Shown piece by piece: positions 1-64,000 of a stretch of DNA of 64,000 nt. The stretch covers positions 1-64,000 of the IMG/VR virus record IMGVR_UViG_3300026292_000003; one strand, written 5' to 3'. The number at the start of each line of letters is the position of its first letter. Positions within the stretch are counted from its first letter, which is position 1. The position numbers were made by a program, and so were the translations under genes. The notes beneath the pieces are model-generated. The model had not been told where the DNA came from. It saw nothing but the letters and a program-made list of their open reading frames with translations, and did not search any database.

Positions 1-362
1 AGTATGTGTGCAGAGTATAAGCATAATGTATTCAACATAGCCCCATAGTAGCCGGCCGAAGCTAACTTAACCCTTATATCCTTATATACACCATATAACG
101 CCTGCAGAGCAGGTTCCTTCGGGGAATAGGTATTCCCCTCTGAAAGGTGGTATAGCTTAAAATATGGTGTATATTTTTCTAAAGGCATGGTTGGTAAAGG
201 TGTCGAAAAAAAGAAAAGGCCGGTCAAAATGTATGGTTTTTGTGCCATTATGGTTCTGCATAGTGCCGTATGAACCGTATGACACTATATGGATTCTGCA
301 TAGCTTCACCAGTTAAACCGTTCTAACCACTTCTTTATAGTGTGTTCTGTGTAAATAGTGTT

Positions 363-566
363 ATGGATGAATCATATAAAATCTTTGAATACCGTAATCG
401 TTATACACTATATAAGGATGGTCATGTATTGCTTATAACAAGTAACAAGCATTTGGCTTATCGCTATATGTATGAGTGTATGGGAGTTCCAGTACCTGTA
501 GAGTATACACGTAAGAGATTGGATTCATTATTAAATCAAGACATTTCGGTTGACAAACCTCAATAA
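363..566 (+). CDS. hypothetical protein
   Basis: ORF track 342..566; likely start is ATG 363, 5 nt after a TAAATA late-promoter motif. Confidence 0.55.
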   Translation: MDESYKIFEYRNRYTLYKDGHVLLITSNKHLAYRYMYECMGVPVPVEYTRKRLDSLLNQDISVDKPQ

Positions 567-578
567 TTAGTGTATATT
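550..578 (+). promoter_or_regulatory. sigma70-type early promoter
   Basis: TTGACA-17nt-TATATT, followed by GGAGAG RBS and ATG 601. Confidence 0.8.
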
Positions 579-600
579 ATAGTGATAATAGGAGAGTATT

Positions 601-816
601 ATGAGTAATATTAATTGGGCCGGTGTGGCTCAAATGATCATTGTTGTAGTAGGGGTATTATGGGCCGTTTCCATACTATGTTTACTATGGGAGATCCGTG
701 AGGCCTTGAATTATATAGCATTAAGCAGTGATTCAACGTTTCAAATGATGGATAGTATCTGGACCGAATTAAGCTGGTTGATACATGATCTAGGTCGGCC
801 TCTAGAAGAAGGCTAA
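601..816 (+). CDS. small hypothetical membrane protein
   Basis: Promoter, RBS and an N-terminal hydrophobic helix. Confidence 0.7.
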   Translation: MSNINWAGVAQMIIVVVGVLWAVSILCLLWEIREALNYIALSSDSTFQMMDSIWTELSWLIHDLGRPLEEG

Positions 817-868
817 AAAACCCAAGGAATTCAAGGGTTTATTAAGCAAGAATTCTTGAATTAAATGG

Positions 869-897
869 TTGACAAATGGTATTATATCATGTATACT
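869..897 (+). promoter_or_regulatory. sigma70-type early promoter
   Basis: TTGACA-17nt-TATACT. Confidence 0.8.
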
Positions 898-932
898 GTA
901 TAGTATAAAGTTAATAATGCAGAGGGATAGTT

Positions 933-1217
933 ATGAACTGCAAATGGGACATTGAATCAGAATTGACAGAGGCCCCCGATGGCCGATATCTAATCACAAC
1001 CGAAATGTTTGACTACCGCAAGGAGCAGAGTCCGGATTATGTATTCGAGACCTGGACCTCAGATGTAATAGTTACGGTTGAGAATGGCAAGATCAATAAG
1101 CAAGAAGCCTTGAAGGCGGCCGACGATCTATTAGCACAATGTGGATATTGGGGAACCTTCTTAGAAGAATTGGAATACAAGGGTGGCACAACATTGTCGG
1201 CCACGTTTGGTTCCTAA
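933..1217 (+). CDS. hypothetical acidic early protein
   Basis: ORF with GAGGGA RBS downstream of a promoter. Confidence 0.75.
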   Translation: MNCKWDIESELTEAPDGRYLITTEMFDYRKEQSPDYVFETWTSDVIVTVENGKINKQEALKAADDLLAQCGYWGTFLEELEYKGGTTLSATFGS

Positions 1218-1220
1218 CAG

Positions 1221-1356
1221 ATACTAGCGGAGCCTCGGCTCTATGTACAGAGGATTGTCCCTCCTATGTCAGACTCGCAGTACTGACAACTGTACACAAT
1301 AAATCCAGGCCATAGAGATTATCCTGGAATACGTAACTTGGTCATGTTGCTAGTGT
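1221..1356 (+). ncRNA. putative multibranched structured RNA, family unknown
   Basis: Closing stem ATACTAGCG/TGCTAGTGT enclosing GAGC/GCTC, TGTACAG/CTGTACA (with AGGA/TCCT and TGTCAG/CTGACA inside) and TCCAGG/CCTGGA. Confidence 0.5.
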
Positions 1357-1417
1357 GGCCGGTATGTAAGAACGGACTTCAACCTAAGTGTTATTGGGTT
1401 GACTCCTTAACTAACTA

Positions 1418-1457
1418 GAGTACCCACTATGTTTGTCCGTGTAGTGGGTACTTGTTT
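1418..1457 (+). terminator. intrinsic terminator-like hairpin
   Basis: GAGTACCCACTA...TAGTGGGTACTT followed by GTTT. Confidence 0.55.
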
Positions 1458-1529
1458 AAGGAATCGTATGCTAGAGCTGATAACATTCTTAGTAATAGGG
1501 AACCTAATATTGAGTGTGTTCTCACTATA

Positions 1530-1751
1530 ATGGATTGGGAAGTACATCATAATAGGCGTAGACCCGAGCCACCAGCATGGTCACAATGGAGCCCAATGTA
1601 CCCTGTTACGTACTTGTGTCAGTGGGCATTGTATTGTTTTGTGGTTCCTTTTATACTAGGAATGGTTATGACACCGTTAGGTATACTATTCATAACTGTA
1701 GTAATAGATTATTTCCAATATATCAAAGCGATCAGACTTGAAGAATATTAA
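1530..1751 (+). CDS. hypothetical membrane protein
   Basis: ORF track 1452..1751; ATG 1530 more plausible; two hydrophobic segments. Confidence 0.55.
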   Translation: MDWEVHHNRRRPEPPAWSQWSPMYPVTYLCQWALYCFVVPFILGMVMTPLGILFITVVIDYFQYIKAIRLEEY

Positions 1752-1992
1752 AACCTGACCAGGGGGTTGTCTAATGGCACAGCTAGAGGTCTTGGTTTTT
1801 CAGGGTGGGGGCCCAACGAATTTTTGGATTTTTTCCCATTTTTAGCACAAGACCAATCTTAAGCTAACGTAGGGTTACCGGATCCATATAGGGAAAACCT
1901 TCGCTTACCACTGTTTTAAAAAAAATACGTAGCAATTTTTTTCACAGATTTGCTACAGGGTCTTTCTATAACGCATCACTATAAGGAACTGT

Positions 1993-2250
1993 ATGCACTA
2001 TAACGATACTGATGTTACACGTGTACAAGCTACTAGTAAGCATATTGAGTTTGAACTCTCCGAGTTTATGTGTTTACTAAAGGATTGGATGAACTGTGAT
2101 CAAGCTAACGAGGATAATCACTATATGTACTACAAGCTAATAGATTGGCTTAATGTGTTACAACACAAAGTAAACGATTTAGAGTTAAGTGTAGCTGAAT
2201 TAGAGCTATTAGAACGCATATATGAGTGTGGTTATATAGGAGATTGTTAA
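1993..2250 (+). CDS. hypothetical protein
   Basis: ORF with AAGGA RBS. Confidence 0.65.
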   Translation: MHYNDTDVTRVQATSKHIEFELSEFMCLLKDWMNCDQANEDNHYMYYKLIDWLNVLQHKVNDLELSVAELELLERIYECGYIGDC

Positions 2251-2311
2251 CAACTTATACGTTAATTATCAACAGTTTTAACTAACCAAGACATTTTGGT
2301 TAAATAATAAT

Positions 2312-2695
2312 ATGGATAATATATACATATACGGAAACAAAGCTAATCATGACTTGATTAAACCCAAGACGGAATACAACTACGACTATATCATTAACGA
2401 TGCAGTACGTAGTGCTAAAGCTAAATGGGCTATTACTCCATTCAATAACAATGATGTATTAGAGTATAAAGTAGTTTGTAGAGAGTTTGGACGTCCACTT
2501 GAGATGGTACATCATCATTGGAGTAGTATAATGGAAGCAGATCGTTTATGGTATATAGTAAGTGAAATGGATTGGGATCATATAGAACCAACTGCACGTA
2601 GCAATAGACAGCTAAAATATCAAGGCTGGTATGATCAATACTTCAAAGATATATACACTCCAGAACAATACGCCAGTATACTGCGTCTAGCATAG
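2312..2695 (+). CDS. hypothetical protein
   Basis: ORF starting 5 nt after TAAATA. Confidence 0.65.
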   Translation: MDNIYIYGNKANHDLIKPKTEYNYDYIINDAVRSAKAKWAITPFNNNDVLEYKVVCREFGRPLEMVHHHWSSIMEADRLWYIVSEMDWDHIEPTARSNRQLKYQGWYDQYFKDIYTPEQYASILRLA

Positions 2696-2738
2696 TCGCA
2701 TAGCGACTATAAGGCATACTGTTACATACGCCTTATAG
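2692..2738. terminator. hairpins between convergent genes (bidirectional terminator)
   Basis: ATAGTCGC/GCGACTAT and CTATAAGGC/GCCTTATAG inverted repeats. Confidence 0.5.
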
Positions 2739-2760
2739 CACGTTTTATTACTGAGAAGTC

Positions 2761-3204
2761 TTACTTGATTTCAATAGTTTTTGCTTTTTTAGCATCAGGG
2801 ATTATTCTTTCCATAGATACTTTAAGCAATCCATCTTTCAATTCAGCACCTTTAACTTCTACATCGTCAGCTACTGTGAATACTTTACTGAACATACGTT
2901 GTGATATACCTTTGTGCAGTACATCATTTCCATCAGCATCTTTGTTCACTTCCTTCTCTTTACTCTTTATAGTAAGCAAATTATCTTCATAGTTTACTAC
3001 TATATCATCTTTAGAGAAGCCAGCTAATGCTACTTCAATGTCGTAAGTATTGCTACCAGTTTTAACGATATTGTAAGGTGGGTAGTTTACTTGAGGTACT
3101 TGAAACACTTCATTATCAAACATTGATTCAAAGTGATCAAATATGTTATCAAAACCTACAGTTACAGGACGTAACTGATTAAAAATAGATAAATGTTTAT
3201 TCAT
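2761..3204 (-). CDS. hsp20: small heat-shock protein Hsp20/IbpA family
   Basis: NYPPYNI, ALAGF, LHKGISQRMF and GAELKDGLL alpha-crystallin motifs. Confidence 0.95.
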   Translation of the reverse strand: MNKHLSIFNQLRPVTVGFDNIFDHFESMFDNEVFQVPQVNYPPYNIVKTGSNTYDIEVALAGFSKDDIVVNYEDNLLTIKSKEKEVNKDADGNDVLHKGISQRMFSKVFTVADDVEVKGAELKDGLLKVSMERIIPDAKKAKTIEIK

Positions 3205-3210
3205 CTTTAT

Positions 3211-3229
3211 ACTCCTTTATTAAGCAAGT
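3211..3229 (-). promoter_or_regulatory. ROSE-like RNA thermometer hairpin over the hsp20 Shine-Dalgarno
   Basis: ACUUGCUU-AAUA-AAGGAGU: UUGCU with a bulged G paired to AGGA. Confidence 0.65.
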
Positions 3230-3500
3230 TAATTGTTATTAGTAGACCCTAATGGCATCTACAGTATTATTTATCATAACACTATATATAATATAAGCAT
3301 TATTTACAAAAAGTCAAGGGCCAATTTGAATCTTTTTTTAACGTGACCCTACTATATGTGCCTGTAGATACTATGGCACTATACGTATTCGAATCTTTAC
3401 AAAGTTTACAATAGATGGTTGGAAAAATTTTTTAAGCTGACCTTCGGTGAGTCTAGAGGGGTTATGGACACGCAATCCACCCCCTCTAAAATAAATTTAA

Positions 3501-3779
3501 TTAGTAAGTATACTTGATTGACTTCTTCTTACCAACTGTACCATTGATTTTCTCAACAGTAATTCCAAGTTTACCAGCTTCTAATTGAGCAAATACACCT
3601 TGGTTAAGTGTTATACCACTTTTTAAACCTTCGTGAAACAACTGGCTTCTACCTATTTCAGTGTTACCAGCTTGTTTGCTCTCTGCTAAAAACCTTTTGA
3701 TCCACGTTCTAGCAGTCTCTTGTTTGTTCTCTTTCTTAACTTCAACAGTATTTTCTACTGTATTTGTAGTATTTTCCAT
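3501..3779 (-). CDS. hypothetical early protein, possibly DNA-binding
   Basis: AGGAG RBS, sigma70 promoter at 3813-3841, basic C-terminus. Confidence 0.75.
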   Translation of the reverse strand: MENTTNTVENTVEVKKENKQETARTWIKRFLAESKQAGNTEIGRSQLFHEGLKSGITLNQGVFAQLEAGKLGITVEKINGTVGKKKSIKYTY

Positions 3780-3812
3780 TTTTACTCCTGTGTTTAATGG
3801 TTAATTACTACT

Positions 3813-3841
3813 AATATACACTAATCAAGACGTCTTGTCAA
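3813..3841 (-). promoter_or_regulatory. sigma70-type promoter with palindrome CAAGACGTCTTG overlapping the -35 and spacer
   Basis: Minus strand TTGACA-17nt-TATATT. Confidence 0.8.
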
Positions 3842-3995
3842 CCGAAATACCAAGCTAAAAAACCCTTATAAATCAACAGTTTAGCAAGATGTCTTGGTAA
3901 TTATAACTCAATATATCGGTAAAACCATTAAAATGATGTTTACTATGGGTTGTATTGTTCTAAATACTATACATAAATTGGGAAGGAGGCTTGTT

Positions 3996-4259
3996 ATGAG
4001 ACGTATTAAAAGCCCTGTATCCGATAAGGACTGGAAGAAACTGAAGCGAAAAGCTCCTAAAGTTCCAGATTACACCTGCCCTCAAATCGATGATGTGTTA
4101 GCACGTATCGAAAAGATAAAAGATAAACAGAAGTTGAGTCAATATCAACACGACTTAATAATGAAAAGAATGGAAGCCTTGCGTAAAGCAAATGACGCTC
4201 TACGTGAAAGTGGTATCTATTGGTATGAGATTGCAAAGAACATCAAAGACAACAACTAA
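3996..4259 (+). CDS. hypothetical protein
   Basis: ORF track 3894..4259; ATG 3996 has a GGAAGGAGG RBS and an upstream TAAATA. Confidence 0.7.
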   Translation: MRRIKSPVSDKDWKKLKRKAPKVPDYTCPQIDDVLARIEKIKDKQKLSQYQHDLIMKRMEALRKANDALRESGIYWYEIAKNIKDNN

Positions 4260-4360
4260 TCGTATATAAAAGGATCTTGGTCTTGAATCTTCTTTAGCTT
4301 CTTTTTCATAGCTCTACGATATTTCCATTCACGATACTTTTCTATTATCCATTTAAACAT
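4256..4360 (-). CDS. small basic protein (34 aa, MFKWIIEKYREWKYRRAMKKKLKKIQDQDPFIYD)
   Basis: Below the ORF-track cutoff; GGAG RBS; start overlaps the stop of the upstream gene. Confidence 0.65.
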   Translation of the reverse strand: MFKWIIEKYREWKYRRAMKKKLKKIQDQDPFIYD

Positions 4361-5348
4361 CTGTATCTCCATAGTTCTGTTCTAATTGCCAACCATATTG
4401 GTCTTTCCAAGTGTACGGCCAATCTCTACTGGCTAACAGTTTATTGTTTTCATCTAACAATTCAAATCGTTGTACATTGTTAAACATTTGTATATACTTC
4501 TTATACCACCATTGTTTATCTTCTGGTATTCGCCAACGTGCAATAATTGCATAACCTAATGCGTTAGCAGGATCGTTTTCATCAACACCTAATTGTTTTA
4601 ACCAAGTTCGGAATCCATCCCAATCAATATTTATATCATGGAATACCAAATCAAACTCTCCACTAACATATTTAATAGGTTGCATATCCTCTAATGGTAC
4701 ATTTGTATCTCCACTTAAATATGCTTCTATGAATTGCTTTCCTGTTTGTGGATAATGTAGTCTAACATCTCCGGTTTTGTATTCTTGCATTTGGAATTGG
4801 GATAGGTGTTCTGGTTCTATATTGTGTTTCACATTTGGATACAAACATACAATTATAGATCCACTACTACTATCTTTATTACGACTCCATAGTAGTCCTT
4901 CCATTTCATGACAGAAGTGATTGAATTGATTAATACTAAACCTAATTCCCTTTGGTGCATTTTGTGAAATAGGGTTAGGGGTTTCGTGATGTCCCATTAA
5001 AACTTCAAAGTGTCTATGTATATCATTTAATTGTTTTTGATTTACAGTATCAGCATAGAACTTCATATCAACAATATGATCTATATCGTTTAGTAATAGG
5101 TAATTGTTAACCTTGTCTATATGCCAATTCATTTCGTTGCATAACCATTCTAGGTCTCTGGTGTGCATATCACTCCAACCATGCAAACAGAAGTTCTTAT
5201 CTAATATTACATTGTCGTCATTTATATAGTCTTCGTGTAAACTCTTTGCCCACTTCTGCGATAGTTTAGTTTTAAATATATCATACTCTATCCAAAACTC
5301 TTCGTGCGTATCTGTATGCGTTAGCAATACTCTTAATGTTTTATACAT
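4353..5348 (-). CDS. hypothetical protein in radical SAM operon
   Basis: 331-aa ORF overlapping its neighbours. Confidence 0.8.
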   Translation of the reverse strand: MYKTLRVLLTHTDTHEEFWIEYDIFKTKLSQKWAKSLHEDYINDDNVILDKNFCLHGWSDMHTRDLEWLCNEMNWHIDKVNNYLLLNDIDHIVDMKFYADTVNQKQLNDIHRHFEVLMGHHETPNPISQNAPKGIRFSINQFNHFCHEMEGLLWSRNKDSSSGSIIVCLYPNVKHNIEPEHLSQFQMQEYKTGDVRLHYPQTGKQFIEAYLSGDTNVPLEDMQPIKYVSGEFDLVFHDINIDWDGFRTWLKQLGVDENDPANALGYAIIARWRIPEDKQWWYKKYIQMFNNVQRFELLDENNKLLASRDWPYTWKDQYGWQLEQNYGDTDV

Positions 5349-6282
5349 TGTAATTCTCTTTTATATAAGGTATCAAGTAATTGTGTGCAAATAGTTCATG
5401 CACTTTCCAATTAGGATGTGTTAGTACAGTTCTATAATATTCTTTATTGTCACGCACATCTGCCATACTGTGAGCAAACGTATATGGAAAGAACATTTTA
5501 TTAAATTCTTTTTGTAGAAATTTTGTTATATCTGGATTAAGATTTGTTTTAAAGTCATCTGATTCTCTAGCGATCTGTTCGTGTATAGTATTAACAGGAA
5601 CACATATCTCTACACAATTATCTCTAGGATATATATCTCGCTTTTCTATTTCAGGAACTTCTCTATACATACCTATAGCATCAATCATTATTACATTCTT
5701 AAACATAGCTTTAGTGGCCTGCATTAATCCATATGCTTGTACATACCTTGCAGGAATATCATCTACACTATCAAATATATCTATAGCATCTTTAAATCTT
5801 GGATCCAATAAGTGTTGAGTAAACTTATGAACACTATAAGTTTTAAATTTAGGATGTTCAGTGTGTGTATCCCAATGTACATTTAAACGTGTACTTCTAA
5901 ACGGATATGTATAGTTTAGTATAACAAGTGTATTGTCATCTATTTCGTTTTGTCTATTAATCATCTCTGCGAAGATTGCAGTATTACTATACCCACCTAC
6001 GGCATAGTTTTTATATTCTTTTATCCCAAGCTCTTGGTGTGCTATGTATGTAGTAGTAAGTCTTTCAGCTTGATGTTCCCAATCTGCTTCAGCTCGTTCT
6101 ATAGCATAGTATTTTTTATGATGTTCTGCTTTTCTATTCTTTACTGCTATACTACCATCAAACTCTAAATTTGCATTAAAGTTTTCTTTTGCCCAAGCAT
6201 TAATGTCGCCATAATGTTTTTGTACTAGTTCAGTACCTTTCATATAGCTACAACCAAATACTATAATTTTATTAATGCTCAA
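5341..6282 (-). CDS. SGNH/GDSL hydrolase-like protein
   Basis: IIVFGCSY block I, NYAVGGYSN block II, C-terminal THP; start probably TTG 6282 (track gives 6339). Confidence 0.6.
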   Translation of the reverse strand: MSINKIIVFGCSYMKGTELVQKHYGDINAWAKENFNANLEFDGSIAVKNRKAEHHKKYYAIERAEADWEHQAERLTTTYIAHQELGIKEYKNYAVGGYSNTAIFAEMINRQNEIDDNTLVILNYTYPFRSTRLNVHWDTHTEHPKFKTYSVHKFTQHLLDPRFKDAIDIFDSVDDIPARYVQAYGLMQATKAMFKNVIMIDAIGMYREVPEIEKRDIYPRDNCVEICVPVNTIHEQIARESDDFKTNLNPDITKFLQKEFNKMFFPYTFAHSMADVRDNKEYYRTVLTHPNWKVHELFAHNYLIPYIKENYNV

Positions 6283-7288
6283 TGCTACACTCCTTGTTAC
6301 ATATACCTGGCGTAAATGTTTTCCACATAATACTATCAAAGTAATTTAATATACTGTCAAATGATTTGTTCTGTAATTTCATATGGTCCACATTGAATAA
6401 TGATTTAAGTTCTTGTTTGCTAGAGTCTTCAACATATCTATTGTATAAGTCTCCTATATAACAACAAGGAAATACAGTACCATCTACGTGTACCATTAAT
6501 TCAGTACCCCATGACTGTAGACTTTTACAACTAAACTTCTTTTGCTCTACTGTTTGTTTAACACGTATAGGATTGTTTATATCTACTGTATCCTTTACAG
6601 TATCTATTGCGTCTGGTGTAATAGATAATTTATATAATAGCTTTCCGTCTTTGTCATAAACTCCACGTTTATAGTATTTATTATCCCAAAAAAACCCATA
6701 AGGTTTCTTAAATCTAATATCTTGTAAGCCCCATTCTTTACATTGAGCTTTAGCTTGTTCTAGTTGATGCTTGTTATATTCAAACATAAGATAGTCCCAC
6801 ATACCTTTGGCACCTGTACTTGTATAAGCTCTAATGTTTGCATCTATTCTATCCCACAATACTCCACGTCTATACATATTGTTAGTATCTTCTAAACCAT
6901 CAACACTAAAAAACATTTGATACTTGTTGTTATTCTTTAATATATTTCCTATAGCTTTCCATTGTTTAGTACTTCCTAGGCCACCATTTGTATTAACAAT
7001 AATGTACGCATCTTTATTCAAGTGCGTTACAGCATAATCAAGTATCTCTACTATTTCTGGATTAGCTATTGGGTCACCATAGTTACCACAGAACATTAAA
7101 CGTTTTACTCTGTTGTTTAATAGTTCTGGACTACACCAACTTTTAAATTGTTCTAGAGATACATTGTCTTGTATTAGATTTGGATTAAGAACTGTTGAGG
7201 AGTTTACATATCTTGGACAACCAGGACAGTATGCATTGCATCTAGTACTCAGTTCAAAGTGTAATAATAAATTATTGTTTGCCCACAT
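6272..7288 (-). CDS. radical SAM protein with C-terminal SPASM/twitch domain
   Basis: CNAYCPGC; GNYGDP; C-terminal C..DGTVFPCC..CxxxC. Confidence 0.9.
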   Translation of the reverse strand: MWANNNLLLHFELSTRCNAYCPGCPRYVNSSTVLNPNLIQDNVSLEQFKSWCSPELLNNRVKRLMFCGNYGDPIANPEIVEILDYAVTHLNKDAYIIVNTNGGLGSTKQWKAIGNILKNNNKYQMFFSVDGLEDTNNMYRRGVLWDRIDANIRAYTSTGAKGMWDYLMFEYNKHQLEQAKAQCKEWGLQDIRFKKPYGFFWDNKYYKRGVYDKDGKLLYKLSITPDAIDTVKDTVDINNPIRVKQTVEQKKFSCKSLQSWGTELMVHVDGTVFPCCYIGDLYNRYVEDSSKQELKSLFNVDHMKLQNKSFDSILNYFDSIMWKTFTPGICNKECSIEH

Positions 7289-8597
7289 TGAAGTCAGTCC
7301 TGTTATAGTGTGGAGCTAACTCTGGGAATGTTTCTAAGAAATTTTCTTCACGTATCTCATCTAACTTATTTGTAATACGTAAGAAGTCTTTATGTACATT
7401 GGCTTTATGATTGTCGGGAAACTCTGTCCAAAGATAATCTTTAATACTCTTGTAATACCACTCTAGTTTTTCATATATGTCTTTATCATTTTTATATTTT
7501 GCTAAATGAGAATCTAGTTTTTGATGTACAGTATGTTTTAATTCCGTAGGCATTGTTTTCATATGATACCAATCTGGATTAGTTAACACGTTACTAATAT
7601 GTAAGTTATTAATTTTTAATCCCAACTCAAACATCTTTTCTACATACTCTGGCATATGCCAAACGTTTAGTAATTGTATAGTAGGACTAACATTTAATTG
7701 TACAATGTCTTTGTGTTTTAATACTTCTGCAAAGTTTTCTTCTATCTTATCCCATCTAGTTCCTTTTCTAATATATTCAGCACGTGGTCCTATGTCATCT
7801 ATACTTGCCATAATCTGTACAAGATTAAAATGTTTCCAAAGGTCAACACACTTCCACTTCTTATAGTTTATTTTCATAAAGTTAGTGTTGTATCTTATCT
7901 TAACATCTTTTCTACCTTTGGCTATTAACTGTTCAAGTATATAATAATGCTCGTCCATAATTAATGGTTCGCCACCTGCAAAGTAAACTTCTTCTACCAT
8001 ATGCAAGTTACTGTCAATAACTTTCTTTATGTCTTGTTTACTAAAGTCATTAACGTGTACAATAGCAGAGTTCTCACTAGTTCTTTTATAAAGTTTCTTT
8101 TCATCTTCGTGCCACAAGTGACTTAGGTGTCCTCCACACATTCTACATTTCATATTACATAAGTTACTGAAACGAAAGTCCCAATATATAAGATCCATTT
8201 TATCTAATGATCCATCTGGGTTAGTTTGTTCAGCTTTAGGATACAAGTGATGATCGAATGTCCAGTTTGCATTTACTCTAAAGCTACGAATACCCTTGCC
8301 TTCTTGTTCATAACATTTCATACAAGACTTTGGCTTCTTACCATCTAGTAAATCTAATCTAAGTTTTTTATAATGATCGTTGTTCCATATCTCGTCCATG
8401 GTATTATCTTTTAAGTTACCAGCAACGTTACGCATATCAGTAATACAACATTGATATACATTTCCATTTGGCCAATGATGTATATGTATCCAAGGTATTA
8501 TACAAAACGATTTACTTGGTGGGTTCTTATAAAACTTTTTCTTATCATTAGGATTAGACATCAATGCTCTCCCACCAGGCTGTAAAGTTATCATCAT
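7272..8597 (-). CDS. radical SAM protein with N-terminal twitch/SPASM domain
   Basis: FCIIPWIH..GNVYQCC..CMKC, then CNMKCRMC and AGGEP. Confidence 0.9.
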   Translation of the reverse strand: MMITLQPGGRALMSNPNDKKKFYKNPPSKSFCIIPWIHIHHWPNGNVYQCCITDMRNVAGNLKDNTMDEIWNNDHYKKLRLDLLDGKKPKSCMKCYEQEGKGIRSFRVNANWTFDHHLYPKAEQTNPDGSLDKMDLIYWDFRFSNLCNMKCRMCGGHLSHLWHEDEKKLYKRTSENSAIVHVNDFSKQDIKKVIDSNLHMVEEVYFAGGEPLIMDEHYYILEQLIAKGRKDVKIRYNTNFMKINYKKWKCVDLWKHFNLVQIMASIDDIGPRAEYIRKGTRWDKIEENFAEVLKHKDIVQLNVSPTIQLLNVWHMPEYVEKMFELGLKINNLHISNVLTNPDWYHMKTMPTELKHTVHQKLDSHLAKYKNDKDIYEKLEWYYKSIKDYLWTEFPDNHKANVHKDFLRITNKLDEIREENFLETFPELAPHYNRTDFNVGKQ

Positions 8598-9903
8598 TTA
8601 CAATCTTTATTATATCTTGATTACGTCTTTCAGTATATTGTGTAAAGAACTTTTTAAAATCGTTTTCTTTGTTTTCTGTTGTATCAGTATCATCATAAGA
8701 CTTCTCAACTTTTCTTAAATAAGAAACAAGCCTTTGTAATTGATTTGCCTCGTCGGCTTTTAAAAACTCTTTGTTATTTGTAATCCAATCATCTATCTCA
8801 TCAGCCTTTGATTGTTTAATAATATTAGGTAATACATTTACACTTTGAAAACTAGGAAAACGTAAAAGGTTAACACTTAAATTAAAATAGTTTCTATTTT
8901 CAAATTGTTTTTTTAATTCTATTATGTCATCTAAGAACTTTGTAATACTAAACAAACAACCCCAACTGATTGTCATCATAATAGTAATTTGTGTAGCATT
9001 AGCTTTTTCTGCAAACTGTTTAAGATTAGTAAGCCACATATTATAATCAAGTCCAGCTCTAAGTAGTTCAGCATGGTCACCGTGTGCTTCACAGCTAGTG
9101 TATAAGTCAAACTCTTTAAACTTTTTACTGCAATCAATTAACTTATCAAGTCTTTTTTGATCCATAATAAGATTACTGTTAACTGCAAATTTAAACTTTT
9201 CGTTTTGACACTTCTCAACTAGTTCCCAAAATTGTGGACTACGTGTTGGCTCCCCACCTGTTACTCTAAGTTCTTGTAAATTATATCTTAAACTTTCATC
9301 AAACCATTCAAAGAATCTTCTTATATAAAAATTATCTTGAGGTCGTTTAGGTTCAAATGCGTATGCATGACTACCATCATTCTGATATGTCATACCACCA
9401 TCTGTTTTCATTTCTTTATACATTCCATTCTTTTTAATATCATTACTCCAAGTACTACTAAACTCTGCGTTACAATAACTACAAGCTAGGTTACATAGAT
9501 TATCAAAACTTATTTCTAATGTTTTAGGATCTACATCTTGATCCCACGGAATGTTTTTTATTTCTTCAATTTCTTTATCTGTATACAATGCACTCTTATA
9601 AGTTCTATCACTGTGAACTTCTTTGTCTGCATCTTCAACACGCCAACAATAATTACACTCAGCAGGTCTATTACCTTCTAGCATTTGTTTACGTATTTCT
9701 TTTTTAAAATTAGTATTGTGTAATGCGGCAGGGCTGTCGAATATTTCTTTACTAGGAATGTAATGTGCCTGTGGGTGATGGCAACTAGCAGTTCTGCCGT
9801 TGCTTAACCATACAGTACTGTTATACCACTTGGCCGCACAGAAGCTAGAACTAATCTTGTTATTTCTATCTCTAACGTGGTCTAAATACTTTTTGTCGGC
9901 CAT
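8554..9903 (-). CDS. radical SAM protein with N-terminal twitch domain
   Basis: FCAAKW..SCHHP..CNYCW, then CNLACSYC and TGGEP. Confidence 0.9.
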   Translation of the reverse strand: MADKKYLDHVRDRNNKISSSFCAAKWYNSTVWLSNGRTASCHHPQAHYIPSKEIFDSPAALHNTNFKKEIRKQMLEGNRPAECNYCWRVEDADKEVHSDRTYKSALYTDKEIEEIKNIPWDQDVDPKTLEISFDNLCNLACSYCNAEFSSTWSNDIKKNGMYKEMKTDGGMTYQNDGSHAYAFEPKRPQDNFYIRRFFEWFDESLRYNLQELRVTGGEPTRSPQFWELVEKCQNEKFKFAVNSNLIMDQKRLDKLIDCSKKFKEFDLYTSCEAHGDHAELLRAGLDYNMWLTNLKQFAEKANATQITIMMTISWGCLFSITKFLDDIIELKKQFENRNYFNLSVNLLRFPSFQSVNVLPNIIKQSKADEIDDWITNNKEFLKADEANQLQRLVSYLRKVEKSYDDTDTTENKENDFKKFFTQYTERRNQDIIKIVNDDNFTAWWESIDV

Positions 9904-11297
9904 TGAGTTCCTTTACATAGATTGTAGTAACCAATCAGTTCAGGAAACGTCTCACCAAAGTCTGTGTTTCTTCTTTTGTCATATTCAGTAATAAACTTAC
10001 CAAAATCAAATCTATTTTGCTCTACATTACCTACAGATGATTTGTACATAAATTGACAAAGTCTTTTTATTTGATCTATTTCATCGTCCCAAATAAATCC
10101 ACAATCTTTCATATGATAATTCTCCAACGCATATTTTGTCACTACATCTTCTAGATGCTCAAGCACTTTGTCTTTAGCATCTTTATTTAAATTACATATT
10201 GCCAACATATGAGGATAACGTAAATAGTTTGTCATCATAGGCAATCTATTTCCCTCCTCTATATGGTTGGTTATATACTTCTTACGCAATGATACAACAT
10301 CTTCAATAAATTTATGATATGTTGTAGCACTTAATATATTTACCGTAGTCATAAAGCTGAATATTAGAGGCATCTTTCCATATGTAGCATCTAGTATCTT
10401 TTTACAGTTACGATACCATCTATCATACTCTAATCCGTATCTAGCATACTCTGCCTGCTTACCTACACTTTCTCCGCTTGTAAATATTTGTATTTCTTTT
10501 AGCTTTGGTCCAGTCTTTAACATAAACTCTATAAGTCTGTCTATCATATGATCTGGTACACTTAAATTTGAATTAATACTTAACGTTAGTTCCTCGCTAG
10601 GGTCTTCACTAACTTTATCCATAACACTCCAACAATCTTTACTCATTAATGGTTCACCACCTGTAAGTCTGAGTGTATGTAAACTAGGATAAAGACTAGG
10701 CCACCACTTCCAAAATGCATCAACATATGGATTATGTTCTCTGTTTGGAATTATCTTTTTACCTTGTTCTTCTAATACTTCAAAGCTATTGTATTTTGTT
10801 GTAGTAGGATATGCACCGTGTTGTTTTATTTCGTCATACCACTTACTACTTAAATCTGGACTACAGTAAGCACACTTTAAATTACATACGTTACTAAAAC
10901 TTATTTCAAGGTAGGAAGGGTTAATATCATTTGTTCTTGCATTAAGAACATCAAACGTCCTAGGCTTACTCCAACTGACATTTGATTTATAAACACGATC
11001 ACTAAAATGTTCTTTGCCCATATCTTCAACACGCCAACAGTAGTCGCAACCAGATGGACGTTTACCGTCAAGCATCATTTGCATTTCTTTTTTCTTATGT
11101 TGTGTGTTGTGTAGGGCGGCTGGATTCTTTTCTATTTCGTGTATAGGAATCTTATGAACAGGTGGATGGTGGCAACTATGATTCATTCCTGTTTGCAAAT
11201 ATAGTGTATGTTGTAACCATTTTGCTAAACAAAAACTAGGGCTGATTCCATTTAAGTCATCACGTACCCTGTTAAGTTGATCTATAATTTTTGACAT
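9882..11297 (-). CDS. radical SAM protein with N-terminal twitch domain
   Basis: FCLAKW..SCHHP..CDYCW, then CNLKCAYC and TGGEP. Confidence 0.9.
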   Translation of the reverse strand: MSKIIDQLNRVRDDLNGISPSFCLAKWLQHTLYLQTGMNHSCHHPPVHKIPIHEIEKNPAALHNTQHKKKEMQMMLDGKRPSGCDYCWRVEDMGKEHFSDRVYKSNVSWSKPRTFDVLNARTNDINPSYLEISFSNVCNLKCAYCSPDLSSKWYDEIKQHGAYPTTTKYNSFEVLEEQGKKIIPNREHNPYVDAFWKWWPSLYPSLHTLRLTGGEPLMSKDCWSVMDKVSEDPSEELTLSINSNLSVPDHMIDRLIEFMLKTGPKLKEIQIFTSGESVGKQAEYARYGLEYDRWYRNCKKILDATYGKMPLIFSFMTTVNILSATTYHKFIEDVVSLRKKYITNHIEEGNRLPMMTNYLRYPHMLAICNLNKDAKDKVLEHLEDVVTKYALENYHMKDCGFIWDDEIDQIKRLCQFMYKSSVGNVEQNRFDFGKFITEYDKRRNTDFGETFPELIGYYNLCKGTQWPTKSI

Positions 11298-11307
11298 AAT
11301 AAAGCAT

Positions 11308-12294
11308 CTATTCTAAAGTATCCTCAACCTGATCTTCTCTTACCTGAGCTCCAAGTCTACTAGGATTAATATATACTTCTTTAAAGAAACGAGAACCTTC
11401 TTTACCTAAGTCTGCTATTTCTAAGCCAAGTTCTGATCTAATGTCATATCCTAGTTTATTACTTTCTTCTTGTAACTTTGCATAGTTCCATTTCATTCCA
11501 GTTCTTGGACATAGTTGATCTGAAGACTGTTCAAAATTTGGCAATACATTTTCTTTAAAATAATTTGATAACCAATCAAAGTCTCTAACGTTTTTCCAAT
11601 CCCAACTTTCTCTTTGAATGTTTGTCATATGACATCCAAGTCTAGCACCATAGATTGCCCACAGTCCATTCTCAACATCATCACCAACACTCATCCAAGT
11701 TAGTAAACGTTTATAGTTTTTATTGTGTACTTTAGCTTTTAGATATAACGGATCTATTACATCTCCATCTACTAATCCCATCTTAACACCTTCACGGAAA
11801 CCTGCTCTCCAGGCTTGAAGAGGACTAGCATTATTCATAACATCACAGTAAATATTATTCATTTGTACATAGTTAATATTCCAACAGAAATCAACCTGAG
11901 CTCGTTTATCTCCTGCTGGTGCATTTTCGTGTGTTTGCATTCCATATACAACTTCTTTTGGCCAACACTTAATACCACCATTACCATATACAAGACCGTT
12001 AACTATATTCTTACCAGCCCAACTAATAACGTCAGTATCTCTAATACGTTCCATATCTACTTCAATGCCAAAGAAATCTTCTTTAACAATGTTATCAGCA
12101 TCAATGCCAATAAATCTATCTGTCTCTGCCAAGTCTGCCGCGGCTTTGTGTGCGGCGTCACTTCCAAACACACCATGACTTCTTTTAGCCCATGGTGCTT
12201 TTTCAATTAAATTATTATAGTTCTCATCTGCGTTTGGTTCATCATAGCTAATAAAGACTATATCAAATTCATTGATACTAACCATTTTGCTCAT
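11308..12294 (-). CDS. GT-A fold glycosyltransferase-like protein
   Basis: DIVFISYDEP N-terminal strand, IDADN DxD motif, AWRAGFRE. Confidence 0.6.
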   Translation of the reverse strand: MSKMVSINEFDIVFISYDEPNADENYNNLIEKAPWAKRSHGVFGSDAAHKAAADLAETDRFIGIDADNIVKEDFFGIEVDMERIRDTDVISWAGKNIVNGLVYGNGGIKCWPKEVVYGMQTHENAPAGDKRAQVDFCWNINYVQMNNIYCDVMNNASPLQAWRAGFREGVKMGLVDGDVIDPLYLKAKVHNKNYKRLLTWMSVGDDVENGLWAIYGARLGCHMTNIQRESWDWKNVRDFDWLSNYFKENVLPNFEQSSDQLCPRTGMKWNYAKLQEESNKLGYDIRSELGLEIADLGKEGSRFFKEVYINPSRLGAQVREDQVEDTLE

Positions 12295-13297
12295 TTAATT
12301 CTTCTCCGTTTGTACTTACTGTTACGTAATTATTTCTAAAAACTATAAGTGGATCCTCTGGCCACTTAAAACTTAAATTAACTTTTGATTTCTTTTGTAG
12401 TAGATTTTCTACTGGTACTTGAAATGCACCAACTAAATTATCAATGCTATTGTCGCATACTACAAATTTCATTTGTTTCCTTCCATCAAAGTAATATAGT
12501 TCAGAGTCTTTAATATTGCTGTCTATATAAGCAGTATTATCTACTACGTTAATATTTATGTTAGATTTATCTTGTACATTTCGTTGCAGTATTCTTTTAG
12601 TTCCAAGGAAGTCCTGATTACGTATAAGACTAGCACTTAACGACCATCCATAGTTACTAAAGACTGTTTTTGCATATAAACTAATATTGTTCCAGTCAAC
12701 CTTCTCATTAATTGCAGTAGGAAGCTCAACAATTTGTTTTCCATTTTTAAATAAAGTTAATGGATCAACTTCAATACTGCTTATTAAATAGTCTGGATCG
12801 TTTTTCTTAGTAATATAGATATCTAATAATTTATTCTCAGATGATGCAATTTCCGTTATATCACTTAAATTTTTTAATCCTCTGATGTTACCTTTATTAG
12901 CTTCTATTACTATTTTTGCATCTTCATAAAACACTTTAGCAAATATTTCAGTAGCAGTAGGGTCAGCATCATATGTAAATGGGGTTAGCTTATTATGTTT
13001 TGCTTCAATGATTAATGTAGTGCTACGAAAATCAATATCCCATTTTTCATTTATCATATCCCATATCATACCATATCTTTTTAAACTGGCTTGACCTTTG
13101 ATAATTCTTTTGCAAACAGGATTCCAAGATTCTGCTTCCATGAAATTTTCTTTATCTTTTATTTCATTAGGAGTATTAGTAATCTTTTTTATTTTTCCAG
13201 AGGTCTTTTCAAAAACAATATAATATTTTCTTTTATTATAATGAGGATTAGTCCCCTCGTTTCGCTGTGCTTGTAAATGCTTGTCTGTGTCCATCAA
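12278..13297 (-). CDS. hypothetical protein
   Basis: 339-aa ORF within the operon. Confidence 0.75.
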   Translation of the reverse strand: MMDTDKHLQAQRNEGTNPHYNKRKYYIVFEKTSGKIKKITNTPNEIKDKENFMEAESWNPVCKRIIKGQASLKRYGMIWDMINEKWDIDFRSTTLIIEAKHNKLTPFTYDADPTATEIFAKVFYEDAKIVIEANKGNIRGLKNLSDITEIASSENKLLDIYITKKNDPDYLISSIEVDPLTLFKNGKQIVELPTAINEKVDWNNISLYAKTVFSNYGWSLSASLIRNQDFLGTKRILQRNVQDKSNININVVDNTAYIDSNIKDSELYYFDGRKQMKFVVCDNSIDNLVGAFQVPVENLLQKKSKVNLSFKWPEDPLIVFRNNYVTVSTNGEELNEQNG

Positions 13298-14111
13298 ATA
13301 TTTCTTTTGTTAAAAACTCTTGTTCTCCGTAATATAGATTAGTGTTTATAGCAAAGTTCTGAATTTTAACTTTAGCTCCACTACTAATCCAAGTATTCAA
13401 TCTATCTGTCCACTTTGGCCAGAATCCTATACAGCCATCACTTAACGTTGTAAGCATATTAACTGTTTTAAAAATATCGTTATGCAAGTTTTTATTTTCG
13501 TAGAGTACTACAGTATTAAGTATACTATGCATAATATCATTATTATAATATTTTGGTCTATGTTGTTCTTTAAAGTATTTTGCAAATACAGATCTCCAGT
13601 CTTGCATAAATGGGTCAGCAAGTTTATGATATGCTAATGCTAAATCAGTATCGTGTTTAAAGTAATACATATTTCCATATACAATATCCATATCGTAATC
13701 TTCTTTATATATCTGTAATTTTTTATTTTCTAATGCGTCACCTTTAAAATTATAAGACTCATTAAAGAAACATATATCATATTGATCAATTAAGAATTCC
13801 CATATACTATCATGATTTTCTTTTACTAAACTAGCAGGGTCAATTACTATATTATGCAAATAAGGTGTTGCCCAATATAACTGCCAATCATTACATCTAG
13901 TAGTTTCACTTGAACCAAATGGAAGTTCTATCATATGATCAAATGCATCGTGATAATGATGAGGTATTCTATCTTTATAGTTTGTAACAATAGCTACACT
14001 GGCATCTTTATTATGAGTTTTAATACTATAAGCCAATGCTGTTGCTTGTTCATATTCATAATCCTGCATAGCAGGAATTACATAACCTTGTCCTTGTTTA
14101 TGTTCCTGCAT
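13248..14111 (-). CDS. glycosyltransferase family 8-like protein, degenerate paralogue
   Basis: GYVIPA..Y..A.ALAYSIK..LYWATPY pattern parallels the adjacent GT; DxD altered (VIDPA). Confidence 0.55.
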   Translation of the reverse strand: MQEHKQGQGYVIPAMQDYEYEQATALAYSIKTHNKDASVAIVTNYKDRIPHHYHDAFDHMIELPFGSSETTRCNDWQLYWATPYLHNIVIDPASLVKENHDSIWEFLIDQYDICFFNESYNFKGDALENKKLQIYKEDYDMDIVYGNMYYFKHDTDLALAYHKLADPFMQDWRSVFAKYFKEQHRPKYYNNDIMHSILNTVVLYENKNLHNDIFKTVNMLTTLSDGCIGFWPKWTDRLNTWISSGAKVKIQNFAINTNLYYGEQEFLTKEIFDGHRQAFTSTAKRGD

Positions 14112-15009
14112 TAAGTGTCTCCAATACTTTATCTTTAATTCTACCTAGTGAACGTTTATTCATAACGTGTACATCTTGGTCTTGTGATTTTACTAAAATG
14201 TTTTTCCATTCTTCTTTTGGATCGTGTGCTATAAATATCCACTCGTTATCATTTGTCGCTTCGATGATATCATCTTTCTGACTCATATTAATTAGTGGTG
14301 TGTTGTCAAAGTTTCCAAACATATCTTCTTGCCCAATCATTCCTGTAAGTAAATGAACTGCTATACTTACACAATAGTCTGTTCTAAATAGTTTACTTGG
14401 AAAGTTATACAGATACTGATAAAACTCGTAGTTATCAGCAACGTGAGCCCACGTGTCAAAAAACATTTTACTAAAATCGCTACGGTCAAAGTACACTACA
14501 GTACTCCACCACATCTTAATACCTGCATCATATAACATTCGTTCTCGTTCAGCAGGAGGTTCGTTTCTTAGAGTTAATGCATTATCAAACATTATAACAC
14601 TCTCACCAGCGTCAAAGTATTTTAACAATACATCTGTTTTAACAATGTAATCAATATCTAGTAATAGTGTTTGTTCAAATGGACTGTATTCGTAAATTTT
14701 ATGTTTGTTACTGTTACTAAATTGTGCATTAAATTCTGTCCACGGACTATCATAGTGACGTCTGTGGTTTTCTTTCATCTCATCATTTGTCGTGATAATG
14801 TAATCAAAACATTTATTGATTAATTTTTCATCTTGACTTTGCTCAAGCCATTGCTCTGATCCTACATCAGTAACTAAGGCTACTGGAAGTTTAAGATTTT
14901 TCTTTACGTATAAGGCGGCAGTCATTGCCATACTAACATAATCTAATTGATCATTGTTGTAAGCAAAAAAGCATACACCTTGTTTGTCGGCGTATTCTTT
15001 CATTACCAA
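14098..15009 (-). CDS. glycosyltransferase family 8-like protein
   Basis: GVCFFAYNN..DY..A..A..VK; YSPFEQTLLLDIDY (DxD); HVMNK. Confidence 0.65.
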   Translation of the reverse strand: MVMKEYADKQGVCFFAYNNDQLDYVSMAMTAALYVKKNLKLPVALVTDVGSEQWLEQSQDEKLINKCFDYIITTNDEMKENHRRHYDSPWTEFNAQFSNSNKHKIYEYSPFEQTLLLDIDYIVKTDVLLKYFDAGESVIMFDNALTLRNEPPAERERMLYDAGIKMWWSTVVYFDRSDFSKMFFDTWAHVADNYEFYQYLYNFPSKLFRTDYCVSIAVHLLTGMIGQEDMFGNFDNTPLINMSQKDDIIEATNDNEWIFIAHDPKEEWKNILVKSQDQDVHVMNKRSLGRIKDKVLETLNAGT

Positions 15010-15350
15010 TCCATTATTTTCTTAATGTTCCTTGCCTTCTTTAGACGTTCGTTCTCAATATCAAATTCAGTAGTAGCACTAGTGTAAGCATCAACAAGTT
15101 TATCCATAAGTTCTTTTAAACTTTTTACAGTAACAGGATTTTGTCTACTATCAATTACTATAGCACTTTTCTTATCCATATCTAATAGTGTTTTTATAAA
15201 TGCAATCGTTTCGTGATTAGCAATAAACACACCACCAAGATAGTGTACTATCTGTAATTGTGCTACTCTATTTCGGATATTTCGTTTTTGGTTGTTTATA
15301 GTTAAGGCATAATTACTGAATTCTAATGCCTTTTCAAGTCTTTCATCCAT
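15003..15350 (-). CDS. hypothetical phage protein
   Basis: First gene after the dual promoter; AAGGAG upstream. Confidence 0.8.
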   Translation of the reverse strand: MDERLEKALEFSNYALTINNQKRNIRNRVAQLQIVHYLGGVFIANHETIAFIKTLLDMDKKSAIVIDSRQNPVTVKSLKELMDKLVDAYTSATTEFDIENERLKKARNIKKIMDW

Positions 15351-15391
15351 ATTAGAGTATACTCCTTTATCGTATATAATTATATACGTAC

Positions 15392-15420
15392 ATTATAAAG
15401 TATTTATCGATGTGTGTCAA
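15392..15420 (-). promoter_or_regulatory. consensus sigma70 promoter with a late promoter (GATAAATA) nested in its spacer
   Basis: TTGACA-cacatcgataaatactt-TATAAT. Confidence 0.85.
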
Positions 15421-15427
15421 TGGTTAA

Positions 15428-16540
15428 TTATGGAGTGGGTAATTGGTAGCCAGGCGTTACATCTACTGATTTCCATTCTTCTATTTGTGTAACACTTGGT
15501 GCAGTTCTAGCTAAAAATTGACGTAATGTTCCTAATGTCATAAATGAAGCATTACCATCAGTTGGTACTGGTGTTAATGCTGGAGTAGAATGTCCAGAAG
15601 TTAATGTAATAGGTTGCGTTATAGAAAATACATCGTCGTCATCTTCTACTAATATAACTTTAACAAAAACATTAAACTTACCAGCATCTTCTGTACCTCT
15701 TAATTGTAATCTTATTCTTCTACTATTATATTCACCAGCTACATAAACATATGCGTAAGCATATGCGTAGTCGCCTGTTGTATATCTAAAAACACCTGCA
15801 TCTAATATTGTATTCCACGCACCATCAAATGTTATTCCGTTATAAAAACCTTTTGGTGCTAATGTACTTGTTGACAATATATCTTTTGGATCAGCATCAT
15901 CTTGAACTACTCTACAACCTTCTGCTCCAATTCTTATACTATCAAATTGTTCAAATATTTGTCTCCAAGTATCGTTACCAGCTGATCCGCCTGGTTGCAT
16001 AGATAGTTCTAGTGTTAACTCTCCGCCACTATTAAAAAAATGTCTAGCTTCGTTGTAATCGTTAAATTGAAATCTATGAACACAATATAAGTCTTGGTCC
16101 CAAGCTGTAGTGTTTGTAGTTTCTAAAACATCTAGTGTAAGGTCTGACCATTCTGTTTTAAATTTATCAGTTTCAAATGTAGCAACTTTATCAACAAGTG
16201 AATTATATAATACAGGTGAAATTGGATCTGTATGATTGGCCGCTAACTTTGAAAGTAGTCTAGTAGGGTCATCGTTAATATGATATTGTCCAGCATTAAC
16301 TTGAACAATAGCTTGGTTCATATCATTAGCTTCAATAAGTTTACCTACTGTTACCGCAGGTGTTATTGTAACATTTGATTGTCCCCAACCATATCTTCTA
16401 TTATCATTTTTTGTGTTATGGTTATTGTCAAAGGTATAGGTTCCGCCAGTCCAGATCTCATTATAATATGTAACGAGATCGTTTAAGTGAGAAGCTGTTA
16501 TCTTCTCGCCTGTGTATACTGTAGCGGGCCTATTTAGCAT
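15428..16540 (-). CDS. putative tail fibre/virion structural protein
   Basis: G..ITA..LN, YGWGQ and ARHFFNSGG motifs typical of myovirus fibre proteins; position after the baseplate genes. Confidence 0.6.
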   Translation of the reverse strand: MLNRPATVYTGEKITASHLNDLVTYYNEIWTGGTYTFDNNHNTKNDNRRYGWGQSNVTITPAVTVGKLIEANDMNQAIVQVNAGQYHINDDPTRLLSKLAANHTDPISPVLYNSLVDKVATFETDKFKTEWSDLTLDVLETTNTTAWDQDLYCVHRFQFNDYNEARHFFNSGGELTLELSMQPGGSAGNDTWRQIFEQFDSIRIGAEGCRVVQDDADPKDILSTSTLAPKGFYNGITFDGAWNTILDAGVFRYTTGDYAYAYAYVYVAGEYNSRRIRLQLRGTEDAGKFNVFVKVILVEDDDDVFSITQPITLTSGHSTPALTPVPTDGNASFMTLGTLRQFLARTAPSVTQIEEWKSVDVTPGYQLPTP

Positions 16541-17455
16541 TTACTTTACCCCAACTATAACTTCAATAACGCCTTCACCTTCAGTAGTTTTCTTTTCTAA
16601 AGCTCTACCTAAAACGTGTGACCATCTAACATCATCGCCAGCTTCCATTGCGTGACCTTCTATATCACTTGATATAAGTCTGTCACCTTTATTAACTTTT
16701 CCAGTAACTTTACAAGGAACTCTTCCCATTAAAGCAACGCCTACAGTAAACATACCTTCGGGTGCTTCTAATGTTGAGTTCATTAGCAATGCTGGATTTG
16801 TAGTAACTACTCCAAGTACTTTAGGATCTTTTGTATGTTTGCTAGATGTAACTTCAAATTTGTTTTCATCTTCAGCATCCATCATTATTACAGTTCCTGG
16901 TTCAAATTGCTCATCAGCTGTATACATCTCTGCAACGTCTGCGTATTGTGCGTGTGTTGCAGTTCCGTGAAACTTCATAGCTGACGCTGTAACTGTATTT
17001 AAAGTGATACCAGTTTTGATTGTTGCTACACTACCTGTACCACCATCTAAAAAATATTGATGATAATCAGTTTCTGAAGTGTTAAGAATAAAGTCAGCAT
17101 CTGAACTTGCCATTGATACTGGTATTCCGTTTGCTCTTGCAACAAATACATTGTGGTCTACGTTAGTATTATCTTTAACAGTAATCATACTACTTCCAGC
17201 ATCAACACCTAACCATGTTGAGCCACTTCTTAAGTACATTACTTTTTCTGATGGTTTCCACCAAATCTGACCTTCAATTGGATTGGAAGGAGCAGTTTCA
17301 CTAGCAAAATTCTCTAATAAGCTAACTGAGTTTTGTGCAATAGCTTCACCGTATCCAATATAATCCTTACCAACTAAACGCAGGCTGGTTTCAGTGTTTA
17401 GTGTATCGTCTGCTACACTAATCGTTCCACCGTTTTTATTAATTGTATATGCCAT
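16541..17455 (-). CDS. tail fibre protein with C-terminal intramolecular chaperone (peptidase G2-like) domain
   Basis: TSLRLVGKDYIGYGE N-terminus; YADVAEMY..PGTV..VALMGRVPCKV..KGD..GRALE C-terminus. Confidence 0.75.
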   Translation of the reverse strand: MAYTINKNGGTISVADDTLNTETSLRLVGKDYIGYGEAIAQNSVSLLENFASETAPSNPIEGQIWWKPSEKVMYLRSGSTWLGVDAGSSMITVKDNTNVDHNVFVARANGIPVSMASSDADFILNTSETDYHQYFLDGGTGSVATIKTGITLNTVTASAMKFHGTATHAQYADVAEMYTADEQFEPGTVIMMDAEDENKFEVTSSKHTKDPKVLGVVTTNPALLMNSTLEAPEGMFTVGVALMGRVPCKVTGKVNKGDRLISSDIEGHAMEAGDDVRWSHVLGRALEKKTTEGEGVIEVIVGVK

Positions 17456-17457
17456 GT

Positions 17458-18063
17458 TTAAACTCCTGCTCTAATTCTTAGAGTGTATAGTACCTCTAAT
17501 TTTCTGTTATTACTTTTTTGGATAGGATGAAAAATTAAATGTGTCAAGAAGTCGCCGTTATCAGTAATTAGTGCTATCTCATCAAACACAAAACTATCAG
17601 CGTCATCAAAATCTGATGCGTTGTCTAATGCTGGACCACTTGCGTCCGGTTGGTTGTAATCTAATACAACTTTACATTCTAAGTCTGTGTATGGTTGATT
17701 CTTAGCATTGTTTACTGTAAATTCGGTTACAGATACTTGTAGTGGGTTTGAACTTGGGTTGGCTCCTATTGTCGCCGGGCTTGGTGAATATAATCCACCT
17801 GTTGATCCAGAAACTTTAGGGTCTTTGTATGTAACGTTGCCGTTAGCATCAATGGTAGTACCACCATAACCAAATGCCAGTTTTCCAATAAAATGATTAT
17901 TGCTATTAGTAGTCTGATTAGCCATAGAATTTGCTACAGCCAATGCAAAGTTCTCAAAGTTAATTGCATTGTACTTGTTTAGTAGCACTTCTTGGGAATC
18001 AGCGTCTCTAATTACAACGTGACCTTCAACTCCTAGATGTGATTTATCGTTTAATGTTTTCAT
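17458..18063 (-). CDS. virion/baseplate structural protein
   Basis: FVFDEIAL..LTHLIFHPIQKS motif; late promoter upstream at about 18083-18090. Confidence 0.6.
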   Translation of the reverse strand: MKTLNDKSHLGVEGHVVIRDADSQEVLLNKYNAINFENFALAVANSMANQTTNSNNHFIGKLAFGYGGTTIDANGNVTYKDPKVSGSTGGLYSPSPATIGANPSSNPLQVSVTEFTVNNAKNQPYTDLECKVVLDYNQPDASGPALDNASDFDDADSFVFDEIALITDNGDFLTHLIFHPIQKSNNRKLEVLYTLRIRAGV

Positions 18064-18106
18064 ATCCTATTCCTTATACACTATTTATGATATTCATAAA
18101 CTAGTA

Positions 18107-21100
18107 TTATAACTCTATTCCTTTACCAAAGTCTTGCAACTCTTGTGCAGTCTCTGATACAGGTGTACTCAATAATGAACTGCCTGTTTGATTATAACTT
18201 ACAGTATCATTAGCAAATGTAAGTTGATAGTTTGATATTTGAACTACAGCATCTCCAGTATCTGCTGATACTATAAATGTCTGTCCTACTGCTCTTTTCA
18301 TTATTTTTAATGTAGTAGCATCGGTTTTAGCATATTCAATTATCTCTCCACCAACATATACAAATCCTGTGTCATCAAATGCGGTTGTACTTGCTATTGC
18401 TAAATCTGTACTATCTTCATCTATTGCAGAAGTTAGTGTAGATTTTTTAGCATCAAGTAAGGCATATGCTTTCACATTGCCTGCCGCATCTTGTATATGT
18501 GTAAATGTTCTTGAAGTGTTTGCGTATGTGTTACCTGTTGCGTTTGTTTGAACATTAATACGTAACAATTCAAGTGGGTCTATATTTACAAAACTGTTTC
18601 TTTTCTCATCAGCATTAACATTAAAGTTATATGGTGATAAGAAGTTTATTGCTTCTATAGTATCTGCTGGAGTACTAGTAAAGTCTCCACCTGTTACTAT
18701 GTCTGTGCTATCTGCTCCAACATATGTAGTTCCATTAAATGTTGGAGTAAAATCTTGTGTGTTAAGTGTAATTACGTGTGTAGGCGTATCAGTTACAGTT
18801 ATAGAAGTTTCGTCAATAACTTTATAGTTAGTCTTAACTGCACTTATTTTTGTATGGAAAGGTTTAACTTCATTTATGTAGCCTATCGCATTTACTAAAT
18901 TATCTTTCTTAAATGTTCTTGAAGTAGTATCAATTTGACTATCAACTTCAATTTTAACATATGTTGTTTTTCTAATCCAATTTGTTTGAGCAAAAGAACT
19001 TAATGTATAATCAACTATACTAAAGAATAATTTGTTCATCTTTAGTTTATGATATTCTACAAATATATCTTTCTTTAATGCTTCAATAAGAACTTGCCAA
19101 TACTCAGAAACAAATGTATGATCCCAACCTTTTGAATCCCAAGGTGTCATATCAAATCCATCTGATGGACTTAATAAGTCTACATCAAAACGAACTGTAC
19201 TATTTTTCTTATGTACTAGAATCCATTTTGCAGTATCGCTATTGTAATAATAAATTTCACTTCTGTCAAGTTTTAATGCACTATCATATATAGGTAGCTG
19301 AACTACACTATGGAAATCTTTATCTATGTCAGTCTCAAGTTTATCTGTATCTGTAACTGTAGCTGTATAGTTTAATGTACCCAAGTATGTGTTTAATGTA
19401 TAGTCTTTCCAATTCCATAAGTATCTAGGAAAACTATTTGCTAATAATGTTTTATTCCAACTATCTTTGTACTCGTCGTGTAAGTTTATATCTTCTAATA
19501 ACTTATTAATTGTTATAATTGCGTTACGTCTTGCAGTAGTTAAATTATTAAACCAAGTTTGTCCAATACTTAATTCGTCACCGTACTTGTTAAATCTATG
19601 TAAAGTTTGATGTGGAATCTTTCTCAAACTCTTATCCCAACCTGCTAAATTATATTTCATTCCTTCAATATAGTATTCTGGAATAGTATCTAAGTCTTTA
19701 GTTATTAATGTCCATTCGTTATGAGATTTAAATTTATCTCCTACTAAATTAATTTGTAATACTGTACTTGTATCTTCAACATAATAACTAACATTGTCAA
19801 TAATAAAAGTTTCATTGTCTAATACTGCAAACCAACTTATTCCATTGGCTGTTGGGTTTTCAATAATGTTTGCAACATCAAATGCTGATAAAGTTCTTGT
19901 TCCGTTTATAGTAGTTTTATTTTTAACCCAGTAGTAGAATACATCAGTGTATGTACCTGTGTTAGAATTGTATTCTTGTTCTTGTGAATAATAATATAAT
20001 GTTTCTCTGGCTGTAGCGTCATATACTGAGTAAGCTTCTCCTGTTGCAGTAACACCAAACATTTCTTTTTGTGATGTAACTGATTCAGCATAATCGTCTG
20101 GAGCAACTGTAGATTTAATCCACTCCCATACTACAATTTCACTTCCTGGATATAGTTTACCCCACATATCTTTTTTATATGATATACTACCTTGATCATA
20201 ATCATAGTAACGTACTTTACTTGTATCCCACCATCTAGTTCCTACTTGTTCTTCTCCCCAAGCATTATCATCTTCAATAAAACGATTTGTGTCTGTTGAC
20301 AAGTTATATATTGCATTATCATTTACACCTGAATAATCTAAATTCTGTTCTGCGATACCTGGTATAATTTTTCTCATTGGGTCGTATGCTTCAAGTTGAA
20401 CCTTTGTTTGATTTGTTTTATGATTGTATATAATAATACTATCAACATCTGCATTTGATGGTCTTGCTATAGTTTGTCTTACAGTAGTTAATCCTACTGC
20501 GTCTGTAGTTGATACAAATGTTCCATTTATAGTACCATTGTTACTTGATACAACTAAAGTTCCTGTAGGTAAGTTCCAATGTGATTTTGTTAATGCGGAA
20601 TCTCTTTGTGTATGGTTTGCAAACCTAGTAGTTACTAATGGCATAATTGAAACTGCGTTACCACACTCTTTAATAAACTCATCTATGTAGAAAATTCTAC
20701 CTGCGTTACTTCCTGTACCTAGTTTAGTAACTTTATGTATTCCATCTATGTTAGGTGTAGTGGTTGTGTTTAATAACATAACAAAGTCACCTACTTGTAA
20801 TCCGTGATCAATATTTGTTGTTACTTCTGCATCATTACCATCACTTGTAGCTGTACCTGCACAAATTCCACAATGTGTTCCATCAACACTCTTAGAGTAT
20901 AGTGGAGAATGATTTTGAATTACTTGTAGTACATTGTATCCAAAGAATTTTGTATTAATACCTTCAACATCAGATATTTCAAAATCACTATCATCTGTAA
21001 TTAATATATTAAATGTTGCTGGATCTAAACTTGGATCAACTGGTGCACCACCGAATTGATTTATATCAAATGTATTTTGTACAGTTCCTTCAGCGGCCTC

Positions 21101-24100
21101 AAGTGTTCCTGTAGCAATACCTGCTATTGAGTTAAAGTCTGTATTACCAAGTGTTAATGATTGTCCTGTAGATGTTATTTTAATTCTGTTTGCATCTGCT
21201 GTAATTGTTACTTCAGTATTGTTTGCAGATGTTAATGCAGATTGTATTTGACTAATAGCTGAATTCATTCTAGTAGTTACATTTACACTACTTGTTGTTG
21301 CTGTATAAGACTCATTTAATCCAACTGTAGTTCTAGCAGTACCTGCAACTGACATTGTTGTGTTAGTACTTGTTAGTTTTAATTGACTATTCTCATCTGA
21401 AGCTGTTACTGAAAATAAGTTTGAAGTATCATTAATTTGAGAAACTATATCAGATAAGTTTAATGCAACAGATTGTTGTTGTACTTCTGTAGGAGGTGCA
21501 GTAACTTTTCCACTTGCTGGAAATCCTAAATCAGTATTAGTAGCACCTGCGGACAATGTTAATGTTTCATTAGGATCTGTTGTTGTAAATGTAAGTTCTA
21601 ATAAGTTTGCAGTAGTAACTATACTTGCTGTTAATCCTGTAATACTTGCATTATTAATTGCGTTCATAATTTCAGTAGTCGTCATTTGATCTGGAATATG
21701 TGTTAGTGTTATTGCTACTGCGGCATTCTGCGTTGGTTGTGCATTAAGAGTTAATACTTGACCATTAATAGTCCAACCAGTTTCAAGTACACCGTCTATA
21801 GTTACACTTGCAACACTATAAGTACTATTTGATAATGCTTGTGATATTGTATAAGCTGTCTTAATGAGAGGTTGATGAGTCAGTGTAATATCAACTGCCT
21901 CACCACCTGTCATTGTTGGATTGTTAATTGTAACAACCTGTCCATTCAGAACATAGTCTGAAGTTGGTACGATGGTACTGTCTACTTCCACTTTAAGAAC
22001 ACTCCAGGTACTCGGACTTAAACTTTGATTAATTGTAAAATCTGTTTGACTTGCTGTAGCTGTATTAGTTTCTGTTATATCAGCTGGTGCAATATTATCT
22101 GCGTTAAATGATTCAGTTACGTCTGCTGGTGTAATATCAAAATTAATTAATGTACCATTAACTGTAATTTGTTTACCAGTTACATCTGCAAAACTAGCAT
22201 TACCAGAAGTAGCTCTCATAACTGCATCACCAGTAACTACTGTAACGTTCTGTGATTTACTAAATCCAATACTTACACCATCAATAATTAATGTCTCACT
22301 TGGTAAGAATGTTGGACTTACTACAGTACCTACTGCTTCTATATCTTGATATTCTGTTGCTGTATCATTAAATGTAACTGTAGTACCTGCAATGTTTGCA
22401 ACTGTTCCATTAGGAAATACTGGGTTAGTTACTGTACCAATCTCTTCTATGTTGGCGGCAACTTCCGTAAGTCCTGTAAAGTTAACACTACATTTCCATA
22501 ACTGTCCTTCATGTCTTACTAGGTCATCTTTCTTATAACTTGTAGTAGAATTCCACGTAGGAATTGTTGCGTATGATTCTGTAGAATCAAAAACATTTAT
22601 TTCAGATGAATTTGATATATAATATTTTGTTTCTGTTGTTAATGTTTCTCCACCAGTTAATATTTCTGATGATGAATCGTCATAGCTTAATGTTTCAAAT
22701 GTTGTTGCTACGTCATTTATAATCTTTTTTGTATCAACTTGAGATAAGTCAATAGATAAAGGTAAGTTTATAATATCACTTGATACTATTTCCATCTCAA
22801 ATGGTTCTTGTAAATTATCATTACCTAATGTTGATTGTCTGAACATATATTGTTCAAATGCTGATAGGCTTGTTGTTCCTCCATCGAGTATAGTTGATCT
22901 ACCAAATCTTTCAATCGCACCTTTGGTACCTTTTTGTTTAATAACACCTTGATGAAAGTTTGTAATAGTATTTTTGTTTAGTCCTAATCCACTTACCCAA
23001 TCTTTATCAATGTTACCTATAGTTAAATCTTTTGATTTAGTAATTGCTGAATTAAATTCATCTACATCAGTTCTATAAATGTCATCAACGGCTTGAACTG
23101 CACTATCAAAGTTTTCAACAATATGATCACCGAACACCAAGTAACCTGGTGCATTCTTTTCACCATTCCATTCTTGTGTACGTTGACCTCTTATTAATAA
23201 TCTTTGTTGTCTTTTATTTTTAACATCGTCATATAAGTCAACACCTAATGCTGTTTTATTTTCAAATATTAATGCGTGTTCAAAATTTGTAGTAGCACTA
23301 GTAATACTTCCAATAAATGCTTGTTCTTTAGTTTCAATAGATACTGTTCCATCTTGTCTGTTTATACTTAAATCGCTATGCTGAATCTTATTACTATACA
23401 TATCAAGTATATTATTGTTATTGTAAATTAATGTGTTATAAGGATATACATATCCACTAGGTGGTGTATACGAAACTCTTCTTCCTATTTGTAATATGTA
23501 AGTATCTTTTTCTTCAGCAGTATTTGTCCAATTAACAAAGTCAGCGGCATTTTGGTCGCCTGCAAATTGTAATGTGTATCCTTTGCTTTCTAAATAGTTC
23601 CAGTAGCCTCTGATGAAATTATACACGTCTTGTATCTTAGAAACTTTAGTATCAAATTCTAATGTGCTAGGTGTTGTTACAAATTTATTATATCTTCTTA
23701 CAGTAGCATTATTAATCGTTTGTAATTCATAGTCATTGCCACCGTTACCTAAATTAGGTTCAAAGAATTTAAATTCTCTTTTATTATCTGATACACCAGA
23801 TACTTTATATGCATCTGCAGTTTTAGTAATAAGTAAAATAGATGCATTAACAAAACTATTAGACTGTCCTTCATACATTGATATATTATAATCACTGCTA
23901 CCAAGTTCAAAGTCACCGTAGTAACTAGTTTCTCCAAATATACTTAAAAGATGTTGACTACTATATCCTTCAAGTTTTTGTAATAGTTTTGTTGTTAAAT
24001 TTTTATATAATTCTTTTTGGTTATTATCTAACTGTTTTCTTTTAAAGTAATTGTGTTGTGCTTGTGATATTCCGTTAGCTACAAATGAAACTTCTTTTAA

Positions 24101-27100
24101 AGATAATTCAATACCAGGTGCTACACTTAAACTAGTACTATAAGAAAGAATTGGTATACCAGTAAAGTGTTTACCTCTGTCTACCATACTCATTGCTGAT
24201 ATTTTTGTAGCTGTTGTTTTAAATCTTGCTGTACCTATTGTACTTTGATTATCGTCTAGTATATAAAACTCTTCTGAGTCTACTAGGTTTGAACTAGTAG
24301 ATACTTTTATTTCATTAACAACTTTATAAGTTTCACCAGGCATAGTAAAACAAGAACTGTTTATATATTTCTTATCATATGATGAAGCATAGTCTCTAAC
24401 TTTTCCTGGTTGGAAATAATCTGACCAAGCTCTAGCTGGATTTAATTTCAACATAGCATTAACAGTCATAGCTTGACCTAATGCAGATTGTCTCCATTCA
24501 ATCTCTACAGGACCCCAATCACCAAACACAAAGTCTTGAGATGCATCAACATTTGTTGGCGTACCTAAAACATTATGTGGACTTTCTAACTGTCCATTAG
24601 GTTTTACAGGACAATTATTTGTAAAGTCCCAATTACGTCTTGCGTATTTTATATCTTGTTTTTTATTTGGATATGCTTGTGGTGCAACTGTACCTACGTT
24701 TAACGCACCTATTAGTGCCGCACGTTTTGTAGCATCTGTCCAACTATAATACGTATCCCACCAAGTAGGTTTAAACGCATAGCCTAGCATATGCCAAGGT
24801 GTTAAGTGTGGCGTAGCAGTACCAAACAACGTCATGTATGCACCTTTATAATGTCCTGGCAGTTTGTTAGTACCAAACTTACCTCCAACACTTAATGAGC
24901 TATAATTCCAAGTAAATGTATCGTTAACATCATAATAGTTTTCAGTATTAAATGATGTCTTTTTATTTTGTATAGCCCACTTCTCATAAAACTTTTCTAA
25001 ATAATTATCAACGGTTGCTAAATCATACCAAGCACTTATATGATGACTTGGCATATAATCAGTAGGAGTTTTATATTTGTCTTTTATAATGCTATCATCT
25101 CTGTACATTAAATCTTGTGTAACTAGTCCAGCATATATTCTTTTTTCTAAATCAAACAATGCCGCGTGTACAGGATCAAAGTTAGCACCACTTACGTTTG
25201 TAATCTGTCCGTTAATTGTATAAGTAGAACCATCGTGTGTATATAATGTTGATCCAACTACTTGAGGTTGCATACCAAAAGCTAGTCCAAGTTTAACCAT
25301 ACTCTGTGGAACAAAGCATTCACTATCCATTTGATTGTAAACTACTTTAAGTATTGGACTTGTATTTAAATTATCAAGTGATGCGTATGTAAGTTTTAAA
25401 TATATAGTATCACCTATAAAATCATAATCAGTATCTTTTAATAATATTCTTTCTACTTGGTTATTGTTACCATCGTTTTCAGTTAGATATACATACAAGT
25501 GATCTCTAATATTTTGATCACCGTGCATATTAAATTTTGTTTTAAAATCATATATTGTAATATTTGATATAGTAAATGTTTCAGTATCATAGCTGTTACT
25601 ATAAACCATATTAGAATCAATATAAAGTTCTGAATCTTTTTTATTTCTAATAACTTCATTAATTGCTGATTCAGTTAAAAGTTTTATACTAGAATTATTT
25701 GCTCCTACTGAATATAATCTTTTAGCCTGTGCTAAAAATCTTTTTCTAAAAGCATACCATTCGTTAGCTTGTTCGTTAAGTGTTGCAGTTATATTTAAAT
25801 TTGTATCTGAGTAGTTTATATCATGCATTATACTAATGTCAGGGTGTATAAACATAGTACCACCATAGTATGGAGTATGTACAATACTAGCATAATTATT
25901 TTCACCAAACATAGTTCCAGAGTAACCTGGATTGACTACAAGTTTATCTAACCAATGATCAATAGTTTCACTCATAGTAAATGTTTTAATACATTCATTA
26001 TTAGCATTATGTTCTAATGTTTCTGGAAAACTAATATTTGTTGTTGGATTAGTTTTATCATTGCTCACCCAGTTAAAGTCAACTAGGTCACCTTTTGTGA
26101 AAGCACTCTCATCTATTACAGTACTTGTAGCACCAACAGTTACTAATGAGTTAGAAACTTTGTTGCCATTTATTGTTACGTCATAAAATAATCTATCCCA
26201 ATTCTCTGAGATTGACATTGAAGCCATTTCATTTGCGTCTGCAAATATACTAAAGTTATCACCGTCACTGTTTGCTCCTGTTACTATTGTAATTTCTGTT
26301 CCGTTTCTAGTAATGGTTATAGCAGGTATTGGATTAGAGCCTGGATTTTCAATATCAACTTGCCCAACTTTAAATGTAATTGTGTAACCTGTTAAGTTAT
26401 TAATTTTAATTGTTTGGTTAACACCTAATAAATGTCTAGTGTTTTTATGTGATTCATTGTAAGTACCGTTGTTGTTACACTTGGCTAATACAAGCATATT
26501 ACCTTTAACTATTACATTATATTCTTCAACTGGTCTCCAATTATCAGTACCAACTGGTATAGTCAATGGCGTATCAGCAATAGTAATCTCATATTGCTTT
26601 TCTTCTCTAGCACTTGTTAATTCTCCCGACGGTCTGTAAAATGTATGTAAGTTATTTTTAATTTTAATATGGTTATAACCTTCTACCATTTTTGAATAAC
26701 TTTGATCTCTAACTGCGTCGTCGTAACTCTTTTTATATTCTTTAGTTAATAAATAATTTTCAAATTCATATTCAGCACCCTTTGGTGTATCTTTGTAACT
26801 TAATATATGTCCAATTTCTGGATCAACAAAAGTACCTGTTCCAACTTTATATCCAAAAATCTTTTCTCCAGCAAATCCTGTGCCGAGGATAGTTTCTAAA
26901 GGAACGCCATAGTAATCATAAAATCTATACAATGGATATTGATTGGTTTTTATTTTTTGTTGAGCTAATGTAATTGTACTATTTGTATAATAAACATCTG
27001 CATAGTTCCAATCTGCGTAAGCTGTACTTGCTACAGATTCAATATTCATTGTATCGTTTTCAGCTAAAGTTTTTACTACTGTAGGTGTTGTTGAAGTTTT

Positions 27101-28606
27101 CTTATAAACTTTAGTATCACTATTATCAACATAAACATAAGTAGATCCTATTGGAAAGTCAGTTAAACTTTCTCCACTAACTACACCATAGTTAACTTTT
27201 CCTATACTGTTTGGAGTAATATGTTTTGCGTGATTCCATAAATCTAATCCAGTATCATATTCTATAATAGGCCTTTGTGCTATTCTATATTCTTTTAAAA
27301 TTTCTGTAAAATCATATGTAGGAATTAGTTCTTCTACTTTATTAATTGTAGCAAAGTTAACCCATCTGTTTCCTCTACTCCAAGCTGTTTGAAATACGTC
27401 TGCTCTGTCAATAACAATGTAATCTTTTTTAGGATAAGGAACACTACCGTGATCCCATTTGTCATTGTCATCATATTGATCTAGTGCATTAATAAGAGCA
27501 AGTTCATCAGCAGTAATACCTGCAACGTTTGCTAGTGTATATACTCCACCACTAAACGTTGCTTCTACTAATTTTTTAATTGAAACATCACCTGTGGTTG
27601 CATCTACTTGAGTAATGTATATAGATTCATTGTCGCCTTGATTTGTATGTATCCAATCACTATTAAACTTTATTAAAGTTCCTGATAAAAACTGTGTAGG
27701 GTTAGACTTAATACCATTAAATTTAAAACCATCAAATATAGGTAATCTATTTGTATCAGCATTGTAAGCATCAATTACTAATTGAGGTGAGAGGTTTCCA
27801 GCATTGTAATAAGTATTATCTATATTTGGAGATACTCTTACTACTTCACTTTTATCCCAAGTACCAGGATTATCTGATGAATGTTTAACAACATTTCCAT
27901 ATACCTTAACACCATTTTCATCTTTATATAATTCTAATTTTGTTTCTGGGTTGGTTGCTGTTACTAGATAAGTTTTATTTTCTATTTCTGCCGCCCAACC
28001 TGTTCCACTAAATTTTATAAGCATTCCAACTTGTAATACAAAAGAATTATTATCGTCAGTTAGTTTATATGCTGGTATACTTTGCATTTCAATTAATGGA
28101 TTTGATGCAACATTTCCATTGTTATTATATGTAGTAACATACTTACTTTCATATACTGGCATCTCTTCTACCCATCTATAGTTTTTGTAGTTTAAAAATT
28201 TATCAACATTAATAGGTGGACTAAAAGTATGTTTACTTGATGAATACGAAGCATTGTAATTATAAGTTTCAAAGTTTTGATTTATTGAATATGCTATATC
28301 ATCAAATGCAATTTTATTAGTTAATTCGTTATTATCTGAATAAGATACAATAGCAGGTTTTAATTGAGTTTTATTTCTAAGGTTAGTATCAATACTAGGA
28401 GTTACATAAGTATCACTTGATACTGAATGCTTTCCATTTTTACTTCCTACGTAACCATTAACTTGGCCTAGAGGTCCTTTAGAAACCATTTGGTCAAGAG
28501 TACTATCTAGCCAACTCTTATTAATGTTTGTTTGAAAAACATTAGGTAAGAAATTACTAGTTTTAATCTTGTTTACCTTATTTGGGCCTGCTTTCTTTTT
28601 AGCCAT
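18107..28606 (-). CDS. giant baseplate wedge/structural protein (3499 aa)
   Basis: Follows gp6; YINEVKPFHTKI wedge motif; WNSTTSYKKDDLVRHEGQLWKC carbohydrate-binding-like module; T/N-rich beta modules. Confidence 0.75.
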   Translation of the reverse strand: MAKKKAGPNKVNKIKTSNFLPNVFQTNINKSWLDSTLDQMVSKGPLGQVNGYVGSKNGKHSVSSDTYVTPSIDTNLRNKTQLKPAIVSYSDNNELTNKIAFDDIAYSINQNFETYNYNASYSSSKHTFSPPINVDKFLNYKNYRWVEEMPVYESKYVTTYNNNGNVASNPLIEMQSIPAYKLTDDNNSFVLQVGMLIKFSGTGWAAEIENKTYLVTATNPETKLELYKDENGVKVYGNVVKHSSDNPGTWDKSEVVRVSPNIDNTYYNAGNLSPQLVIDAYNADTNRLPIFDGFKFNGIKSNPTQFLSGTLIKFNSDWIHTNQGDNESIYITQVDATTGDVSIKKLVEATFSGGVYTLANVAGITADELALINALDQYDDNDKWDHGSVPYPKKDYIVIDRADVFQTAWSRGNRWVNFATINKVEELIPTYDFTEILKEYRIAQRPIIEYDTGLDLWNHAKHITPNSIGKVNYGVVSGESLTDFPIGSTYVYVDNSDTKVYKKTSTTPTVVKTLAENDTMNIESVASTAYADWNYADVYYTNSTITLAQQKIKTNQYPLYRFYDYYGVPLETILGTGFAGEKIFGYKVGTGTFVDPEIGHILSYKDTPKGAEYEFENYLLTKEYKKSYDDAVRDQSYSKMVEGYNHIKIKNNLHTFYRPSGELTSAREEKQYEITIADTPLTIPVGTDNWRPVEEYNVIVKGNMLVLAKCNNNGTYNESHKNTRHLLGVNQTIKINNLTGYTITFKVGQVDIENPGSNPIPAITITRNGTEITIVTGANSDGDNFSIFADANEMASMSISENWDRLFYDVTINGNKVSNSLVTVGATSTVIDESAFTKGDLVDFNWVSNDKTNPTTNISFPETLEHNANNECIKTFTMSETIDHWLDKLVVNPGYSGTMFGENNYASIVHTPYYGGTMFIHPDISIMHDINYSDTNLNITATLNEQANEWYAFRKRFLAQAKRLYSVGANNSSIKLLTESAINEVIRNKKDSELYIDSNMVYSNSYDTETFTISNITIYDFKTKFNMHGDQNIRDHLYVYLTENDGNNNQVERILLKDTDYDFIGDTIYLKLTYASLDNLNTSPILKVVYNQMDSECFVPQSMVKLGLAFGMQPQVVGSTLYTHDGSTYTINGQITNVSGANFDPVHAALFDLEKRIYAGLVTQDLMYRDDSIIKDKYKTPTDYMPSHHISAWYDLATVDNYLEKFYEKWAIQNKKTSFNTENYYDVNDTFTWNYSSLSVGGKFGTNKLPGHYKGAYMTLFGTATPHLTPWHMLGYAFKPTWWDTYYSWTDATKRAALIGALNVGTVAPQAYPNKKQDIKYARRNWDFTNNCPVKPNGQLESPHNVLGTPTNVDASQDFVFGDWGPVEIEWRQSALGQAMTVNAMLKLNPARAWSDYFQPGKVRDYASSYDKKYINSSCFTMPGETYKVVNEIKVSTSSNLVDSEEFYILDDNQSTIGTARFKTTATKISAMSMVDRGKHFTGIPILSYSTSLSVAPGIELSLKEVSFVANGISQAQHNYFKRKQLDNNQKELYKNLTTKLLQKLEGYSSQHLLSIFGETSYYGDFELGSSDYNISMYEGQSNSFVNASILLITKTADAYKVSGVSDNKREFKFFEPNLGNGGNDYELQTINNATVRRYNKFVTTPSTLEFDTKVSKIQDVYNFIRGYWNYLESKGYTLQFAGDQNAADFVNWTNTAEEKDTYILQIGRRVSYTPPSGYVYPYNTLIYNNNNILDMYSNKIQHSDLSINRQDGTVSIETKEQAFIGSITSATTNFEHALIFENKTALGVDLYDDVKNKRQQRLLIRGQRTQEWNGEKNAPGYLVFGDHIVENFDSAVQAVDDIYRTDVDEFNSAITKSKDLTIGNIDKDWVSGLGLNKNTITNFHQGVIKQKGTKGAIERFGRSTILDGGTTSLSAFEQYMFRQSTLGNDNLQEPFEMEIVSSDIINLPLSIDLSQVDTKKIINDVATTFETLSYDDSSSEILTGGETLTTETKYYISNSSEINVFDSTESYATIPTWNSTTSYKKDDLVRHEGQLWKCSVNFTGLTEVAANIEEIGTVTNPVFPNGTVANIAGTTVTFNDTATEYQDIEAVGTVVSPTFLPSETLIIDGVSIGFSKSQNVTVVTGDAVMRATSGNASFADVTGKQITVNGTLINFDITPADVTESFNADNIAPADITETNTATASQTDFTINQSLSPSTWSVLKVEVDSTIVPTSDYVLNGQVVTINNPTMTGGEAVDITLTHQPLIKTAYTISQALSNSTYSVASVTIDGVLETGWTINGQVLTLNAQPTQNAAVAITLTHIPDQMTTTEIMNAINNASITGLTASIVTTANLLELTFTTTDPNETLTLSAGATNTDLGFPASGKVTAPPTEVQQQSVALNLSDIVSQINDTSNLFSVTASDENSQLKLTSTNTTMSVAGTARTTVGLNESYTATTSSVNVTTRMNSAISQIQSALTSANNTEVTITADANRIKITSTGQSLTLGNTDFNSIAGIATGTLEAAEGTVQNTFDINQFGGAPVDPSLDPATFNILITDDSDFEISDVEGINTKFFGYNVLQVIQNHSPLYSKSVDGTHCGICAGTATSDGNDAEVTTNIDHGLQVGDFVMLLNTTTTPNIDGIHKVTKLGTGSNAGRIFYIDEFIKECGNAVSIMPLVTTRFANHTQRDSALTKSHWNLPTGTLVVSSNNGTINGTFVSTTDAVGLTTVRQTIARPSNADVDSIIIYNHKTNQTKVQLEAYDPMRKIIPGIAEQNLDYSGVNDNAIYNLSTDTNRFIEDDNAWGEEQVGTRWWDTSKVRYYDYDQGSISYKKDMWGKLYPGSEIVVWEWIKSTVAPDDYAESVTSQKEMFGVTATGEAYSVYDATARETLYYYSQEQEYNSNTGTYTDVFYYWVKNKTTINGTRTLSAFDVANIIENPTANGISWFAVLDNETFIIDNVSYYVEDTSTVLQINLVGDKFKSHNEWTLITKDLDTIPEYYIEGMKYNLAGWDKSLRKIPHQTLHRFNKYGDELSIGQTWFNNLTTARRNAIITINKLLEDINLHDEYKDSWNKTLLANSFPRYLWNWKDYTLNTYLGTLNYTATVTDTDKLETDIDKDFHSVVQLPIYDSALKLDRSEIYYYNSDTAKWILVHKKNSTVRFDVDLLSPSDGFDMTPWDSKGWDHTFVSEYWQVLIEALKKDIFVEYHKLKMNKLFFSIVDYTLSSFAQTNWIRKTTYVKIEVDSQIDTTSRTFKKDNLVNAIGYINEVKPFHTKISAVKTNYKVIDETSITVTDTPTHVITLNTQDFTPTFNGTTYVGADSTDIVTGGDFTSTPADTIEAINFLSPYNFNVNADEKRNSFVNIDPLELLRINVQTNATGNTYANTSRTFTHIQDAAGNVKAYALLDAKKSTLTSAIDEDSTDLAIASTTAFDDTGFVYVGGEIIEYAKTDATTLKIMKRAVGQTFIVSADTGDAVVQISNYQLTFANDTVSYNQTGSSLLSTPVSETAQELQDFGKGIEL

Positions 28607-28609
28607 TTA

Positions 28610-31600
28610 TTATGTTCCTGCTCTAATGTTTTCGTCTGTTATATTTTGAATAATGTCAATATCGTTAACACTTACATCTGAAATAATAAGTTCATCGCTG
28701 TTTGGTGTAAATTCAAACATATCACCAAATACACTACCTGCACCTTGTGGTACAATAACAAAACTACTTAACACACCTGCAAGTTTCTTATGCACGTATG
28801 CCGCTAGTTCTGTAAAGTAGAATGTTTCTCCAAAGTCCCAATTTGAAGCATCAAAGAATTCTTTAATAGCCTCAACGGTTTTGTTTTTTAAATCACTGTC
28901 AGTTATATTTGATCCTATAAGTTTAATTACTCTAAATCTTGCCTTTAATGAATCATCTGCGTTTGTACCAAAAAGACATTTGTATCTTACTGGCTTATAA
29001 ACTATAGTATCACTCATTGCTTTCTTTTCACCTATAGATGCAAACAGTTGACCTAGTTCGTAACTTGTTGGTGGTGCTGGCATATTTGTAACTGTACCTG
29101 CTAACCAATTTTTATATTCTGTATCGTATGCTGTAGTTAATGCAAATACATCAATAACATTTGTAAAACTTGGATCAACAACTTGATTGTCAGAAGCAAT
29201 ATGCTCCCATTCAAAGTTTAGGTTTTCTTTACCTCTGTAAAAATTGTCACCAATAGATATGTTTTCAGTTCCTACTGTATTATAAAATACATCTGGATCA
29301 TCTGGTCTACTATCTGCATTACCATCAATTAGAACTGTTCTATAAGTGTTTGTTGCTATTTGATCATAACCATATACATAAAACTTTCCTAGTTTAGAAA
29401 TGTTATTATTTAAAACACCCAATGCTTGTATACTATCTCGTTTTGCTTTTTTAGTAAACGAGCTAATTTCGTTTTCATTTTGAATGTTACCAAGTTTAAC
29501 TGCATTACTATTAAAATTAAATCTTAAAGTTCTTAAGTAAATATCATATTGTTGATTAACATAATTAAAATATATTGACCAACTATCATCTGATAAATTA
29601 AAGTCTGTAGGGAAAACAGTACTAGTACTAAATGCACTTGGTGTAGTATCAACTTCCCAACTCTTGTTCACATAATTATATTTTACACTAAATGATTTTT
29701 TAGCATCAAGGTAAGTTATAATAATATCTCTTTCTCTATTGCTAAAGTTTCTTGATAGTGCAGGGTATATAATATCTATTGTACTGTTTGATGGAATTTC
29801 AGCATCAAGAATAATTGATCCTGTACCATCGTTTTGTACGCCAGTTGGTTCACCAGCATTTGTTCCTGTACCTTCAATACCAAGTCCGTAATTGAATACA
29901 TCTACTACCTTTGCCCATTTACTACCACTTGTTGTAGTAAACTTAATTAAAGCACCAGGCGTAATATATTGCATATATGTAGATACTGTATTACCTACTC
30001 TAACAATAGAATTAGTATTGTCTGTTAGATATCCAGTTTTAACACCACTTACTGTTTGACTTGGACTTTGCCATGTCATGCCATCAGTTACGTAACTATG
30101 TTGTGTTTTTAATCCAATAAATGCATTTCTATATTTTGTGTAATATAAATTTATATACTCATCATTGTTAATAATATCTTTTACAAACTTTTCAAATGTT
30201 TGACTTGAGTTATATGTACCACTAGTTGATGATGTAGATAATTTTTCTTCTTGATATAATCTTGCATCATTTCCTTGTAAGTATAAATTACTATATTCGC
30301 CAGTAGGGTCAATAAATTTTGAATATCTACTGTGTCCACTAAATGTTCTGTTTATGCTTTTTACTTTTACTACTCCGCCTGTGTTGTTAGCTAAAATAGT
30401 ATTGTAGTCTTGAGCAGTAATCATTCTGTCTTGACTTGCATAATTCTTTGGTGCGTTTTCTCTTATACTATCTAACGATTCACTTGAAGTAGCATTTGTT
30501 ATTGCTTGTTTTAATTGTAAAGTAAACACCGCTGTATATGTGTTACCATCTTGTCCTGTATAGTTTACATTAATTTTCTTGTTAGTTAAATCATCTGGTC
30601 TAAGAACGTATGTTGTATTCTCACTAGATCTATACCAAACTCTAATTGTATCTTTTGGAATATTACCAAAAGTTCTATCAGGAAATAAAATTGATACTTG
30701 ATTATTATCTCTAGTCTTAACACTAAAGATATCTCTGATTCCAGAAGCTAAATTGTTATATACTATATTACTATTAACATCTTTAACTTTAGTCCATTCT
30801 TTAACTACGTTTCCTGTAGCATTTACATTTTGTACAAAACAATCTGTGTTGTTAATGTTAGCAACATTAATATCAATAACGTTACTATCAATAGGGTCTG
30901 CTATTGGAAAATCTTGATATAATAAGTCACCTTGTTTAACACCAAAGAAGAAACCAGTGTTAGCACTACTAATTCCTCTACCATCATTTTTGAAATACAT
31001 TCCAAAATTAGAAGATGAGTTAGGAGATTTTTCTTTGAATGTTAAATTAGTTTCATCGTAGTCACTGCTAACAATATTAAATGTTTTTGTAGAACCTGTT
31101 ACAGTACCTTCTATATCAAACTTAATTTGGTTTGGTGTGTTGTTTAAATCATAAAAATCTGTTTTAATATTATTAAGTACTACACTTTTATTTGGGCTAC
31201 CATATTGGTTACTATTTTGTAGTACTGCATTTATTATAGTAATAAAGTCATCTAAATTATTAACATCATTAGTGACTTCATATTTAATTTCTGTTCCGCC
31301 TAAACTTGTTCCGGCACTACCTATAACAGCTTCGTTTGTTTTAACACCAACAACTTTCATTTCACCATACGCAGGCACATTACGTCTTGGAGAGTATCCT
31401 AAGAATTCAGCTAGTTTAAAAACTGATTCTTGTTTTTCTGCTGTTGTTAAAAAATTATTTCTAGCATTGAGGTCTACTCTATATGCTAGGTTGTGTCCAA
31501 ACTGAGCTACTACATCAAGTAGTGATACAAATTCAGCTGATTCAATCCAGTCGTTGTAATTTTCTGGATACGTATTGCTGACATAATCAACCATAGCAGT

Positions 31601-31711
31601 TCTAATAGTATCATAATCAAATGCTTGAAAATTAGCATTTACATATGATTCATAAACTACTGTATAGTCTTCTGCCGCAAATATTTTATTTTGTCTAGTT
31701 TTCTGTGCCAT
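28610..31711 (-). CDS. gp6: baseplate wedge protein gp6-like
   Basis: DYDTIR..ENYND..NFLTTAE..SVFKLAEFLGYSPRR; ESLDSIRENAP..QDRMITAQDY. Confidence 0.85.
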   Translation of the reverse strand: MAQKTRQNKIFAAEDYTVVYESYVNANFQAFDYDTIRTAMVDYVSNTYPENYNDWIESAEFVSLLDVVAQFGHNLAYRVDLNARNNFLTTAEKQESVFKLAEFLGYSPRRNVPAYGEMKVVGVKTNEAVIGSAGTSLGGTEIKYEVTNDVNNLDDFITIINAVLQNSNQYGSPNKSVVLNNIKTDFYDLNNTPNQIKFDIEGTVTGSTKTFNIVSSDYDETNLTFKEKSPNSSSNFGMYFKNDGRGISSANTGFFFGVKQGDLLYQDFPIADPIDSNVIDINVANINNTDCFVQNVNATGNVVKEWTKVKDVNSNIVYNNLASGIRDIFSVKTRDNNQVSILFPDRTFGNIPKDTIRVWYRSSENTTYVLRPDDLTNKKINVNYTGQDGNTYTAVFTLQLKQAITNATSSESLDSIRENAPKNYASQDRMITAQDYNTILANNTGGVVKVKSINRTFSGHSRYSKFIDPTGEYSNLYLQGNDARLYQEEKLSTSSTSGTYNSSQTFEKFVKDIINNDEYINLYYTKYRNAFIGLKTQHSYVTDGMTWQSPSQTVSGVKTGYLTDNTNSIVRVGNTVSTYMQYITPGALIKFTTTSGSKWAKVVDVFNYGLGIEGTGTNAGEPTGVQNDGTGSIILDAEIPSNSTIDIIYPALSRNFSNRERDIIITYLDAKKSFSVKYNYVNKSWEVDTTPSAFSTSTVFPTDFNLSDDSWSIYFNYVNQQYDIYLRTLRFNFNSNAVKLGNIQNENEISSFTKKAKRDSIQALGVLNNNISKLGKFYVYGYDQIATNTYRTVLIDGNADSRPDDPDVFYNTVGTENISIGDNFYRGKENLNFEWEHIASDNQVVDPSFTNVIDVFALTTAYDTEYKNWLAGTVTNMPAPPTSYELGQLFASIGEKKAMSDTIVYKPVRYKCLFGTNADDSLKARFRVIKLIGSNITDSDLKNKTVEAIKEFFDASNWDFGETFYFTELAAYVHKKLAGVLSSFVIVPQGAGSVFGDMFEFTPNSDELIISDVSVNDIDIIQNITDENIRAGT

Positions 31712-31713
31712 GA

Positions 31714-32091
31714 TTAAAACTCTGCGTCCTGTTCCCTATCGAACTTAATTTGCAAATCTATTGCTGTTGTAGTAGGTATATATGTTAAATTTACGTTAAT
31801 GGTAACATAATGTTCTTCTTGTCTTATACGAACATCTGTATCATTAACTGTAAAACGAGGATCATAGTTTACTACAGCAAATACTTCTTCTTTTATAGCG
31901 TCAGTAGTTTCATCATCTAACGGTTCAAATACATATAAAGGCAAATTACAACCAAATGTTGGGTTGGTCCATTTCTCACCTTTACGTATATGAAAATGGT
32001 TTAACAGGTCACGTTTAGCAAGTTCAAGGCCAGAAAGACCCTTACTAGTATACGGCTGTTCAACTGTAGTATATCCAATAATATCGCTCAT
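31714..32091 (-). CDS. gp25: baseplate wedge subunit gp25/GPW family
   Basis: LLNHFHIRKGEKWTNPTFGC..LYVFEP..YDPR. Confidence 0.9.
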   Translation of the reverse strand: MSDIIGYTTVEQPYTSKGLSGLELAKRDLLNHFHIRKGEKWTNPTFGCNLPLYVFEPLDDETTDAIKEEVFAVVNYDPRFTVNDTDVRIRQEEHYVTINVNLTYIPTTTAIDLQIKFDREQDAEF

Positions 32092-32124
32092 ACAACTATT
32101 TATGCGATTTATTATGTTAGTAGT

Positions 32125-32676
32125 TTATGATTGTATAATTAACTTATCTTCTGGCCATTGAACGTAGTCTTGCCAGGAAATATCTGGAATTGTTATAGTA
32201 TGTCGCTTGTTTGACTTATTAATTATATGCCAACTTGGTGCTATTGGCTTTGTAATTGGTTTCATTGATGTGTTACAACCTTTTTTAACATTACAAGGAC
32301 CACAAGATGTAACTACATTTGTCCAACCTAGTCTTCCACCTTTAGATTTTGGTATAACATGATCCATTGTAAGTTCTAGATATGTAAATTCATCACCACA
32401 GTACTGACATTGATATTGATCTCGTAAATAAACATTCTTTCTACTAAATCTAGCTCTGTCGGGTTGTCTGTGATATCTGTTAAGCATTACAATACTTGGA
32501 AAGGGAATAGAAAGTGACGTACTTCTTATAACTTCATTATCATAAGTTTCAATTACATGAACTTTATCAGAGAACATTGCCTTTATAGCATTCTGCCAAC
32601 TGATCGTACTTAATGGTAATGTGGAGAGAGGTTGCCCATCTGCGTTAAGTAAAAGAACATTAGGTTTCATGGTCAT
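32125..32676 (-). CDS. HNH endonuclease (McrA-like)
   Basis: RDQYQCQYCG..TMDHVIPKSKGG..WTNVVTSCGPCNVKKG. Confidence 0.9.
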   Translation of the reverse strand: MTMKPNVLLLNADGQPLSTLPLSTISWQNAIKAMFSDKVHVIETYDNEVIRSTSLSIPFPSIVMLNRYHRQPDRARFSRKNVYLRDQYQCQYCGDEFTYLELTMDHVIPKSKGGRLGWTNVVTSCGPCNVKKGCNTSMKPITKPIAPSWHIINKSNKRHTITIPDISWQDYVQWPEDKLIIQS

Positions 32677-32711
32677 CTTTCTTTTATATATTTACTATAT
32701 TTTTATAGTTA

Positions 32712-33437
32712 TTAACTTAACTGTTTTACTAAAACTCTTTTTCTACTTTCAGAAAGATTTGGTAGGAACCTATTAGTTTCTGCATAGTATACATATTCAG
32801 CCTGAGCTTTTTGTTTGTCAGTGAGCTGAAAAGTACTATATTCTTTTAATAGCTGTTGAAGTCCTTGTTCTTTAATTAATGACCTATCTTTATATTGTCC
32901 ATAGTCTGCTAACATTATTATTCTAGATTCAGCTTGTCTTTGTGTTCTTTTTGCTCCGCCTAATATCATTGCAGTACAAAGATAATCCCATTTCTTTTCT
33001 TTAATAAAATCTAATATACGAAACTGTCTTTCTGGGTTACCTATATAATCAATATTATTTGTAAACCAGTATAAACTTAATAACCCATCGTATTGACTTT
33101 GAGACAATGTATCAATAGGTAAAAGGCTTTTAAATCTTCTTTCCTTATCTTTAAAATATCCTGTCCATATAGTATATGCTGTGTCTTCTGTTAATCCATC
33201 GCCGTCTAAGTCTGAAGGTGTAACATTTTTATACCCTATTCTTTCAATTCCGTCAACGGTTTTTCTATATCCATTCCAACCCATAGTTCTGATAATATAG
33301 TTCATAACATTATCACTAGCTTCTAAATTCTTTAATAGTATTTCAGTATTAGCTGTAGTATTATTAAGAACTGAAAATAAACTAAAGTCTATTAGGTTCT
33401 TTTCGTTAACAACGTTTGGAAAGTTAAATGTAGGCAT
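32712..33437 (-). CDS. baseplate-associated lysozyme-like protein (GH24-like, possibly inactive)
   Basis: IGY, LSQSQYDGLLSL and QRQAE resemble phage lysozyme elements; adjacent to gp5. Confidence 0.5.
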   Translation of the reverse strand: MPTFNFPNVVNEKNLIDFSLFSVLNNTTANTEILLKNLEASDNVMNYIIRTMGWNGYRKTVDGIERIGYKNVTPSDLDGDGLTEDTAYTIWTGYFKDKERRFKSLLPIDTLSQSQYDGLLSLYWFTNNIDYIGNPERQFRILDFIKEKKWDYLCTAMILGGAKRTQRQAESRIIMLADYGQYKDRSLIKEQGLQQLLKEYSTFQLTDKQKAQAEYVYYAETNRFLPNLSESRKRVLVKQLS

Positions 33438-34636
33438 TATGCAGTATTTCCTTTTCCTGATGTAAATGTTTCTTGTGTTCCTTCAACACCTAACCAAGGA
33501 TGTTTTTCTGGAACTCTACTTGCAGTACTGAGTTTTACATTTTGATTTTGTGTTTGATTTTGTACTGTTGTTTTTGTAGCCGCTTTAGGTTCTGGACCAT
33601 TCATATCTATTCTAGCACCTTTAATAATTTGATTACCTGCTACAGTTAAATTATAATTTACATCACTTTGTATATTTAAATCAACTGCACTATAGATATC
33701 AATACTGCCAACACTTGTTTCTAATTTTAATCCATCACCGCCTGTGCTTTTTATATTAACACCCATTTCTGCCTGCATATTAATACTGCCTTTAGAATGA
33801 ACATTATAATCACCTTCAGTGTGTATACTTACTCCACCTTTACTATATACGTCTACTCTACCTTGTTGATCCATTTCAATCCAAGCATCGCCGTTTTGTG
33901 TAGTAACAAAAATAAAACCTTTAGTATCTTCAAGTAATACTTGAGCACCACCGTGTGTTCTTAATCTAATATTTTTACTATTGCCAGATGCATCACCATC
34001 GTCCATTGTAAAAGTATGTCCACCACGTGTTGTTATACCAAACACTTTACTTGGACTTTCTCTTCTAGCACTACTCTGACTATGTCCTCTTGTATAATCT
34101 AAACTTAATCCTTGTTCGTTTAATACTGCCTGAAACCATTCATTTAATGGTTTAGTATCTGCATCATTTTGATCATATGGATTTTTCTCAACTGCTGGAC
34201 CTAAACTTTTTTCTCCATTTGCATAAACTTGATAACTAGCATTTCCACCCATCATAGCATTTCTATCTTTAGCTATAAGGCTTCCTACTACAATACCTTG
34301 TTCTATACTACTTGTATAAGCAACTAATACGTTTGTTCCTATTTCAGGTGGCTGTGGCCAAAAGCCATAACTCATTGGAGCTTGAGCTTCTTTAGTTTCG
34401 TCATCACCACTTTCTTTAATTTTTGTATGCCCACCCATAGGTATTGATAACAAACAAATTCTATCTGCATCTTTTGAACCAAAGTCTGATATTCTAACTT
34501 TAATTCTACCTGTGCGTAAGGCATCTGAATTTTCTGTAACTTCACCAACATATACTCCACTGATATTATTAATATTAAAATCAGAGCTTTGTCTTACTTT
34601 TTTACTTACGTGAACACCGTCGTCTTTAATACCCAT
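33437..34636 (-). CDS. gp5: baseplate hub/central spike gp5-like (OB fold plus beta helix)
   Basis: D..RTGRIKVRI, SYGFWPQPPEIGTNVLV, TRGGHTFTMDD, beta-helix repeats, P..HPW end. Confidence 0.8.
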   Translation of the reverse strand: MGIKDDGVHVSKKVRQSSDFNINNISGVYVGEVTENSDALRTGRIKVRISDFGSKDADRICLLSIPMGGHTKIKESGDDETKEAQAPMSYGFWPQPPEIGTNVLVAYTSSIEQGIVVGSLIAKDRNAMMGGNASYQVYANGEKSLGPAVEKNPYDQNDADTKPLNEWFQAVLNEQGLSLDYTRGHSQSSARRESPSKVFGITTRGGHTFTMDDGDASGNSKNIRLRTHGGAQVLLEDTKGFIFVTTQNGDAWIEMDQQGRVDVYSKGGVSIHTEGDYNVHSKGSINMQAEMGVNIKSTGGDGLKLETSVGSIDIYSAVDLNIQSDVNYNLTVAGNQIIKGARIDMNGPEPKAATKTTVQNQTQNQNVKLSTASRVPEKHPWLGVEGTQETFTSGKGNTA

Positions 34637-34637
34637 A

Positions 34638-37058
34638 TTATGTACTTCCTTCCGTTGATGTTGAATTTGGATTAAAATCAGTTCCAGTCATTTGAATTAT
34701 CTGATTTAATACCAATGCTGGATTAGTATTTGTATCTTTAAATCCTACTAGGTTCTGTGTAAATCTTCCACTTTGGAATCTACTTTCTACACTACGAACA
34801 GCATATACTCCAGTTGATATCATGTCAACTGGGCCCCTAGTTTGTTTCTCTAATAAATCTGTTGCGTTAGGATTATAGTTTAACAAAGTTATTAGTAATG
34901 ACTGATTTCCTATATTAGGTGAATTATCTTTACCTTGTACGTGAGCTTTAAATGTATTACCTTGCCAAAAAGGATCACCTTTAATTTCTATGTTAAAATT
35001 AACAGCATCCATTGATCTTAACGCCAAGGCTTGTAACCTTTGAGCATAATGAGAATCACTACCATCAGTTTCATTTTTTTGTTGTTCTTCAACTCCTAAT
35101 GCTTCGTCAACATATTGAACTAAATCGTTGTATCCTTTTTGCATATCGTTAAACGGAATATCATCTAAAAATTTTGTAACTTTAGTTGGTGTTGTAGGAG
35201 TAAACTGTTCTCTACCATCTGCATGGTATATTCCATCCATTGGAATTTTTGAGGTAGTATATAATTGCTCTACGTCAAGTTGATAGTTTAATACTTCATT
35301 ATTTAATCCTGTATACAAATAACTATAACTTTTTGGTATAGTTAAGTTTTTTATTCTTTTCACTTGATGTTGAGGATTGTTAAATTCTTTTTCCTGGTCT
35401 GCAGGATTTAAACTTGGCACAACCTCTGATTGCCTTACGTGAATTGTAAATGTAATAAGTTTCGCTTCAACTTCAACGTTACCTTCACTTGCTTCTACAT
35501 AGTTCGGAGCCGTTTCATATTCTATAGTTGGCTCAACGTGTATGCTGTAAACAATTCCTATTTTCTTTTTAGCTTCTATAACGTATTTTGCAAATGCTGG
35601 GCAGTTAGCTTGTATCTGTTTTTGTATGTATGGAGCTAGTGCAGTTTTAGCATTAACTATTGCTTCTTTTGTTTCTGGTTTATCCATTGTAGTGGAACTT
35701 CCACTACCTTTGTCTGCGTTGGCTGTTGATGCCCACGGTTTAACTTGTAGATTAAAACTCATTAGATCTGTATCTTTATCTCCAACAATTCTAGCACTAT
35801 CAGCAAATACTATTTTAATTTGTTTAGAAGGTTTTATCGCTTTATTCTTTTGTTCTGGTCTAAGTTTATCCCATTCAGCCTGGTTGTATGCTTTTTCTAA
35901 ATTTTTAGCAAATGTACCTACACTATCAATATTTTTTACTGTTATATCTGTTACTGTAACACCTTCTGTTTGTGCGTGTTTAATTAAACTAAATGCAATA
36001 ATATTATATCTAGTACCTTCTGGGCCAGTCTGACTTCTTACTTGGTTTATCTTTATAGGATAAAAAAATGTGTTAGGATATTTTATACTACCGCCAGTAG
36101 CTGGGTCTCTACCTAAAAATTCTAATCTTAATATATAATGTTGTGATGGTAAGTTTGCTGGTCTACCTAATGCTATTCCGGCTTTTAATATTCTGTCTAA
36201 GAAAGTAAATCCAAGAGGTTCCATTAAATCAAATTGAATGATACCTGGTGTAGTATTACCGTGTGCTTGTCCAGGAATTACAGTTTGAATCATAGCAAAG
36301 TTATCCATTGCAAATTCAGTAGTTACTCCAGTTTGTGCTACAATAATAGCATCACCGTTATTAATAGCCGCACTATCTGTACCTTCTAATAGTTCTGGCT
36401 TATTGAATACTTTACTTTTTACAATATATAAAGTCCACCTATATGTTGGACTATCTACTGAACTCATCCAGTTACCTTCAACTCTATTATTTAATTCTGT
36501 TTTTTGTATTTTTTGATTAACTGTTTTCTTTTTGTCTTCTTCTCTTTCTTCTACTTCAATTGTCTCATCATCTTGTCCTTCAGTAAGAGAACTATCATCT
36601 TTAACCTCTGGTCCGTCGTCTGGTAATTTGTCAAAATCAATTTCACTTGCATCTTTTCCGTTTGCTAATGCTATACCATTTTCAATTTGGTTATCATTAA
36701 AACGATTGTTTGGACCTTCGTGCTCGGTCATGGACTTCAATAATTTTTTTGTTAAATTTGGATTATTTTTTAAGCTACCTAAATCAGCATCTGGGTGAAC
36801 ACCTAAATCGTTTGAAACTTTTTGAACATAGGCTTCAGTGTTGTTTTCATTATTTGGAGCCCACTTAGAAATAAGTTCTCTGGTTGTAGTAAGCCCATCT
36901 CGTTCATTGTATGTGTAAAGATTTTTAGCCGCGGCCCTGTAACCATATTCGGGTTTTGAAAATTTTTCAAAGCCCTTATTATTACCTACCTTGCCTACCC
37001 AATCAATTTTTGTAGCTCTGATGTTGAGTGGATTATAATTTCTATAATTTAAGTCCAT
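34638..37058 (-). CDS. baseplate hub protein with N-terminal lysozyme-like domain
   Basis: RNYNPLNIR..F..PEYGYRAAA..KWAPNNENNTEAY domain; C-terminal IEIKGDPFW..SGVY.V.SVESRF.SGRFTQ.L hub motif. Confidence 0.65.
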   Translation of the reverse strand: MDLNYRNYNPLNIRATKIDWVGKVGNNKGFEKFSKPEYGYRAAAKNLYTYNERDGLTTTRELISKWAPNNENNTEAYVQKVSNDLGVHPDADLGSLKNNPNLTKKLLKSMTEHEGPNNRFNDNQIENGIALANGKDASEIDFDKLPDDGPEVKDDSSLTEGQDDETIEVEEREEDKKKTVNQKIQKTELNNRVEGNWMSSVDSPTYRWTLYIVKSKVFNKPELLEGTDSAAINNGDAIIVAQTGVTTEFAMDNFAMIQTVIPGQAHGNTTPGIIQFDLMEPLGFTFLDRILKAGIALGRPANLPSQHYILRLEFLGRDPATGGSIKYPNTFFYPIKINQVRSQTGPEGTRYNIIAFSLIKHAQTEGVTVTDITVKNIDSVGTFAKNLEKAYNQAEWDKLRPEQKNKAIKPSKQIKIVFADSARIVGDKDTDLMSFNLQVKPWASTANADKGSGSSTTMDKPETKEAIVNAKTALAPYIQKQIQANCPAFAKYVIEAKKKIGIVYSIHVEPTIEYETAPNYVEASEGNVEVEAKLITFTIHVRQSEVVPSLNPADQEKEFNNPQHQVKRIKNLTIPKSYSYLYTGLNNEVLNYQLDVEQLYTTSKIPMDGIYHADGREQFTPTTPTKVTKFLDDIPFNDMQKGYNDLVQYVDEALGVEEQQKNETDGSDSHYAQRLQALALRSMDAVNFNIEIKGDPFWQGNTFKAHVQGKDNSPNIGNQSLLITLLNYNPNATDLLEKQTRGPVDMISTGVYAVRSVESRFQSGRFTQNLVGFKDTNTNPALVLNQIIQMTGTDFNPNSTSTEGST

Positions 37059-37342
37059 TATGAGAACCTTACTGGAACTTTTATTGTGACACCTTCTTTA
37101 AAATCTATAATTGGGTCTTTTAACTTATCTTGATTAAACAATGCAAAGACCCACCATAACTTTGAGTTACCATACAATTCGTATGCTAACAAGTCTGGTT
37201 TCTCATTATGTTTTAATTCTAATTTAACAGATTTAGTAGTAGTGTTATCAATATCAATGTCATCAACATTTAAAGTATCTAAATATTGATTACTAACAAT
37301 GTTTGTATTTCTGTACAAGCTATCTGGTCTATAAGTAGCCAT
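37058..37342 (-). CDS. gp53: baseplate wedge protein gp53-like (LysM-like)
   Basis: KPDLLAYELYGNSKLWWVFALFN. Confidence 0.8.
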   Translation of the reverse strand: MATYRPDSLYRNTNIVSNQYLDTLNVDDIDIDNTTTKSVKLELKHNEKPDLLAYELYGNSKLWWVFALFNQDKLKDPIIDFKEGVTIKVPVRFS

Positions 37343-37959
37343 TAAATAAATCCTCCTGTGTTTCCACCTCGAAGCAACGTACCTGTTGCATAATTTCTAA
37401 TGTTAAATTGTTCTTTAACTTTCTTAGGTGGTATCTGTGGAACTAAATCTATTGAAACTAATAACAATGTAGGAACAGTAACACTATCACCTGTAGCTAC
37501 TTCTACATCAACATAATCACTATCTTCAACTAACGTGTAGTTAAAGTTTCTCATTACTACTGGTACATGACTTGCATGAATAACTCCATACGCACTAAAT
37601 TTTAAAATAGGTGGTGGTGTTCCAGCCGTAGCTTGACGCTCTACACCAAAGTCACTTTTAGTACAACTTTTAAAAAAGTGTATTGCCGCCGCTGTATACT
37701 TTGCTTCTTCTACAGTATTTGAAGAAAACAATGCAGTAACGTTGATAGTAGGGTTAGCAGTATTTGAATAATAGTTTTGCTGATATACAGAACCTTGAAC
37801 TTCGTAAGCTCCATAGTTAGCATTATGAGAAAACTGAATAGTAGGTGTATAAGGAAATTGAACTCCACCATCATCGTGTAATGGTTTTAATATACCAAAC
37901 GTTGTAAATGGCTTACCTTTTTCCTTTAGTACTAATTTTACTTTATTTTGAACTGTCAT
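37342..37959 (-). CDS. tail tube initiator/baseplate-tube junction protein (gp48/gp54-like)
   Basis: FPYTPTI..GTPPPILKFSAYG..VPVV..F motifs. Confidence 0.6.
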   Translation of the reverse strand: MTVQNKVKLVLKEKGKPFTTFGILKPLHDDGGVQFPYTPTIQFSHNANYGAYEVQGSVYQQNYYSNTANPTINVTALFSSNTVEEAKYTAAAIHFFKSCTKSDFGVERQATAGTPPPILKFSAYGVIHASHVPVVMRNFNYTLVEDSDYVDVEVATGDSVTVPTLLLVSIDLVPQIPPKKVKEQFNIRNYATGTLLRGGNTGGFI

Positions 37960-38567
37960 TATTTTAATCTGTCCTCGATAAAAGCAAATATGTTCTCATC
38001 ATATTTTCCAAAGAACTGGTTAAATGCTTTTACCTTATCTTGTTTATCAACTTCACTTGCCATAACTTTTCTAAAGTCACTTGCACTCATTCCACCCTGC
38101 ATAACTGGAGCAACATATACATATCCTCTTTCTTGTGCAGTAGGAACTAATTCATTCATATCTTTTGGTAAGTCGTGTAAGAAACCTTTTCCAGTTTCTA
38201 GTCTAGATGCATCTTTTTGTCCATATACAAGAATAGTAGCAGTTTTATTAGGATCTCTACCTACTGCTGATAAGTCTGGTCTATATGGATTAGTCTTAAC
38301 AATTTTGTCTGCTGGTATTCCAAACATCTTGCTCATTATAGATGCCTTTTCGTCAAATGTAAAAGGATCTTCGCTATAATTGCCACCTGCGTGGGCTTTT
38401 TGAGCTTTTTGACTAAAAGTAGTGGCGATAAATACGTTATTAGCACCAAACTTACTTACTAGATGTTTGTAGACATCATGATGTCCTTGGTGCATAGGTT
38501 GGAACCTTCCACCATAGAAAACAGCTATATTGTCAACACTTTCTTTTAATATTTCATTAATTAGCAT
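37959..38567 (-). CDS. cytidyltransferase-like (HxGH) nucleotidyltransferase
   Basis: YGGRFQPMHQGH and MSASDFR. Confidence 0.8.
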   Translation of the reverse strand: MLINEILKESVDNIAVFYGGRFQPMHQGHHDVYKHLVSKFGANNVFIATTFSQKAQKAHAGGNYSEDPFTFDEKASIMSKMFGIPADKIVKTNPYRPDLSAVGRDPNKTATILVYGQKDASRLETGKGFLHDLPKDMNELVPTAQERGYVYVAPVMQGGMSASDFRKVMASEVDKQDKVKAFNQFFGKYDENIFAFIEDRLK

Positions 38568-38690
38568 AATACGACTCTCCGTTTATACTATTTATCAAAT
38601 TAAAAAACCGGTTGACTTTGGGTGCAGGTTCAACTATAATAAGCATATCAAAAGATAGAATTAAGAAATTCTAATTTCCGAAAGAATAAA

Positions 38691-39575
38691 ATGAACAGAC
38701 CTAAGAGACAGTTCTATTTAACTAACAAGGACTTATTAAAAGAGATTCACAAAAGCAAGATGTCTTATTGCTGGACTAAAAATGAAGACTTTTCTCATTT
38801 TGATATTATTGTAGATGATATTAAAAATCTTAAGAAAAGAACAGTAATGGCTGAAGCAAAACAAAATAGAGCATCTAGGTTGCAAAAACAAGCCCACGAA
38901 GCAGAAGTAATAAGATGGGAACAAGGACTTACAGGTAAAAAAACTAAACCAAGAGTAGCTGATTTTGCAGTAGATGTAAAGAGTATCAAAGATTCTGACG
39001 TTGTAGTCAGAGTGATGACTTTTGATCACGTACCAGAAGAGAATAGAAAAAACAAACCAAAAACAGAAGCAGACCTTCATGCAAAGTGTAACTTTCCTCC
39101 ATTCAAGCATTATGCTAAACAAGATGGAGAATGGGAAGAAGTAGCAAGATCACATTGGGAAGGTGGAGTAGATAATGGTCACTTTAATGTAGGCCATGGA
39201 AAAACTAGCGATAATTTAGCTCGTATGTATATCAAGTTATGCGAAAGATATAGTATGCGTGGTAACTGGCGTGGTTATACATATGTGGATGAAATGCGAG
39301 GACAAGCACTATTGCAACTTGCACAAATAGGATTACAATTTAATGAATTAAAAAGTAATAACCCTTTTGCATATTATACTGCCGCAATTAATAATAGTTT
39401 TACTAGAGTATTAAATTTAGAAAAAAGAAGTCAAAATATTAGAGATGACTTATTAGAAGAAGAAGGATTAAATCCTAGTCACACTAGAACATTCAATGCA
39501 CAATGGGAAGCTGACCAGGAAAGAAGAGAGCAAGAAAAAAATAAACCAATTATACCAAGTCCATTATCAAAGTAG
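38691..39575 (+). CDS. gp55: late-transcription sigma factor gp55-like
   Basis: YLTNKDLL; NWRGYTYVDEM; NPFAYYT; directly upstream of gp47/gp46. Confidence 0.85.
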   Translation: MNRPKRQFYLTNKDLLKEIHKSKMSYCWTKNEDFSHFDIIVDDIKNLKKRTVMAEAKQNRASRLQKQAHEAEVIRWEQGLTGKKTKPRVADFAVDVKSIKDSDVVVRVMTFDHVPEENRKNKPKTEADLHAKCNFPPFKHYAKQDGEWEEVARSHWEGGVDNGHFNVGHGKTSDNLARMYIKLCERYSMRGNWRGYTYVDEMRGQALLQLAQIGLQFNELKSNNPFAYYTAAINNSFTRVLNLEKRSQNIRDDLLEEEGLNPSHTRTFNAQWEADQERREQEKNKPIIPSPLSK

Positions 39576-39583
39576 GAGACTAA

Positions 39584-40474
39584 ATGATTACAGTAGTTTA
39601 TGGTACTCATAATGGTACCCAAGATAGTATAGCTTGGTGGTTATGTCACTCTCCTTTTAAAACAGTTGGCCCACAGGTTTATGAAGCTTGTTATTTAAAC
39701 AACGAGTGGAATGGATCTCCTAATGGTTGGAATGGCTTAATCATTGATGAAATAAGACACGAAGAACATACAGAATGTCATAGACTTATGGAAAACATAC
39801 GAGGTGATATTATTGCACCAATGCGTAAGTTTGAAAAAGATTATGATATGTTAATATGGAGTAATTTCTTTGGCGGCTTAAAACATACAGATCAAAAAAT
39901 AGACTGCGATAAACTTATTATATGTGACGAAGACAGATATGAAGATACGTTTCATTATGTAATTACTCATGCATTTAGACCAATAGTAGACAAAAAGAGA
40001 ATAGATGATCAGAGTGAAATATGGTGGATGGATCATAAACTAGTAAATGGTAATGTTACAGATAATTGGAAACAAGTATGGTATGACAGTTACCATCAAC
40101 AGATGCACGATGAATTTCAAAAAGGTAACTTGGTATATATGTGGCAATTAAATTATATGCATTGGGATGTGAATAGTTTAGTTACCGGTAATAATATAAA
40201 ACCAAAACTTGAACCTGCTGATAATTTAAAAAGATTATTATATGAAAAAATAATTGACCGTCACTGGCCAAATAGAACAGACAGAACACTATGGGCTAAT
40301 CCGGGTGCGTTGTATATAAGAGACCCAAAATGGTTTGACAATGATACAATGATACTTGATTATTTAGAAATTGATAAAAGTGAAAAACTTACAGAAACAC
40401 TTGACAAATACAAATATGAGTATACAATAAGACGTGACTGGTTTGATTCATTAGTTAAGAAAACCTTAAGCTAG
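39584..40474 (+). CDS. hypothetical protein
   Basis: 296-aa Trp-rich ORF with AGGAG RBS. Confidence 0.8.
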   Translation: MITVVYGTHNGTQDSIAWWLCHSPFKTVGPQVYEACYLNNEWNGSPNGWNGLIIDEIRHEEHTECHRLMENIRGDIIAPMRKFEKDYDMLIWSNFFGGLKHTDQKIDCDKLIICDEDRYEDTFHYVITHAFRPIVDKKRIDDQSEIWWMDHKLVNGNVTDNWKQVWYDSYHQQMHDEFQKGNLVYMWQLNYMHWDVNSLVTGNNIKPKLEPADNLKRLLYEKIIDRHWPNRTDRTLWANPGALYIRDPKWFDNDTMILDYLEIDKSEKLTETLDKYKYEYTIRRDWFDSLVKKTLS

Positions 40475-40482
40475 GAGAATGA

Positions 40483-41505
40483 ATGTTTTTTGAAAAAGCA
40501 ATGATGTTTACCGATATTCATTTCGGTATGAAAAATAATAGTAGGCATCACAATCAAGACTGTGAAGACTTTATTATATGGATGATTGATGAAGCTAAGA
40601 AAAGAGGCATAAAAAAATGTTTCTTCTTAGGTGATTGGCATCATAATCGAGCAAGTATTAACGTTAGTACGTTAAACTATACAACAAGTAATTTACGTAG
40701 GCTAAATGATAACTTTGAACAAGTTATTATGATTACTGGTAATCACGATCTCTATTATAGAGAGAAACGTGAAATCCATAGTTTGTCTATGATTGAAGAT
40801 TTTAAAAATATAACCATGATTAATGACAAACCATTAATAGAAGGTGATGTAGCATTTATTCCTTGGTTATGTGATGATGAATGGAAAAGTTTAAGAAAAA
40901 TTAAATGCAAATATATGTTTGGTCACTTTGAGTTACCAAAGTTTCTTATGAATGCATTAGTTGAAATGCCTAACACAGGTGGATTGCAAGTAGAAGATTT
41001 AGCTGGTCCTGAATTAGTATTCAGTGGTCACTTTCATAAAAGACAGCAAATGAACAATGTAGTTTATATGGGAAATGCTTTCCCACACAACTATGCAGAT
41101 GCCTGGGACGACGATAGAGGTGCTATGATATTAGATTGGTCTGGAAATATGGAATATTTAAAATGGCCAGATGCACCAAAATATAGAACATTATCATTGA
41201 GTAAACTTATTGATGATCCAGACAAGTATCTTTCAGATAAAACATATTGTAGGGTTACACTAGACGTTGGTATAACATATGAAGAAGCAAACTTTATTAA
41301 AGAAACGTTTGCTAAACAATATAATTTAAGAGAGATAGCTCTTATGCCAAGTAAAAAAGAAGAACATACAAATGATTGGAACAAGGGTGTAGATATACAA
41401 GTAGAGAATGTTGATCAAATTGTTTTAAATCAATTAGAATCAGTACAAAGCGATACAATCAAAAAAGAATTATTAGTAGACATATACAGAGGGCTTGAAC
41501 GATAA
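40483..41505 (+). CDS. gp47: recombination nuclease subunit gp47 (Mre11/SbcD)
   Basis: DIHFG, GDWHH, GNHD, GHFE, SGHFH phosphoesterase motifs. Confidence 0.95.
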   Translation: MFFEKAMMFTDIHFGMKNNSRHHNQDCEDFIIWMIDEAKKRGIKKCFFLGDWHHNRASINVSTLNYTTSNLRRLNDNFEQVIMITGNHDLYYREKREIHSLSMIEDFKNITMINDKPLIEGDVAFIPWLCDDEWKSLRKIKCKYMFGHFELPKFLMNALVEMPNTGGLQVEDLAGPELVFSGHFHKRQQMNNVVYMGNAFPHNYADAWDDDRGAMILDWSGNMEYLKWPDAPKYRTLSLSKLIDDPDKYLSDKTYCRVTLDVGITYEEANFIKETFAKQYNLREIALMPSKKEEHTNDWNKGVDIQVENVDQIVLNQLESVQSDTIKKELLVDIYRGLER

Positions 41506-41506
41506 T

Positions 41507-43282
41507 ATGTTAAAAATTAAAAACATCACCGTAAAAAACTTTATGAGTGTGGGTAATGTCACACAGGCTGTTCATTTTGATAAACACGGCCTTACACTTG
41601 TACTAGGTAATAACATTGATTTAGGTGGAGATGGTTCACGTAATGGTACAGGTAAAACAACAATTATTAATGCGTTAAGTTATGCGTTATATGGCAATGC
41701 ACTTTATAATATTAAAAAAGATAATCTAGTTAACAAAACTAACAACAAAGCAATGATGGTTACTGTTGACTTTGAAAAAGATGGTATAGCATATAGAATC
41801 GAAAGAGGGCGTAAGCCAAATACATTTAGATTTTTAGTAAACAATCAAGATACAACAGAAGGTATCACTGATGAGATGCAAGGCGAGGGTAGACAAAGCC
41901 AAGCAGTAATTGAACAACACTTGGGTATGACTCATACAATGTTTAAACACATTGTGGCTCTTAACACATATACAGATCCTTTTTTAAGTATGAGAGCAAA
42001 CGATCAACGTGAAATGATTGAACAGTTATTAGGTATTACAAAGTTAAGTGAGAAAGCAGACATACTAAAAGAACTTTCAAAGAATACCAGAGACAAAATT
42101 ACAGAAGAAACATATAAAATAAAAGGTATAGAAGAAGCTAACGAAAGAATTAATAGCAGTATTAAAGATTTAGAACGTAGACAAACACAATGGACACTAA
42201 AACGTGATCAACGTTTAGATGAATCTAAACAAGAAATACAAGTGTTAGAACATATTGATATTGATAAAGAATTACAAGCTCATGAAGATTTTACAAAGTT
42301 TACAGAAAAGAGAAATCAAATTGATACACTAAACGCAGAAATTGCTAAACTTGTTACTGCTATTGAACGTGAAACAAAACGTAGAGACAAAGCACAACAA
42401 GATTTAGATCATGCAAAAGATCATAAGTGTTATGCGTGTGGGCAAGAAATACACGACGAGCAACACGATAAAATTGTTACTGCAAAAACTGAAGCAGTAA
42501 ATGAATGTCAAGAGATTATTAACGAAGACGAAAAGTTATTAAAAGATTACAAAGCAGGATTAGAACAAATTGGGGAACTTGGTGATTCTCCTAGAACGGA
42601 ATATAATAGTTTACAAGAAGCATATGAACATCAAAATAAAATTAAAGAATTGAAATATGATTTAACAAATGCAGAAAACGAAGTTAATCCTTATGCAGAA
42701 CAAATTGAATCACTTAAAGCAACAGGATTACAAGAAGTTGATTGGGCAGAAGTAAACAGATTAACAGAATTAAAAGAACACCAAGACTTTTTAATGAAGC
42801 TACTTACAAACAAAGATAGTTTCATACGTAAAAAGATTATTGAACAAAACTTGCAGTTCTTAAACACAAGGCTTGAATATTATATTACAAGACTTGGACT
42901 ACCACACGAAGTACAGTTTCAAAGTGACTTAACAGTTACAATTACACAACTAGGTCAAGACTTAGACTTTGATAATTTAAGTAGAGGTGAACGTAATAGA
43001 CTTATACTTGGATTAAGCTGGAGTTTTAGAGATGTATTTGAAAGTATGAATCATCCTATTAACTTATTATGTATTGACGAACTTGTTGATAGTGGTATGG
43101 ATACTATCGGAGTAGAGAGTGCATTAGGTATTCTTAAAAAGATGGAAAGAGATAGAGGCAAGAATGTATTACTAGTTTCTCATAGAGATGAGTTAGTAGG
43201 TAGAGTAGGTAGTGTGCTTCAGGTTGTAAAAGAAAATGGGTTTACTACATTTAATACCGAGATAGAAGTAATTGACGCATAA
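41507..43282 (+). CDS. gp46: recombination ATPase gp46 (Rad50/SbcC)
   Basis: NGTGKTT Walker A, CYACGQ zinc hook, LSRGE signature, IDELVD Walker B. Confidence 0.95.
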   Translation: MLKIKNITVKNFMSVGNVTQAVHFDKHGLTLVLGNNIDLGGDGSRNGTGKTTIINALSYALYGNALYNIKKDNLVNKTNNKAMMVTVDFEKDGIAYRIERGRKPNTFRFLVNNQDTTEGITDEMQGEGRQSQAVIEQHLGMTHTMFKHIVALNTYTDPFLSMRANDQREMIEQLLGITKLSEKADILKELSKNTRDKITEETYKIKGIEEANERINSSIKDLERRQTQWTLKRDQRLDESKQEIQVLEHIDIDKELQAHEDFTKFTEKRNQIDTLNAEIAKLVTAIERETKRRDKAQQDLDHAKDHKCYACGQEIHDEQHDKIVTAKTEAVNECQEIINEDEKLLKDYKAGLEQIGELGDSPRTEYNSLQEAYEHQNKIKELKYDLTNAENEVNPYAEQIESLKATGLQEVDWAEVNRLTELKEHQDFLMKLLTNKDSFIRKKIIEQNLQFLNTRLEYYITRLGLPHEVQFQSDLTVTITQLGQDLDFDNLSRGERNRLILGLSWSFRDVFESMNHPINLLCIDELVDSGMDTIGVESALGILKKMERDRGKNVLLVSHRDELVGRVGSVLQVVKENGFTTFNTEIEVIDA

Positions 43283-43707
43283 TGATAGATTGGACTTACA
43301 AAGGTGAAGTGGTAACAGAAATTCCAACAGGCGTTGAAGGATTTGTATATTTAATTACAAATACTACAAATAATAAAAAGTATATAGGTAAGAAGTTAGC
43401 AAAGTTTAAAACAACTAAACCACCTCTTAAAGGTAAAAAGAATAAAAGACGTGGAACAAAAGAAAGTGATTGGAGGGACTATTGGGGTTCTTCAGATCAT
43501 TTAAATGCTGATGTATTAAAGCTGGGTGAAGATAAGTTTACCAAAGAAATACTGCATTATTGTCCTAGTAAAGGCGTGTTAAGCTATATGGAAGCAAAAG
43601 AACAGTTTGATCGTAAAGTACTAGAAACAGACGAATACTACAATGGAATCATTAATGTAAGAGTAGGAAGTTCAAAAATTCTTACAGAACATCTGAAAAA
43701 AGGTTGA
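43282..43707 (+). CDS. small GIY-YIG nuclease
   Basis: GFVYLITN..KKYIGKK, YWGSS, conserved E and YYN; catalytic domain only. Confidence 0.85.
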   Translation: MIDWTYKGEVVTEIPTGVEGFVYLITNTTNNKKYIGKKLAKFKTTKPPLKGKKNKRRGTKESDWRDYWGSSDHLNADVLKLGEDKFTKEILHYCPSKGVLSYMEAKEQFDRKVLETDEYYNGIINVRVGSSKILTEHLKKG

Positions 43708-43732
43708 CAATGTTATCAATCTTTGTTATATT
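43704..43732 (+). promoter_or_regulatory. sigma70 promoter driving a non-coding region
   Basis: TTGACA-17nt-TATATT with TG extended -10, overlapping the GIY-YIG stop codon. Confidence 0.8.
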
Positions 43733-43738
43733 ATTGAA

Positions 43739-44260
43739 AATTGGGGTTTTTAACGCATAAACCAGCGAATAATTAAAACATCATATAATTACAAGTAACA
43801 ATTCCCAATAAAAAGCAAAACAGACTTAAAGTCAGACAATTACCGGCAAAACATTTCAATACTAATATAGGCATCAAGGCTCCGTTTGGTCGTCATAAGT
43901 CGACTCACCTTGAGGTCACGTTTCACGTGATCGGATTCTGGTGTTGCCAAAAAACGTCAATGCACTGATTTGACAAATCAAAAAGATCAAGCTCTCCTGA
44001 CACTTGGAACTTGAGGATAGTCCGAAGTTGATAATATAGCAACGGATGTTTCTGCGTTAGTAAAGCAGTATGTAATAAGGGTACCGCGTAACCGCCCTTC
44101 CTAGGTGCTAATCTAGGTTTACTATATTATTGTGTGTATGCTTCTCGGTGAAGAACATTATTTACACTTGGCCTGCGGAAGGCGAAGTGTGAATAAAACA
44201 TCTGGTGAAGTAGCAAGTATTCTACTAACATAAATACTATTACAAAATTTTGCTTTTCTA
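43739..44260 (+). ncRNA. putative large structured non-coding RNA (~520 nt)
   Basis: ORF-free; own promoter; long-range helices 43811-20/44248-57, 44031-39/44122-30, 44043-51/44196-204 and many local hairpins. Confidence 0.55.
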
Positions 44261-44351
44261 GACAGCGATAGCTAATACATCGAGTTTGACGCAGTCAAAC
44301 GAAGATGGTGATGTCGTAGACATCAATTACCTGACAAGCAAGAAAGAAACA

Positions 44352-44810
44352 ATGAACTTCGACGACTTTATTAACAAATTCATACAATGGACTGAAGATA
44401 CGATAGAAAAGCCTCGTTCTGACTTAGATGCCCAACCTATATGTCCATTTGCACGTAAAGCCAGATTGCAAAAGAAAATCCAGTTCTTGGATGCACGTAA
44501 ATCCCTAGATGAAATAAAAACGTTTGATAAAGAAAACTTTGAGATTGGTATTGCCTGGTTAGGTGATATAGATGACATTAGTCCTGTAGAAAAATTTTGC
44601 GAAGAACATATGGAAGCCAATCCTGACTTATTACTTTTTACAAGTACACGTAATAGTGGACACTTTGCAAAAAACTTTACGGATTGTGTGTTTGTTCAAT
44701 TAAAAGGTGATATACTTAAGAAACGTAAGTATTTAAAAACTACTAATTATTATGATAATTGGCCTGCAGAGTATTATAAATTAATTACCGGCGACCAGAA
44801 GCCTGTTTAG
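44352..44810 (+). CDS. hypothetical protein (CPFA motif, DUF1415-like)
   Basis: W..D.IE..PICPFAR; ATG 44352 preferred over TTG 44286; late promoter CATAAATA at 44229-44236. Confidence 0.65.
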   Translation: MNFDDFINKFIQWTEDTIEKPRSDLDAQPICPFARKARLQKKIQFLDARKSLDEIKTFDKENFEIGIAWLGDIDDISPVEKFCEEHMEANPDLLLFTSTRNSGHFAKNFTDCVFVQLKGDILKKRKYLKTTNYYDNWPAEYYKLITGDQKPV

Positions 44811-45026
44811 TTTGCTTGTTCAATTCCTCAATCCTATTATTCATTCTATCAACTAATAACTTTATACTGTTCACAGGCATAGTCATTATGTCTTGATAAC
44901 TGAAAGAACCTTCAGATCGAATTACTATGTCGATATAGTTTGATTCAGTCTTGTCGTGATCTTTGTTATAACGTTCAACAATTTTAATAATTTCTTCGGG
45001 TTGACGAGAAGCTATCAACCCACGAA
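44785..45026 (-). CDS. gp51-like tail/baseplate assembly chaperone extension, likely reached by -1 frameshift from the upstream gene
   Basis: GSFSYQDIMTMP motif; reading frame overlaps the end of the gp26-like gene at A_AAT_TTT_TTC. Confidence 0.55.
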
Positions 45027-45842
45027 AAAATTTGCAATATCCAAGTCCACACCAGTTTTCCATTCATGTTGACATTCTTGACACTTTGCGTTAAACGCAG
45101 TTTCAAGACCTGATTCGCTGAGTTCTTCAACTTTAGCTTTTATTAGATCATAATCTTTTTTGGTTATATTTTGTAACCATTCTTTGATCATTTCTTTATC
45201 AACGATTGCTTCTCCGTTTGCATTAACACTACTAATACTGTTAGTGATTAAAGCAACTGTAAGTTCTGCAATCTCTACAAATGTTTTACCAAACAACTCT
45301 TGCCTTGCCTGGTCATCTAATTTTGCGTCAGCTAAACTAGCAATCATTTTTTGCTGTTTAATTTGTTGTACTTGCAATGTAGTTCTGTCATTTAATGTAT
45401 AAGGATTACAAGTAACTTTAATGTCGTCTTGTATAATACATTCTTGATCTGAACTAGTTGACTTTGTGTTAGATAACATAGCACTTGCGTCAAGTGTTAA
45501 TTGATTTTGGTGTTCGCATTTAGGACACTTAACATCAATGTCAACGTCCTTGCCGAAACTTGCCTGTCTAATCCCAACTAGTATGACTAATAAATCACTG
45601 ACCGGCATATCGTTTGGATTTTGAATATCCGGACAACAACTTTTAATCAAACTTACTGTGGCTTCTCCGTTAAACAGAGCATCCGGTGTCTTGGTTATAA
45701 GTTCATCCCTTGCTGTCATCGCATATACTGCCAGTTCGTTATCTGCTGAAAGTTTTGGTTTATCCTTATAGAATCTACCGCCACTTGGCAATGTAACGTA
45801 CATATTAGGCTTTCGATATGCTTGAATTAATGGGTTTGTCAT
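45015..45842 (-). CDS. gp26: baseplate hub assembly/tail chaperone gp26-like
   Basis: YVTLPSGG..MTARDE..L..IRQASFG..CPKC..CQEC..ANFF; GGAG RBS before ATG 45842. Confidence 0.75.
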   Translation of the reverse strand: MTNPLIQAYRKPNMYVTLPSGGRFYKDKPKLSADNELAVYAMTARDELITKTPDALFNGEATVSLIKSCCPDIQNPNDMPVSDLLVILVGIRQASFGKDVDIDVKCPKCEHQNQLTLDASAMLSNTKSTSSDQECIIQDDIKVTCNPYTLNDRTTLQVQQIKQQKMIASLADAKLDDQARQELFGKTFVEIAELTVALITNSISSVNANGEAIVDKEMIKEWLQNITKKDYDLIKAKVEELSESGLETAFNAKCQECQHEWKTGVDLDIANFFVG

Positions 45843-45885
45843 TAGTTTCTCCAATTTATACATTATAGTATACTTTAATGAATAC

Positions 45886-45917
45886 CATAAATACTGTATA
45901 TTACAAGTGTATTTATA
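45886..45917. promoter_or_regulatory. face-to-face T4-type late promoters
   Basis: CATAAATA (+, 45886-93) and TATAAATA (-, 45910-17). Confidence 0.7.
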
Positions 45918-45943
45918 CGAATTAAAACACCAGAAAATGAGCT

Positions 45944-47869
45944 ATGCAAGAATATTTTGATAACCTAGTAAAAAACTACCCTTGGGCAACCGAGGAAACG
46001 TTAGAAATGTTAAATTCGGAATTAACCGAAGGTAATATGACTATCGCAAAAGTAGCGGCAATAATAGGTGATGGCTCAAAAGCCGTACAAGTTGATAGAG
46101 CAAAAAACAAATCAAGTGACGCAAAAAAGAAAGCAAAAACTGCTCAACAACACGTAGAAGGTGGTTTAAAAGAAACTAGTGGTATGCTAAAGAAAGTTAT
46201 GAGTAATGCTGAACCAGCCAATGCTATAGCAGAATTATCACACGAAGTATCTAAGATATTATATAATGCAGGTGCTACAGTTGGTAACTTTTTAGGACCA
46301 GCGGCAGGTAAAATTGGAAAAGGTGTACAGATGGCAACTAAAGCAGGTGGGTACGCAATGGTAACTGCAACAGGTCTTGGAGTAATTTATGCAAAACTTT
46401 TAACAGAGCAAGACAAGTATGCAAGACAATTAATTAATTATGGTTCAGTAGTTTCTGATGTTGACTTATATACAACCTTAAGATCTTCTATAAGAGGATT
46501 AGGTATGGGTTTTAAAATGTATGCAGATGTTACAGAATCAGCATTACCATTTATTATAGCATCAGAAGGAGATGTGTTTAAAGGACAAATAGCATTGTCG
46601 CAATTTTTACAAGATATTAATAACAATGAAGCATTTAGTGATTTTGGAATGACTATACAACAACAGTCACAGTTTATGGCACAAGAAGCAGAGACACTTT
46701 ATCAGTTAGGTGAACTTGATAAGATGGATCAAAAAGGACAGAGTACTATAATTAATGCATTTGAAGGTGCAAATAAGTTAGGATTGTTTATGGCAGATAG
46801 TTTAGGACAATCACGTATGGATACTCTTAAATTAAGAGAAGAAGCACGTACTACTTTTGATCTAACAACTGGTCTATTACAAAATGCTCAGTTTATAAAT
46901 GAAAACCTTGGCGAACAAGCATCAGCTAATATACAGGCGGCAACAGGATATTTTGCACCATTGATGCAGGCAACGTTTGGGGACGAGTTTAGAGAAGCCT
47001 TTCAAAAATCAGTAGAAGGTACAGTAGGAGATATATCTTTTGATCAGGACGCAATGAACAACATTCCACAAGAGTTTAAAGAAAAATTACAAACACTAGG
47101 ACCAGGTGTTTTACAAATGTATGAGAAAATGGTAGAAGATACTGCTACAGGAAAAATTGCAACACCAGCTGAAGCAGTAAGAAGACAACAAGAATTTGTT
47201 AAGTTAATAGAAAAACAGGCTAGAAAGTTAGGAGGAGATAGTGAGTTATTTAATTGGGTTAATACAATAATATCACAAGCAAAAGTAATTCCAGATTCTT
47301 TCTATACAGCAGATCCAGATGAAATAACAGATCCTGATTATTACAAAAGTATAACCGAAGGTGCAGATTCTTCTATTGATGCAATAGATCAATTCTCAGT
47401 AACATTTCAAAATATACAAGAAGTGTTAACACCAGGATTTGGTACTATAGGAAAATCAGCAGATTTTTTAACAAAGAACTTATTAAGATTTGGTGGTGCA
47501 GTAAGTGGATTCTTTGGAGGAAGTGAATCTTTTAATAAAATTTATAATGAAGAAGTGCAACAACAAATTAATGATCATTTAGCAGTAGTAACAGAGAAAA
47601 ATATAGATGCAACAATACAAGCGGCATCGGCTAATATAGATAACTTTAAAAAACAAAAAGAACAACTGTTAGAAGATGTAGAGACAGCTAAAAATGAGTC
47701 AGAAGATGGAACACTATCTGCAGATGATCAAGCAATAGTTGATCAAAACCTAAGAGTATTAGACGAACAACTAAATCAATATAGAAATTATCATAAACAA
47801 TTATTAGAGAAGAAAAAACAATTTGCTATGAAAGAAGCTGAAACAGACGGAATGGAGACTGGAGACTAA
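45944..47869 (+). CDS. tape-measure-like protein 1
   Basis: Helical A/G/Q/K-rich sequence with PWATEETL motif; next to the tail chaperone. Confidence 0.6.
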   Translation: MQEYFDNLVKNYPWATEETLEMLNSELTEGNMTIAKVAAIIGDGSKAVQVDRAKNKSSDAKKKAKTAQQHVEGGLKETSGMLKKVMSNAEPANAIAELSHEVSKILYNAGATVGNFLGPAAGKIGKGVQMATKAGGYAMVTATGLGVIYAKLLTEQDKYARQLINYGSVVSDVDLYTTLRSSIRGLGMGFKMYADVTESALPFIIASEGDVFKGQIALSQFLQDINNNEAFSDFGMTIQQQSQFMAQEAETLYQLGELDKMDQKGQSTIINAFEGANKLGLFMADSLGQSRMDTLKLREEARTTFDLTTGLLQNAQFINENLGEQASANIQAATGYFAPLMQATFGDEFREAFQKSVEGTVGDISFDQDAMNNIPQEFKEKLQTLGPGVLQMYEKMVEDTATGKIATPAEAVRRQQEFVKLIEKQARKLGGDSELFNWVNTIISQAKVIPDSFYTADPDEITDPDYYKSITEGADSSIDAIDQFSVTFQNIQEVLTPGFGTIGKSADFLTKNLLRFGGAVSGFFGGSESFNKIYNEEVQQQINDHLAVVTEKNIDATIQAASANIDNFKKQKEQLLEDVETAKNESEDGTLSADDQAIVDQNLRVLDEQLNQYRNYHKQLLEKKKQFAMKEAETDGMETGD

Positions 47870-49908
47870 TGGCTAAATCAACAAACATAAATTTACCTGA
47901 CGGAAGTGTAATACAAGTACCAGCCTGGGCTACAGAAACCACATTGGTTGCAATGGCTCAACAAATGCAACGTACAAATGTACTTACTAGTACTATGTTA
48001 GACGGTGTTAAAGAAATGGCTGAGTTAGATGATGAAGTAATTAAAGCCATAAACAATACTATTACAGCTACAAAAACTAATGCAGAGACTAATAAAAAAC
48101 AACAAGATGGTCAAGGCAATATGGTAATAGGTGCAGTAGGTGCTATTAAAGATACTGCTAGTTTCTTTGGTGATGCAGAAAAGCCTATGTCAAGTATGGT
48201 AGGTGCAGTTAAAGAACTTACTAGCAAAATGTCTGGCCCAGGTGGTAAAAAAGGTTTAGCAAATTTAACTAAAAAGTTTCCTGCTATGGGAAAATTCTTT
48301 GAGAAGTTTGGCGGAAGTTTAAATGTTGTTACTGACGTTGCACTAGCTTGGGCAGGTTGGAATGCGGCCAAGTTTGAACAGTTTGCAGAAGTACAACAAA
48401 AGATGATAGACAGTGGTTCTATATTTTATGCTAGTGCGGCTGAATTTGATAAACTGTATGAACAAAGTTTTAAATCAGGTGTAACTTATAATGCCTTTGC
48501 AGACACAATATCCAATTACGGAGCAACAATGACAGCATTGGGTGGAAACGTTTCGAGAGGTAGTAAACGTTTCTTAGGAATGTACAAACAGTTAAGTGAA
48601 GTTACAGATAGTATGGGTGACTTAGGTATGCAGAACACAGAGTTAATGAACCAATATGCGGCTTACTTAGAAATGGCACGTTTAACTGGACAAGTTAATG
48701 AACGAACTATGGCAGAAAAAGGTAAACAACTAGGAGAGTCATTTGCTAATCTTGTTGTTGAATCTACAGCCCTAGCAAGTTTAACAAAATTAAATAGAAA
48801 CGAAGCACTAGCGGCACAACTTGCGGCAATGAGTGATGTAAGGTTAGCGGCAGGTGCGGCAGATTTAAGACAGTATGGATTTAACGATCAAGCAGAGACT
48901 ATTGAAAACTTTGCAAAACAACTTTCAGTAATAACAGCAGATGATTCATTAGGCGCTGGTGCACAGATTTTTGGAAATATAGCTGAAGCCCTTAATAATG
49001 CAACAGGTCAGTATGCAGATAATATACATAACTTTGATATAGTACCGTCAATGGATAAAGAAACATTACAAACACTACAGACAGTAGCACCGGGTTTAAT
49101 TGAAACTATAAACACTAAAGTTAGAGAAGGTTCGCTAACAGGTGACGGAGTACAAGGTTTCTTATTAAATGAAATAAACAAAATTGATACAGAAGGAAAA
49201 CTTTTCACTACACAAGCAGATGCGGCTGGACAAGCAATTATAGCTTTTAGAGCTACAGTACAAAAAGTAAAAATGAATTATTCAGCTGTTACTGGTAAAA
49301 GTCAAAAAGACTTACAGGACCTTAATAAAGATACAAAGAAGAAATTAGAAGCATCGGGTACTACAGTAGAAGCAATGAACGATGCGGCTAAAATGTTTTT
49401 AACTGCTCAAGAAGCTATCACATTAGATATTAATAGTTTAAGTACAGGTGTAGAGTCGGTATCTAGATGGTTTGAAGAAAATACTTCAATAATAAAGAAC
49501 CAAGCTACTGGATTTTTTAACGGAGAAGTAGAAACTAACTATAGCAACAGTAAACCAGAAGAAAAAACCAATAATAGTACTATTGATAAAAATGATCCAT
49601 ATTATGGTTATCACCTAGAAGGGCAAAAGATGGCCGGCAATGACTCTAATACGAATAATTCAGTAGTAGCACCAACAATAGCACCAAGTGTTTATAATCT
49701 TAATACCGATGAATTAAACCAATCTAAAAAATTGTTGACAGAGTATATAGATCATGTTAAAATATTGAATAAAAACGTAGAAGAATCTAAGAAAAAGGAT
49801 TTAGCCTTATATAAAGAGCAAATTAGTCTAATAGAAGCAGAGCTAGATGCTAGAGAAAAGAAAGAAGCGATGAAACTCAGAGAAAAGATGAAGCACTTCT
49901 CTCAATAG
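47869..49908 (+). CDS. tape-measure-like protein 2
   Basis: PAWATETTL motif; helical; paralogous to the previous gene. Confidence 0.6.
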   Translation: MAKSTNINLPDGSVIQVPAWATETTLVAMAQQMQRTNVLTSTMLDGVKEMAELDDEVIKAINNTITATKTNAETNKKQQDGQGNMVIGAVGAIKDTASFFGDAEKPMSSMVGAVKELTSKMSGPGGKKGLANLTKKFPAMGKFFEKFGGSLNVVTDVALAWAGWNAAKFEQFAEVQQKMIDSGSIFYASAAEFDKLYEQSFKSGVTYNAFADTISNYGATMTALGGNVSRGSKRFLGMYKQLSEVTDSMGDLGMQNTELMNQYAAYLEMARLTGQVNERTMAEKGKQLGESFANLVVESTALASLTKLNRNEALAAQLAAMSDVRLAAGAADLRQYGFNDQAETIENFAKQLSVITADDSLGAGAQIFGNIAEALNNATGQYADNIHNFDIVPSMDKETLQTLQTVAPGLIETINTKVREGSLTGDGVQGFLLNEINKIDTEGKLFTTQADAAGQAIIAFRATVQKVKMNYSAVTGKSQKDLQDLNKDTKKKLEASGTTVEAMNDAAKMFLTAQEAITLDINSLSTGVESVSRWFEENTSIIKNQATGFFNGEVETNYSNSKPEEKTNNSTIDKNDPYYGYHLEGQKMAGNDSNTNNSVVAPTIAPSVYNLNTDELNQSKKLLTEYIDHVKILNKNVEESKKKDLALYKEQISLIEAELDAREKKEAMKLREKMKHFSQ

Positions 49909-49935
49909 GCATAAATACTGCAAAGGAAATAAATT

Positions 49936-51606
49936 ATGAGCTGGAAAAAGCATTTTACAAGATATAATGTAGGTGGTGCAAACACTACAAGTACAAAAAC
50001 AAATCGTTGGCAGAGTTGGCTACCTGAAGTATACAGTGGTCAGCCAAATCGTATTGAACGTTACACACAGTATGATCAAATGGATCAGGATAGTGAGATT
50101 AATGCGGCATTAGATACTATAGCTGAATTTAGTACACAAACAGATGCTGAAACAAAACTTCCATTTAAAATTGACTATAAAACAGAACCAACAGATTCTG
50201 AAGTAAATGCTATTGAGACTACATTAAAACAATGGATTAGAATAAACGACTTTGAACGTAGAATGTTTACTATGTTTAGATCGTGTATAAAATATGGTGA
50301 TCAATTTTTTATTAGAGATCCAGAAACTTACAAACTTATTTGGGTACAACCAGGTGATGTTGCAAAGTCTATCGTTAACGAAAGTGAAGGTAGAAAAATT
50401 GATCAATATATTGTAAAAAACATTGCTCTTAATCTACAAGACCTTGTAGCTACAGATACTAAGAAGCACACAGACTCTACTACTATTAATCCTACAACAG
50501 GTTATTCAGTAGGTAAAGGTAACGCAGGAATTGTTACTGCAAATAATTCATCAAGTATGAGTTCAGAGTTTGCAGTAGATTCAAAACATATGGTTCACGT
50601 AAGTTTAAGTGATGGTATGAATAATAACTGGCCATTTGGTAACAGTATATTAGAAGCAGTATTTAAAGTATACAAACAAAAAGAATTATTAGAAGATAGT
50701 ATTATTATCTATCGTGTACAAAGAGCACCTGAAAGACGTGTGTTCTATATTGACGTAGGTAATATGCCAGCACACAAAGCAATGGGCTTTGTTGAAAGAG
50801 TTAAAAACGAAGTACACCAAACACGTATTCCAAATATGAGTGGTGGTGGTACTAAGGTTGTTGATGCGGCTTATAATCCTTTATCAATTATGGAAGATTA
50901 TTTCTTTGCACAGACAGCAGAAGGAAGAGGATCTAAAGTTGAAGTTTTACCAGGTGGTGAAAACTTAGGTGAAATAGATGACTTAAAATATTTTAACAAT
51001 AAACTAATGCGTGGTCTACGTGTTCCAACTTCTTATCTACCAACAGGTAGTGAAGATGGAATCGCGGCATTTAATGACGGACGAGTTGGTACTGCAATGA
51101 TTCAAGAATTTAGATTTGCAAAATATTGTGAAAGATTACAAGCAACTTTACAAAACTCTTTAGATAGAGAATTTAAATTATTCTGTAAACACAGAGGACT
51201 AGACGTTAGTGCTAGTTTATTTGATTTAAACTTTGTTGAACCACAAAGTTTCTCACAATACAGAACTATTGAAATTGATGCACAAAGAGCTCAACTATTT
51301 GGACAACTTGAAGGTGTTCCATATCTATCAAGAAGATTCTTATTAGATAGATATCTAGGATTAACTGAAGAAGAAAGAGTAGCAAACGAGAGATTGTGGA
51401 AAGAAGAAAACCAAGCTGGTAATCAACCAGCAAGTAGTGCAACAGGTGATCTAGGAGGATTAGGTATCAGAAACAGTGACGTTGAAAGTTTTGAACCAAC
51501 TGATGTAGATGCAGAAAATGCAGATCCAGCAGATGATGCTGGTGGAGCAGATGTTGATACACCTGATTTAAATGATGATGGAATAGGAACTGGCGATGAG
51601 ATTTAA
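49936..51606 (+). CDS. gp20: portal vertex protein gp20
   Basis: LLEDSIIIYRVQRAPERRVFYIDVGNMP; EDYFF; LPGGENLGEIDDLKYF; late promoter CATAAATA at 49910. Confidence 0.95.
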   Translation: MSWKKHFTRYNVGGANTTSTKTNRWQSWLPEVYSGQPNRIERYTQYDQMDQDSEINAALDTIAEFSTQTDAETKLPFKIDYKTEPTDSEVNAIETTLKQWIRINDFERRMFTMFRSCIKYGDQFFIRDPETYKLIWVQPGDVAKSIVNESEGRKIDQYIVKNIALNLQDLVATDTKKHTDSTTINPTTGYSVGKGNAGIVTANNSSSMSSEFAVDSKHMVHVSLSDGMNNNWPFGNSILEAVFKVYKQKELLEDSIIIYRVQRAPERRVFYIDVGNMPAHKAMGFVERVKNEVHQTRIPNMSGGGTKVVDAAYNPLSIMEDYFFAQTAEGRGSKVEVLPGGENLGEIDDLKYFNNKLMRGLRVPTSYLPTGSEDGIAAFNDGRVGTAMIQEFRFAKYCERLQATLQNSLDREFKLFCKHRGLDVSASLFDLNFVEPQSFSQYRTIEIDAQRAQLFGQLEGVPYLSRRFLLDRYLGLTEEERVANERLWKEENQAGNQPASSATGDLGGLGIRNSDVESFEPTDVDAENADPADDAGGADVDTPDLNDDGIGTGDEI

Positions 51607-51790
51607 TGAATTAGCTCAAAATGATAAAGATGATAAGTCTAATCAATGGGAATTAGACGATACACGTAGACCTAAATTAACACTTAGACATCTTAATAAA
51701 ATGAGAAATAGAAGAGAATTAGCACGTGCTGAGCATAAAGATAAATTAGAAGATGTGCAATTACAATACGGTGCGGCACCTAAAGAATAG
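51596..51790 (+). CDS. small head-module protein
   Basis: DTRRPKLTLRHLNKMR..QYG; overlaps the portal stop. Confidence 0.7.
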   Translation: MRFNELAQNDKDDKSNQWELDDTRRPKLTLRHLNKMRNRRELARAEHKDKLEDVQLQYGAAPKE

Positions 51791-51845
51791 CCATTAAATA
51801 TCCATTTAACGGCGAAATATTAAAATTTTAATGAATTTAATTAAT

Positions 51846-51872
51846 CGCGGCGTCAAAACCGCGGTTTTTTTT
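51846..51872 (+). terminator. intrinsic terminator
   Basis: CGCGG-loop-CCGCG followed by a T run. Confidence 0.7.
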
Positions 51873-51943
51873 GTATTATATATTGGTTTAAGTCAAGATG
51901 TCTTAAATATGTATGTAATAACCTCGATAAAGGAGAAAATGCT

Positions 51944-52864
51944 ATGAGTACTCGCGAACGTTATATTAAAGTAATCGAATCACTAGTAAATGGTGAAGAG
52001 GCTAAAGCCGCTGACCAATTACATGAAGCATTCGTAGAAAAAGCTCGTGAAATCTGGAATGACCTAGTCGAACAAGACGAGATCATTGAAGACGAGGTTG
52101 CTGAAGAAGAATCAGTTGATGAAACTGTTGGCGGTGATAAAGCTGACGATTTTATTGATGACATCGAAGAAGACGATGATGAAATAGAAGCAGAAGAAAT
52201 GTACGGCGAAGACGAGAAGGGCGATGACGCACCTGATATGTCAGAACCAGAAGCTGAAATGGAATTATCAGACGAAGAGCCAAAAGATGGCGACGATGTA
52301 GACTTCGACGGTGACGGTGAAACAGACGATCACGAAGAAGATCATGAAGAGATTAAAGATAAGTTAGTAAACGTTGAAGACGCACTAGCGGATCTTAAAA
52401 CAGAATTTGCCAAAATTATGGGAGATTCAGAAGAAGAAGCGCCAGCTGAAGAAATGCCAGCTATGGAGCCAGAAATGGAACCAGAGATGGAAGCTGTAGC
52501 AGAAACACCTGTAGAAGAAGCTAAAGCAGAAGATGCTGAAGCAGAAGAAACAGTTGAAGAAGCTAAAGACGACGCTGAAGCAGAAGAAAACCTAGAAGAA
52601 GCGGCTGAACTTAAAAAAGTAGGCAAAGACGGAATGCACCCAAAAGATATGCCAGCAGGTGACGATGGTAAAGCATCGCCAGTAGCAGGTAAAAATGATA
52701 TGGGCGGCAAAGCAGTTGATATGTCAAAAAAAGGTTCAGAAGGTGACAAAAAAGGTTTAGTTGATGCTCCAAAAGATATGGGTGTAACACATCCAGGTGA
52801 TGGTGCTAAATTAAAACCAGAAACAAAAGGTCACGGCGCTGAGAAAAAAGGCAAGGCTGAATAA
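51944..52864 (+). CDS. highly acidic prohead core protein
   Basis: E/D-rich; lies between portal and protease; late promoter and AAGGAG RBS. Confidence 0.7.
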   Translation: MSTRERYIKVIESLVNGEEAKAADQLHEAFVEKAREIWNDLVEQDEIIEDEVAEEESVDETVGGDKADDFIDDIEEDDDEIEAEEMYGEDEKGDDAPDMSEPEAEMELSDEEPKDGDDVDFDGDGETDDHEEDHEEIKDKLVNVEDALADLKTEFAKIMGDSEEEAPAEEMPAMEPEMEPEMEAVAETPVEEAKAEDAEAEETVEEAKDDAEAEENLEEAAELKKVGKDGMHPKDMPAGDDGKASPVAGKNDMGGKAVDMSKKGSEGDKKGLVDAPKDMGVTHPGDGAKLKPETKGHGAEKKGKAE

Positions 52865-52866
52865 TT

Positions 52867-53505
52867 ATGCTTAACTCAAGTACATTAAAAGAAAATCTTT
52901 CGTATGATCAGGCTCAAATCATTACTGAAACTTCTCAGGATGGTAAGAACCTGTTCATGCAAGGTATTTTTGTACAAGGTGATAAACGTAATCAAAATCA
53001 AAGAGTTTATCCAGTAAACGAAATAAGTAAAGCTGTTAAAGCGATACAAGAAAAAATCGAATCTGGATTCTCAGTATTAGGTGAAGCAGATCACCCAGAC
53101 GATCTGCAAGTAAATTTAGACCGTGTTAGTCACATGATTGAAAAAATGTGGATGGACGGTCAAGACGGTTATGGTCGTTTAAAACTGTTGCCTACTCCAA
53201 TGGGAAATATTTGTAAAACCCTTTTAGAGAATGGAGTAAAACTTGGTGTTTCATCAAGAGGTAGTGGTAATGTAACAGAAAGCGGCAATGTTAGCGATTT
53301 TGAAATACAAACAGTTGATATTGTTGCAAATCCAAGTGCACCAGATGCTTATCCAGACCCATTATACGAACAAATAATGAATGGTAAGCGAGGTAACGTA
53401 TTAATGGATGTTGCATCCGCAGTAAACAACGACAAAATAGCTGAACAGTACTTCCAGAAGGAAGTACAAAAGTTCATTGAAAAACTAGATATTAGGAGAA
53501 AGTAA
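52867..53505 (+). CDS. gp21: prohead core protease gp21
   Basis: NQNQRVYP, LGEADHP, LGVSSRGSG, DIVANPSAPDAYP. Confidence 0.95.
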   Translation: MLNSSTLKENLSYDQAQIITETSQDGKNLFMQGIFVQGDKRNQNQRVYPVNEISKAVKAIQEKIESGFSVLGEADHPDDLQVNLDRVSHMIEKMWMDGQDGYGRLKLLPTPMGNICKTLLENGVKLGVSSRGSGNVTESGNVSDFEIQTVDIVANPSAPDAYPDPLYEQIMNGKRGNVLMDVASAVNNDKIAEQYFQKEVQKFIEKLDIRRK

Positions 53506-54608
53506 TGGCTAAAAATGCAATAGAACAACTCCTAGGTTCAGAAGTTATATCAGAGGAAGTGAGAAATACACTTTCAGAGGCGTGGGAATCAAAGCTGAAA
53601 GAAGCTCGTGAAGAGTTAACTGCAGAGCTTCGTGAAGAATTCGCTAACAGATATGAAACTGATAAAACGCAAATGGTGGAAGCACTAGATGCTATGGTAT
53701 CAGATACAATCAAATCAGAGTTAGAAGAATTCAAAGCGGACAAACAAGCGGCAGTTAAAGCTCAAGTTGAGTACAAAGCTAAGATTGCAGAACACGCAGA
53801 TCTTTTAGATAAGTTCGTTATGGAAACTTTGAAAAAAGAAATCGCTGAGTTACGTAATGATAGAAAAGTTCAAGAAGGAAACTTTGAGAAACTTGAAGAT
53901 TTCGTTATGGAACAACTTACTTCGGAACTTAATGAATTCCATAAAGACAAGAAAGACCTAATTGAACAGAAGGTAAAACTTGTTAAAGAAGGTAAAGAAA
54001 TAATTGCAAAAGCTAAAACTGAATTCGTAGATAAGGCTTCTTCTAAACTAGCAGGTATTGTTGAGAATACACTAACAACAGAACTTGGTACATTAAAAGA
54101 AGATATTAAAACTGCAAAAGAAAATATGTTTGGAAGAAAACTATTTGAAACATTTGCGGCTGAATTTATGGGTTCTCATTTAGCAGAAGGAACACATATT
54201 TCAAAACTTTCAAAAGAACTTTCTGAAGCTAAAGCGGCAGTTGAAGCTTCTAAAGAAGAAATTGCTGATAGAGAGACAAAGGTTAAAGAAGCAAACACAA
54301 AAATTGCTAGAATTAACGAGAGTCGTGAACGTGAGGCGGTGCTAACTGACCTTATGGGACCTCTATCAAAAGATAAACGTGAACTAATGACTAACTTACT
54401 TGAATCAACAGAAACAGGCAAGTTAAAAGCACAATTCAACAAATACCTACCAACGGTATTAAACGAAGGTGCGCCTAAGTCAAAAACTTCACAAACAATA
54501 ACGGAATCTCAGAAGACTGAGATTACAGGTAACAAGGCTCACACACAGTCAACTGAAAGTGAAGCCGAAATTATTAACCTTAAAAAGTTAGCAGGAATAT
54601 CAAATTAA
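53505..54608 (+). CDS. gp22: prohead scaffold protein gp22-like
   Basis: Coiled coil between protease and major capsid; GRKLFETFAAEF. Confidence 0.85.
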   Translation: MAKNAIEQLLGSEVISEEVRNTLSEAWESKLKEAREELTAELREEFANRYETDKTQMVEALDAMVSDTIKSELEEFKADKQAAVKAQVEYKAKIAEHADLLDKFVMETLKKEIAELRNDRKVQEGNFEKLEDFVMEQLTSELNEFHKDKKDLIEQKVKLVKEGKEIIAKAKTEFVDKASSKLAGIVENTLTTELGTLKEDIKTAKENMFGRKLFETFAAEFMGSHLAEGTHISKLSKELSEAKAAVEASKEEIADRETKVKEANTKIARINESREREAVLTDLMGPLSKDKRELMTNLLESTETGKLKAQFNKYLPTVLNEGAPKSKTSQTITESQKTEITGNKAHTQSTESEAEIINLKKLAGISN

Positions 54609-54623
54609 TAAGGAGAATTCCAA

Positions 54624-55787
54624 ATGACACAGAATCTATTTGAAAATTGGGATGCTACAAAAGGCGCCCTAACAGATGGCTTAGAAGGTAACAAGAAGGT
54701 TGTAATGGAATCAGTTCTTGAAAATACTAAGAGCTACCTTTCAGAATCAGCTAATTCTGGTACAACAATGGCAGGTAACGTTGCTTCACTTAACAAAGTG
54801 ATTCTACCAGTTATCCGTCGTGTGATGCCAACAGTTATCGCAAACGAACTAGTAGGTGTACAACCTATGACAGGTCCAGTAGGACAAATCCACACATTAA
54901 GAGTAAGATATGGTCAAACAGCGGCAGGTGTTGCGGCTGGTGACGAAGCACTATCACCATTTGCTATTGCAAAAGGTTACTCTGGTGACGCATCAACAGG
55001 TGGTCCAACTTCAACTTCTTCTTTAGAAGCAGAAGCTGGTAGAAAACTATCAATTCAAGTTTTAAAACAAACTGTTGAAGCAAAAACACGTAAACTATCT
55101 GCACGTTGGACATTTGAAGCGGCACAAGATGCTAATTCAATGCACGGTTTAGATGTAGAAGCTGAAATTATGCAGGCTTTAGCTCAAGAAATTACAGCTG
55201 AAATCGACCAAGAAGTTTTAACTTCTCTACGTACTCTAGCAGGTGCGGCTACTGATACATACGATCAAGCAAACGTATCAGGTCAAGCTACATTCGTTGG
55301 AGACCAACACGCGGCACTAGCAGTTCTAATTAACAGAGCGGCTAACCTAATCGCTACAAGAACAAGACGTGGCGCAGGTAACTACGTTGTTGTTTCACCA
55401 ACAATGTTAACAGTACTACAATCAGCGACAACTTCAGCGTTCGCAAGAACAACTGAAGGTCCTTTCGAAGCTCCAACAAACACTAAATTCGTTGGTACTC
55501 TAAACGGTACAATGAGAGTGTTCGTTGACCAGTACGCGGCAGACGATGCTCCAGTACTAGTTGGCTACAAAGGCGACGGTGAGATTGATGCGGCGGCATT
55601 CTATTGTCCATACATCCCACTAATGTCATCAGGTACAGTACTTGATCCAGCAACATTCGAACCAACAGTATCTTTCATGACAAGATACGGTTATGTAGAG
55701 CTAAACAACCAAGCTTCATCTCTTGGTAATGCGGCTGACTACCTAGCTAAAATTGGTGTTACAGCTGGTAACCTATCATTCTCATAA
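54624..55787 (+). CDS. gp23: major capsid protein gp23
   Basis: GVQPMTGPVGQI, AKTRKLSARWTFEAAQD, EITAEID, FYCPYIPL, FMTRYG. Confidence 0.97.
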   Translation: MTQNLFENWDATKGALTDGLEGNKKVVMESVLENTKSYLSESANSGTTMAGNVASLNKVILPVIRRVMPTVIANELVGVQPMTGPVGQIHTLRVRYGQTAAGVAAGDEALSPFAIAKGYSGDASTGGPTSTSSLEAEAGRKLSIQVLKQTVEAKTRKLSARWTFEAAQDANSMHGLDVEAEIMQALAQEITAEIDQEVLTSLRTLAGAATDTYDQANVSGQATFVGDQHAALAVLINRAANLIATRTRRGAGNYVVVSPTMLTVLQSATTSAFARTTEGPFEAPTNTKFVGTLNGTMRVFVDQYAADDAPVLVGYKGDGEIDAAAFYCPYIPLMSSGTVLDPATFEPTVSFMTRYGYVELNNQASSLGNAADYLAKIGVTAGNLSFS

Positions 55788-55810
55788 TCCGAGAATATAG
55801 AAGATATATT

Positions 55811-55840
55811 AAAAGGGCGGCTTTATGTCGCCCTTTTTTT
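55811..55840 (+). terminator. intrinsic terminator after gp23
   Basis: AAAGGGCGGC-TTTAT-GTCGCCCTTTTTTT. Confidence 0.9.
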
Positions 55841-55939
55841 ATGACCTAATTACAGGTTGTAAAAAAATTTAAAAAAATATTGACAAGATACGTTACCGTG
55901 TAGTATATTAAAACAATATATGACAAAGGGAGGGCACTA

Positions 55940-56902
55940 ATGGGTGACTTAACTATTTGGATGGGACTAGGATTCTTATTAGCGGCCTATTCAGTTATCG
56001 CAAACGATTCAGTACAAACTCTTGGTACGTGGATTGCATCAAACCACGAAAGATTTCATTGGAAAACATTATGGTTTTCTGCTTCGGCAGTTTTACTTTG
56101 GGCCTTATGGTATGGCTGGACAGTGAATGGAGGAGATATATCATACGGGCGACTTAATAGAATTCCGTGGCAGGAAGTAAAGTGGTATCATGCAATGGCA
56201 CCTGCATTACTTTTATTGCTAACAAGAGTTGGTGTACCAGTTAGTACATCATTTTTAGTATTATCAGCATTTGCTAGTACATTTGTATTAGAAAAAATGT
56301 TAATGAAATCTATTATGGGTTATGCAGTCGCGGCTGTGGCGGCGTATGTTATTTGGATTATTATTACAAAAATTGTTGATGAAATAAACGATCCTGTAAA
56401 AGAAAAACATAAACCATATTGGCGAGTAGCACAATGGGTAACTACTGGTTTCTTATGGTGGACTTGGCTATCACATGACATGGCAAACATTGCCGTATTC
56501 CTACCAAGACAAGTAAACTTTGAATTAATGGTAATGATTAGTTTGGTGTTTGTTATCGGATTAGGATTTATGTTCCGTGAAAGCGGAGGTAAGATACAAA
56601 AGATAGTATTAGAAAAACACAATACAAAGTATGTTCGATCAGCAACACTTATTGATTTATTTTATTGGCTGATACTTTGGTTCTTTAAAGAACTAAACGA
56701 TATTCCAATGTCAACAACTTGGGTGTTTGTTGGATTACTATGTGGACGTGAACTTGCAATGGCTACAATGCTAGGCAAGGGAAAACTAAAAGTAGTATTT
56801 CCATTAATTGGAAAAGATTTTATTAAAATGATAACAGGGTTGTTAGCATCTATTGGAATTGTACTAACAATACATTATATTTTAATTCCAAACGGATTCT
56901 AA
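55940..56902 (+). CDS. PiT/PHO4-like inorganic phosphate transporter-related membrane protein
   Basis: Many TM helices; ANDSVQ and HDMAN signature-like repeats; PVSTS and PMSTT motifs; own sigma70 promoter at 55880. Confidence 0.65.
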   Translation: MGDLTIWMGLGFLLAAYSVIANDSVQTLGTWIASNHERFHWKTLWFSASAVLLWALWYGWTVNGGDISYGRLNRIPWQEVKWYHAMAPALLLLLTRVGVPVSTSFLVLSAFASTFVLEKMLMKSIMGYAVAAVAAYVIWIIITKIVDEINDPVKEKHKPYWRVAQWVTTGFLWWTWLSHDMANIAVFLPRQVNFELMVMISLVFVIGLGFMFRESGGKIQKIVLEKHNTKYVRSATLIDLFYWLILWFFKELNDIPMSTTWVFVGLLCGRELAMATMLGKGKLKVVFPLIGKDFIKMITGLLASIGIVLTIHYILIPNGF

Positions 56903-56950
56903 AAAAACTTGACAAGCTGATTAACGTGTAGTACTATCAAAGTATAGTTA

Positions 56951-57025
56951 ATCAGCTTGGTGCTAATGGTAACATAGCGGTCTCCAAAACCGAAGACGAG
57001 GGTTCGATTCCTTCAGCTGGTGCCA
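56951..57025 (+). tRNA. trnW: tRNA-Trp (anticodon CCA)
   Basis: Acceptor ATCAGCT/AGCTGGT, anticodon loop CTCCAAA, GGTTCGATTCC T arm, encoded CCA end. Confidence 0.92.
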
Positions 57026-57039
57026 ATTTAGGAAGTTAT

Positions 57040-57234
57040 ATGGATCCTGATAATCCTGATTATAAAGAATGTTGCAGACTGTTTTATATGCTTAAAGGAC
57101 ATCTGAATACATCTCCAGACACAATTCGTAGTTCATATAATGGTTACTTCAAACGTCTATGGTATAATAATGAAGCATACTTAAAAGAAGAAGGCTTCGA
57201 AGAAGCATATAAAAAACATTTAGAAAATATATAA
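57040..57234 (+). CDS. hypothetical protein
   Basis: AGGA RBS; 64-aa ORF. Confidence 0.7.
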   Translation: MDPDNPDYKECCRLFYMLKGHLNTSPDTIRSSYNGYFKRLWYNNEAYLKEEGFEEAYKKHLENI

Positions 57235-57246
57235 TAAATATATAAA

Positions 57247-58152
57247 ATGTTTAGAGGAAAATACACACAAACACACAGTCATTTCTATATGCTTTCCGAT
57301 ACTCACAGAGTAAACGGATTTATTAATGCAATTAGAGAAAGAGTTTGTGTTGGCGATATTGTTGTTGATTTAGGTGCAGGTACAGGTATACTAGGTATTG
57401 AATGTGCTAAAGCAGGTGCAGATACAGTACATTTAGTAGAACAAGAACCTAAACTAATTCCAGTAATAGAAGCAATGATAAAAGAACACGGTGTTGAAGA
57501 ACAATGTGTTATACATAATAAAAGATCAGATGAATTTATAAAAGAGTTTAAGGGGCAAGTTAATCTAATAGTTTGTGAAGGTATTGGAGATCATATATTT
57601 GAAAGCAGACTAATAAAAGATTTTTTAGAATTCAAAGATAAACACAACATAGATAGTATTCCAGAAGATTTTAGACTTTACGTACATCATACACCTGTAA
57701 AAATAAACAGAGAATTACTTGGCAAGTATCATACAGTACTAGACAAGTTAGAAAAACCAACACTAGATTCTGTTAATATAACAAATAATATTATACATGA
57801 TAGGTTATACAAGTTTGGAAATAAAATAACTGAAGCAAAATGTATTTTAGAGTTTAATTCATTAGATCAACTTAAAACACGTTGTGAACAGATTTCATTA
57901 AACAGAATGCCAGATGATGATGAATATTTAATTCTATATTTTGAAATTGACTTAATAGATAAAATAAATATTAGTAATAAACCTACAAGAGAAGATTTAC
58001 CACATAGCTATTACCAAAGATTAATTAGCTGTAAAGATATAAGATCTCAGAATATACAAATAAAAATTGATTATGAAAAACACGTTACAGGAATCGAAGA
58101 CGAGCCCTTTCCAAATATAGAGATAAAACCAAGCAATGTCCAAATTTTATAA
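57247..58152 (+). CDS. SAM-dependent methyltransferase, protein-arginine methyltransferase (PRMT)-like
   Basis: HxxMLxDxxR; VVDLGAGTGILG..AKAGA..V..VE; double-E loop CEGIGDHIFES. Confidence 0.75.
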   Translation: MFRGKYTQTHSHFYMLSDTHRVNGFINAIRERVCVGDIVVDLGAGTGILGIECAKAGADTVHLVEQEPKLIPVIEAMIKEHGVEEQCVIHNKRSDEFIKEFKGQVNLIVCEGIGDHIFESRLIKDFLEFKDKHNIDSIPEDFRLYVHHTPVKINRELLGKYHTVLDKLEKPTLDSVNITNNIIHDRLYKFGNKITEAKCILEFNSLDQLKTRCEQISLNRMPDDDEYLILYFEIDLIDKINISNKPTREDLPHSYYQRLISCKDIRSQNIQIKIDYEKHVTGIEDEPFPNIEIKPSNVQIL

Positions 58153-59116
58153 CGAAGATTTATACGAGTCAATAGAACATCCAGACTTTTTTAATGCAGA
58201 ACAATTACTCTTTATTAAAAATGGTTATAAAAGTTTATATAACGATGTAATAAAAGATATAGAATATAACGATGATACTGAGTATGTAAGAATTGAAGAA
58301 GCGAACTTTACAAGATCACCAATTAATAAAAGATTAAATTGGGGACAAATTGGAGCATCGGTTCGTGATAAAGAATCGCATGATAGCAAAAGATTTAAAC
58401 AATTATCTTTTCAAAGAAACAAACCAGGCTTTGAGTTTGTTGACAACTTAAATGAATGGACTAGTACCATTGTTAGTATAATGGAAAAAAGATTTGAAGA
58501 AATAGGAAGACCTGCAAAAGTTATGGATATTGCATTTCATAATTTTAGTCAAGGTTTACGAATACATTGTGATGGACAAGATATTTTAACTGAACTAAAA
58601 AATTCAGTTCCAAGACCAGCACATCATCCAAATTATGCAATAGAAGAATATGCACCAAAAGAAGGTGGAACAAAACACGCCCATCAAGGATTAGTTAATT
58701 TAGATGCACAACCAGGAAAAGCAACAATTATTTTTGATCAATGGTTTCCATACAGTACATATTATGATATTACAAATGATTTAGATAATTTAGATGAAGC
58801 AAAAAGACCAGTTATAACATTTGCCAAAGGTGATGATTTTGAAATGTTTGGTGAGCATATAAGAGAGCTAACAGGTAAACCTTTTAACAGGCGTACTTGG
58901 ATGCAACTAATCGCACCAGAATTTCATTTACAATTTCCACCAGAAATGTTTCATGGATTGACACTTAATAAAGTATTAGATTTTGGGGAACCAGGACAAT
59001 TAATATCTTGGGATAATAAACGATACCATATGGCAAAACCTTTTATGTTATGGGGAAACCATGGTATAGGACAAGAAGATAGACTAATGTTACAATACGA
59101 AAGTTTATGTTTGTAG
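58136..59116 (+). CDS. 2OG-Fe(II) oxygenase-like protein
   Basis: IHCD (HxD) ... GQLISWD..RYH ... DRLML (distal His and Arg). Confidence 0.6.
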   Translation: MSKFYNEDLYESIEHPDFFNAEQLLFIKNGYKSLYNDVIKDIEYNDDTEYVRIEEANFTRSPINKRLNWGQIGASVRDKESHDSKRFKQLSFQRNKPGFEFVDNLNEWTSTIVSIMEKRFEEIGRPAKVMDIAFHNFSQGLRIHCDGQDILTELKNSVPRPAHHPNYAIEEYAPKEGGTKHAHQGLVNLDAQPGKATIIFDQWFPYSTYYDITNDLDNLDEAKRPVITFAKGDDFEMFGEHIRELTGKPFNRRTWMQLIAPEFHLQFPPEMFHGLTLNKVLDFGEPGQLISWDNKRYHMAKPFMLWGNHGIGQEDRLMLQYESLCL

Positions 59117-59152
59117 TTAAATAAGGTAAATAATTTAGTAAATAATAGTACA

Positions 59153-59204
59153 ATCGTTCATCCTGTAGATTTCGGACGGAAGTAAGCGAAAGCTGAAGGA
59201 ACGC
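59153..59204 (+). ncRNA. glutamine riboswitch (glnA motif) aptamer 1
   Basis: AUCGUUCA-UCC..GGA-CGGAAGUA-AGC GAAA GCU-GAAGGAACGC matches the glnA three-way junction with E-loop. Confidence 0.85.
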
Positions 59205-59210
59205 ATTATC

Positions 59211-59259
59211 ATCGTTCATCTCGTAAGAGACGGAAGTAGGTAATGAACCGAAGGAACGC
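59211..59259 (+). ncRNA. glutamine riboswitch (glnA motif) aptamer 2
   Basis: AUCGUUCA-UCUC GUAA GAGA-CGGAAGUA-GGU..ACC-GAAGGAACGC. Confidence 0.85.
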
Positions 59260-59284
59260 ACTTAACTGTAAAAAGGAGAGTGTC

Positions 59285-59437
59285 ATGAATCACAGAGACT
59301 TTGAAATCGCTCGTAAAAAGAAGCGAACTGAAGAGGCACACAAAGCAATACATAGAAAGCAAATGGAAAGACCGCTATCTAGACCTCGTGCTGAGAAGAA
59401 CATCTTAAGCTCAGACCCTAAAATGCAAAAAATCTAA
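59285..59437 (+). CDS. small basic protein (50 aa) downstream of the tandem glutamine riboswitch
   Basis: AAGGAGAG RBS and ATG 59285; MNHRDFEIARKKKRTEEAHKAIHRKQMERPLSRPRAEKNILSSDPKMQKI. Confidence 0.75.
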   Translation: MNHRDFEIARKKKRTEEAHKAIHRKQMERPLSRPRAEKNILSSDPKMQKI

Positions 59438-59456
59438 TATTTTTGGTAAAAAAAGG

Positions 59457-59485
59457 TTGACCTTTAGGTAAAGTTAGTATATATT
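59457..59485 (+). promoter_or_regulatory. sigma70 promoter for the ncRNA
   Basis: TTGACC-17nt-TATATT. Confidence 0.7.
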
Positions 59486-59490
59486 ATAGA

Positions 59491-59708
59491 TAATACCAAC
59501 AGCGGATTGATCATCCAATGTTAATAGTGCAAGGAAGAGGCGTTTACCAGAGCGTCGAACTTGACTGTAAAGAGGTGGTACTCAGGCATGGTTGCAGAAA
59601 TGCGTTGTGTCACATCGCTCTACCGAGCGGTTGCAGGTTCCCTGGGTTAGAAATGGTATCTAGTCGAGGGGTTGAGGGTGTACCCAAGTCCCTCCTATTT
59701 TGGTATTA
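59491..59708 (+). ncRNA. ~220-nt structured ncRNA, manA-motif-like
   Basis: Promoter, paired ends TAATACCAA/TTGGTATTA, internal stems and terminator; GTGCAAGGAA..AGAGGTGGTRCTC..CTCTACC blocks recall the marine phage manA RNA (from memory). Confidence 0.65.
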
Positions 59709-59713
59709 GTATT

Positions 59714-59741
59714 AAAACCCACATTAATTGTGGGTTTTTTT
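59714..59741 (+). terminator. intrinsic terminator
   Basis: AAAACCCACA-TTAAT-TGTGGGTTTTTTT. Confidence 0.85.
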
Positions 59742-59844
59742 ATGGCCATACGTTAAAACGCAATCTAACATAGCAAAATGCATAAATACATATATAATTT
59801 TAACTAATTAAAATATGGAAGTAGAAAAATAGGAACAGTATATT

Positions 59845-60450
59845 ATGTCATCACATATTAATCCAGACGCAGGGCGTCTAATTATAGAAAGTACACAAAA
59901 TCTAGACTTGACTGCAAGTCAAGCTAATATGCCTACAGGCGCATCTTTGTATAACAAAGGTGGAATGTTTAATGCTGGGCACCTGTACGTTCAAGGGACC
60001 CTTGTTGTTAATGGTGATATTATTACTTTAGGTAACAGTGGTGGGTCACTTACCTTGAACAGTAATATTAGTAGTGATGTATTACCAGATACAACTTCAG
60101 GTATTCAATACAACATTGGTAGTACAACCAAACCTTGGAATATTGGGTATTTTGAAAAAATAGTATCAAGTCAGAATCCAGCAACAGCAACAACAGATGT
60201 ACCATCAACAAAAGGAACAGTTCTTTTAGATGGTTCAACAAATACATCTTTAGCACTAGCCAATGGAACTGTAGGTGAACGTAAAACAATTATAGTCACA
60301 GCAACTCCATCAGGTACAATCACAGTTACTCCAGCAACAGCATTAGGATATACTAGTATATCATTTGCGGCCGTTGGCGATACTACTGAATTAGTTTACA
60401 CATCAAACGGCTGGTCTATTCTATCTATCTTCCGTGCAAACGTTACGTAA
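59845..60450 (+). CDS. virion structural/fibre-associated protein
   Basis: T/S/G-rich beta protein; late promoter CATAAATA at about 59781. Confidence 0.65.
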   Translation: MSSHINPDAGRLIIESTQNLDLTASQANMPTGASLYNKGGMFNAGHLYVQGTLVVNGDIITLGNSGGSLTLNSNISSDVLPDTTSGIQYNIGSTTKPWNIGYFEKIVSSQNPATATTDVPSTKGTVLLDGSTNTSLALANGTVGERKTIIVTATPSGTITVTPATALGYTSISFAAVGDTTELVYTSNGWSILSIFRANVT

Positions 60451-60510
60451 GCAATTTTAATACGTTAATACAAAAACGCAAGAGCGGCGAGATTGTGAGG
60501 AATAAGAATA

Positions 60511-63500
60511 GTGGCTATTAATATAAACCATAGCATTGGAAAACTTAAATCAGATGACGAGTTAATTCTTGACGCAGGTGTAGGAAAAAATATTGATGTA
60601 TCTACAAAAATAATAAAAAATGCATCTGATCCAGTTGATCCTCAAGATTTAGTTACAAAAGCCTTCCTCGACGCAACCCTTGCAAATTTTGATTCAAGCC
60701 AAGATTCAGAAATTACAGCAGACCTTACTGATGTTTATGAAACAATAGAAAACGTAAGAAACAATACATATGTCAAATCAGTTGATTTTGTTTCAGATAT
60801 TACTTCTGGTGGTGCAGGTTTAACTGCAACACTTAATATTACAACTGAAGGAAATCCAAATAGATATACTATTTCTTGGGGTGACGGAGATGTTACTACA
60901 GCTACAACTGATAGTACTCCAACTCACACATATGCTGATAGTTCTGGTTCTCCATTTGACGTACAAGTTACAGCATTTAATAATCAAGGTACAGGTGCTG
61001 GTAGCACACAATCAAAAACAAGAGAAGATTATATTTCGATATTTACCGCCAACCCAGTAGTTAGCTTCGTCGCATATGACGCACTAACAGGCGGTTCACA
61101 GGTTACCACCTGGAATGACGGTGATACTGTCTACTTCCAAAATACAACAACGAACACAGCCGGAGCAACAGTCCAATACACTTGGAATTGGGGCGATGGT
61201 ACTGCGGACGATGTTATATCTGACAACTCCGTTTCAGGTGGTAGTGCTGGGCCGAGGATAGCTCACACGTTCTCGGCCAGCACACTCACAGACGTTACTC
61301 GTACAGTATCATTGACACTTGATGCACACGATACAATGACACAAAGTCTATTACCATTAAGTGGTAGTGACTTGTTTAAAATTTATGATACACATACACC
61401 AGATACAACTTCAGATATTACAACAGGTATTAATGAAGAATCATCTAATGGATTAGATGTTACCTTTACAAATAATACTGAAGCTACAGTAGGAAGTTAT
61501 GCAGATTATGGAATAACTTACAGATGGGATTTTGGTGATGGAACAATACAAACAGTCAATGTAGGTTCAGGTCAAGCAGGAGATACAGGTAGTACGATAA
61601 CACACAAATATACATTACCTACAAATAATGCACCTCAAGATTATACAGGTAATTTACAAGTAATAAGTGGACATACAAGTAGTCCATTTACAAGTTCATC
61701 TTTTACTATACACGTTGAACCAGATGTTAGAGCTAACATTTCAGGAACAGCAGTACATACATCAGATAGAAGTGGAGATAACCAGTTTGATGTTTATGAT
61801 GGGTTTGATTACTTAGGTAACAATAGAGCAATAGTAGAAGTAACAGATACTTCAGAAAATAAAGATAGTGCTGAGTTTGACTGGAATGATGGAAGTACAA
61901 ACGATACAACAACTACAGAAACACTTGTACAACACGACTTCTCAGGCAAAGCACCTGGCAATTATCAATTAGATTATACAGCTAGTGGTACACCAGATAT
62001 CACAGCTCAAACAGATACACAGAATTTAACTTTCCAAGTTAATGCAGTTCCTACTGCTCCAGATGGACTTGGAAATAAAACAATTTCACTAGTAGATCCT
62101 GCACAAGGTACAGATCCAAAATTAGCATATAATTTCACAGACAATAGTGCAACATCACCATTAACAGCAGGTGACGATTTGGATACAACTACTGCAAGGA
62201 GATATACAGGTGGAACACTTGACACGACAATAGCAGAGAATGCATACGATGGACTATCGGGAACTGTAACTGCAATAGTTAATGGTACCCCGAGTGGATC
62301 AAAAACCTTTTCTACTTCCCTCAACGAAACTGGTACATTTAATGATTTAGTGATCACTCAACAAGATGATGCTCACAATACAATAAGTGCTTCGACATAC
62401 CCAACTGGTTTCTACCAAACATTTGATTCAAAAATTTCTAAACCATTTGCAGAGTATGCTATTGGTGTTAATGATCAGAGAATAGAACATAGTACAACAG
62501 GTGAAACAAATTACGTAACTGTTATGTGTGATGACCTAACAGACGTACCTACACTTGATGATACTAGTTCTATTCTTTCTGAGAGTGTTTCAGGAAATTA
62601 CAGATACATATCAGGTATACCATACTATAATACAGGAAATCCAAAATTAACTTTATCAGGATTAAGTGTAACAAATTGGATAGGACAAGCATATAGAGAT
62701 ACTAGTAATGTTTTAGAATTTAGTAATGGTACTAATTCAGAAGGTACTACAGGCGGAACAATTCAAACACAATTTGCAAGTTATGCAGATTTAGAAGATG
62801 CTACATATCTAGTAAATGGTGTACCAACAGCTAATACATTAAGTTATTCATTTGCTGATCAAACTATTGATATTACACAATCAAACATAGCGGCAGTTGA
62901 AACTATCAAAGCTAGAATTAAGAATGTTAATGGATCAAGTAGCTATAAAGAATTTAATACAAAAGTACAAGTACACAGATCTAATCCAACAGGTGTAATA
63001 GAAGATAGTATACCTGTAGCAGGTAGTTTAGGTAATGGAGCAATAACAGACAATGCAATACGTATAGCAGATTTTGTTTCAGATGGTACAGACAACCCAA
63101 CAATAGTAGGTGCAACAGATTATACAGCTACACCATTTACAGGTGCAGTAAGTGTAAGTGGAACACAAGAAGCAACTGTACGTTGGGGAACATTAGAACA
63201 CAATACAACAGATTATTCAACTGGGTATCTTCCAGTTGGTCCTGATAGAAGTGCAGATACAGGAACACAATATTTTACATTCGCATTCCGTAGACAGGTT
63301 GTAGCTAATTTTAGTATTACAATTAATACAACTGGTATAAGTGGATTGTGGGTAGCGGCACCAGGTACTGCTATTGATTCAGCAAGTGGATTAAATGGTT
63401 GGATAGATGGAACAGCTCAATACGCAGGTGTTGGTGTACCAGGTAGTAATACAGCTTCAGGTGGTAACGGAGGAGACGGTTGTGCGTTAACAGGTGCAGA

Positions 63501-63654
63501 CGTTATTCCAACTAATACAAGTATTAACTCAACTTATACAATGACATTAGGTAGTGAGAATATGAGTAATGCAACTAACAATGTTGTACTAGTTAGAGTA
63601 GCATTAGAAGCAGGAAAACAAATTACTAACTTACAAATAGGGGAGTCTAGCTAA
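60511..63654 (+). CDS. PKD/Ig-domain virion protein (fibre or adhesin)
   Basis: Repeated WGDG/WNWGDG/WDFGDG/WNDG..H.Y PKD motifs; DPVDPQDLVTKAF fibre motif. Confidence 0.8.
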   Translation: MAININHSIGKLKSDDELILDAGVGKNIDVSTKIIKNASDPVDPQDLVTKAFLDATLANFDSSQDSEITADLTDVYETIENVRNNTYVKSVDFVSDITSGGAGLTATLNITTEGNPNRYTISWGDGDVTTATTDSTPTHTYADSSGSPFDVQVTAFNNQGTGAGSTQSKTREDYISIFTANPVVSFVAYDALTGGSQVTTWNDGDTVYFQNTTTNTAGATVQYTWNWGDGTADDVISDNSVSGGSAGPRIAHTFSASTLTDVTRTVSLTLDAHDTMTQSLLPLSGSDLFKIYDTHTPDTTSDITTGINEESSNGLDVTFTNNTEATVGSYADYGITYRWDFGDGTIQTVNVGSGQAGDTGSTITHKYTLPTNNAPQDYTGNLQVISGHTSSPFTSSSFTIHVEPDVRANISGTAVHTSDRSGDNQFDVYDGFDYLGNNRAIVEVTDTSENKDSAEFDWNDGSTNDTTTTETLVQHDFSGKAPGNYQLDYTASGTPDITAQTDTQNLTFQVNAVPTAPDGLGNKTISLVDPAQGTDPKLAYNFTDNSATSPLTAGDDLDTTTARRYTGGTLDTTIAENAYDGLSGTVTAIVNGTPSGSKTFSTSLNETGTFNDLVITQQDDAHNTISASTYPTGFYQTFDSKISKPFAEYAIGVNDQRIEHSTTGETNYVTVMCDDLTDVPTLDDTSSILSESVSGNYRYISGIPYYNTGNPKLTLSGLSVTNWIGQAYRDTSNVLEFSNGTNSEGTTGGTIQTQFASYADLEDATYLVNGVPTANTLSYSFADQTIDITQSNIAAVETIKARIKNVNGSSSYKEFNTKVQVHRSNPTGVIEDSIPVAGSLGNGAITDNAIRIADFVSDGTDNPTIVGATDYTATPFTGAVSVSGTQEATVRWGTLEHNTTDYSTGYLPVGPDRSADTGTQYFTFAFRRQVVANFSITINTTGISGLWVAAPGTAIDSASGLNGWIDGTAQYAGVGVPGSNTASGGNGGDGCALTGADVIPTNTSINSTYTMTLGSENMSNATNNVVLVRVALEAGKQITNLQIGESS

Positions 63655-64000
63655 TGGCAATTAGTGATAATCAAAAAATTGACTACCTATTTAAAAAGAT
63701 TGGTTATGGTGCGACTAAAACAGATACCAATGCTAATAAGTTGGCGGCTAACGAATCAATTCCAAGTCCGTTATTATTACGTGGTGATAAAGTTTGGGCA
63801 GAAGCTGGCAACGTTCCAGCAGTTAAACCAAATGCAGATACAACTGTAGTCAAGTTATATAATGCTGTTGAATGTACAGAAGATATAACGTCAACAGGAA
63901 ATAGAACTTGGAAAACTAATATTACAGATTGGATTACACCAGAGTTTGGTAGTACATATCTAGTAAGTGTTTATATACATGACGCAAATGATTCAGCAGG
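63654..64000 (+). CDS. virion structural protein, truncated by the window end
   Basis: ATG 63654 overlaps the previous stop; MAISDNQKIDYLFKKIGYGATKTD... stays open to the window end. Confidence 0.8.
   Translation, partial: MAISDNQKIDYLFKKIGYGATKTDTNANKLAANESIPSPLLLRGDKVWAEAGNVPAVKPNADTTVVKLYNAVECTEDITSTGNRTWKTNITDWITPEFGSTYLVSVYIHDANDSA

What the first reader, a model, noticed from the sequence alone, without database searches (positions are those of the whole stretch)
4256..15420. 11-kb translationally coupled operon: four radical SAM enzymes, three GT-A glycosyltransferases and an SGNH hydrolase next to the tail-fibre genes
Seen: 12 minus-strand genes with mostly overlapping start and stop codons, driven by a consensus sigma70 promoter with a nested late promoter, immediately downstream of the baseplate and fibre genes. 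Known: radical SAM/SPASM enzymes perform sugar dehydrogenation, epimerisation or peptide modification; GT8/GT-A enzymes transfer sugars; SGNH proteins add or remove O-acyl groups. Inference: a phage biosynthetic cluster that makes an unusual glycan for the virion or host surface (receptor masking, superinfection exclusion), or modifies DNA. No precursor peptide is obvious, though the terminal 34-aa ORF is a candidate.
Basis: partly seen in the sequence, partly recalled or inferred. Interest (0 to 1): 0.7.

Follow-up and report, generated by a model that had tools for sequence, protein, structure and literature searches.

The report
Phage glycan operon with radical-SAM enzymes
A marine jumbo phage carries, right after its tail-fibre genes, a tightly packed 12-gene operon of sugar-transferring enzymes and four iron-sulfur "radical SAM" enzymes; its core is shared with a soil phage that can be grown in the lab, so its unknown chemistry can be tested.

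Summary
Twelve minus-strand genes (15350 to 4256) overlap by 1-47 nt or sit 10 nt apart. They lie behind a perfect TTGACA-17-TATAAT promoter that encloses the phage's late motif ATAAATA, directly after the baseplate, giant-protein and fibre genes.

Gene assignments:
- Four genes are radical SAM enzymes. Three belong to the uncharacterised N-terminal-twitch family NF033640; the fourth has a C-terminal SPASM-like tail.
- g328 has a GT-A fold with an invariant DxD (pLDDT 94; Z up to 10.8 to GT-A enzymes).
- g303 and g287 are paralogs with a weak glycogenin/GT8 signal. g287 has lost the DxD.
- g332 is SGNH-like by motifs only.
- g115, g331 and the 34-aa ORF have no assignable function.

In 25 marine relatives the fibre genes plus g115-g303-g287-g339-g328 are fixed. 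The downstream part varies: other radical SAM paralogs, an SDR epimerase, sulfotransferase-like genes, ThyX and RpiB. The core also occurs in Ralstonia jumbo phage RsoM2USA.

Best reading: a soluble glycan-building and tailoring module, most likely decorating virion proteins. Host-surface remodelling is the main rival. The phage is Rak2/PA5oct-like, not T4-like.

The parts
15392..15420 (-). Promoter: TTGACA (15420-15415), 17-nt spacer, TATAAT (15397-15392). The late-type motif ATAAATA (15407-15401) lies inside the spacer.
   Evidence: the only 12/12 site in the region. ATAAATA is enriched upstream of ORF starts (46 of 78 copies); 44 sigma70-like sites scoring at least 11/12 in the genome, mostly before non-structural genes.
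15003..15350 (-). g115: 115-aa protein of unknown function, first gene of the conserved core. AAGGAG lies at 15367-15362.
   Evidence: No family hit. 47-97% identical in the 25 marine loci. Homolog RsoM2USA_354: 26% identity, E 4e-12.
14098..15003 (-). g303: GT8-like (glycogenin-like) putative glycosyltransferase with invariant D116-x-D118.
   Evidence: Paralog of g287 (hhalign 96%, E 2e-9). The joint profile hits glycogenin at E 0.01 with the DxD aligned. 579 clusters in metagenomes, none with a Pfam domain. RsoM2USA_353: 29% identity, E 5e-40.
13248..14111 (-). g287: paralog of g303 whose DxD is degenerate (I-D-P/C-A). Possibly non-catalytic.
   Evidence: Profile hits glycogenin-1 at E 0.006. 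Alignments. RsoM2USA_352: 24% identity, E 7e-17.
12278..13294 (-). g339: non-enzymatic protein modelled as three tandem Ig/FN3-like beta-sandwich domains.
   Evidence: AlphaFold2 pLDDT 79. Foldseek finds FN3 arrays in PDB at E 4e-5 and uncharacterised phage proteins in BFVD at E 6e-17 to 6e-9. Per-domain Z is only about 4. hhalign to RsoM2USA_351 gives E 2.8e-4.
11308..12294 (-). g328: GT-A-fold glycosyltransferase (GT2-like N-terminal domain, residues about 4-155, invariant D65-x-D67) with a helical C-terminal domain. It is the most conserved gene of the operon.
   Evidence: AlphaFold2 pLDDT 94. All top Foldseek hits in PDB and Swiss-Prot are GT-A enzymes. VIA Z 10.8-8.5. Relatives are fused to GT-B domains. 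73-98% identical across loci. RsoM2USA_350: 49% identity.
9882..11297 (-). g471: N-terminal-twitch radical SAM enzyme. This is the 'core' type, always next to g328.
   Evidence: NF033640 320.7 bits against a cut-off of 170. CNLKCAYC motif. Phage-only clade with RsoM2USA_349 (43-44% identity) and all g328-adjacent radical SAM genes, support 100/99.
8554..9903 (-). g449: N-terminal-twitch radical SAM enzyme, a paralog within the g471 clade.
   Evidence: NF033640 286 bits. 35% identical to g471. Tree.
7272..8597 (-). g441: N-terminal-twitch radical SAM enzyme of a type shared with bacteria.
   Evidence: NF033640 405 bits. Pfam SPASM at residues 32-96 and Radical_SAM at 143-295. Groups with Bacteroidota, Pseudomonadota and Bdellovibrionota homologs.
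6272..7288 (-). g338: radical SAM enzyme in the usual domain order (N-terminal CNAYCPGC, C-terminal SPASM-like Cys cluster).
   Evidence: PF04055 at 28.5-30 bits, sub-threshold SPASM hit at E 6e-4, NF033640 core only at 68 bits, below the cut-off.
5341..6282 (-). g332: SGNH/GDSL-like putative esterase or acyltransferase. Likely start is TTG 6282.
   Evidence: Conserved motifs G-C-S-Y-x-K-G, N-Y-A-V-G-G-Y-S-N and T-H-P-N. ESM-Atlas neighbours are named SGNH/GDSL, score 0.95. No Pfam or PDB hit.
4353..5348 (-). g331: conserved protein of unknown fold and function, with several conserved His/Glu/Asp residues.
   Evidence: No Pfam, PHROG or PDB relative. A 25%-identical homolog ends the cluster in L022-L024.
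4256..4360 (-). g38: 34-aa basic peptide MFKW...DPFIYD (38 aa from the upstream ATG). Last ORF of the operon.
   Evidence: 73% identical in L002 with conservative K/R changes. Not found in the other loci.

Best explanation
The operon is a phage-encoded, entirely soluble (cytoplasmic) glycoconjugate-building module with two parts.

Fixed core. A DxD-bearing GT8-like transferase (g303), its DxD-less paralog (g287) and a GT-A/GT2-like transferase (g328) transfer sugars from host nucleotide-sugars. A dedicated N-terminal-twitch radical SAM enzyme (g471 type) alters a sugar or the acceptor by hydrogen-atom abstraction. Oxidation, epimerisation, decarboxylation or C-C/C-methyl chemistry are possible, as in BtrN and BlsE.

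Variable tail. In this phage it holds three more radical SAM enzymes, an SGNH-like O-acyl esterase or transferase, and g331. In relatives it instead holds an SDR epimerase/dehydratase, Stf0-like sulfotransferases, RpiB and other radical SAM paralogs. This tail diversifies the product between strains, much as the variable part of an O-antigen locus does.

Most likely target. The product is probably attached to phage proteins made from the same region: the Ig/FN3-like g339 encoded inside the operon and/or the fibre proteins g201, g304 and g370 just upstream. That would give the virion a strain-specific sugar coat at its host-recognition end.

Shown versus inferred. Shown: gene order, overlaps, promoter, the radical SAM families, the GT-A fold of g328, the Ig-like model of g339, absence of membrane segments, and the conserved core versus variable tail. 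Inferred: that the enzymes act in one pathway, the chemistry of the radical SAM steps, and the virion target.
For: Operon and promoters.

Enzyme assignments:
- Radical SAM and NF033640, with intact CxxxCxxC and N-terminal cluster cysteines.
- Nearest solved relatives of the twitch family include the sugar or nucleoside-sugar enzymes BlsE (E 8e-7) and BtrN; the BtrN twitch domain aligns to the N-terminus at E 7e-5.
- g328 GT-A fold and DxD.
- Recurrent fusions of the g328 domain to GT-B glycosyltransferase domains.
- g303/g287 link to glycogenin.

Sugar theme in relatives: SDR epimerase/dehydratase, Stf0-like sulfotransferases and RpiB.

One pathway: the core order is fixed in 25 loci and in RsoM2USA. 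The g471-type radical SAM forms a phage-only clade that always sits next to g328.

Virion target:
- The operon always follows the same fibre genes, and in RsoM2USA it follows structural genes.
- It carries the late motif used by the structural genes.
- An Ig/FN3-like protein sits between the transferase genes.
- No product has a membrane segment, and there is no flippase, polymerase or lipid-carrier transferase.

Precedents from established knowledge: mycobacteriophage virion glycosylation (Freeman et al. 2023, cited in PMC12619734), and chlorovirus and mimivirus capsid or fibril glycans.
Against: - No glycan, acceptor or enzyme activity has been observed.
- The GT8 assignment of g303 and g287 is weak (E 0.006-0.01, no Pfam hit).
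- The per-domain fold matches for g339 are generic (Z about 4), and nothing shows that it is a virion component or an acceptor.
- The consensus sigma70 promoter predicts early expression as well. That would suit host remodelling or DNA modification better than decoration of late proteins.
- N-terminal-twitch radical SAM genes also occur singly elsewhere in this genome, with their own promoters, and in bacteria in unrelated neighbourhoods. Some radical SAM genes in the operon may therefore act independently.
- No nucleotide-sugar synthesis gene was found in the 221 kb held.
- The g303-g287 complex prediction gave no verdict.
Confidence: 0.4

Rival explanations
1. Host-envelope remodelling. The enzymes act on the host's LPS, capsule or S-layer glycan intermediates at the inner face of the membrane. 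They change the cell surface during infection to block superinfection or to stop progeny being trapped on debris. This was proposed for glycosyltransferases in the 'host recognition cluster' of pelagimyophages.
For: - Zaragoza-Solas et al. 2020 (PMC7029224) describe GT8-rich variable islands with radical SAM cassettes next to fibre genes and favour this reading.
- The perfect sigma70 promoter predicts early expression.
- GT8 and GT2 enzymes are typical of LPS and capsule synthesis (established knowledge).
- Strain-variable tailoring genes resemble O-antigen loci.
Against: - None of the 12 products has a membrane segment. There is no Gtr-type flippase, bactoprenol transferase, Wzx/Wzy or membrane O-acetyltransferase.
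- The core is shared by phages of very different hosts (marine bacteria and Ralstonia), whose surface glycans should differ.
- An Ig/FN3-like protein is embedded in the operon.
- Fixed linkage to fibre genes and a late motif.
Confidence: 0.25
2. Composite island. Only the proximal core is one functional unit. The distal radical SAM, SGNH-like and g331 genes are independent cassettes with unrelated roles (metabolic reprogramming, counter-defence, or modification of other phage proteins) that have accumulated in a recombination hot spot.
For: - The distal part differs in number and type between close relatives.
- The genome has six further radical SAM genes scattered in the non-structural region, several with their own sigma70-like promoters.
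- g441 groups with bacterial enzymes that sit in heterogeneous neighbourhoods.
- ThyX, an ordinary nucleotide-metabolism gene, is inserted in the same place in some relatives.
Against: - All junctions in this operon overlap or are 10 nt apart, and no internal promoter is as good as the first.
- Cassettes in relatives are likewise overlapping and keep a sugar theme: SDR, sulfotransferase-like, RpiB.
- The g471 type is tied to g328 even in RsoM2USA.
Confidence: 0.2
3. DNA hypermodification. The transferases and radical SAM enzymes build a modified, glycosylated base in phage DNA to evade restriction.
For: - Phage glycosyltransferases often modify DNA (Pyle et al. 2024, cited in PMC12619734).
- An early-type promoter is present.
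- ThyX lies inside the cluster in some relatives.
- Radical SAM enzymes take part in 7-deazaguanine and thymidine hypermodification (established knowledge).
Against: - No ThyA-type hydroxymethylase and no ThyX in the 221 kb held. Only about 60% of the genome is held, so this is not conclusive.
- Position and conserved synteny within the fibre module, plus a late motif.
- No DpdA/QueC-type genes were seen in the cluster.
- An Ig-like protein lies in the operon.
Confidence: 0.07
4. Peptide or small-molecule natural product. The SPASM/twitch radical SAM enzymes mature a ribosomal peptide, such as the 34-aa terminal ORF, or build a nucleoside or aminoglycoside-like metabolite that the transferases then glycosylate.
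For: - SPASM/twitch enzymes commonly mature peptides; SkfB is the best PDB match (E 7e-11).
- A conserved 34-aa ORF ends the operon.
- GT-A S-glycosyltransferases such as SunS and ThuS are among the fold matches.
- One bacterial homolog sits beside an ABC exporter, an FkbM methyltransferase and a GT2.
Against: - The 34-aa ORF has no Cys, Ser or Thr-rich core and is found in only 2 of about 26 loci.
- There is no leader-recognition (PqqD-like) domain, protease or exporter in the operon.
- The core lacks any small ORF other than g115.
Confidence: 0.08

Closest known systems
Virus-encoded virion glycosylation systems: mycobacteriophage capsid and tail glycosylation (Freeman et al. 2023), chlorovirus PBCV-1 A64R, and mimivirus fibril glycosylation clusters
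   Same: - Virus-encoded soluble GT-A transferases that act in the cytoplasm on the virus's own structural proteins.
- Cluster content varies between lineages.
- PBCV-1 A64R and STIV A197 are among the structural matches of g328 (Z 8.6 and 9.3).
   Different: - None of those systems is known to include radical SAM enzymes.
- Here no glycan or acceptor has been shown.
- The GT families are not the same by sequence.
Host recognition cluster (HRC) of pelagimyophages and cyanomyophages (Zaragoza-Solas et al. 2020, PMC7029224)
   Same: A hypervariable island after the giant VrlC-like gene that holds fibre genes, GT8-type glycosyltransferases and 'radical SAM cassettes' differing between close genomes.
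   Different: - That description is at the level of gene categories and favours host O-chain modification.
- It does not define the conserved g115-GT8-GT8'-Ig-GT2-radical SAM core, the twitch family or the Ig-like member.
- This phage is Rak2/PA5oct-like by its baseplate.
Twitch-domain radical SAM enzymes acting on sugars: BtrN (2-deoxy-scyllo-inosamine dehydrogenase) and BlsE (cytosylglucuronate decarboxylase)
   Same: A radical SAM core plus one auxiliary [4Fe-4S]-binding twitch domain. Profile matches are E 8e-7 to BlsE and E 7e-5 to the BtrN twitch domain.
   Different: - The twitch domain is at the N-terminus here (circularly permuted order).
- The matches are distant.
- SkfB, a peptide-modifying enzyme, scores better (E 7e-11).
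- I found no characterised member of NF033640.
Bacterial O-antigen and capsule biosynthesis loci
   Same: A conserved part plus a strain-variable set of transferases and tailoring enzymes (acyl, sulfo, epimerase), with GT2 and GT8-like enzymes.
   Different: - No initiating phosphoglycosyl transferase, flippase, polymerase or exporter, and no membrane protein at all.
- Radical SAM enzymes dominate the tailoring set.
Ralstonia phage RsoM2USA ORF354-ORF348 (MG752970)
   Same: Same order of homologs: g115, g303, g287, a short g339-like gene, g328, g471 and a second g328 paralog, next to structural genes.
   Different: - Only one radical SAM gene, and no SGNH-like or g331 gene.
- All are annotated as hypothetical proteins and were not discussed in the phage's paper.

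Membership tests
Radical SAM superfamily (PF04055) | CxxxCxxC motif for the SAM-binding [4Fe-4S] cluster, and a Pfam score over the cut-off | tested here: met
   Motifs: CNLKCAYC (g471), CNLACSYC (g449), CNMKCRMC (g441), CNAYCPGC (g338). PF04055 scores are 33-46 bits against a cut-off of 29.5 for three genes. g338 scores 28.5 by hmmscan and 30 in the genome search.
NF033640 N_Twi_rSAM (N-terminal twitch radical SAM) | Whole-protein score over the curated cut-off of 170 bits | tested here: met
   g441 405 bits, g471 321 bits, g449 286 bits. g338 scores 68.5 bits and is NOT a member.
NF033640 N_Twi_rSAM | Auxiliary-cluster cysteines located N-terminal to the radical SAM core | tested here: met
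   Invariant C20, C38 and C83 lie ahead of C135/C139/C142 in 11 paralogs. Pfam SPASM matches residues 32-96 of g441. The BtrN C-terminal twitch aligns to profile positions 17-83.
GT-A fold glycosyltransferase (g328) | Rossmann-like GT-A nucleotide-binding domain | tested here: met
   Model pLDDT 94. All top Foldseek hits are GT-A enzymes. VIA Z is 10.8 (B4GALNT1), 10.2 (a Leptospira GT) and 9.6 (WrtF) over about 140 residues. Nucleotidyltransferases of the same fold also match at Z about 9.
GT-A fold glycosyltransferase (g328) | DxD metal/nucleotide-sugar binding motif | tested here: met
   D65 is nearly invariant and D67 invariant in 63 sequences down to 32% identity.
CAZy GT2 / Pfam Glycos_transf_2 (g328) | Sequence membership (PF00535 over its cut-off) | tested here: not met
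   No Pfam hit for g328. Only sub-threshold PF00535 hits in two long relatives (E 0.001-0.004). It is best called GT2-like by fold.
CAZy GT8 (g303, g287) | Sequence membership (PF01501) or a significant match to solved GT8 enzymes | tested here: inconclusive
   No PF01501 hit in 26 members even at E 1. Profiles hit glycogenin only, at E 0.006-0.01 over the first ~100 residues, with the DxD aligned.
CAZy GT8 (g303, g287) | DxD motif | tested here: met
   Met for g303: D116 and D118 are invariant. NOT met for g287, which has I-D-P/C-A with a single Asp.
SGNH/GDSL hydrolase (g332) | Blocks I (GDS-like Ser), II (Gly), III (Asn) and V (DxxH) | tested here: inconclusive
   Block I-like G-C-S-Y-x-K-G, block II-like N-Y-A-V-G-G-Y-S-N and block V-like T-H-P-N are conserved. 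Block III and the block V Asp are unclear. No Pfam or PDB hit. ESM-Atlas feature neighbours are named SGNH/GDSL.
Translationally coupled operon | Same strand, overlapping or abutting stop and start codons, one strong upstream promoter | tested here: met
   Coupling itself was not testable. Metatranscriptome libraries hold matching contigs, but DNA carry-over is not excluded.
Wzx/Wzy- or ABC-dependent surface polysaccharide pathway; Gtr-type serotype conversion | Membrane components: initiating transferase, flippase, polymerase/exporter or GtrA/B | tested here: not met
   The maximum 19-residue Kyte-Doolittle mean is at most 1.51 for all 12 products, and there are no such Pfam families.
RiPP biosynthetic cluster | Precursor peptide with a modifiable core, plus a leader-recognition element | tested here: not met
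   The only small ORF (34 aa) lacks a Cys/Ser/Thr-rich core and is present in 2 loci only. No PqqD-like domain was found.
Phage DNA glycosylation system | Enzyme making the hydroxymethyl-pyrimidine (ThyA-type) or another acceptor base | tested here: inconclusive
   No PF00303 or PF02511 match in the 221 kb held, but the record is about 60% complete.

The most novel reading that the evidence does not exclude
Jumbo phages of the sea, and RsoM2USA in soil, carry a viral 'serotype locus'. A fixed GT8/GT8'/Ig-like/GT2/twitch-radical-SAM core builds a glycan on the phage's own host-recognition apparatus. Swappable radical SAM cassettes then rewrite that glycan by C-H chemistry (epimerisation, oxidation, deoxygenation, C-methylation). 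This would be the first role for the uncharacterised N-terminal-twitch radical SAM family and the first radical-SAM-tailored virion glycan.
Probability: 0.25. Interest if true: 0.85.

Novelty: new variant of a known kind. Interest (0 to 1): 0.6.

Why it matters
Virus-encoded glycosylation is known, and islands with glycosyltransferases and radical SAM cassettes beside fibre genes have been noted in marine myophages. However, nobody has defined a conserved unit in them or assigned any chemistry.

This analysis separates a fixed six-gene core from a variable tailoring set. The core is widespread: 579 protein clusters at 90% identity for g303, and more than 1,200 clusters at 50% identity for the g328 family.

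The analysis ties one clade of the uncharacterised NF033640 radical SAM family to a GT-A transferase. It also finds the same core in a cultivable phage with a tractable host, Ralstonia phage RsoM2USA. That makes the function of a large, phage-expanded radical SAM family testable by genetics and virion or DNA mass spectrometry; this genome alone has ten radical SAM genes.

If the product sits on the fibres, it would add a new layer to how phages vary or protect their host-recognition end.

Tried and rejected
- Megablast of the whole operon against 50,697 phage records: no match. tblastn of g303, g328 and g441 found only RsoM2USA, plus weak radical SAM core hits in Vibrio phages.
- Pfam, PHROG and NCBIfam gave nothing for g115, g303, g287, g339, g328, g332, g331 or g38.
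- Profile searches of the PDB gave nothing for g303 alone, g332, g331 or g201, and only a weak GmaR hit (E 0.12) for g328.
- Scanning each g303/g287 family member against Pfam at E 1 gave no GT8 hit.
- The ESM Atlas search was uninformative for g339.
- The first scan of genome contigs with g441 alone, and one with too divergent an alignment, failed. A narrower alignment worked.
- Bacterial neighbourhoods of the twitch radical SAM genes showed no common theme.
- g201 is not homologous to the MS-verified RsoM2USA structural protein ORF356.
- Complex prediction for g303 with g287: no verdict (score 0.00). This is not evidence either way.
- The idea that the phage is a T4-like cyanophage or pelagiphage was rejected: the baseplate wedge is closest to PA5oct/Rak2-like jumbo phages.
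- The link to 'moraphages' (PMC12619734) was considered but not established.
It was repeated without them.

Full report
**Observation.**
The region holds twelve minus-strand genes, named here by length: g115, g303, g287, g339, g328, g471, g449, g441, g338, g332, g331 and g38. With the best-supported start codons, every junction is an overlap of 1-47 nt or a 10-nt gap. Upstream of g115 lies the only 12/12 sigma70 consensus in the region: TTGACA at 15420-15415, a 17-nt spacer, and TATAAT at 15397-15392. The spacer contains ATAAATA at 15407-15401.

ATAAATA behaves as this phage's late motif. Of the 78 copies in the 221-kb record, 46 lie within 60 nt upstream of an ORF start. In the window these precede structural genes. 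Sigma70-like sites scoring at least 11/12 are common in the genome (44), mostly before non-structural genes. The operon is therefore predicted to be read both early and late.

Upstream of the operon lie a baseplate wedge, a baseplate hub, a 3499-aa giant protein and three fibre-region genes, g201, g304 and g370.

**What the genes are.**
*Radical SAM enzymes.* g471, g449 and g441 score 286-405 bits on NCBIfam NF033640 (cut-off 170). This is the N-terminal-twitch radical SAM family. They have intact CxxxCxxC motifs and conserved N-terminal cluster cysteines. g338 is a radical SAM enzyme in the usual domain order, with a weak C-terminal SPASM-like region. A profile of the twitch enzymes finds SkfB (E 7e-11), the nucleoside-sugar decarboxylase BlsE (E 8e-7) and BtrN. 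The C-terminal twitch domain of BtrN aligns to the N-terminus of the phage enzymes. I found no paper on an N-terminal-twitch enzyme.

*g328.* No family library recognises it. A 63-sequence alignment from an exhaustive search (1,202 clusters) gave a model with pLDDT 94. Its first ~155 residues form a GT-A domain. Every leading Foldseek hit in PDB and Swiss-Prot is a GT-A glycosyltransferase. VIA-align gives Z 10.8-8.5 to B4GALNT1, a Leptospira transferase, WrtF, STIV A197 and PBCV-1 A64R. The motif D65-x-D67 is conserved. In about 730-aa relatives, the g328 domain is fused behind a GT-B (GT28/UDPGT-like) domain.

*g303 and g287.* They are paralogs (hhalign 96%, E 2e-9). Their profiles hit only glycogenin (GT8), at E 0.006-0.01, with the DxD aligned. 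g303 keeps an invariant DxD, and g287 does not.

*g332.* It has conserved SGNH-like blocks I, II and V and SGNH/GDSL-named neighbours in the ESM Atlas. It has no Pfam or PDB match.

*g339.* Its model (pLDDT 79) is three tandem Ig/FN3-like sandwiches. It matches FN3 arrays in PDB and, much better, uncharacterised phage proteins.

*g115, g331 and g38.* These remain unassigned.

None of the twelve products has a membrane segment.

**Relatives.**
A scan of IMG/VR with g303 returned 25 loci. In all of them the order g201-g304-g370-g115-g303-g287-g339-g328 is kept wherever the contig reaches far enough. g328 is 73-98% identical across them.

Downstream, the content changes. There are different numbers and types of radical SAM genes at 22-47% identity. 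Some loci carry an SDR epimerase/dehydratase, two Stf0-like sulfotransferase genes, ThyX or RpiB.

Among 50,697 cultured phage records, only Ralstonia jumbo phage RsoM2USA has the module. It carries homologs of g115, g303, g287, g328 and g471 in the same order, plus a second g328 paralog. A 184-aa gene sits in the g339 position and aligns weakly to the most conserved part of g339 (E 2.8e-4).

A maximum-likelihood tree places g471, g449, RsoM2USA_349 and every g328-adjacent radical SAM in one phage-only clade (support 100/99). g441 groups with enzymes from Bacteroidota, Pseudomonadota and Bdellovibrionota.

For the distal half, however, the variability is real.

**Which phage.**
The record is 221,643 bp and about 60% complete. 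Its baseplate wedge is closest (36%) to PA5oct-, Rak2- and XacN1-like jumbo myoviruses. This is consistent with the shared structural gene order in RsoM2USA. It is therefore a marine jumbo phage, not a T4-like cyanophage.

It carries ten radical SAM genes, eight of them N-terminal-twitch. It also has a further g328 paralog at about 76.9 kb.

**Mechanism.**
The best-supported reading is a soluble glycan-building and tailoring module. g303 (perhaps with the DxD-less g287) and g328 transfer sugars. The g471-type radical SAM performs a fixed radical step. The variable enzymes diversify the product between strains.

For the target I favour phage proteins from the same region, for five reasons:
- The linkage to fibre and structural genes is conserved between phages whose hosts are unrelated.
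- The operon has the late motif of the structural genes.
- An Ig/FN3-like protein is encoded between the transferase genes.
- No membrane machinery is present.
- Virus-encoded virion glycosylation has precedents.

This is inference, and nothing here shows a glycan or an acceptor.

The main rival is host-surface remodelling, as proposed for pelagimyophage host-recognition clusters (PMC7029224). It gains support from the consensus early promoter. A second rival is that the distal cassettes are functionally independent. It rests on the scattered solitary twitch radical SAM genes in this genome, which have their own promoters, and on the heterogeneous bacterial contexts.

DNA modification lacks a hydroxymethylase or other acceptor-forming gene in the DNA held. 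The peptide-maturation idea lacks a credible precursor.

**Other evidence.**
Four marine metatranscriptome libraries contain 200-850-nt contigs that are 90-97% identical to most of g471 through g115. This is compatible with transcription of relatives in the sea, but DNA carry-over cannot be excluded. A complex prediction for g303 with g287 gave no verdict.

**Novelty and verdict.**
The category (glycosyltransferases and radical SAM cassettes in a variable island beside fibre genes) has been noted before (PMC7029224). In the library searched I found no paper that describes any of the following:
- the fixed core
- its Ig-like member
- the tie between one twitch radical SAM clade and a GT-A transferase
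- the presence of the module in a cultivable phage

I rate it a new variant of a known kind, with moderate to high interest. The main reasons are that it gives a large uncharacterised radical SAM family a testable context and points to a tractable model phage.

Noticed in passing
G000 (whole 221,643-bp record): about 169.9-172.4 kb, 185.2 kb, 192.6-195.0 kb and 208.4-209.6 kb: There are six further radical SAM genes outside the operon, five of them N-terminal-twitch (NF033640). They lie in the non-structural region, and some have their own sigma70-like promoter, for example at 192560 and 207997. Their roles are unknown.
   Followed up: partly
window 28610-31711 and the whole window: The baseplate wedge is closest (36%) to PA5oct/Rak2/XacN1-like jumbo myoviruses, and the record is about 60% complete. 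The window therefore comes from a marine jumbo phage of roughly 370 kb, not a T4-like cyanophage or pelagiphage.
   Followed up: partly
G000, genome-wide; in the window at 15401, 18082, 32097, 38589, 45887, 45910, 49911, 57234 and 59782: ATAAATA is strongly enriched just upstream of ORF starts (46 of 78 copies within 60 nt) and precedes structural genes in the window. It looks like a late-promoter motif for this lineage.
   Followed up: partly
L021:13621-14289, L022-L024:13619-14281, L108:13624-14292: In a subset of relatives a ThyX (flavin-dependent thymidylate synthase) gene sits in frame-overlapping position between the g328 homolog and the radical SAM genes. It may be an ordinary nucleotide-metabolism gene that landed in the island, or it may be part of the chemistry.
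   Followed up: no
L018:17715-19425, L010:18884-19747, L108:20551-20897: The variable parts of the relatives' clusters carry two Stf0-like sulfotransferase genes (weak Pfam hits), an NAD-dependent epimerase/dehydratase and an RpiB/LacAB sugar-phosphate isomerase.
   Followed up: partly
L085 (NZGL01000017.1, 'Gammaproteobacteria bacterium MED685' MAG contig, 43,996 bp): This contig carries homologs of g115, g303, g287 and g328 plus twitch radical SAM genes in phage order. It is probably a phage contig binned into a bacterial MAG, or possibly a hint to the host.
   Followed up: no
G000:C1:76908-77579 (+): A second, diverged g328-type GT-A gene (28% identity) lies outside the operon.
   Followed up: no
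window 2761-3204 (-): An Hsp20-family small heat-shock protein gene (PHROG 432, E 5e-43) lies just beyond the operon's 3' end.
   Followed up: no
window 18107-28606 (-); L108:1-6943: The giant 3499-aa structural protein is VrlC-like in position. Its 3571-aa homolog in a relative has a weak CBM_5_12 carbohydrate-binding hit.
   Followed up: no
window 3813-3841 (-) and 3501-3779 (-): A second near-consensus sigma70 promoter (11/12) lies just downstream of the operon, in front of a 92-aa ORF of unknown function. It marks the operon's 3' boundary together with a weak terminator-like hairpin at 4057-4043.
   Followed up: no
P0206, P0208, P0222, P0275 (about 715-810 aa metagenomic proteins): These are natural fusions of an N-terminal GT-B (GT28/UDPGT/EryCIII-like) domain to a C-terminal g328-type GT-A domain. 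The one contig retrieved was too short to show the context.
   Followed up: partly

What the first reader, a model, noticed from the sequence alone, without database searches (positions are those of the whole stretch)
43282..44330. ~520-nt promoter-driven, heavily structured non-coding RNA directly behind a minimal GIY-YIG nuclease
Seen: in a gene-dense genome, ~640 bp after gp47-gp46-GIY-YIG carry no credible ORF. A consensus sigma70 promoter (43704-43732) overlaps the nuclease stop codon. The region has long-range complementarity: AAAAGCAAAA 43811-20 / TTTTGCTTTT 44248-57; ATAATATAG 44031-39 / CTATATTAT 44122-30; CGGATGTTT 44043-51 / AAACATCTG 44196-204. The last two cross, implying a pseudoknot or a switch. 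Local stems include TCAAGG/CCTTGA, GTCACGT/ACGTGAT, AAGGG/CCCTT, CCTAG/CTAGG and TTATTTACACTT/AAGTGTGAATAA. I do not recognise the family. Known: GIY-YIG homing endonucleases such as I-TevI carry a C-terminal DNA-binding domain; this 141-aa protein has only the catalytic domain plus a K/R-rich insert (KFKTTKPPLKGKKNKRRGTK). Inference: either (a) a nuclease-RNA ribonucleoprotein, or (b) a long pre-primer RNA for R-loop replication initiation (ColE1 RNA II or T4 origin style).
Basis: partly seen in the sequence, partly recalled or inferred. Interest (0 to 1): 0.82.

Follow-up and report, generated by a model that had tools for sequence, protein, structure and literature searches.

The report
Conserved pseudoknotted phage RNA behind nuclease gene
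The gene-free stretch encodes a real, strongly conserved, pseudoknotted non-coding RNA of about 355 nt, found in many uncultured marine T4-like phages always just behind a small nuclease gene; it extends an orphan RNA motif (Polynucleobacter-1), and its function is still unknown.

Summary
Window 43708-44351 has no credible ORF, and a near-consensus sigma-70 promoter sits at 43704-43732. The + strand at about 43862-44215 encodes a structured RNA.

- **Conservation:** homologues occur in at least 190 viral-contig loci (87 distinct sequences).
- **Structure:** 58 core base pairs are 96.7% canonical. 36 pairs show compensatory changes, against 81.5% canonical in shuffles and 32-47% in slid controls. 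G-U outnumbers A-C 589 to 28.
- **Fold:** a clade-specific 5' domain plus a universal core of about 220 nt, with one well-supported pseudoknot and a loop-loop contact.
only one of the three long-range pairings is real.
- **Family:** no Rfam family matches the window. In distant relatives at the same locus the 5' domain is Rfam's Polynucleobacter-1 motif (RF01718), which was noted in 2010 to lie downstream of PSSM2_218-like genes, the same family as this GIY-YIG gene.
- **Neighbouring gene:** the gene directly upstream is always a small nuclease, either GIY-YIG or PDDEXK. The two swap between near-identical RNAs, and both families also occur without the RNA.

A dedicated nuclease-RNA particle and an R-loop primer are therefore not supported. 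The best reading is an autonomous folded RNA gene, a new variant of an orphan known motif.

The parts
43282..43707 (+). 141-aa SegE-like GIY-YIG nuclease ORF. It has the catalytic domain only, with no C-terminal DNA-binding domain.
   Evidence: ORF. Pfam PF19835 matches at E 1e-34 over residues 4-124. It falls in PHROG 447. It is 78% aa identical to a Melnitz protein at another locus. No PDB relative was found by sequence.
43704..43732 (+). Sigma-70-type promoter with an extended -10 (TTGACA-17-TG-TATATT), overlapping the GIY-YIG stop codon and reading into the RNA.
   Evidence: 11 of 12 positions match. The same promoter lies 125-183 nt upstream of the extracted RNA in 21 distinct relatives of the nearest clade. 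It is absent in PDDEXK-type alleles, so it travels with the GIY-YIG cassette.
43733..43861 (+). Leader between the promoter and the conserved RNA. It is conserved only among GIY-YIG-type alleles of the nearest clades and is not part of the universal RNA.
   Evidence: Upstream sequences are compared. PDDEXK alleles go from the stop codon straight into the CTAAYAYA repeats.
43862..43985 (+). Clade-specific 5' domain of the RNA. It comprises CUAAUAUAGG (its AYAYA pairs with 44131-35), hairpin 43888-43905, helix CACC/GGUG at 43906-09/43940-43 enclosing hairpin 43914-43932, and hairpin 43966-43980.
   Evidence: Alignments are. In one search, CACC/GGUG changes to CGCU/AGCG in L294. The 43914-32 hairpin is present in all 42 distinct sequences with this domain, with varied stems. 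The pair 43867:44133 is 97% canonical and covaries. Other clades carry different 5' domains, one of which is RF01718.
43986..44135 (+). Universal core, part 1.
- Hairpin 43987-91/44010-14 plus 43995-97/44006-08.
- Helix 44016-17/44051-52 plus 44020-23/44044-47, crossing pseudoknot 44032-37/44124-29.
- Hairpin 44053-55/44065-67.
- Helix 44068-70/44120-22.
- Hairpin 44077-82/44094-99, with the invariant loop ACCGCGUAACC.
- Hairpin 44100-05/44112-17.
- Loop-loop contact GUUR/YAAC at 44056-59/44089-92.
   Evidence: RNAalifold finds 31 of 58 pairs with compensatory changes. The top mutual-information pairs are all Watson-Crick.
44136..44160 (+). Variable hairpin carrying copy 1 of a direct repeat (GGTGAAG, 44147-44153).
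   Evidence: The stem sequence varies between clades.
44161..44193 (+). Long terminal hairpin: 44161-69/44185-93 plus 44170-73/44181-84. Its 3' strand, consensus GGCUAAGUGUGA, is the most conserved sequence block.
   Evidence: Pairs are 94-100% canonical except the outermost, 44161:44193 (77%). Compensatory changes occur at 44161:44193, 44164:44190 and 44173:44181. Also.
44194..44215 (+). 3' tail carrying copy 2 of the direct repeat (GGTGAAG, 44204-44210). This is the likely 3' end region of the RNA.
   Evidence: Both repeat copies change together between clades: the mean shared word is 7.3 nt against 4.9 in shuffles. In distant relatives an intrinsic terminator follows copy 2. Sequence conservation ends here.
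44230..44236 (+). ATAAATA, a T4-type late-promoter-like element for the downstream gene. It marks the 3' limit of the RNA gene.
   Evidence: It is conserved in relatives (alignment columns 497-504). The motif is depleted in the window (18 found, 46 expected), and most copies lie just upstream of ORFs in the right orientation. That TATAAATA is the T4 late promoter is established knowledge.
44263..44324 (+). Separate conserved element downstream of the late promoter: AGCGATAGC, then hairpins 44284-44300 and 44310-44324.
   Evidence: An AGCGWWAGC block plus hairpin recurs in relatives of both RNA subfamilies. It was not analysed further.
44352..44810 (+). 152-aa ORF of unknown function, the late gene downstream. 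It is present only in part of the clade.
   Evidence: ORF. It has no Pfam family and a weak match to PHROG 10325. Relatives are 36-92% aa identical. In other relatives it is absent, and the RNA is followed by the convergent baseplate gene.

Best explanation
Window ~43862-44215 (+) is a gene for a compactly folded, pseudoknotted non-coding RNA. It has a lineage-specific 5' domain and a universal core of about 220 nt.

**Where it sits.** The RNA is a conserved syntenic element of a large clade of uncultured marine T4-like myoviruses, whose nearest cultured kin are PA5oct, Phosso and Atu_ph07. The gene order is late sigma factor (gp55-like), one unknown ORF, gp47, gp46, (variable ORFs), small nuclease, RNA, followed by late structural genes.

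**How it is transcribed (inferred).** It is transcribed with, or just behind, the nuclease gene. In the window's clade a sigma-70 extended -10 promoter, carried at the 3' end of the GIY-YIG cassette, reads into it.

**How it works (inferred, not shown).** It acts as a folded RNA in its own right, most likely in trans as a binding platform for a protein or small ligand. It is not a guide or partner specific to the GIY-YIG protein. It is not a 5' leader either, because in many relatives nothing follows it on that strand.

**The upstream slot.** The nuclease slot is an exchangeable cassette, either a SegE-like GIY-YIG or a PDDEXK_15 nuclease. The strict adjacency probably reflects conserved gene order and transcriptional dependence, and possibly homing next to an invariant RNA gene.

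**Family.** It belongs to a wider modular RNA superfamily, one of whose 5'-domain variants is Rfam's orphan Polynucleobacter-1 motif.
For: **Reality and strand**
- The RNA was found in 71 of 80 gp46-anchored loci; the other 9 were not examined, and most hold only a few hundred bases downstream of gp46.
- This gives 87 distinct sequences.
- 58 core pairs are 96.7% canonical. 36 show compensatory changes. Shuffles give 81.5% (maximum 82.4%) and slid controls 32-47%. G-U cells number 589 against 28 A-C cells.
- The RNA is far better conserved than the protein gene downstream.

**Expression**
- Assembled marine metatranscriptome contigs span the RNA.
- The RNA alone holds 0.55-0.58 of its sampled words in 14 or more RNA runs, against 0.13-0.17 for the whole 1.5-kb locus.
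- The promoter is conserved in the nearest clade.

**Independence from one nuclease**
- 69 distinct loci carry GIY-YIG and 17 carry PDDEXK. At least 7 switches are needed on the RNA tree, and both types occur behind near-identical RNAs.
- GIY-YIG homologues occur without the RNA.
- PDDEXK homologues next to gp46 in PA5oct and Phosso have no RNA.

**Not a leader**
- In many relatives the RNA is followed by a convergent baseplate gene.

**Superfamily link**
- RF01718 scores 62-108 bits directly behind the GIY-YIG stop in L300, L312, L316 and L330.
- The window's core HMM hits the sequence 3' of that motif in L316 and L330.
- The 5' domain is shared with loci whose gp46 is only about 50% identical.
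- Weinberg 2010 noted the same gene association (PMC2864571 supplement).
Against: - No function was demonstrated. 'Acts in trans' is an inference from position and fold only.
- The adjacency is very tight: 86 of 86 distinct loci, plus 26 of 26 PDDEXK-anchored loci, have a nuclease gene directly 5' with no gene in between. ORFs come and go elsewhere in the region. That could mean functional coupling rather than mere synteny.
- The metatranscriptome evidence comes from unstranded contigs. Depth over the RNA is similar to the flanks, and DNA carry-over is not excluded.
- The transcript ends are not mapped.
- Outside the nearest clade no promoter was recognised.
- Homology between the main 'family B' cores and the window's core was not established by sequence.
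Confidence: 0.6

Rival explanations
1. **Nuclease-coupled RNA.** The RNA works together with whichever small nuclease is encoded just upstream. It could be a co-transcribed regulator or antidote, for example a branched-nucleic-acid mimic that holds a junction-cutting nuclease in check. It could also be a cofactor or a cis element controlling nuclease expression.
For: - A nuclease ORF lies directly 5' on the same strand in 86 of 86 distinct loci and in 26 of 26 PDDEXK-anchored loci, with nothing ever inserted in between. Genes do vary between gp46 and the nuclease, and 3' of the RNA.
- In PDDEXK alleles and in distant GIY alleles the RNA starts within a few to about 80 nt of the stop codon.
- The same association was reported for Polynucleobacter-1.
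- PDDEXK_15 homologues in PA5oct and Phosso are annotated as Holliday-junction resolvases. Both nuclease types could therefore share a substrate geometry rather than a fold; this step is inference.
Against: - Two unrelated folds alternate behind near-identical RNAs.
- Both nuclease families occur without the RNA.
- All cases lie at one syntenic locus, so adjacency may be inherited gene order.
- In the window's clade the RNA has a promoter of its own.
Confidence: 0.2
2. **Homing-site explanation of the linkage.** The upstream nucleases are free-standing homing endonucleases that compete for one insertion site. They use the invariant RNA gene, or its 5' edge, as their cleavage target. The RNA's own function is unrelated to them.
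For: - The GIY-YIG belongs to the SegE family.
- It is 72% nt and 78% aa identical to a gene at a different locus in phage Melnitz.
- Alleles switch between near-identical backgrounds, with the break right at the start of the RNA's upstream repeats.
- A homologue sits 174 nt upstream of a tRNA gene in cyanophage S-CAM8.
- T4 SegB lies in, and targets, the tRNA gene cluster (own knowledge).
Against: - No allele without a nuclease gene was seen (0 of 86).
- The protein lacks the C-terminal DNA-binding domain of Seg enzymes.
- The GIY-YIG is conserved as well as, or better than, gp46 across the clade.
- It is near-universal in cyanomyoviruses. This looks like a housekeeping gene.
- The PDDEXK gene is syntenic with gp46 in cultured relatives.
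Confidence: 0.25
3. **Replication pre-primer.** A long transcript from the promoter forms an R-loop that primes DNA synthesis, in the style of ColE1 RNA II or a T4 origin.
For: - A strong promoter reads into a long untranslated region.
- The cultured relatives PA5oct and Phosso also have long unannotated gaps of about 0.66 and 1 kb near gp46 and the resolvase gene.
Against: - Selection preserves a compact fold with a pseudoknot and a loop-loop contact, through compensatory changes. It does not preserve a DNA-unwinding element.
- The promoter is confined to one clade.
- The gaps in PA5oct and Phosso are not homologous to the RNA.
- No iterons or AT-rich unwinding element were identified next to the RNA in the window.
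Confidence: 0.05
4. **Cis-acting 3' element.** The RNA is an operon-end insulator or stabiliser, or a conformational switch. It would control read-through from the early/middle gp47-gp46-nuclease unit into the late genes.
For: - It sits at the boundary between the replication/recombination genes and late-promoter-driven structural genes.
- A co-varying direct repeat flanks the terminal hairpin, which could allow two alternative pairings.
- In distant relatives an intrinsic terminator follows the second repeat copy.
Against: - A pseudoknotted core of about 220 nt with many invariant unpaired bases is far more than a terminator or stabiliser needs.
- In many relatives only a convergent gene follows.
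- No terminator follows the RNA in the window.
Confidence: 0.1

Closest known systems
Polynucleobacter-1 RNA motif (Rfam RF01718; Weinberg et al. 2010, PMC2864571)
   Same: - Same genomic setting: directly downstream of PSSM2_218-like small GIY-YIG genes.
- In L300, L312, L316 and L330 the motif (62-108 bits) occupies the position of the window's 5' domain, at the same gp46-GIY-RNA locus.
- The sequence 3' of the motif in L316 and L330 is hit by the window's core HMM.
- Both are orphan RNAs of unknown function known mainly from aquatic metagenomes.
   Different: - The window scores nothing against RF01718, even at E<=10. Its 5' domain is a different module, with at most a loose topological resemblance to the motif's 3' half.
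- The Rfam model (141 nt) covers only a 5' module. The universal core of about 220 nt described here is not in Rfam.
- The 2010 description found no copy in a sequenced phage and did not note the PDDEXK alternative.
Large ornate phage-associated RNAs of unknown function (GOLLD, ROOL; PMC12286853)
   Same: - Long, intricately folded RNAs carried by phages or prophages.
- They have many conserved unpaired bases and tertiary contacts, and no assigned function.
- A 4-bp loop-loop contact (GUUR/YAAC) here could in principle act between molecules, as in those assemblies. This is speculation.
   Different: - No match to their covariance models.
- This RNA is smaller: 220-355 nt against about 600-800 nt.
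- The gene context differs: these RNAs are reported near tRNA genes (own knowledge), whereas this one follows a small nuclease gene.
- Multimerisation is untested.
Stable-RNA genes of T4-like phages flanked by Seg-type GIY-YIG endonuclease genes (T4 tRNA cluster with segB; own knowledge)
   Same: - A Seg-family GIY-YIG gene lies next to a highly conserved RNA gene.
- Cyanophage S-CAM8 has a homologue of the window's protein directly upstream of tRNA-Arg.
   Different: - The RNA here is not a tRNA.
- The protein lacks a DNA-binding domain.
- The nuclease slot is never empty.
HEARO / omega RNAs of IscB and TnpB (RNA encoded beside a nuclease gene and guiding it)
   Same: A structured RNA of a few hundred nt sits immediately beside a nuclease ORF.
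   Different: - The nucleases here are 141-183 aa GIY-YIG or PDDEXK proteins, not RuvC/HNH.
- The RNA stays while the nuclease is exchanged.
- No guide-like hypervariable end within clades was seen.
- No covariance-model match.
ColE1 RNA II / T4 origin transcripts
   Same: A long untranslated transcript driven by a strong promoter.
   Different: - The conserved feature here is a compact pseudoknotted fold kept by compensatory change.
- No origin features were found.
- The promoter is clade-specific.

Membership tests
Polynucleobacter-1 RNA (RF01718) | Covariance-model score at or above the gathering threshold (37 bits) | tested here: not met
   No RF01718 hit on window 43200-44600, even at E<=10 or at gathering threshold on the whole window. 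The threshold is met in relatives L300 (107.8), L312 (99.7), L316 (64.1) and L330 (62.2).
Polynucleobacter-1 RNA (RF01718) | Location downstream of genes homologous to P-SSM2 locus PSSM2_218 | tested here: met
   The window's GIY-YIG hits PSSM2_218 (40% aa, E 8e-17). The association is stated in the PMC2864571 supplement.
Polynucleobacter-1 RNA (RF01718) | Homology to the RNAs that carry the motif (shared 3' core) | tested here: met
   The window-family core HMM hits the region 3' of the motif in L316 (E 8.6e-5) and L330 (1.2e-4), and also L268 (1.6e-6), in a 49-kb search. Shared blocks are visible. The E-values refer to a small database.
Any other Rfam 15 family (including tmRNA, RNase P RNA, group I/II introns, 6S, riboswitches, GOLLD, ROOL, HEARO, IMES) | Covariance-model match | tested here: not met
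   There was no relevant match on the window region or on 17 loci with divergent members. Only chance-level snoRNA and miRNA hits appeared.
tmRNA | tRNA-like domain and tag reading frame | tested here: not met
   ARAGORN finds no tmRNA in the window. By inspection there is no T-arm consensus, and no tag frame lies upstream of the UAAUAA at 44073-78.
Group I intron carrying a homing endonuclease gene | Interrupts a host gene, with flanking exons that are joined by splicing | tested here: not met
   gp46 is complete (98% coverage against PA5oct) and ends at its own stop codon. In many relatives the RNA is followed only by a convergent gene. There is no Intron_gpI hit.
RNA-guided nuclease systems (IscB/TnpB with omega RNA) | RuvC (and HNH) nuclease, with the RNA inherited together with it | tested here: not met
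   The proteins are SegE_GIY-YIG or PDDEXK_15. The nuclease type switches at least 7 times on the RNA tree, including between near-identical RNAs.
ColE1 RNA II / T4-origin R-loop primer | The transcript forms a persistent RNA-DNA hybrid at a replication origin | not testable with these tools
   No origin-mapping data are available. Indirect evidence against: selection acts on the RNA fold and the promoter is clade-specific.
Seg-type free-standing homing endonuclease (the upstream ORF) | N-terminal GIY-YIG catalytic domain | tested here: met
   PF19835 SegE_GIY-YIG matches at E 1e-34 over the full profile.
Seg-type free-standing homing endonuclease (the upstream ORF) | C-terminal DNA-binding domain that gives site specificity | tested here: not met
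   The protein is 141 aa. The domain covers residues 4-124 and only 17 residues follow.
Seg-type free-standing homing endonuclease (the upstream ORF) | Sporadic, mobile distribution among related genomes | tested here: inconclusive
   Signs of mobility: allele swaps with PDDEXK and a close homologue at another locus in Melnitz. Against: the slot is never empty, and the family is near-universal in cyanomyoviruses.

The most novel reading that the evidence does not exclude
The RNA and the gene in front of it form one functional module that has survived replacement of the nuclease by an unrelated fold. In this reading the RNA controls, or is used by, a junction-cutting nuclease. It could be a co-transcribed branched-nucleic-acid decoy or antidote that times a DNA-debranching or host-DNA-degrading nuclease during infection. 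It would be an RNA partner defined by the enzyme's substrate geometry rather than by its fold.
Probability: 0.15. Interest if true: 0.85.

Novelty: new variant of a known kind. Interest (0 to 1): 0.65.

Why it matters
- **It redefines an orphan motif.** Polynucleobacter-1, a 141-nt motif from 2010, turns out to be one interchangeable 5' module of a much larger modular RNA. That RNA has a universal pseudoknotted core and is carried by a widespread group of marine T4-like phages.
- **It is a good target for structure and function work.** RNAs with this many covarying helices, tertiary contacts and invariant unpaired bases have usually turned out to be ribozymes, ligand sensors or scaffolds of RNA-protein machines. 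Probing, cryo-EM and binding-partner searches are all feasible.
- **Its context poses a concrete question.** It always sits behind a swappable small nuclease gene, at the early/late boundary of the genome. That raises the question of how phages time nucleases, or how selfish nuclease genes exploit RNA genes.
- **Comparative data are already in hand.** There are 87 distinct sequences plus distant subfamilies to design experiments from.

Tried and rejected
- **Rfam.** Gathering and permissive thresholds on the window and on 30 related loci gave nothing for the window. Only RF01718 appeared, in four distant relatives.
- **tRNA and tmRNA.** ARAGORN found none in the region, and no tRNAs next to 59 GIY-YIG loci.
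- **Cultured phages.** blastn of the RNA found only chance matches. nhmmer on PA5oct, Phosso and Melnitz found no homologue.
- **Bacterial genomes.** A 22-base gapped pattern gave 21 hits. Only one was real: a 3-kb contig binned in a Flavobacteriales MAG. No cellular homologue was found at that sensitivity.
- **RNase P resemblance** (GAGGAUAGUCC at about 44014). Rejected, because AGUCC pairs locally and covaries instead of being invariant.
- **tmRNA tag frame** before UAAUAA. Rejected by inspection.
- **CsrA-type GGA sites** in the repeat. Rejected, because some clades have UGUCAAG.
- **Pairing of the repeat or tail with the 5' domain.** No consistent partner was found (mean z about 0).
- **CTAAYAYA as a general promoter.** It is not enriched in the window (34 found, 23.6 expected).
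- **PA5oct gp337 as a homologue of the 152-aa ORF.** It is not.
- **PDDEXK gene elsewhere in the window.** None was found. A close-relative scan did not find one on long GIY-type contigs, which is weak evidence.
- **Iterative HMM search.** It linked only part of the distant 'family B' loci to the window's core.
- **Not done.** Covariation statistics were computed by script instead.

Full report
**1. What is in the sequence**

Between the stop codon of a 141-aa ORF (43282-43707) and the ATG of the next ORF (44352) there is no ORF longer than 39 aa on either strand. This is the second-longest ORF-free gap in a densely coding window of 33.5% G+C.

A TTGACA-17-TATATT promoter with a TG extension lies at 43704-43732. 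G+C rises to 0.38-0.45 over about 43850-44200. The + strand folds better than shuffles (z -3.5), and the - strand does not (z -1.0).

The neighbours are:
- a late sigma factor (gp55-like);
- gp47 and gp46;
- a T4-type baseplate gene on the opposite strand.

gp46 and the portal protein are about 50% identical to those of Pseudomonas phage PA5oct, Sinorhizobium phage Phosso and Agrobacterium phage Atu_ph07. The window's own contig is a 221-kb IMG/VR contig.

**2. It is a conserved RNA gene**

- Anchoring on gp46 gave 80 related viral contigs. 71 carry a homologue of the gap sequence, always on the gp46 strand. The other 9 were not examined, and most hold only a few hundred bases downstream of gp46.
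- Together these give 87 distinct sequences.
- Within one sub-clade the RNA is almost invariant, while the protein gene downstream is peppered with substitutions.
- RNAalifold on 41 sequences finds 58 pairs, 31 of them with compensatory double changes.
- The top mutual-information column pairs are nearly all Watson-Crick partners.

For a hand-curated core structure over the 87 sequences:

| Measure | Observed | Shuffled 3' partners | Partners slid 1-3 columns |
|---|---|---|---|
| Canonical cells (58 pairs) | 96.7% | 81.5% (max 82.4%) | 32-47% |
| Pairs with compensatory changes | 36 | 26 (max 30) | 13-17 |

G-U cells outnumber A-C cells 589 to 28, so the + strand is the folded strand.

**3. 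Anatomy, in window coordinates**

*5' domain, 43862-43985 (clade-specific)*
- CUAAUAUAGG, whose AYAYA pairs with 44131-35.
- Hairpin 43888-905.
- Helix CACC/GGUG at 43906-09/43940-43, enclosing hairpin 43914-32.
- Hairpin 43966-80.

*Universal core*
- Hairpin 43987-91/44010-14 plus 43995-97/44006-08.
- Helix 44016-17/44051-52 plus 44020-23/44044-47, crossed by pseudoknot 44032-37/44124-29.
- Small hairpin 44053-55/44065-67.
- Helix 44068-70/44120-22.
- Hairpin 44077-82/44094-99, with an invariant 11-nt loop.
- Hairpin 44100-05/44112-17.
- A covarying 4-bp loop-loop contact, GUUR/YAAC, at 44056-59/44089-92.

*3' part*
- A variable hairpin (44136-60).
- The long hairpin 44161-93.
- A short tail.

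A 7-13-nt direct repeat flanks the long hairpin. In the window it is GGTGAAG at 44147-53 and 44204-10. Its sequence differs between clades, but the two copies change together. This is unexplained. A partner in the 5' domain was sought and not found.

Position 44190 covaries both with 44164, its partner in the hairpin, and with 44000 in a distant loop. A second pseudoknot or a switch is therefore possible but unproven.

**4. Boundaries and expression**

Sequence conservation stops near 44215. A conserved ATAAATA follows at 44230-36. That motif is depleted in the window (18 found, 46 expected) and sits upstream of many ORFs in the right orientation. This fits the T4-type late promoter (established knowledge). 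It starts the downstream transcription unit.

The sigma-70 promoter is conserved in 21 distinct relatives of the nearest clade. It belongs to the 3' end of the GIY-YIG cassette. PDDEXK-type alleles lack it and run from the stop codon straight into the RNA's upstream CTAAYAYA repeats.

Marine metatranscriptome assemblies contain contigs spanning the RNA, for example 43584-44268, 43367-44257 and 43822-44435. The RNA alone holds 0.55-0.58 of its sampled words in 14 or more RNA runs, against 0.13-0.17 for the 1.5-kb locus. These contigs are unstranded, their depth is similar to the flanks, and DNA carry-over cannot be excluded. Transcription is therefore likely but not proven.

**5. The gene in front**

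The 141-aa protein is a full-length match to Pfam SegE_GIY-YIG (E 1e-34). The K/R-rich stretch lies inside that domain, and no DNA-binding domain follows.

| Sample | Gene directly 5' of the RNA, same strand |
|---|---|
| 86 distinct loci with enough upstream sequence | GIY-YIG in 69, PDDEXK_15 (PF24608) in 17, none in 0 |
| 26 loci fetched through the PDDEXK protein, with enough sequence | all 26 have the RNA downstream |

- Other ORFs come and go between gp46 and the nuclease, and 3' of the RNA.
- On the RNA tree the nuclease type changes at least 7 times. Both types occur behind near-identical RNAs.
- The PDDEXK protein is 38% identical to genes that sit next to gp46 in PA5oct and Phosso. 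These are annotated as Holliday-junction resolvases, and there is no RNA there.
- The GIY-YIG family is very widespread: 787 cultured-phage records, mostly cyanomyoviruses.
- It occurs at another locus in Methylophilales phage Melnitz (78% aa) without the RNA.
- In P-SSM2 it is locus PSSM2_218.
- In S-CAM8 it lies directly upstream of tRNA-Arg.

**6. A wider superfamily and the link to a known motif**

Of the 80 best viral-contig loci fetched through the GIY-YIG protein, 9 had too little downstream sequence. The other 71 divide as follows:

| Group | Loci | Feature |
|---|---|---|
| Window-type RNA | 12 | Detected by the core HMM |
| Related non-coding region ('family B') | 38 | Same locus; gp46 46-72% identical |
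| A further variant | 3 | Same locus |
| No RNA | 18 | 12 of these have the GIY gene inverted between the baseplate gene and gp46 |

- The distant loci carry the same kinds of 5' domain as the window family (alignment). They also have the repeat-hairpin-repeat arrangement, followed by an intrinsic terminator.
- In four of them the 5' domain is Rfam RF01718, the Polynucleobacter-1 RNA, at 62-108 bits against a gathering score of 37. It starts 22-50 nt after the GIY-YIG stop.
- The window family's core HMM hits the sequence 3' of that motif in L316 and L330, and other distant loci on iteration.
- The 2010 description states that most Polynucleobacter-1 RNAs lie downstream of genes with possible homology to PSSM2_218. 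It also states that the 3' half is not always detected, and that no copy was found in a sequenced phage (PMC2864571 supplement).
- No other paper in the library mentions the motif.
- The window itself does not score against RF01718.

**7. What it is not**

- No other Rfam family matches the window or divergent members.
- It is not a tRNA or tmRNA.
- It is not an intron. gp46 is complete, and in many relatives nothing follows the RNA on its strand.
- It does not fit an omega-RNA-type guide. The nucleases are of the wrong classes, and the RNA stays while the nuclease is exchanged.
- No cellular homologue was found in 185,579 species genomes at the pattern's sensitivity. The one true hit is a 3-kb contig binned in a Flavobacteriales MAG.

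**8. Most likely mechanism, and what is inference**

*Shown:*
- This is a + strand RNA gene under strong selection for a compact pseudoknotted fold.
- It has modular 5' domains.
- It occupies a fixed place behind a swappable nuclease gene.

*Inferred:*
- It acts as a folded RNA in trans, as a platform for a protein or ligand, or possibly as a catalyst. The reasoning is that it is terminal in its transcription unit in many genomes, is indifferent to which nuclease precedes it, and has many invariant unpaired bases.
- The linkage to the nuclease slot is most simply inherited gene order plus dependence on transcription from upstream.
- Homing of selfish nuclease genes next to an invariant RNA gene, and genuine functional coupling, remain live alternatives.
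- The R-loop primer idea has no support.

**9. Novelty**

The RNA is a new variant and a large extension of an orphan known motif. Its function remains unknown.

**Limits of this analysis**
- No stranded read evidence.
- No mapped transcript ends.
- No covariance model or R-scape test.
- The homology of the main distant subfamily's core is unproven.

Noticed in passing
window 59153-59207 and 59211-59262 (+): Two tandem glutamine riboswitch aptamers (RF01739, 61 and 66 bits) lie in the longest ORF-free gap, upstream of the 201-aa ORF at 59845-60450.
   Followed up: no
window 56951-57025 (+): A single tRNA-Trp(CCA) gene.
   Followed up: no
window 18107-28606 (-): A very large ORF of 3,499 aa within the structural gene block.
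   Followed up: no
window-wide, e.g. 3268, 15401, 18082, 32097, 38589, 44230, 45887, 45910, 49911, 57234, 59782: ATAAATA is strongly depleted (18 found, 46 expected). Most copies lie just upstream of ORFs in the matching orientation, as expected for T4-type late promoters.
   Followed up: partly
window 44147-44153 and 44204-44210; same positions in 87 relatives and in distant loci such as L273 and L309: A direct repeat flanks the terminal hairpin. Its two copies change together between clades (GGUGAAG, UGUCAAG, GGGAAAUAG, AGGAAAUAGUUA, ACAUGAAG and others). No partner or function was found.
   Followed up: partly
Upstream of the RNA in relatives, e.g. L071, L057, L069 (CTAAYAYA x3-4) and L110, L311 (ACAGACACCAAGTCA x3); window 43862-69 and 43822-36: Short tandem motifs precede the RNA: CTAAYAYA with a period of 11-12, and ACAGACAYMAAGTCA. 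CTAAYAYA is not enriched elsewhere in the window.
   Followed up: partly
window 44263-44324; relatives: A second conserved non-coding element lies after the late promoter (or after the terminator in distant relatives). It is an AGCGWWAGC block followed by one or two hairpins, upstream of the next gene.
   Followed up: no
L001 (Methylophilales phage Melnitz, record 30449-30889): A gene 72% nt and 78% aa identical to the window's GIY-YIG sits after the ribonucleotide reductase genes, in a phage of a different family and without the RNA. This suggests recent transfer of the gene.
   Followed up: partly
L225 (Synechococcus phage S-CAM8, locus 2950-3661): A homologue of the small GIY-YIG gene lies 174 nt upstream of a tRNA-Arg gene. 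Many cyanophage records annotate this family as 'NAD synthetase', which looks like a propagated misannotation.
   Followed up: no
L201 7868-8530 (PA5oct) and L202 7414-8427 (Phosso): Unannotated gaps of about 0.66 kb and 1 kb lie near gp46 and the PDDEXK 'resolvase' gene in the nearest cultured relatives. Neither is homologous to the window's RNA by nhmmer.
   Followed up: partly
L274, L275, L279, L281, L282, L284, L289 and others: In 12 related contigs the GIY-YIG gene is inverted, co-oriented with the baseplate gene and convergent with gp46. No RNA follows it there.
   Followed up: no
L203 1137-1358 (-), contig JAPKCA010000155.1: The only true hit in the species-genome collection is a 3-kb contig binned in an Antarctic Flavobacteriales MAG. 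It is probably a phage fragment, and gives only a weak hint about the host.
   Followed up: no

What the first reader, a model, noticed from the sequence alone, without database searches (positions are those of the whole stretch)
57247..59116. PRMT-like methyltransferase overlapping a 2OG-Fe(II) oxygenase: possible protein modification writer/eraser pair
Seen: the methyltransferase has PRMT-specific features beyond the SAM motif: N-terminal HxxMLxDxxR helix, double-E loop (E-GIGDHIF-E), and a C-terminal segment ending PHSYYQ where PRMTs have THWxQ. Its end overlaps the start of an HxD...H...R oxygenase gene. Known: PRMTs are chiefly eukaryotic, and 2OG oxygenases include demethylases and hydroxylases. 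Inference: a phage module that methylates and then demethylates or hydroxylates Arg in a host or virion protein. The R/K-rich 50-aa peptide downstream is a possible substrate.
Basis: partly seen in the sequence, partly recalled or inferred. Interest (0 to 1): 0.6.

Follow-up and report, generated by a model that had tools for sequence, protein, structure and literature searches.

The report
Phage PRMT-fold methyltransferase plus 2OG oxygenase
A marine jumbo phage carries a tightly coupled gene pair, a methyltransferase with the two-domain fold of eukaryotic protein arginine methyltransferases and a very divergent iron/2-oxoglutarate oxygenase, which most likely decorate the same peptide or protein together rather than writing and erasing a mark.

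Summary
Its model matches only PRMTs over its full length (Z 16-22.7, 260-280 residues), and PrmA and other Rossmann-only enzymes follow at Z about 10. ORF2 (58136-59116) matches no Pfam, PHROG, NCBIfam or PDB sequence. Its confident model matches only Fe(II)/2OG oxygenases (Z 9-12), and H144-x-D146, H298 and R316 are kept across a family down to 22% identity. The two genes overlap or abut in this order in about ten divergent viral lineages. They are under purifying selection and are absent from 50,697 GenBank phage records.

ORF2 resembles prolyl-hydroxylase/AlkB types, not JmjC enzymes. It often occurs without the methyltransferase, and it is co-expressed with it, so an eraser role is unlikely. 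In divergent relatives the pair sits inside radical-SAM/SPASM arrays. The methyltransferase's nearest non-phage relatives include one in a lasso-peptide cluster. This points to joint peptide/protein tailoring.

The R/K-rich peptide is a separate unit behind two tandem glutamine riboswitches and is missing in some relatives that keep the pair. The substrate remains unknown.

The parts
56909..56937 (+). sigma-70-like promoter (TTGACA, 17 nt, TACTAT) ahead of tRNA-Trp, the small ORF, ORF1 and ORF2; probable operon start
   Evidence: 10 of 12 matches. It resembles the promoter-like site at 55880-55909. Consensus match only; the total number of such sites in the region is not above chance.
56951..57025 (+). 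tRNA-Trp (CCA)
   Evidence: ARAGORN; Rfam tRNA 45.8 bits.
57040..57234 (+). 64-aa ORF of unknown function directly upstream of ORF1
   Evidence: Conserved at 70-87% in close relatives L004-6 and L011-13. Absent from a related contig that joins the tRNA to ORF1 (joint 57028/57246).
57247..58152 (+). ORF1, 301 aa: PRMT-fold SAM-dependent methyltransferase (Rossmann domain about 1-135, beta-barrel about 136-300)
   Evidence: PRMTs are the best PDB sequence hits; model pLDDT 87; PRMTs Z 16-22.7 over residues 4-300; invariant motifs.
58136..58152 (+). 17-nt overlap of the ORF1 stop region with the ORF2 start (translational coupling)
   Evidence: Overlaps or near-abutment are also seen in L001, L004, L007, L012 and L016-21.
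58136..59116 (+). ORF2, 326 aa: divergent Fe(II)/2-oxoglutarate oxygenase (H144-x-D146, H298, R316)
   Evidence: conserved residues; model pLDDT 92; only 2OG oxygenases match, Z 9.3-12.1; no curated family match.
59153..59262 (+). two tandem glutamine riboswitch aptamers (glnA RNA, RF01739); a separate regulatory unit, not part of the enzyme pair
   Evidence: 61.4 and 65.7 bits, gathering score 35.
59285..59437 (+). R/K-rich 50-aa ORF (64 aa if started at 59243, which lies inside the second aptamer), with an AAGGAG-like site 6-12 nt upstream; riboswitch-controlled small basic protein
   Evidence: Kept in L011-14 but replaced by an unrelated 79-aa ORF in L004/L005, which keep the enzyme pair. 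No DUF4278 or other family hit.

Best explanation
ORF1 and ORF2 form a two-enzyme tailoring module and are made together from one transcript. ORF1 is a reduced PRMT-type enzyme. It binds SAM through the GAGTG loop, E65 and R21. It holds a guanidinium (arginine side chain) between the two invariant glutamates E111 and E119, under the HSYYQ loop that stands where PRMTs have THW, and it transfers a methyl group to a guanidino nitrogen. ORF2 binds Fe(II) through H144, D146 and H298 and binds 2-oxoglutarate through R316, and it hydroxylates (or otherwise oxidises) the same substrate. The substrate is most likely a ribosomally made peptide or protein. It may be a phage product that is also processed by the phage's radical-SAM/SPASM enzymes, or a host protein. 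The two marks would be installed together, not written and then erased. Shown: the folds, the catalytic residues, the conserved gene pairing, purifying selection and the genomic contexts. Inferred: arginine as the acceptor, the oxygenase chemistry, action on a shared substrate, and the identity of that substrate.
For: PRMT fold over both domains with a clear gap to all other methyltransferases. PRMT-specific motifs align to PRMT9, PRMT3 and CARM1 and are invariant in the family. ORF2 has a 2OG-oxygenase fold and a conserved HxD...H...R set. The order ORF1 then ORF2, overlapping or abutting, is found in the window group, L014, L001, L007, L016-18/L020, L019, L021 and L024, at 28-79% ORF1 identity. 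dN/dS is 0.18-0.31. The pair sits inside same-strand arrays of 7-9 radical-SAM genes in L001 and L007. A radical-SAM gene overlaps the ORF1 homologue's start in L024, and radical-SAM genes flank ORF2 homologues in L009 and L015. The window's own genome has at least 10 radical-SAM genes. Among the nearest non-phage relatives of ORF1, those that carry PRMT_C, P0027 lies in a lasso-peptide cluster: PqqD, transglutaminase-like protease, 50-aa ORF, Asn-synthase-like cyclase. The literature reports bacterial PRMT-like peptide methylases in operons with peptide dioxygenases (PMC3417536). Fragments of both genes occur in metatranscriptome libraries (this is weak evidence because DNA carry-over is possible).
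Against: No substrate, precursor peptide or recognition domain was identified. The genome has no RGG/GAR-rich protein. In the window the pair lies 46 kb from the radical-SAM cluster, between the capsid gene and tail-fibre-like genes. About half of the lineages have no radical-SAM gene within 10 kb, and these phages are rich in such genes anyway, so some adjacency could be background. The double-E loop is one residue shorter than canonical, and THW is replaced. Sequence profiles do not carry homology through the barrel against bacterial PRMT-like proteins. The model was built from an alignment that included those proteins. The complex prediction gave no verdict.
Confidence: 0.5

Rival explanations
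1. Host-takeover enzymes: the pair modifies host proteins early in infection, for example translation factors or ribosomal proteins, by arginine methylation plus prolyl or other hydroxylation, to reprogramme the cell.
For: A sigma-70-like promoter lies ahead of the tRNA-Trp/ORF1/ORF2 unit, and a terminator after the capsid gene separates the unit from the late genes. Structural neighbours of ORF2 include the EF-Tu prolyl hydroxylase 4iw3 and the ribosomal-protein hydroxylases Tpa1 and OGFOD1. The island's synonymous divergence is 3-5 times that of the flanking capsid genes, as expected for exchangeable accessory genes.
Against: The promoter sites are consensus matches, and their number is not above chance. 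The structural neighbours are tied within 1-2 Z units with many unrelated 2OG oxygenases. This reading does not explain the embedding in radical-SAM arrays. It overlaps with the best explanation and differs only in the target.
Confidence: 0.2
2. Small-molecule pathway: ORF1 methylates free arginine or another guanidino metabolite and ORF2 oxidises the product, as in SznE-type arginine N-methylation followed by oxidation in natural-product pathways, or as part of nitrogen metabolism.
For: Free-arginine N-methyltransferases exist and are used in small-molecule clusters (SznE, as cited in PMC12637814). Neighbours in some loci include glycosyltransferases and a carbamoyltransferase. The island also carries glutamine riboswitches, and ORF2 uses 2-oxoglutarate; both are nitrogen-status metabolites.
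Against: The full PRMT barrel, which in PRMTs shapes a peptide-binding groove, is retained. The nearest relatives with known context are peptide-linked. Whether SznE has the PRMT fold was not tested here.
Confidence: 0.15
3. Writer/eraser pair: ORF1 methylates arginine and ORF2 removes the methyl group by oxidative demethylation.
For: AlkB-type oxidative N-demethylases are among ORF2's structural neighbours. The gene pairing is conserved.
Against: Overlapping, co-translated genes would run a futile cycle. No JmjC enzyme, the class to which reported arginine demethylases belong, is among the top 50 exhaustive structural matches. ORF2 homologues occur without ORF1, in tandem copies or fused to another domain, so they do not depend on ORF1's mark.
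Confidence: 0.07
4. The two genes are independent accessory genes kept adjacent by shared regulation only, with unrelated substrates.
For: ORF2 homologues often occur without ORF1. The complex prediction gave no support (this is not evidence against binding).
Against: The same order and tight spacing persist down to 28-30% ORF1 identity across about ten lineages whose flanking genes differ.
Confidence: 0.08

Closest known systems
Eukaryotic type I PRMTs (PRMT1, PRMT3, PRMT6, CARM1) and PRMT7/9
   Same: Two-domain architecture of Rossmann domain plus beta-barrel (Z 20-22.7, 260-280 residues aligned). N-terminal HxxMLxDxxR helix, motif I, an acidic residue after strand 2, and a double-E loop. 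Met15 stands at the position of PRMT1 Met48, which from my own knowledge is typical of type I enzymes.
   Different: Only 301 aa and 15-21% identity. The double-E loop is one residue shorter. HSYYQ replaces THW. The arm region is reduced to one helix (155-167 in the model). The Pfam PRMT_C model does not match. It is phage-encoded, and its substrate is unknown.
Bacterial PRMT-like peptide methylases of secondary-metabolite and RiPP clusters (Aravind and colleagues, PMC3417536; P0027 in a lasso-peptide cluster)
   Same: These are the nearest non-phage sequence relatives (30-39% identity over the Rossmann half; hhalign probability 99.7%). They show an operon logic of methylase plus other peptide-modifying enzymes, including dioxygenases according to the paper.
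   Different: They keep THWKQ and a Pfam-detectable PRMT_C domain and carry extra C-terminal domains (SEC-C or a roughly 90-aa extension). The phage family lacks these and pairs with a phage-specific oxygenase.
PrmA (ribosomal protein L11 methyltransferase)
   Same: Class I Rossmann core. PrmA is among the best Pfam hits for ORF1 (E 2.6e-6, behind Cons_hypoth95 at 5.9e-7).
   Different: The structural match covers only the Rossmann half (3grz Z 10.1 over 135 residues; 1ufk Z 9.2 over 117) against Z above 20 for PRMTs. PDB sequence E-value is 8e-4 against 7e-10 for PRMT9.
Prolyl-hydroxylase/AlkB-like Fe(II)/2OG oxygenases (6n1f, PHD2, PPHD-EF-Tu 4iw3, vCPH, AlkB, AviO1)
   Same: Double-stranded beta-helix core, HxD...H iron triad, and an arginine in the last core strand for 2OG.
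   Different: Only 150-190 of 326 residues align, at 7-15% identity. There is a 150-residue spacing between HxD and the distal His, with large inserts. No curated family model matches. Relatives are almost all viral.
SznE/SznF-type arginine methylation followed by oxidation (streptozotocin pathway)
   Same: The same logic of N-methylation of an arginine guanidine followed by oxygenase chemistry (for SznE; the SznF step is from my own knowledge).
   Different: It acts on free arginine, and the oxidase is not a 2OG enzyme. No sequence or fold comparison with SznE could be made here.

Membership tests
PRMT family (protein arginine N-methyltransferases) | Class I Rossmann SAM-binding domain with motif I (GxGxG) and an acidic residue after strand 2 | tested here: met
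   VDLGAGTGILG at residues 39-50 and E65, invariant in the family. Aligned to the same motifs of PRMT9, PRMT3 and CARM1.
PRMT family (protein arginine N-methyltransferases) | N-terminal helix motif HxxMLxDxxR that covers SAM and contributes to the arginine pocket | tested here: met
   H12...M15-L16...D18...R21 aligns column for column with PRMT9 and PRMT3. D18 and R21 are invariant even when the distant bacterial relatives are included.
PRMT family (protein arginine N-methyltransferases) | Double-E loop: two glutamates that clamp the substrate guanidinium | tested here: met
   E111 and E119, with the whole loop invariant. The profile alignment to PRMT3 pairs both glutamates using a one-residue gap, so the loop is one residue shorter than canonical.
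PRMT family (protein arginine N-methyltransferases) | THW loop in the barrel | tested here: inconclusive
   The sequence is not THW. An invariant H253-S-Y-Y-Q257 follows the strand that aligns with the PRMT3 strand preceding its THW loop. No residue-level structural superposition was available.
PRMT family (protein arginine N-methyltransferases) | C-terminal beta-barrel domain fused to the Rossmann domain | tested here: met
   Fifteen PRMT chains at Z 16-22.7 cover residues 4-300, and the next hits drop to Z 10 on the Rossmann half only. Foldseek's top 50 are all PRMTs. Caveats: Pfam PRMT_C does not match, hhalign stops at residue 151, and the model's alignment contained PRMT-like sequences.
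PRMT family (protein arginine N-methyltransferases) | Head-to-tail homodimer through a dimerisation arm | not tested
   The model shows a single helix at 155-167 where the arm would be. No homodimer prediction was run.
PRMT family (protein arginine N-methyltransferases) | Methylation of arginine guanidino nitrogen | not testable with these tools
   Needs an enzyme assay with mass spectrometry.
Fe(II)/2-oxoglutarate-dependent oxygenase superfamily | Double-stranded beta-helix core | tested here: met
   Model pLDDT 92. All 50 best exhaustive matches are 2OG oxygenases, Z 9.3-12.1, and the Foldseek list agrees.
Fe(II)/2-oxoglutarate-dependent oxygenase superfamily | HxD/E...H iron-binding triad and a basic residue for the 2OG C5 carboxylate | tested here: met
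   H144, D146 and H298 are at least 90% conserved and R316 is invariant in 35 sequences. One member, P0073, has lost them. Their spatial clustering in the model could not be inspected.
Fe(II)/2-oxoglutarate-dependent oxygenase superfamily | Match to a curated family model | tested here: not met
   No Pfam, PHROG, NCBIfam or PDB sequence hit. A profile search of 1.84 billion representatives found only 30 proteins, all of ORF2's own family.
JmjC-type arginine demethylases/hydroxylases (the eraser reading) | JmjC cupin as the closest structural class | tested here: not met
   No JmjC chain is among the top 50 exhaustive matches. JMJD5 and FIH appear only as weak Foldseek hits, TM 0.25-0.29.
Glutamine-synthetase inactivating factors IF7/IF17 (for the R/K-rich peptide) | Glutamine riboswitch in the leader, and a DUF4278 domain in the protein | tested here: inconclusive
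   The riboswitch feature is met (two aptamers). DUF4278 was not detected at E up to 0.1, and NCBIfam gave no hit. Analogy drawn from PMC6212724.
RiPP tailoring system | Precursor peptide and recognition element next to the modifying enzymes | tested here: inconclusive
   Radical-SAM/SPASM neighbours are present in five lineages. No conserved precursor or PqqD-like element was identified. The 64-aa ORF upstream of ORF1 is confined to close relatives.

The most novel reading that the evidence does not exclude
A family of bacteriophage-encoded, true protein arginine methyltransferases, working with a new phage-specific 2OG hydroxylase family, installs methyl-arginine plus hydroxyl marks on host or virion proteins or on radical-SAM-matured peptides. 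That would be the first PRMT-type arginine methylation system described in a bacterial virus.
Probability: 0.35. Interest if true: 0.75.

Novelty: new variant of a known kind. Interest (0 to 1): 0.6.

Why it matters
PRMT-type arginine methylation is regarded as a eukaryotic regulatory system, with only computationally predicted bacterial cousins in peptide-antibiotic clusters. A compact, conserved phage version paired with an unclassified 2OG oxygenase gives a small enzyme pair that can be expressed and tested. It allows three questions to be asked: whether arginine methylation operates in phage-bacterium biology, what the many radical-SAM genes of marine jumbo phages are for, and how the PRMT fold evolved. 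It also defines a phage-specific 2OG-oxygenase family that has no curated model.

Tried and rejected
1. Complex prediction of ORF1 with ORF2: ipSAE 0.00 and no verdict, so it is not used for or against binding.
2. ORF2 against Pfam, PHROGs, NCBIfam and PDB sequences: no hit.
3. Exhaustive profile search with the ORF2 family: only its own family was found, with no bridge to a named family.
4. Both proteins by tblastn against GenBank phage records: no match.
5. ORF2 patterns in 185,579 species genomes: the first call failed for lack of a conserved pattern and the second found no relative. Sensitivity is limited to close patterns.
6. hhalign of the phage methyltransferase family against bacterial PRMT-like proteins: aligned only residues 7-151, so barrel homology rests on the fold model and on the PRMT3 profile alignment.
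7. The protein downstream of the lasso-cluster PRMT-like gene as an ORF2 analogue: rejected, because it is HPr-kinase-like.
8. Search for RGG/GAR-rich candidate substrates in the 221-kb genome: none found.
9. T4 late-promoter motif TATAAATA: under-represented and absent near the pair.
10. Literature searches for phage or bacterial PRMTs: no paper describing a phage PRMT.
11. Reads: only contigs of RNA libraries were available. They show presence but not transcription, strand or transcript ends.
Full report
**What is there.**
- The window is the first 64 kb of a 221,643-bp viral record, estimated 60% complete. GC content is about 33%.
- Its Gp23-type capsid protein is 67-70% identical to those of jumbo myoviruses: PA5oct, Vibrio phage 2.275.O and Sinorhizobium phage Phosso.
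- The stretch occurs in seawater metagenomes of 14 studies.
- They follow a terminator after the capsid gene, a permease-like membrane protein, a sigma-70-like promoter, tRNA-Trp and a 64-aa ORF.

**ORF1 is a PRMT-fold methyltransferase.**
- Pfam gives only generic hits: Cons_hypoth95, PrmA and MTS.
- Against PDB sequences the best matches are PRMT9 (7e-10), PRMT6, CARM1 and PRMT1. PrmA scores 8e-4.
- A profile built from the phage family alone raises the PRMT matches to 1e-18 to 1e-11. It aligns to PRMT3 from residue 6 to residue 250.
- In these alignments H12..M15-L16..D18..R21, motif I, and both glutamates of E111-GIGDHIF-E119 pair with the PRMT motifs. The loop is one residue shorter than in PRMTs.
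- All of these residues, the N-terminal M-F-x-G-x-Y-T and H253-SYYQ-RL are invariant in the family.
- The AlphaFold model has pLDDT 87 and pTM 0.86. In Foldseek it matches only PRMTs among the top 50, over about 300 columns at TM 0.62-0.69.
- In the exhaustive search, 15 PRMT chains score Z 16-22.7 with 260-280 residues aligned over positions 4-300. The next hit is PrmA at Z 10.1 over 135 residues.
- Caveats: Pfam PRMT_C does not match. hhalign against bacterial PRMT-like proteins stops at residue 151. THW is replaced by HSYYQ. The model's alignment included PRMT-like sequences.

**ORF2 is a divergent 2OG oxygenase.**
- It has no Pfam, PHROG, NCBIfam or PDB sequence hit.
- A profile search of 1.84 billion representatives found 30 proteins, all of its own family.
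- In a 35-sequence alignment reaching 22% identity, H144, D146 and H298 are at least 90% conserved and R316 is invariant.
- The model has pLDDT 92. Foldseek hits are all 2OG oxygenases but weak.
- The exhaustive search gives 50 of 50 2OG oxygenases at Z 9.3-12.1 over 150-190 residues. They are led by prolyl-hydroxylase-like, AviO1/EvdO and AlkB types, and none is a JmjC enzyme.
- Look-alike clusters in the ESM Atlas are viral hypothetical proteins, followed by AlkB.

**The pair is conserved.**
- Profiles of both families were searched against every locus fetched.
- ORF1 lies immediately upstream of ORF2, overlapping or abutting, in the window group (L004-6, L011-13), L014, L001, L007, L016-18/L020, L019 (cut), L021 and L024. 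ORF1 identity falls as low as 28-30%.
- ORF2 homologues also occur without ORF1: alone (L015, L027, L028), duplicated (L022, L023, L025/26), or fused to an unknown 265-aa N-terminal domain (P0058, L009).
- dN/dS is 0.18-0.31 for ORF1 and 0.21-0.30 for ORF2, against 0.02-0.06 for the capsid gene.
- Their dS (0.48-0.90) is 3-5 times that of the flanking capsid and scaffold genes in the same genome pairs. The island therefore has a separate, mosaic history.
- Neither protein has a match in 50,697 GenBank phage records. BFVD holds one or two uncharacterised full-length look-alikes from uncultured phages.

**Context and likely role.**
- In L001 and L007 the pair is embedded in same-strand arrays of 7-9 radical-SAM genes.
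- In L024 a radical-SAM gene overlaps the start of the ORF1 homologue. In L009 and L015 radical-SAM/SPASM genes flank ORF2 homologues.
- Radical_SAM is the commonest Pfam family among 75 neighbouring ORFs of the other loci.
- The window has four radical-SAM genes, two of them with SPASM domains, at 6272-11297. The whole record has at least ten.
- The nearest non-phage relatives of ORF1 carry PRMT_C. One of them, P0027, lies in a lasso-peptide cluster. Another, of the SEC-C type, lies among redox enzymes.
- Aravind and colleagues wrote that the bacterial sister groups of PRMTs are peptide methylases in secondary-metabolite operons that also encode peptide dioxygenases (PMC3417536).
- Taken together, I read the pair as co-acting tailoring enzymes for a peptide or protein.
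- The target is not identified. No RGG-rich protein exists in the genome, and no precursor peptide was found.
- A host-protein target and a small guanidino metabolite remain open as rivals. The second follows the precedent of SznE.

**Why not writer/eraser, and why not the downstream peptide.**
- Coupled translation of a writer and its eraser would be futile.
- ORF2 is not of the JmjC class, and it is frequently found without ORF1.
- The R/K-rich ORF is preceded by two tandem glutamine riboswitch aptamers (61 and 66 bits against a gathering score of 35). An AAGGAG-like site precedes the ATG at 59285.
- This layout resembles riboswitch-controlled gifB-type small proteins (PMC6212724), and glutamine riboswitches are known from marine phages (PMC9004378). 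However, DUF4278 is not detected.
- In L004/L005 this segment is replaced by an unrelated 79-aa ORF while the enzyme pair is kept.

**Expression.** Only contigs of RNA libraries were available. One library holds near-identical pieces of ORF2 (58525-59148). Another holds a 92%-identical relative of ORF1 joined directly to the tRNA. This shows presence in RNA libraries, not proof of transcription. The complex prediction gave no verdict.

**Verdict.** The PRMT-like and 2OG-oxygenase assignments are well supported at the level of fold and motifs. The functional reading should change from writer/eraser to joint tailoring, with the substrate unknown. It is a new phage-borne variant of the bacterial PRMT-like methylase plus dioxygenase theme, together with a 2OG-oxygenase family that has no curated model.

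Noticed in passing
window 59153-59262 and 59285-59437: Two tandem glutamine riboswitch aptamers (RF01739, 61.4 and 65.7 bits) lie directly ahead of a 50-aa R/K-rich ORF. The layout resembles riboswitch-controlled gifB-type small proteins, but no DUF4278 match was found. The whole 728-nt spacer is 96.7% identical to L011-13, although ORF2 next to it is only 78% identical at protein level.
   Followed up: partly
window 59457-59740: A sigma-70-like promoter (59457-59485) is followed by a manA RNA motif (RF01745, 59505-59704, 49.3 bits, below the gathering score of 55.2, E 1e-10) and then a hairpin with a T-run that looks like a terminator, at about 59716-59745 (read by eye; the terminator scan did not list it). 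This part is kept at 93% in L005, where the riboswitch part is replaced.
   Followed up: partly
window 55940-56902: A 320-aa multi-pass membrane protein has its own TTGACA/TATATT promoter-like site. It has no Pfam hit, but its language-model look-alikes are named phosphate/sulfate permease family (score 0.99; a PHO4-bearing cluster scores 0.89). A 66%-identical copy lies 4 kb from the ORF2 homologue in L015.
   Followed up: partly
window 6272-11297 (minus strand) and G000 170-209 kb: Four adjacent radical-SAM genes, two of them with SPASM domains, are flanked by six unannotated ORFs of 290-340 aa. The 221-kb record has at least ten radical-SAM genes, an unusual load for a phage. Relatives L001 and L007 carry 7-9 in a row.
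   Followed up: partly
window 53505-59116 compared with L004 and L012: Synonymous divergence of ORF1 and ORF2 (dS 0.48-0.90) is 3-5 times that of the neighbouring capsid and scaffold genes (0.14-0.22) between the same genomes. The accessory island is mosaic and has been exchanged among otherwise near-identical phages.
   Followed up: yes
P0058 / L009 8001-9815: A 604-aa protein fuses an unknown 265-aa N-terminal domain (no Pfam hit) to an ORF2-type oxygenase domain. It sits directly upstream of four radical-SAM/SPASM genes.
   Followed up: partly
L029 1718-7081: A bacterial PRMT_C-bearing methyltransferase (P0027) lies inside a lasso-peptide-type cluster: PqqD, transglutaminase-like protease, 50-aa ORF, Asn-synthase-like cyclase and an HPr-kinase-like protein. 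This suggests arginine methylation as a lasso-peptide tailoring step.
   Followed up: partly
G000:C1:155189-155473 (outside the window): A 95-aa arginine-rich ORF looks by eye like ribosomal protein S21, which is reported in pelagiphages and OM43 phages (PMC9004378). This may hint at a streamlined marine heterotroph as host. It was not tested with a family search.
   Followed up: no
G000:C1:142963-143127 (outside the window): There is a weak second match (E 2e-6) of the ORF2 family profile to the C-terminal part of a 244-aa ORF, possibly a further divergent oxygenase paralogue.
   Followed up: no
window 18107-28606 (minus strand): A 3499-aa ORF is followed by a 1033-aa ORF, presumably giant structural or fibre proteins. 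They were not examined.
   Followed up: no
window 57028-57246: A contig from an RNA library of a 92%-identical relative joins the tRNA-Trp end directly to the ORF1 start with 16 other letters. The 64-aa ORF is therefore dispensable in that relative.
   Followed up: partly
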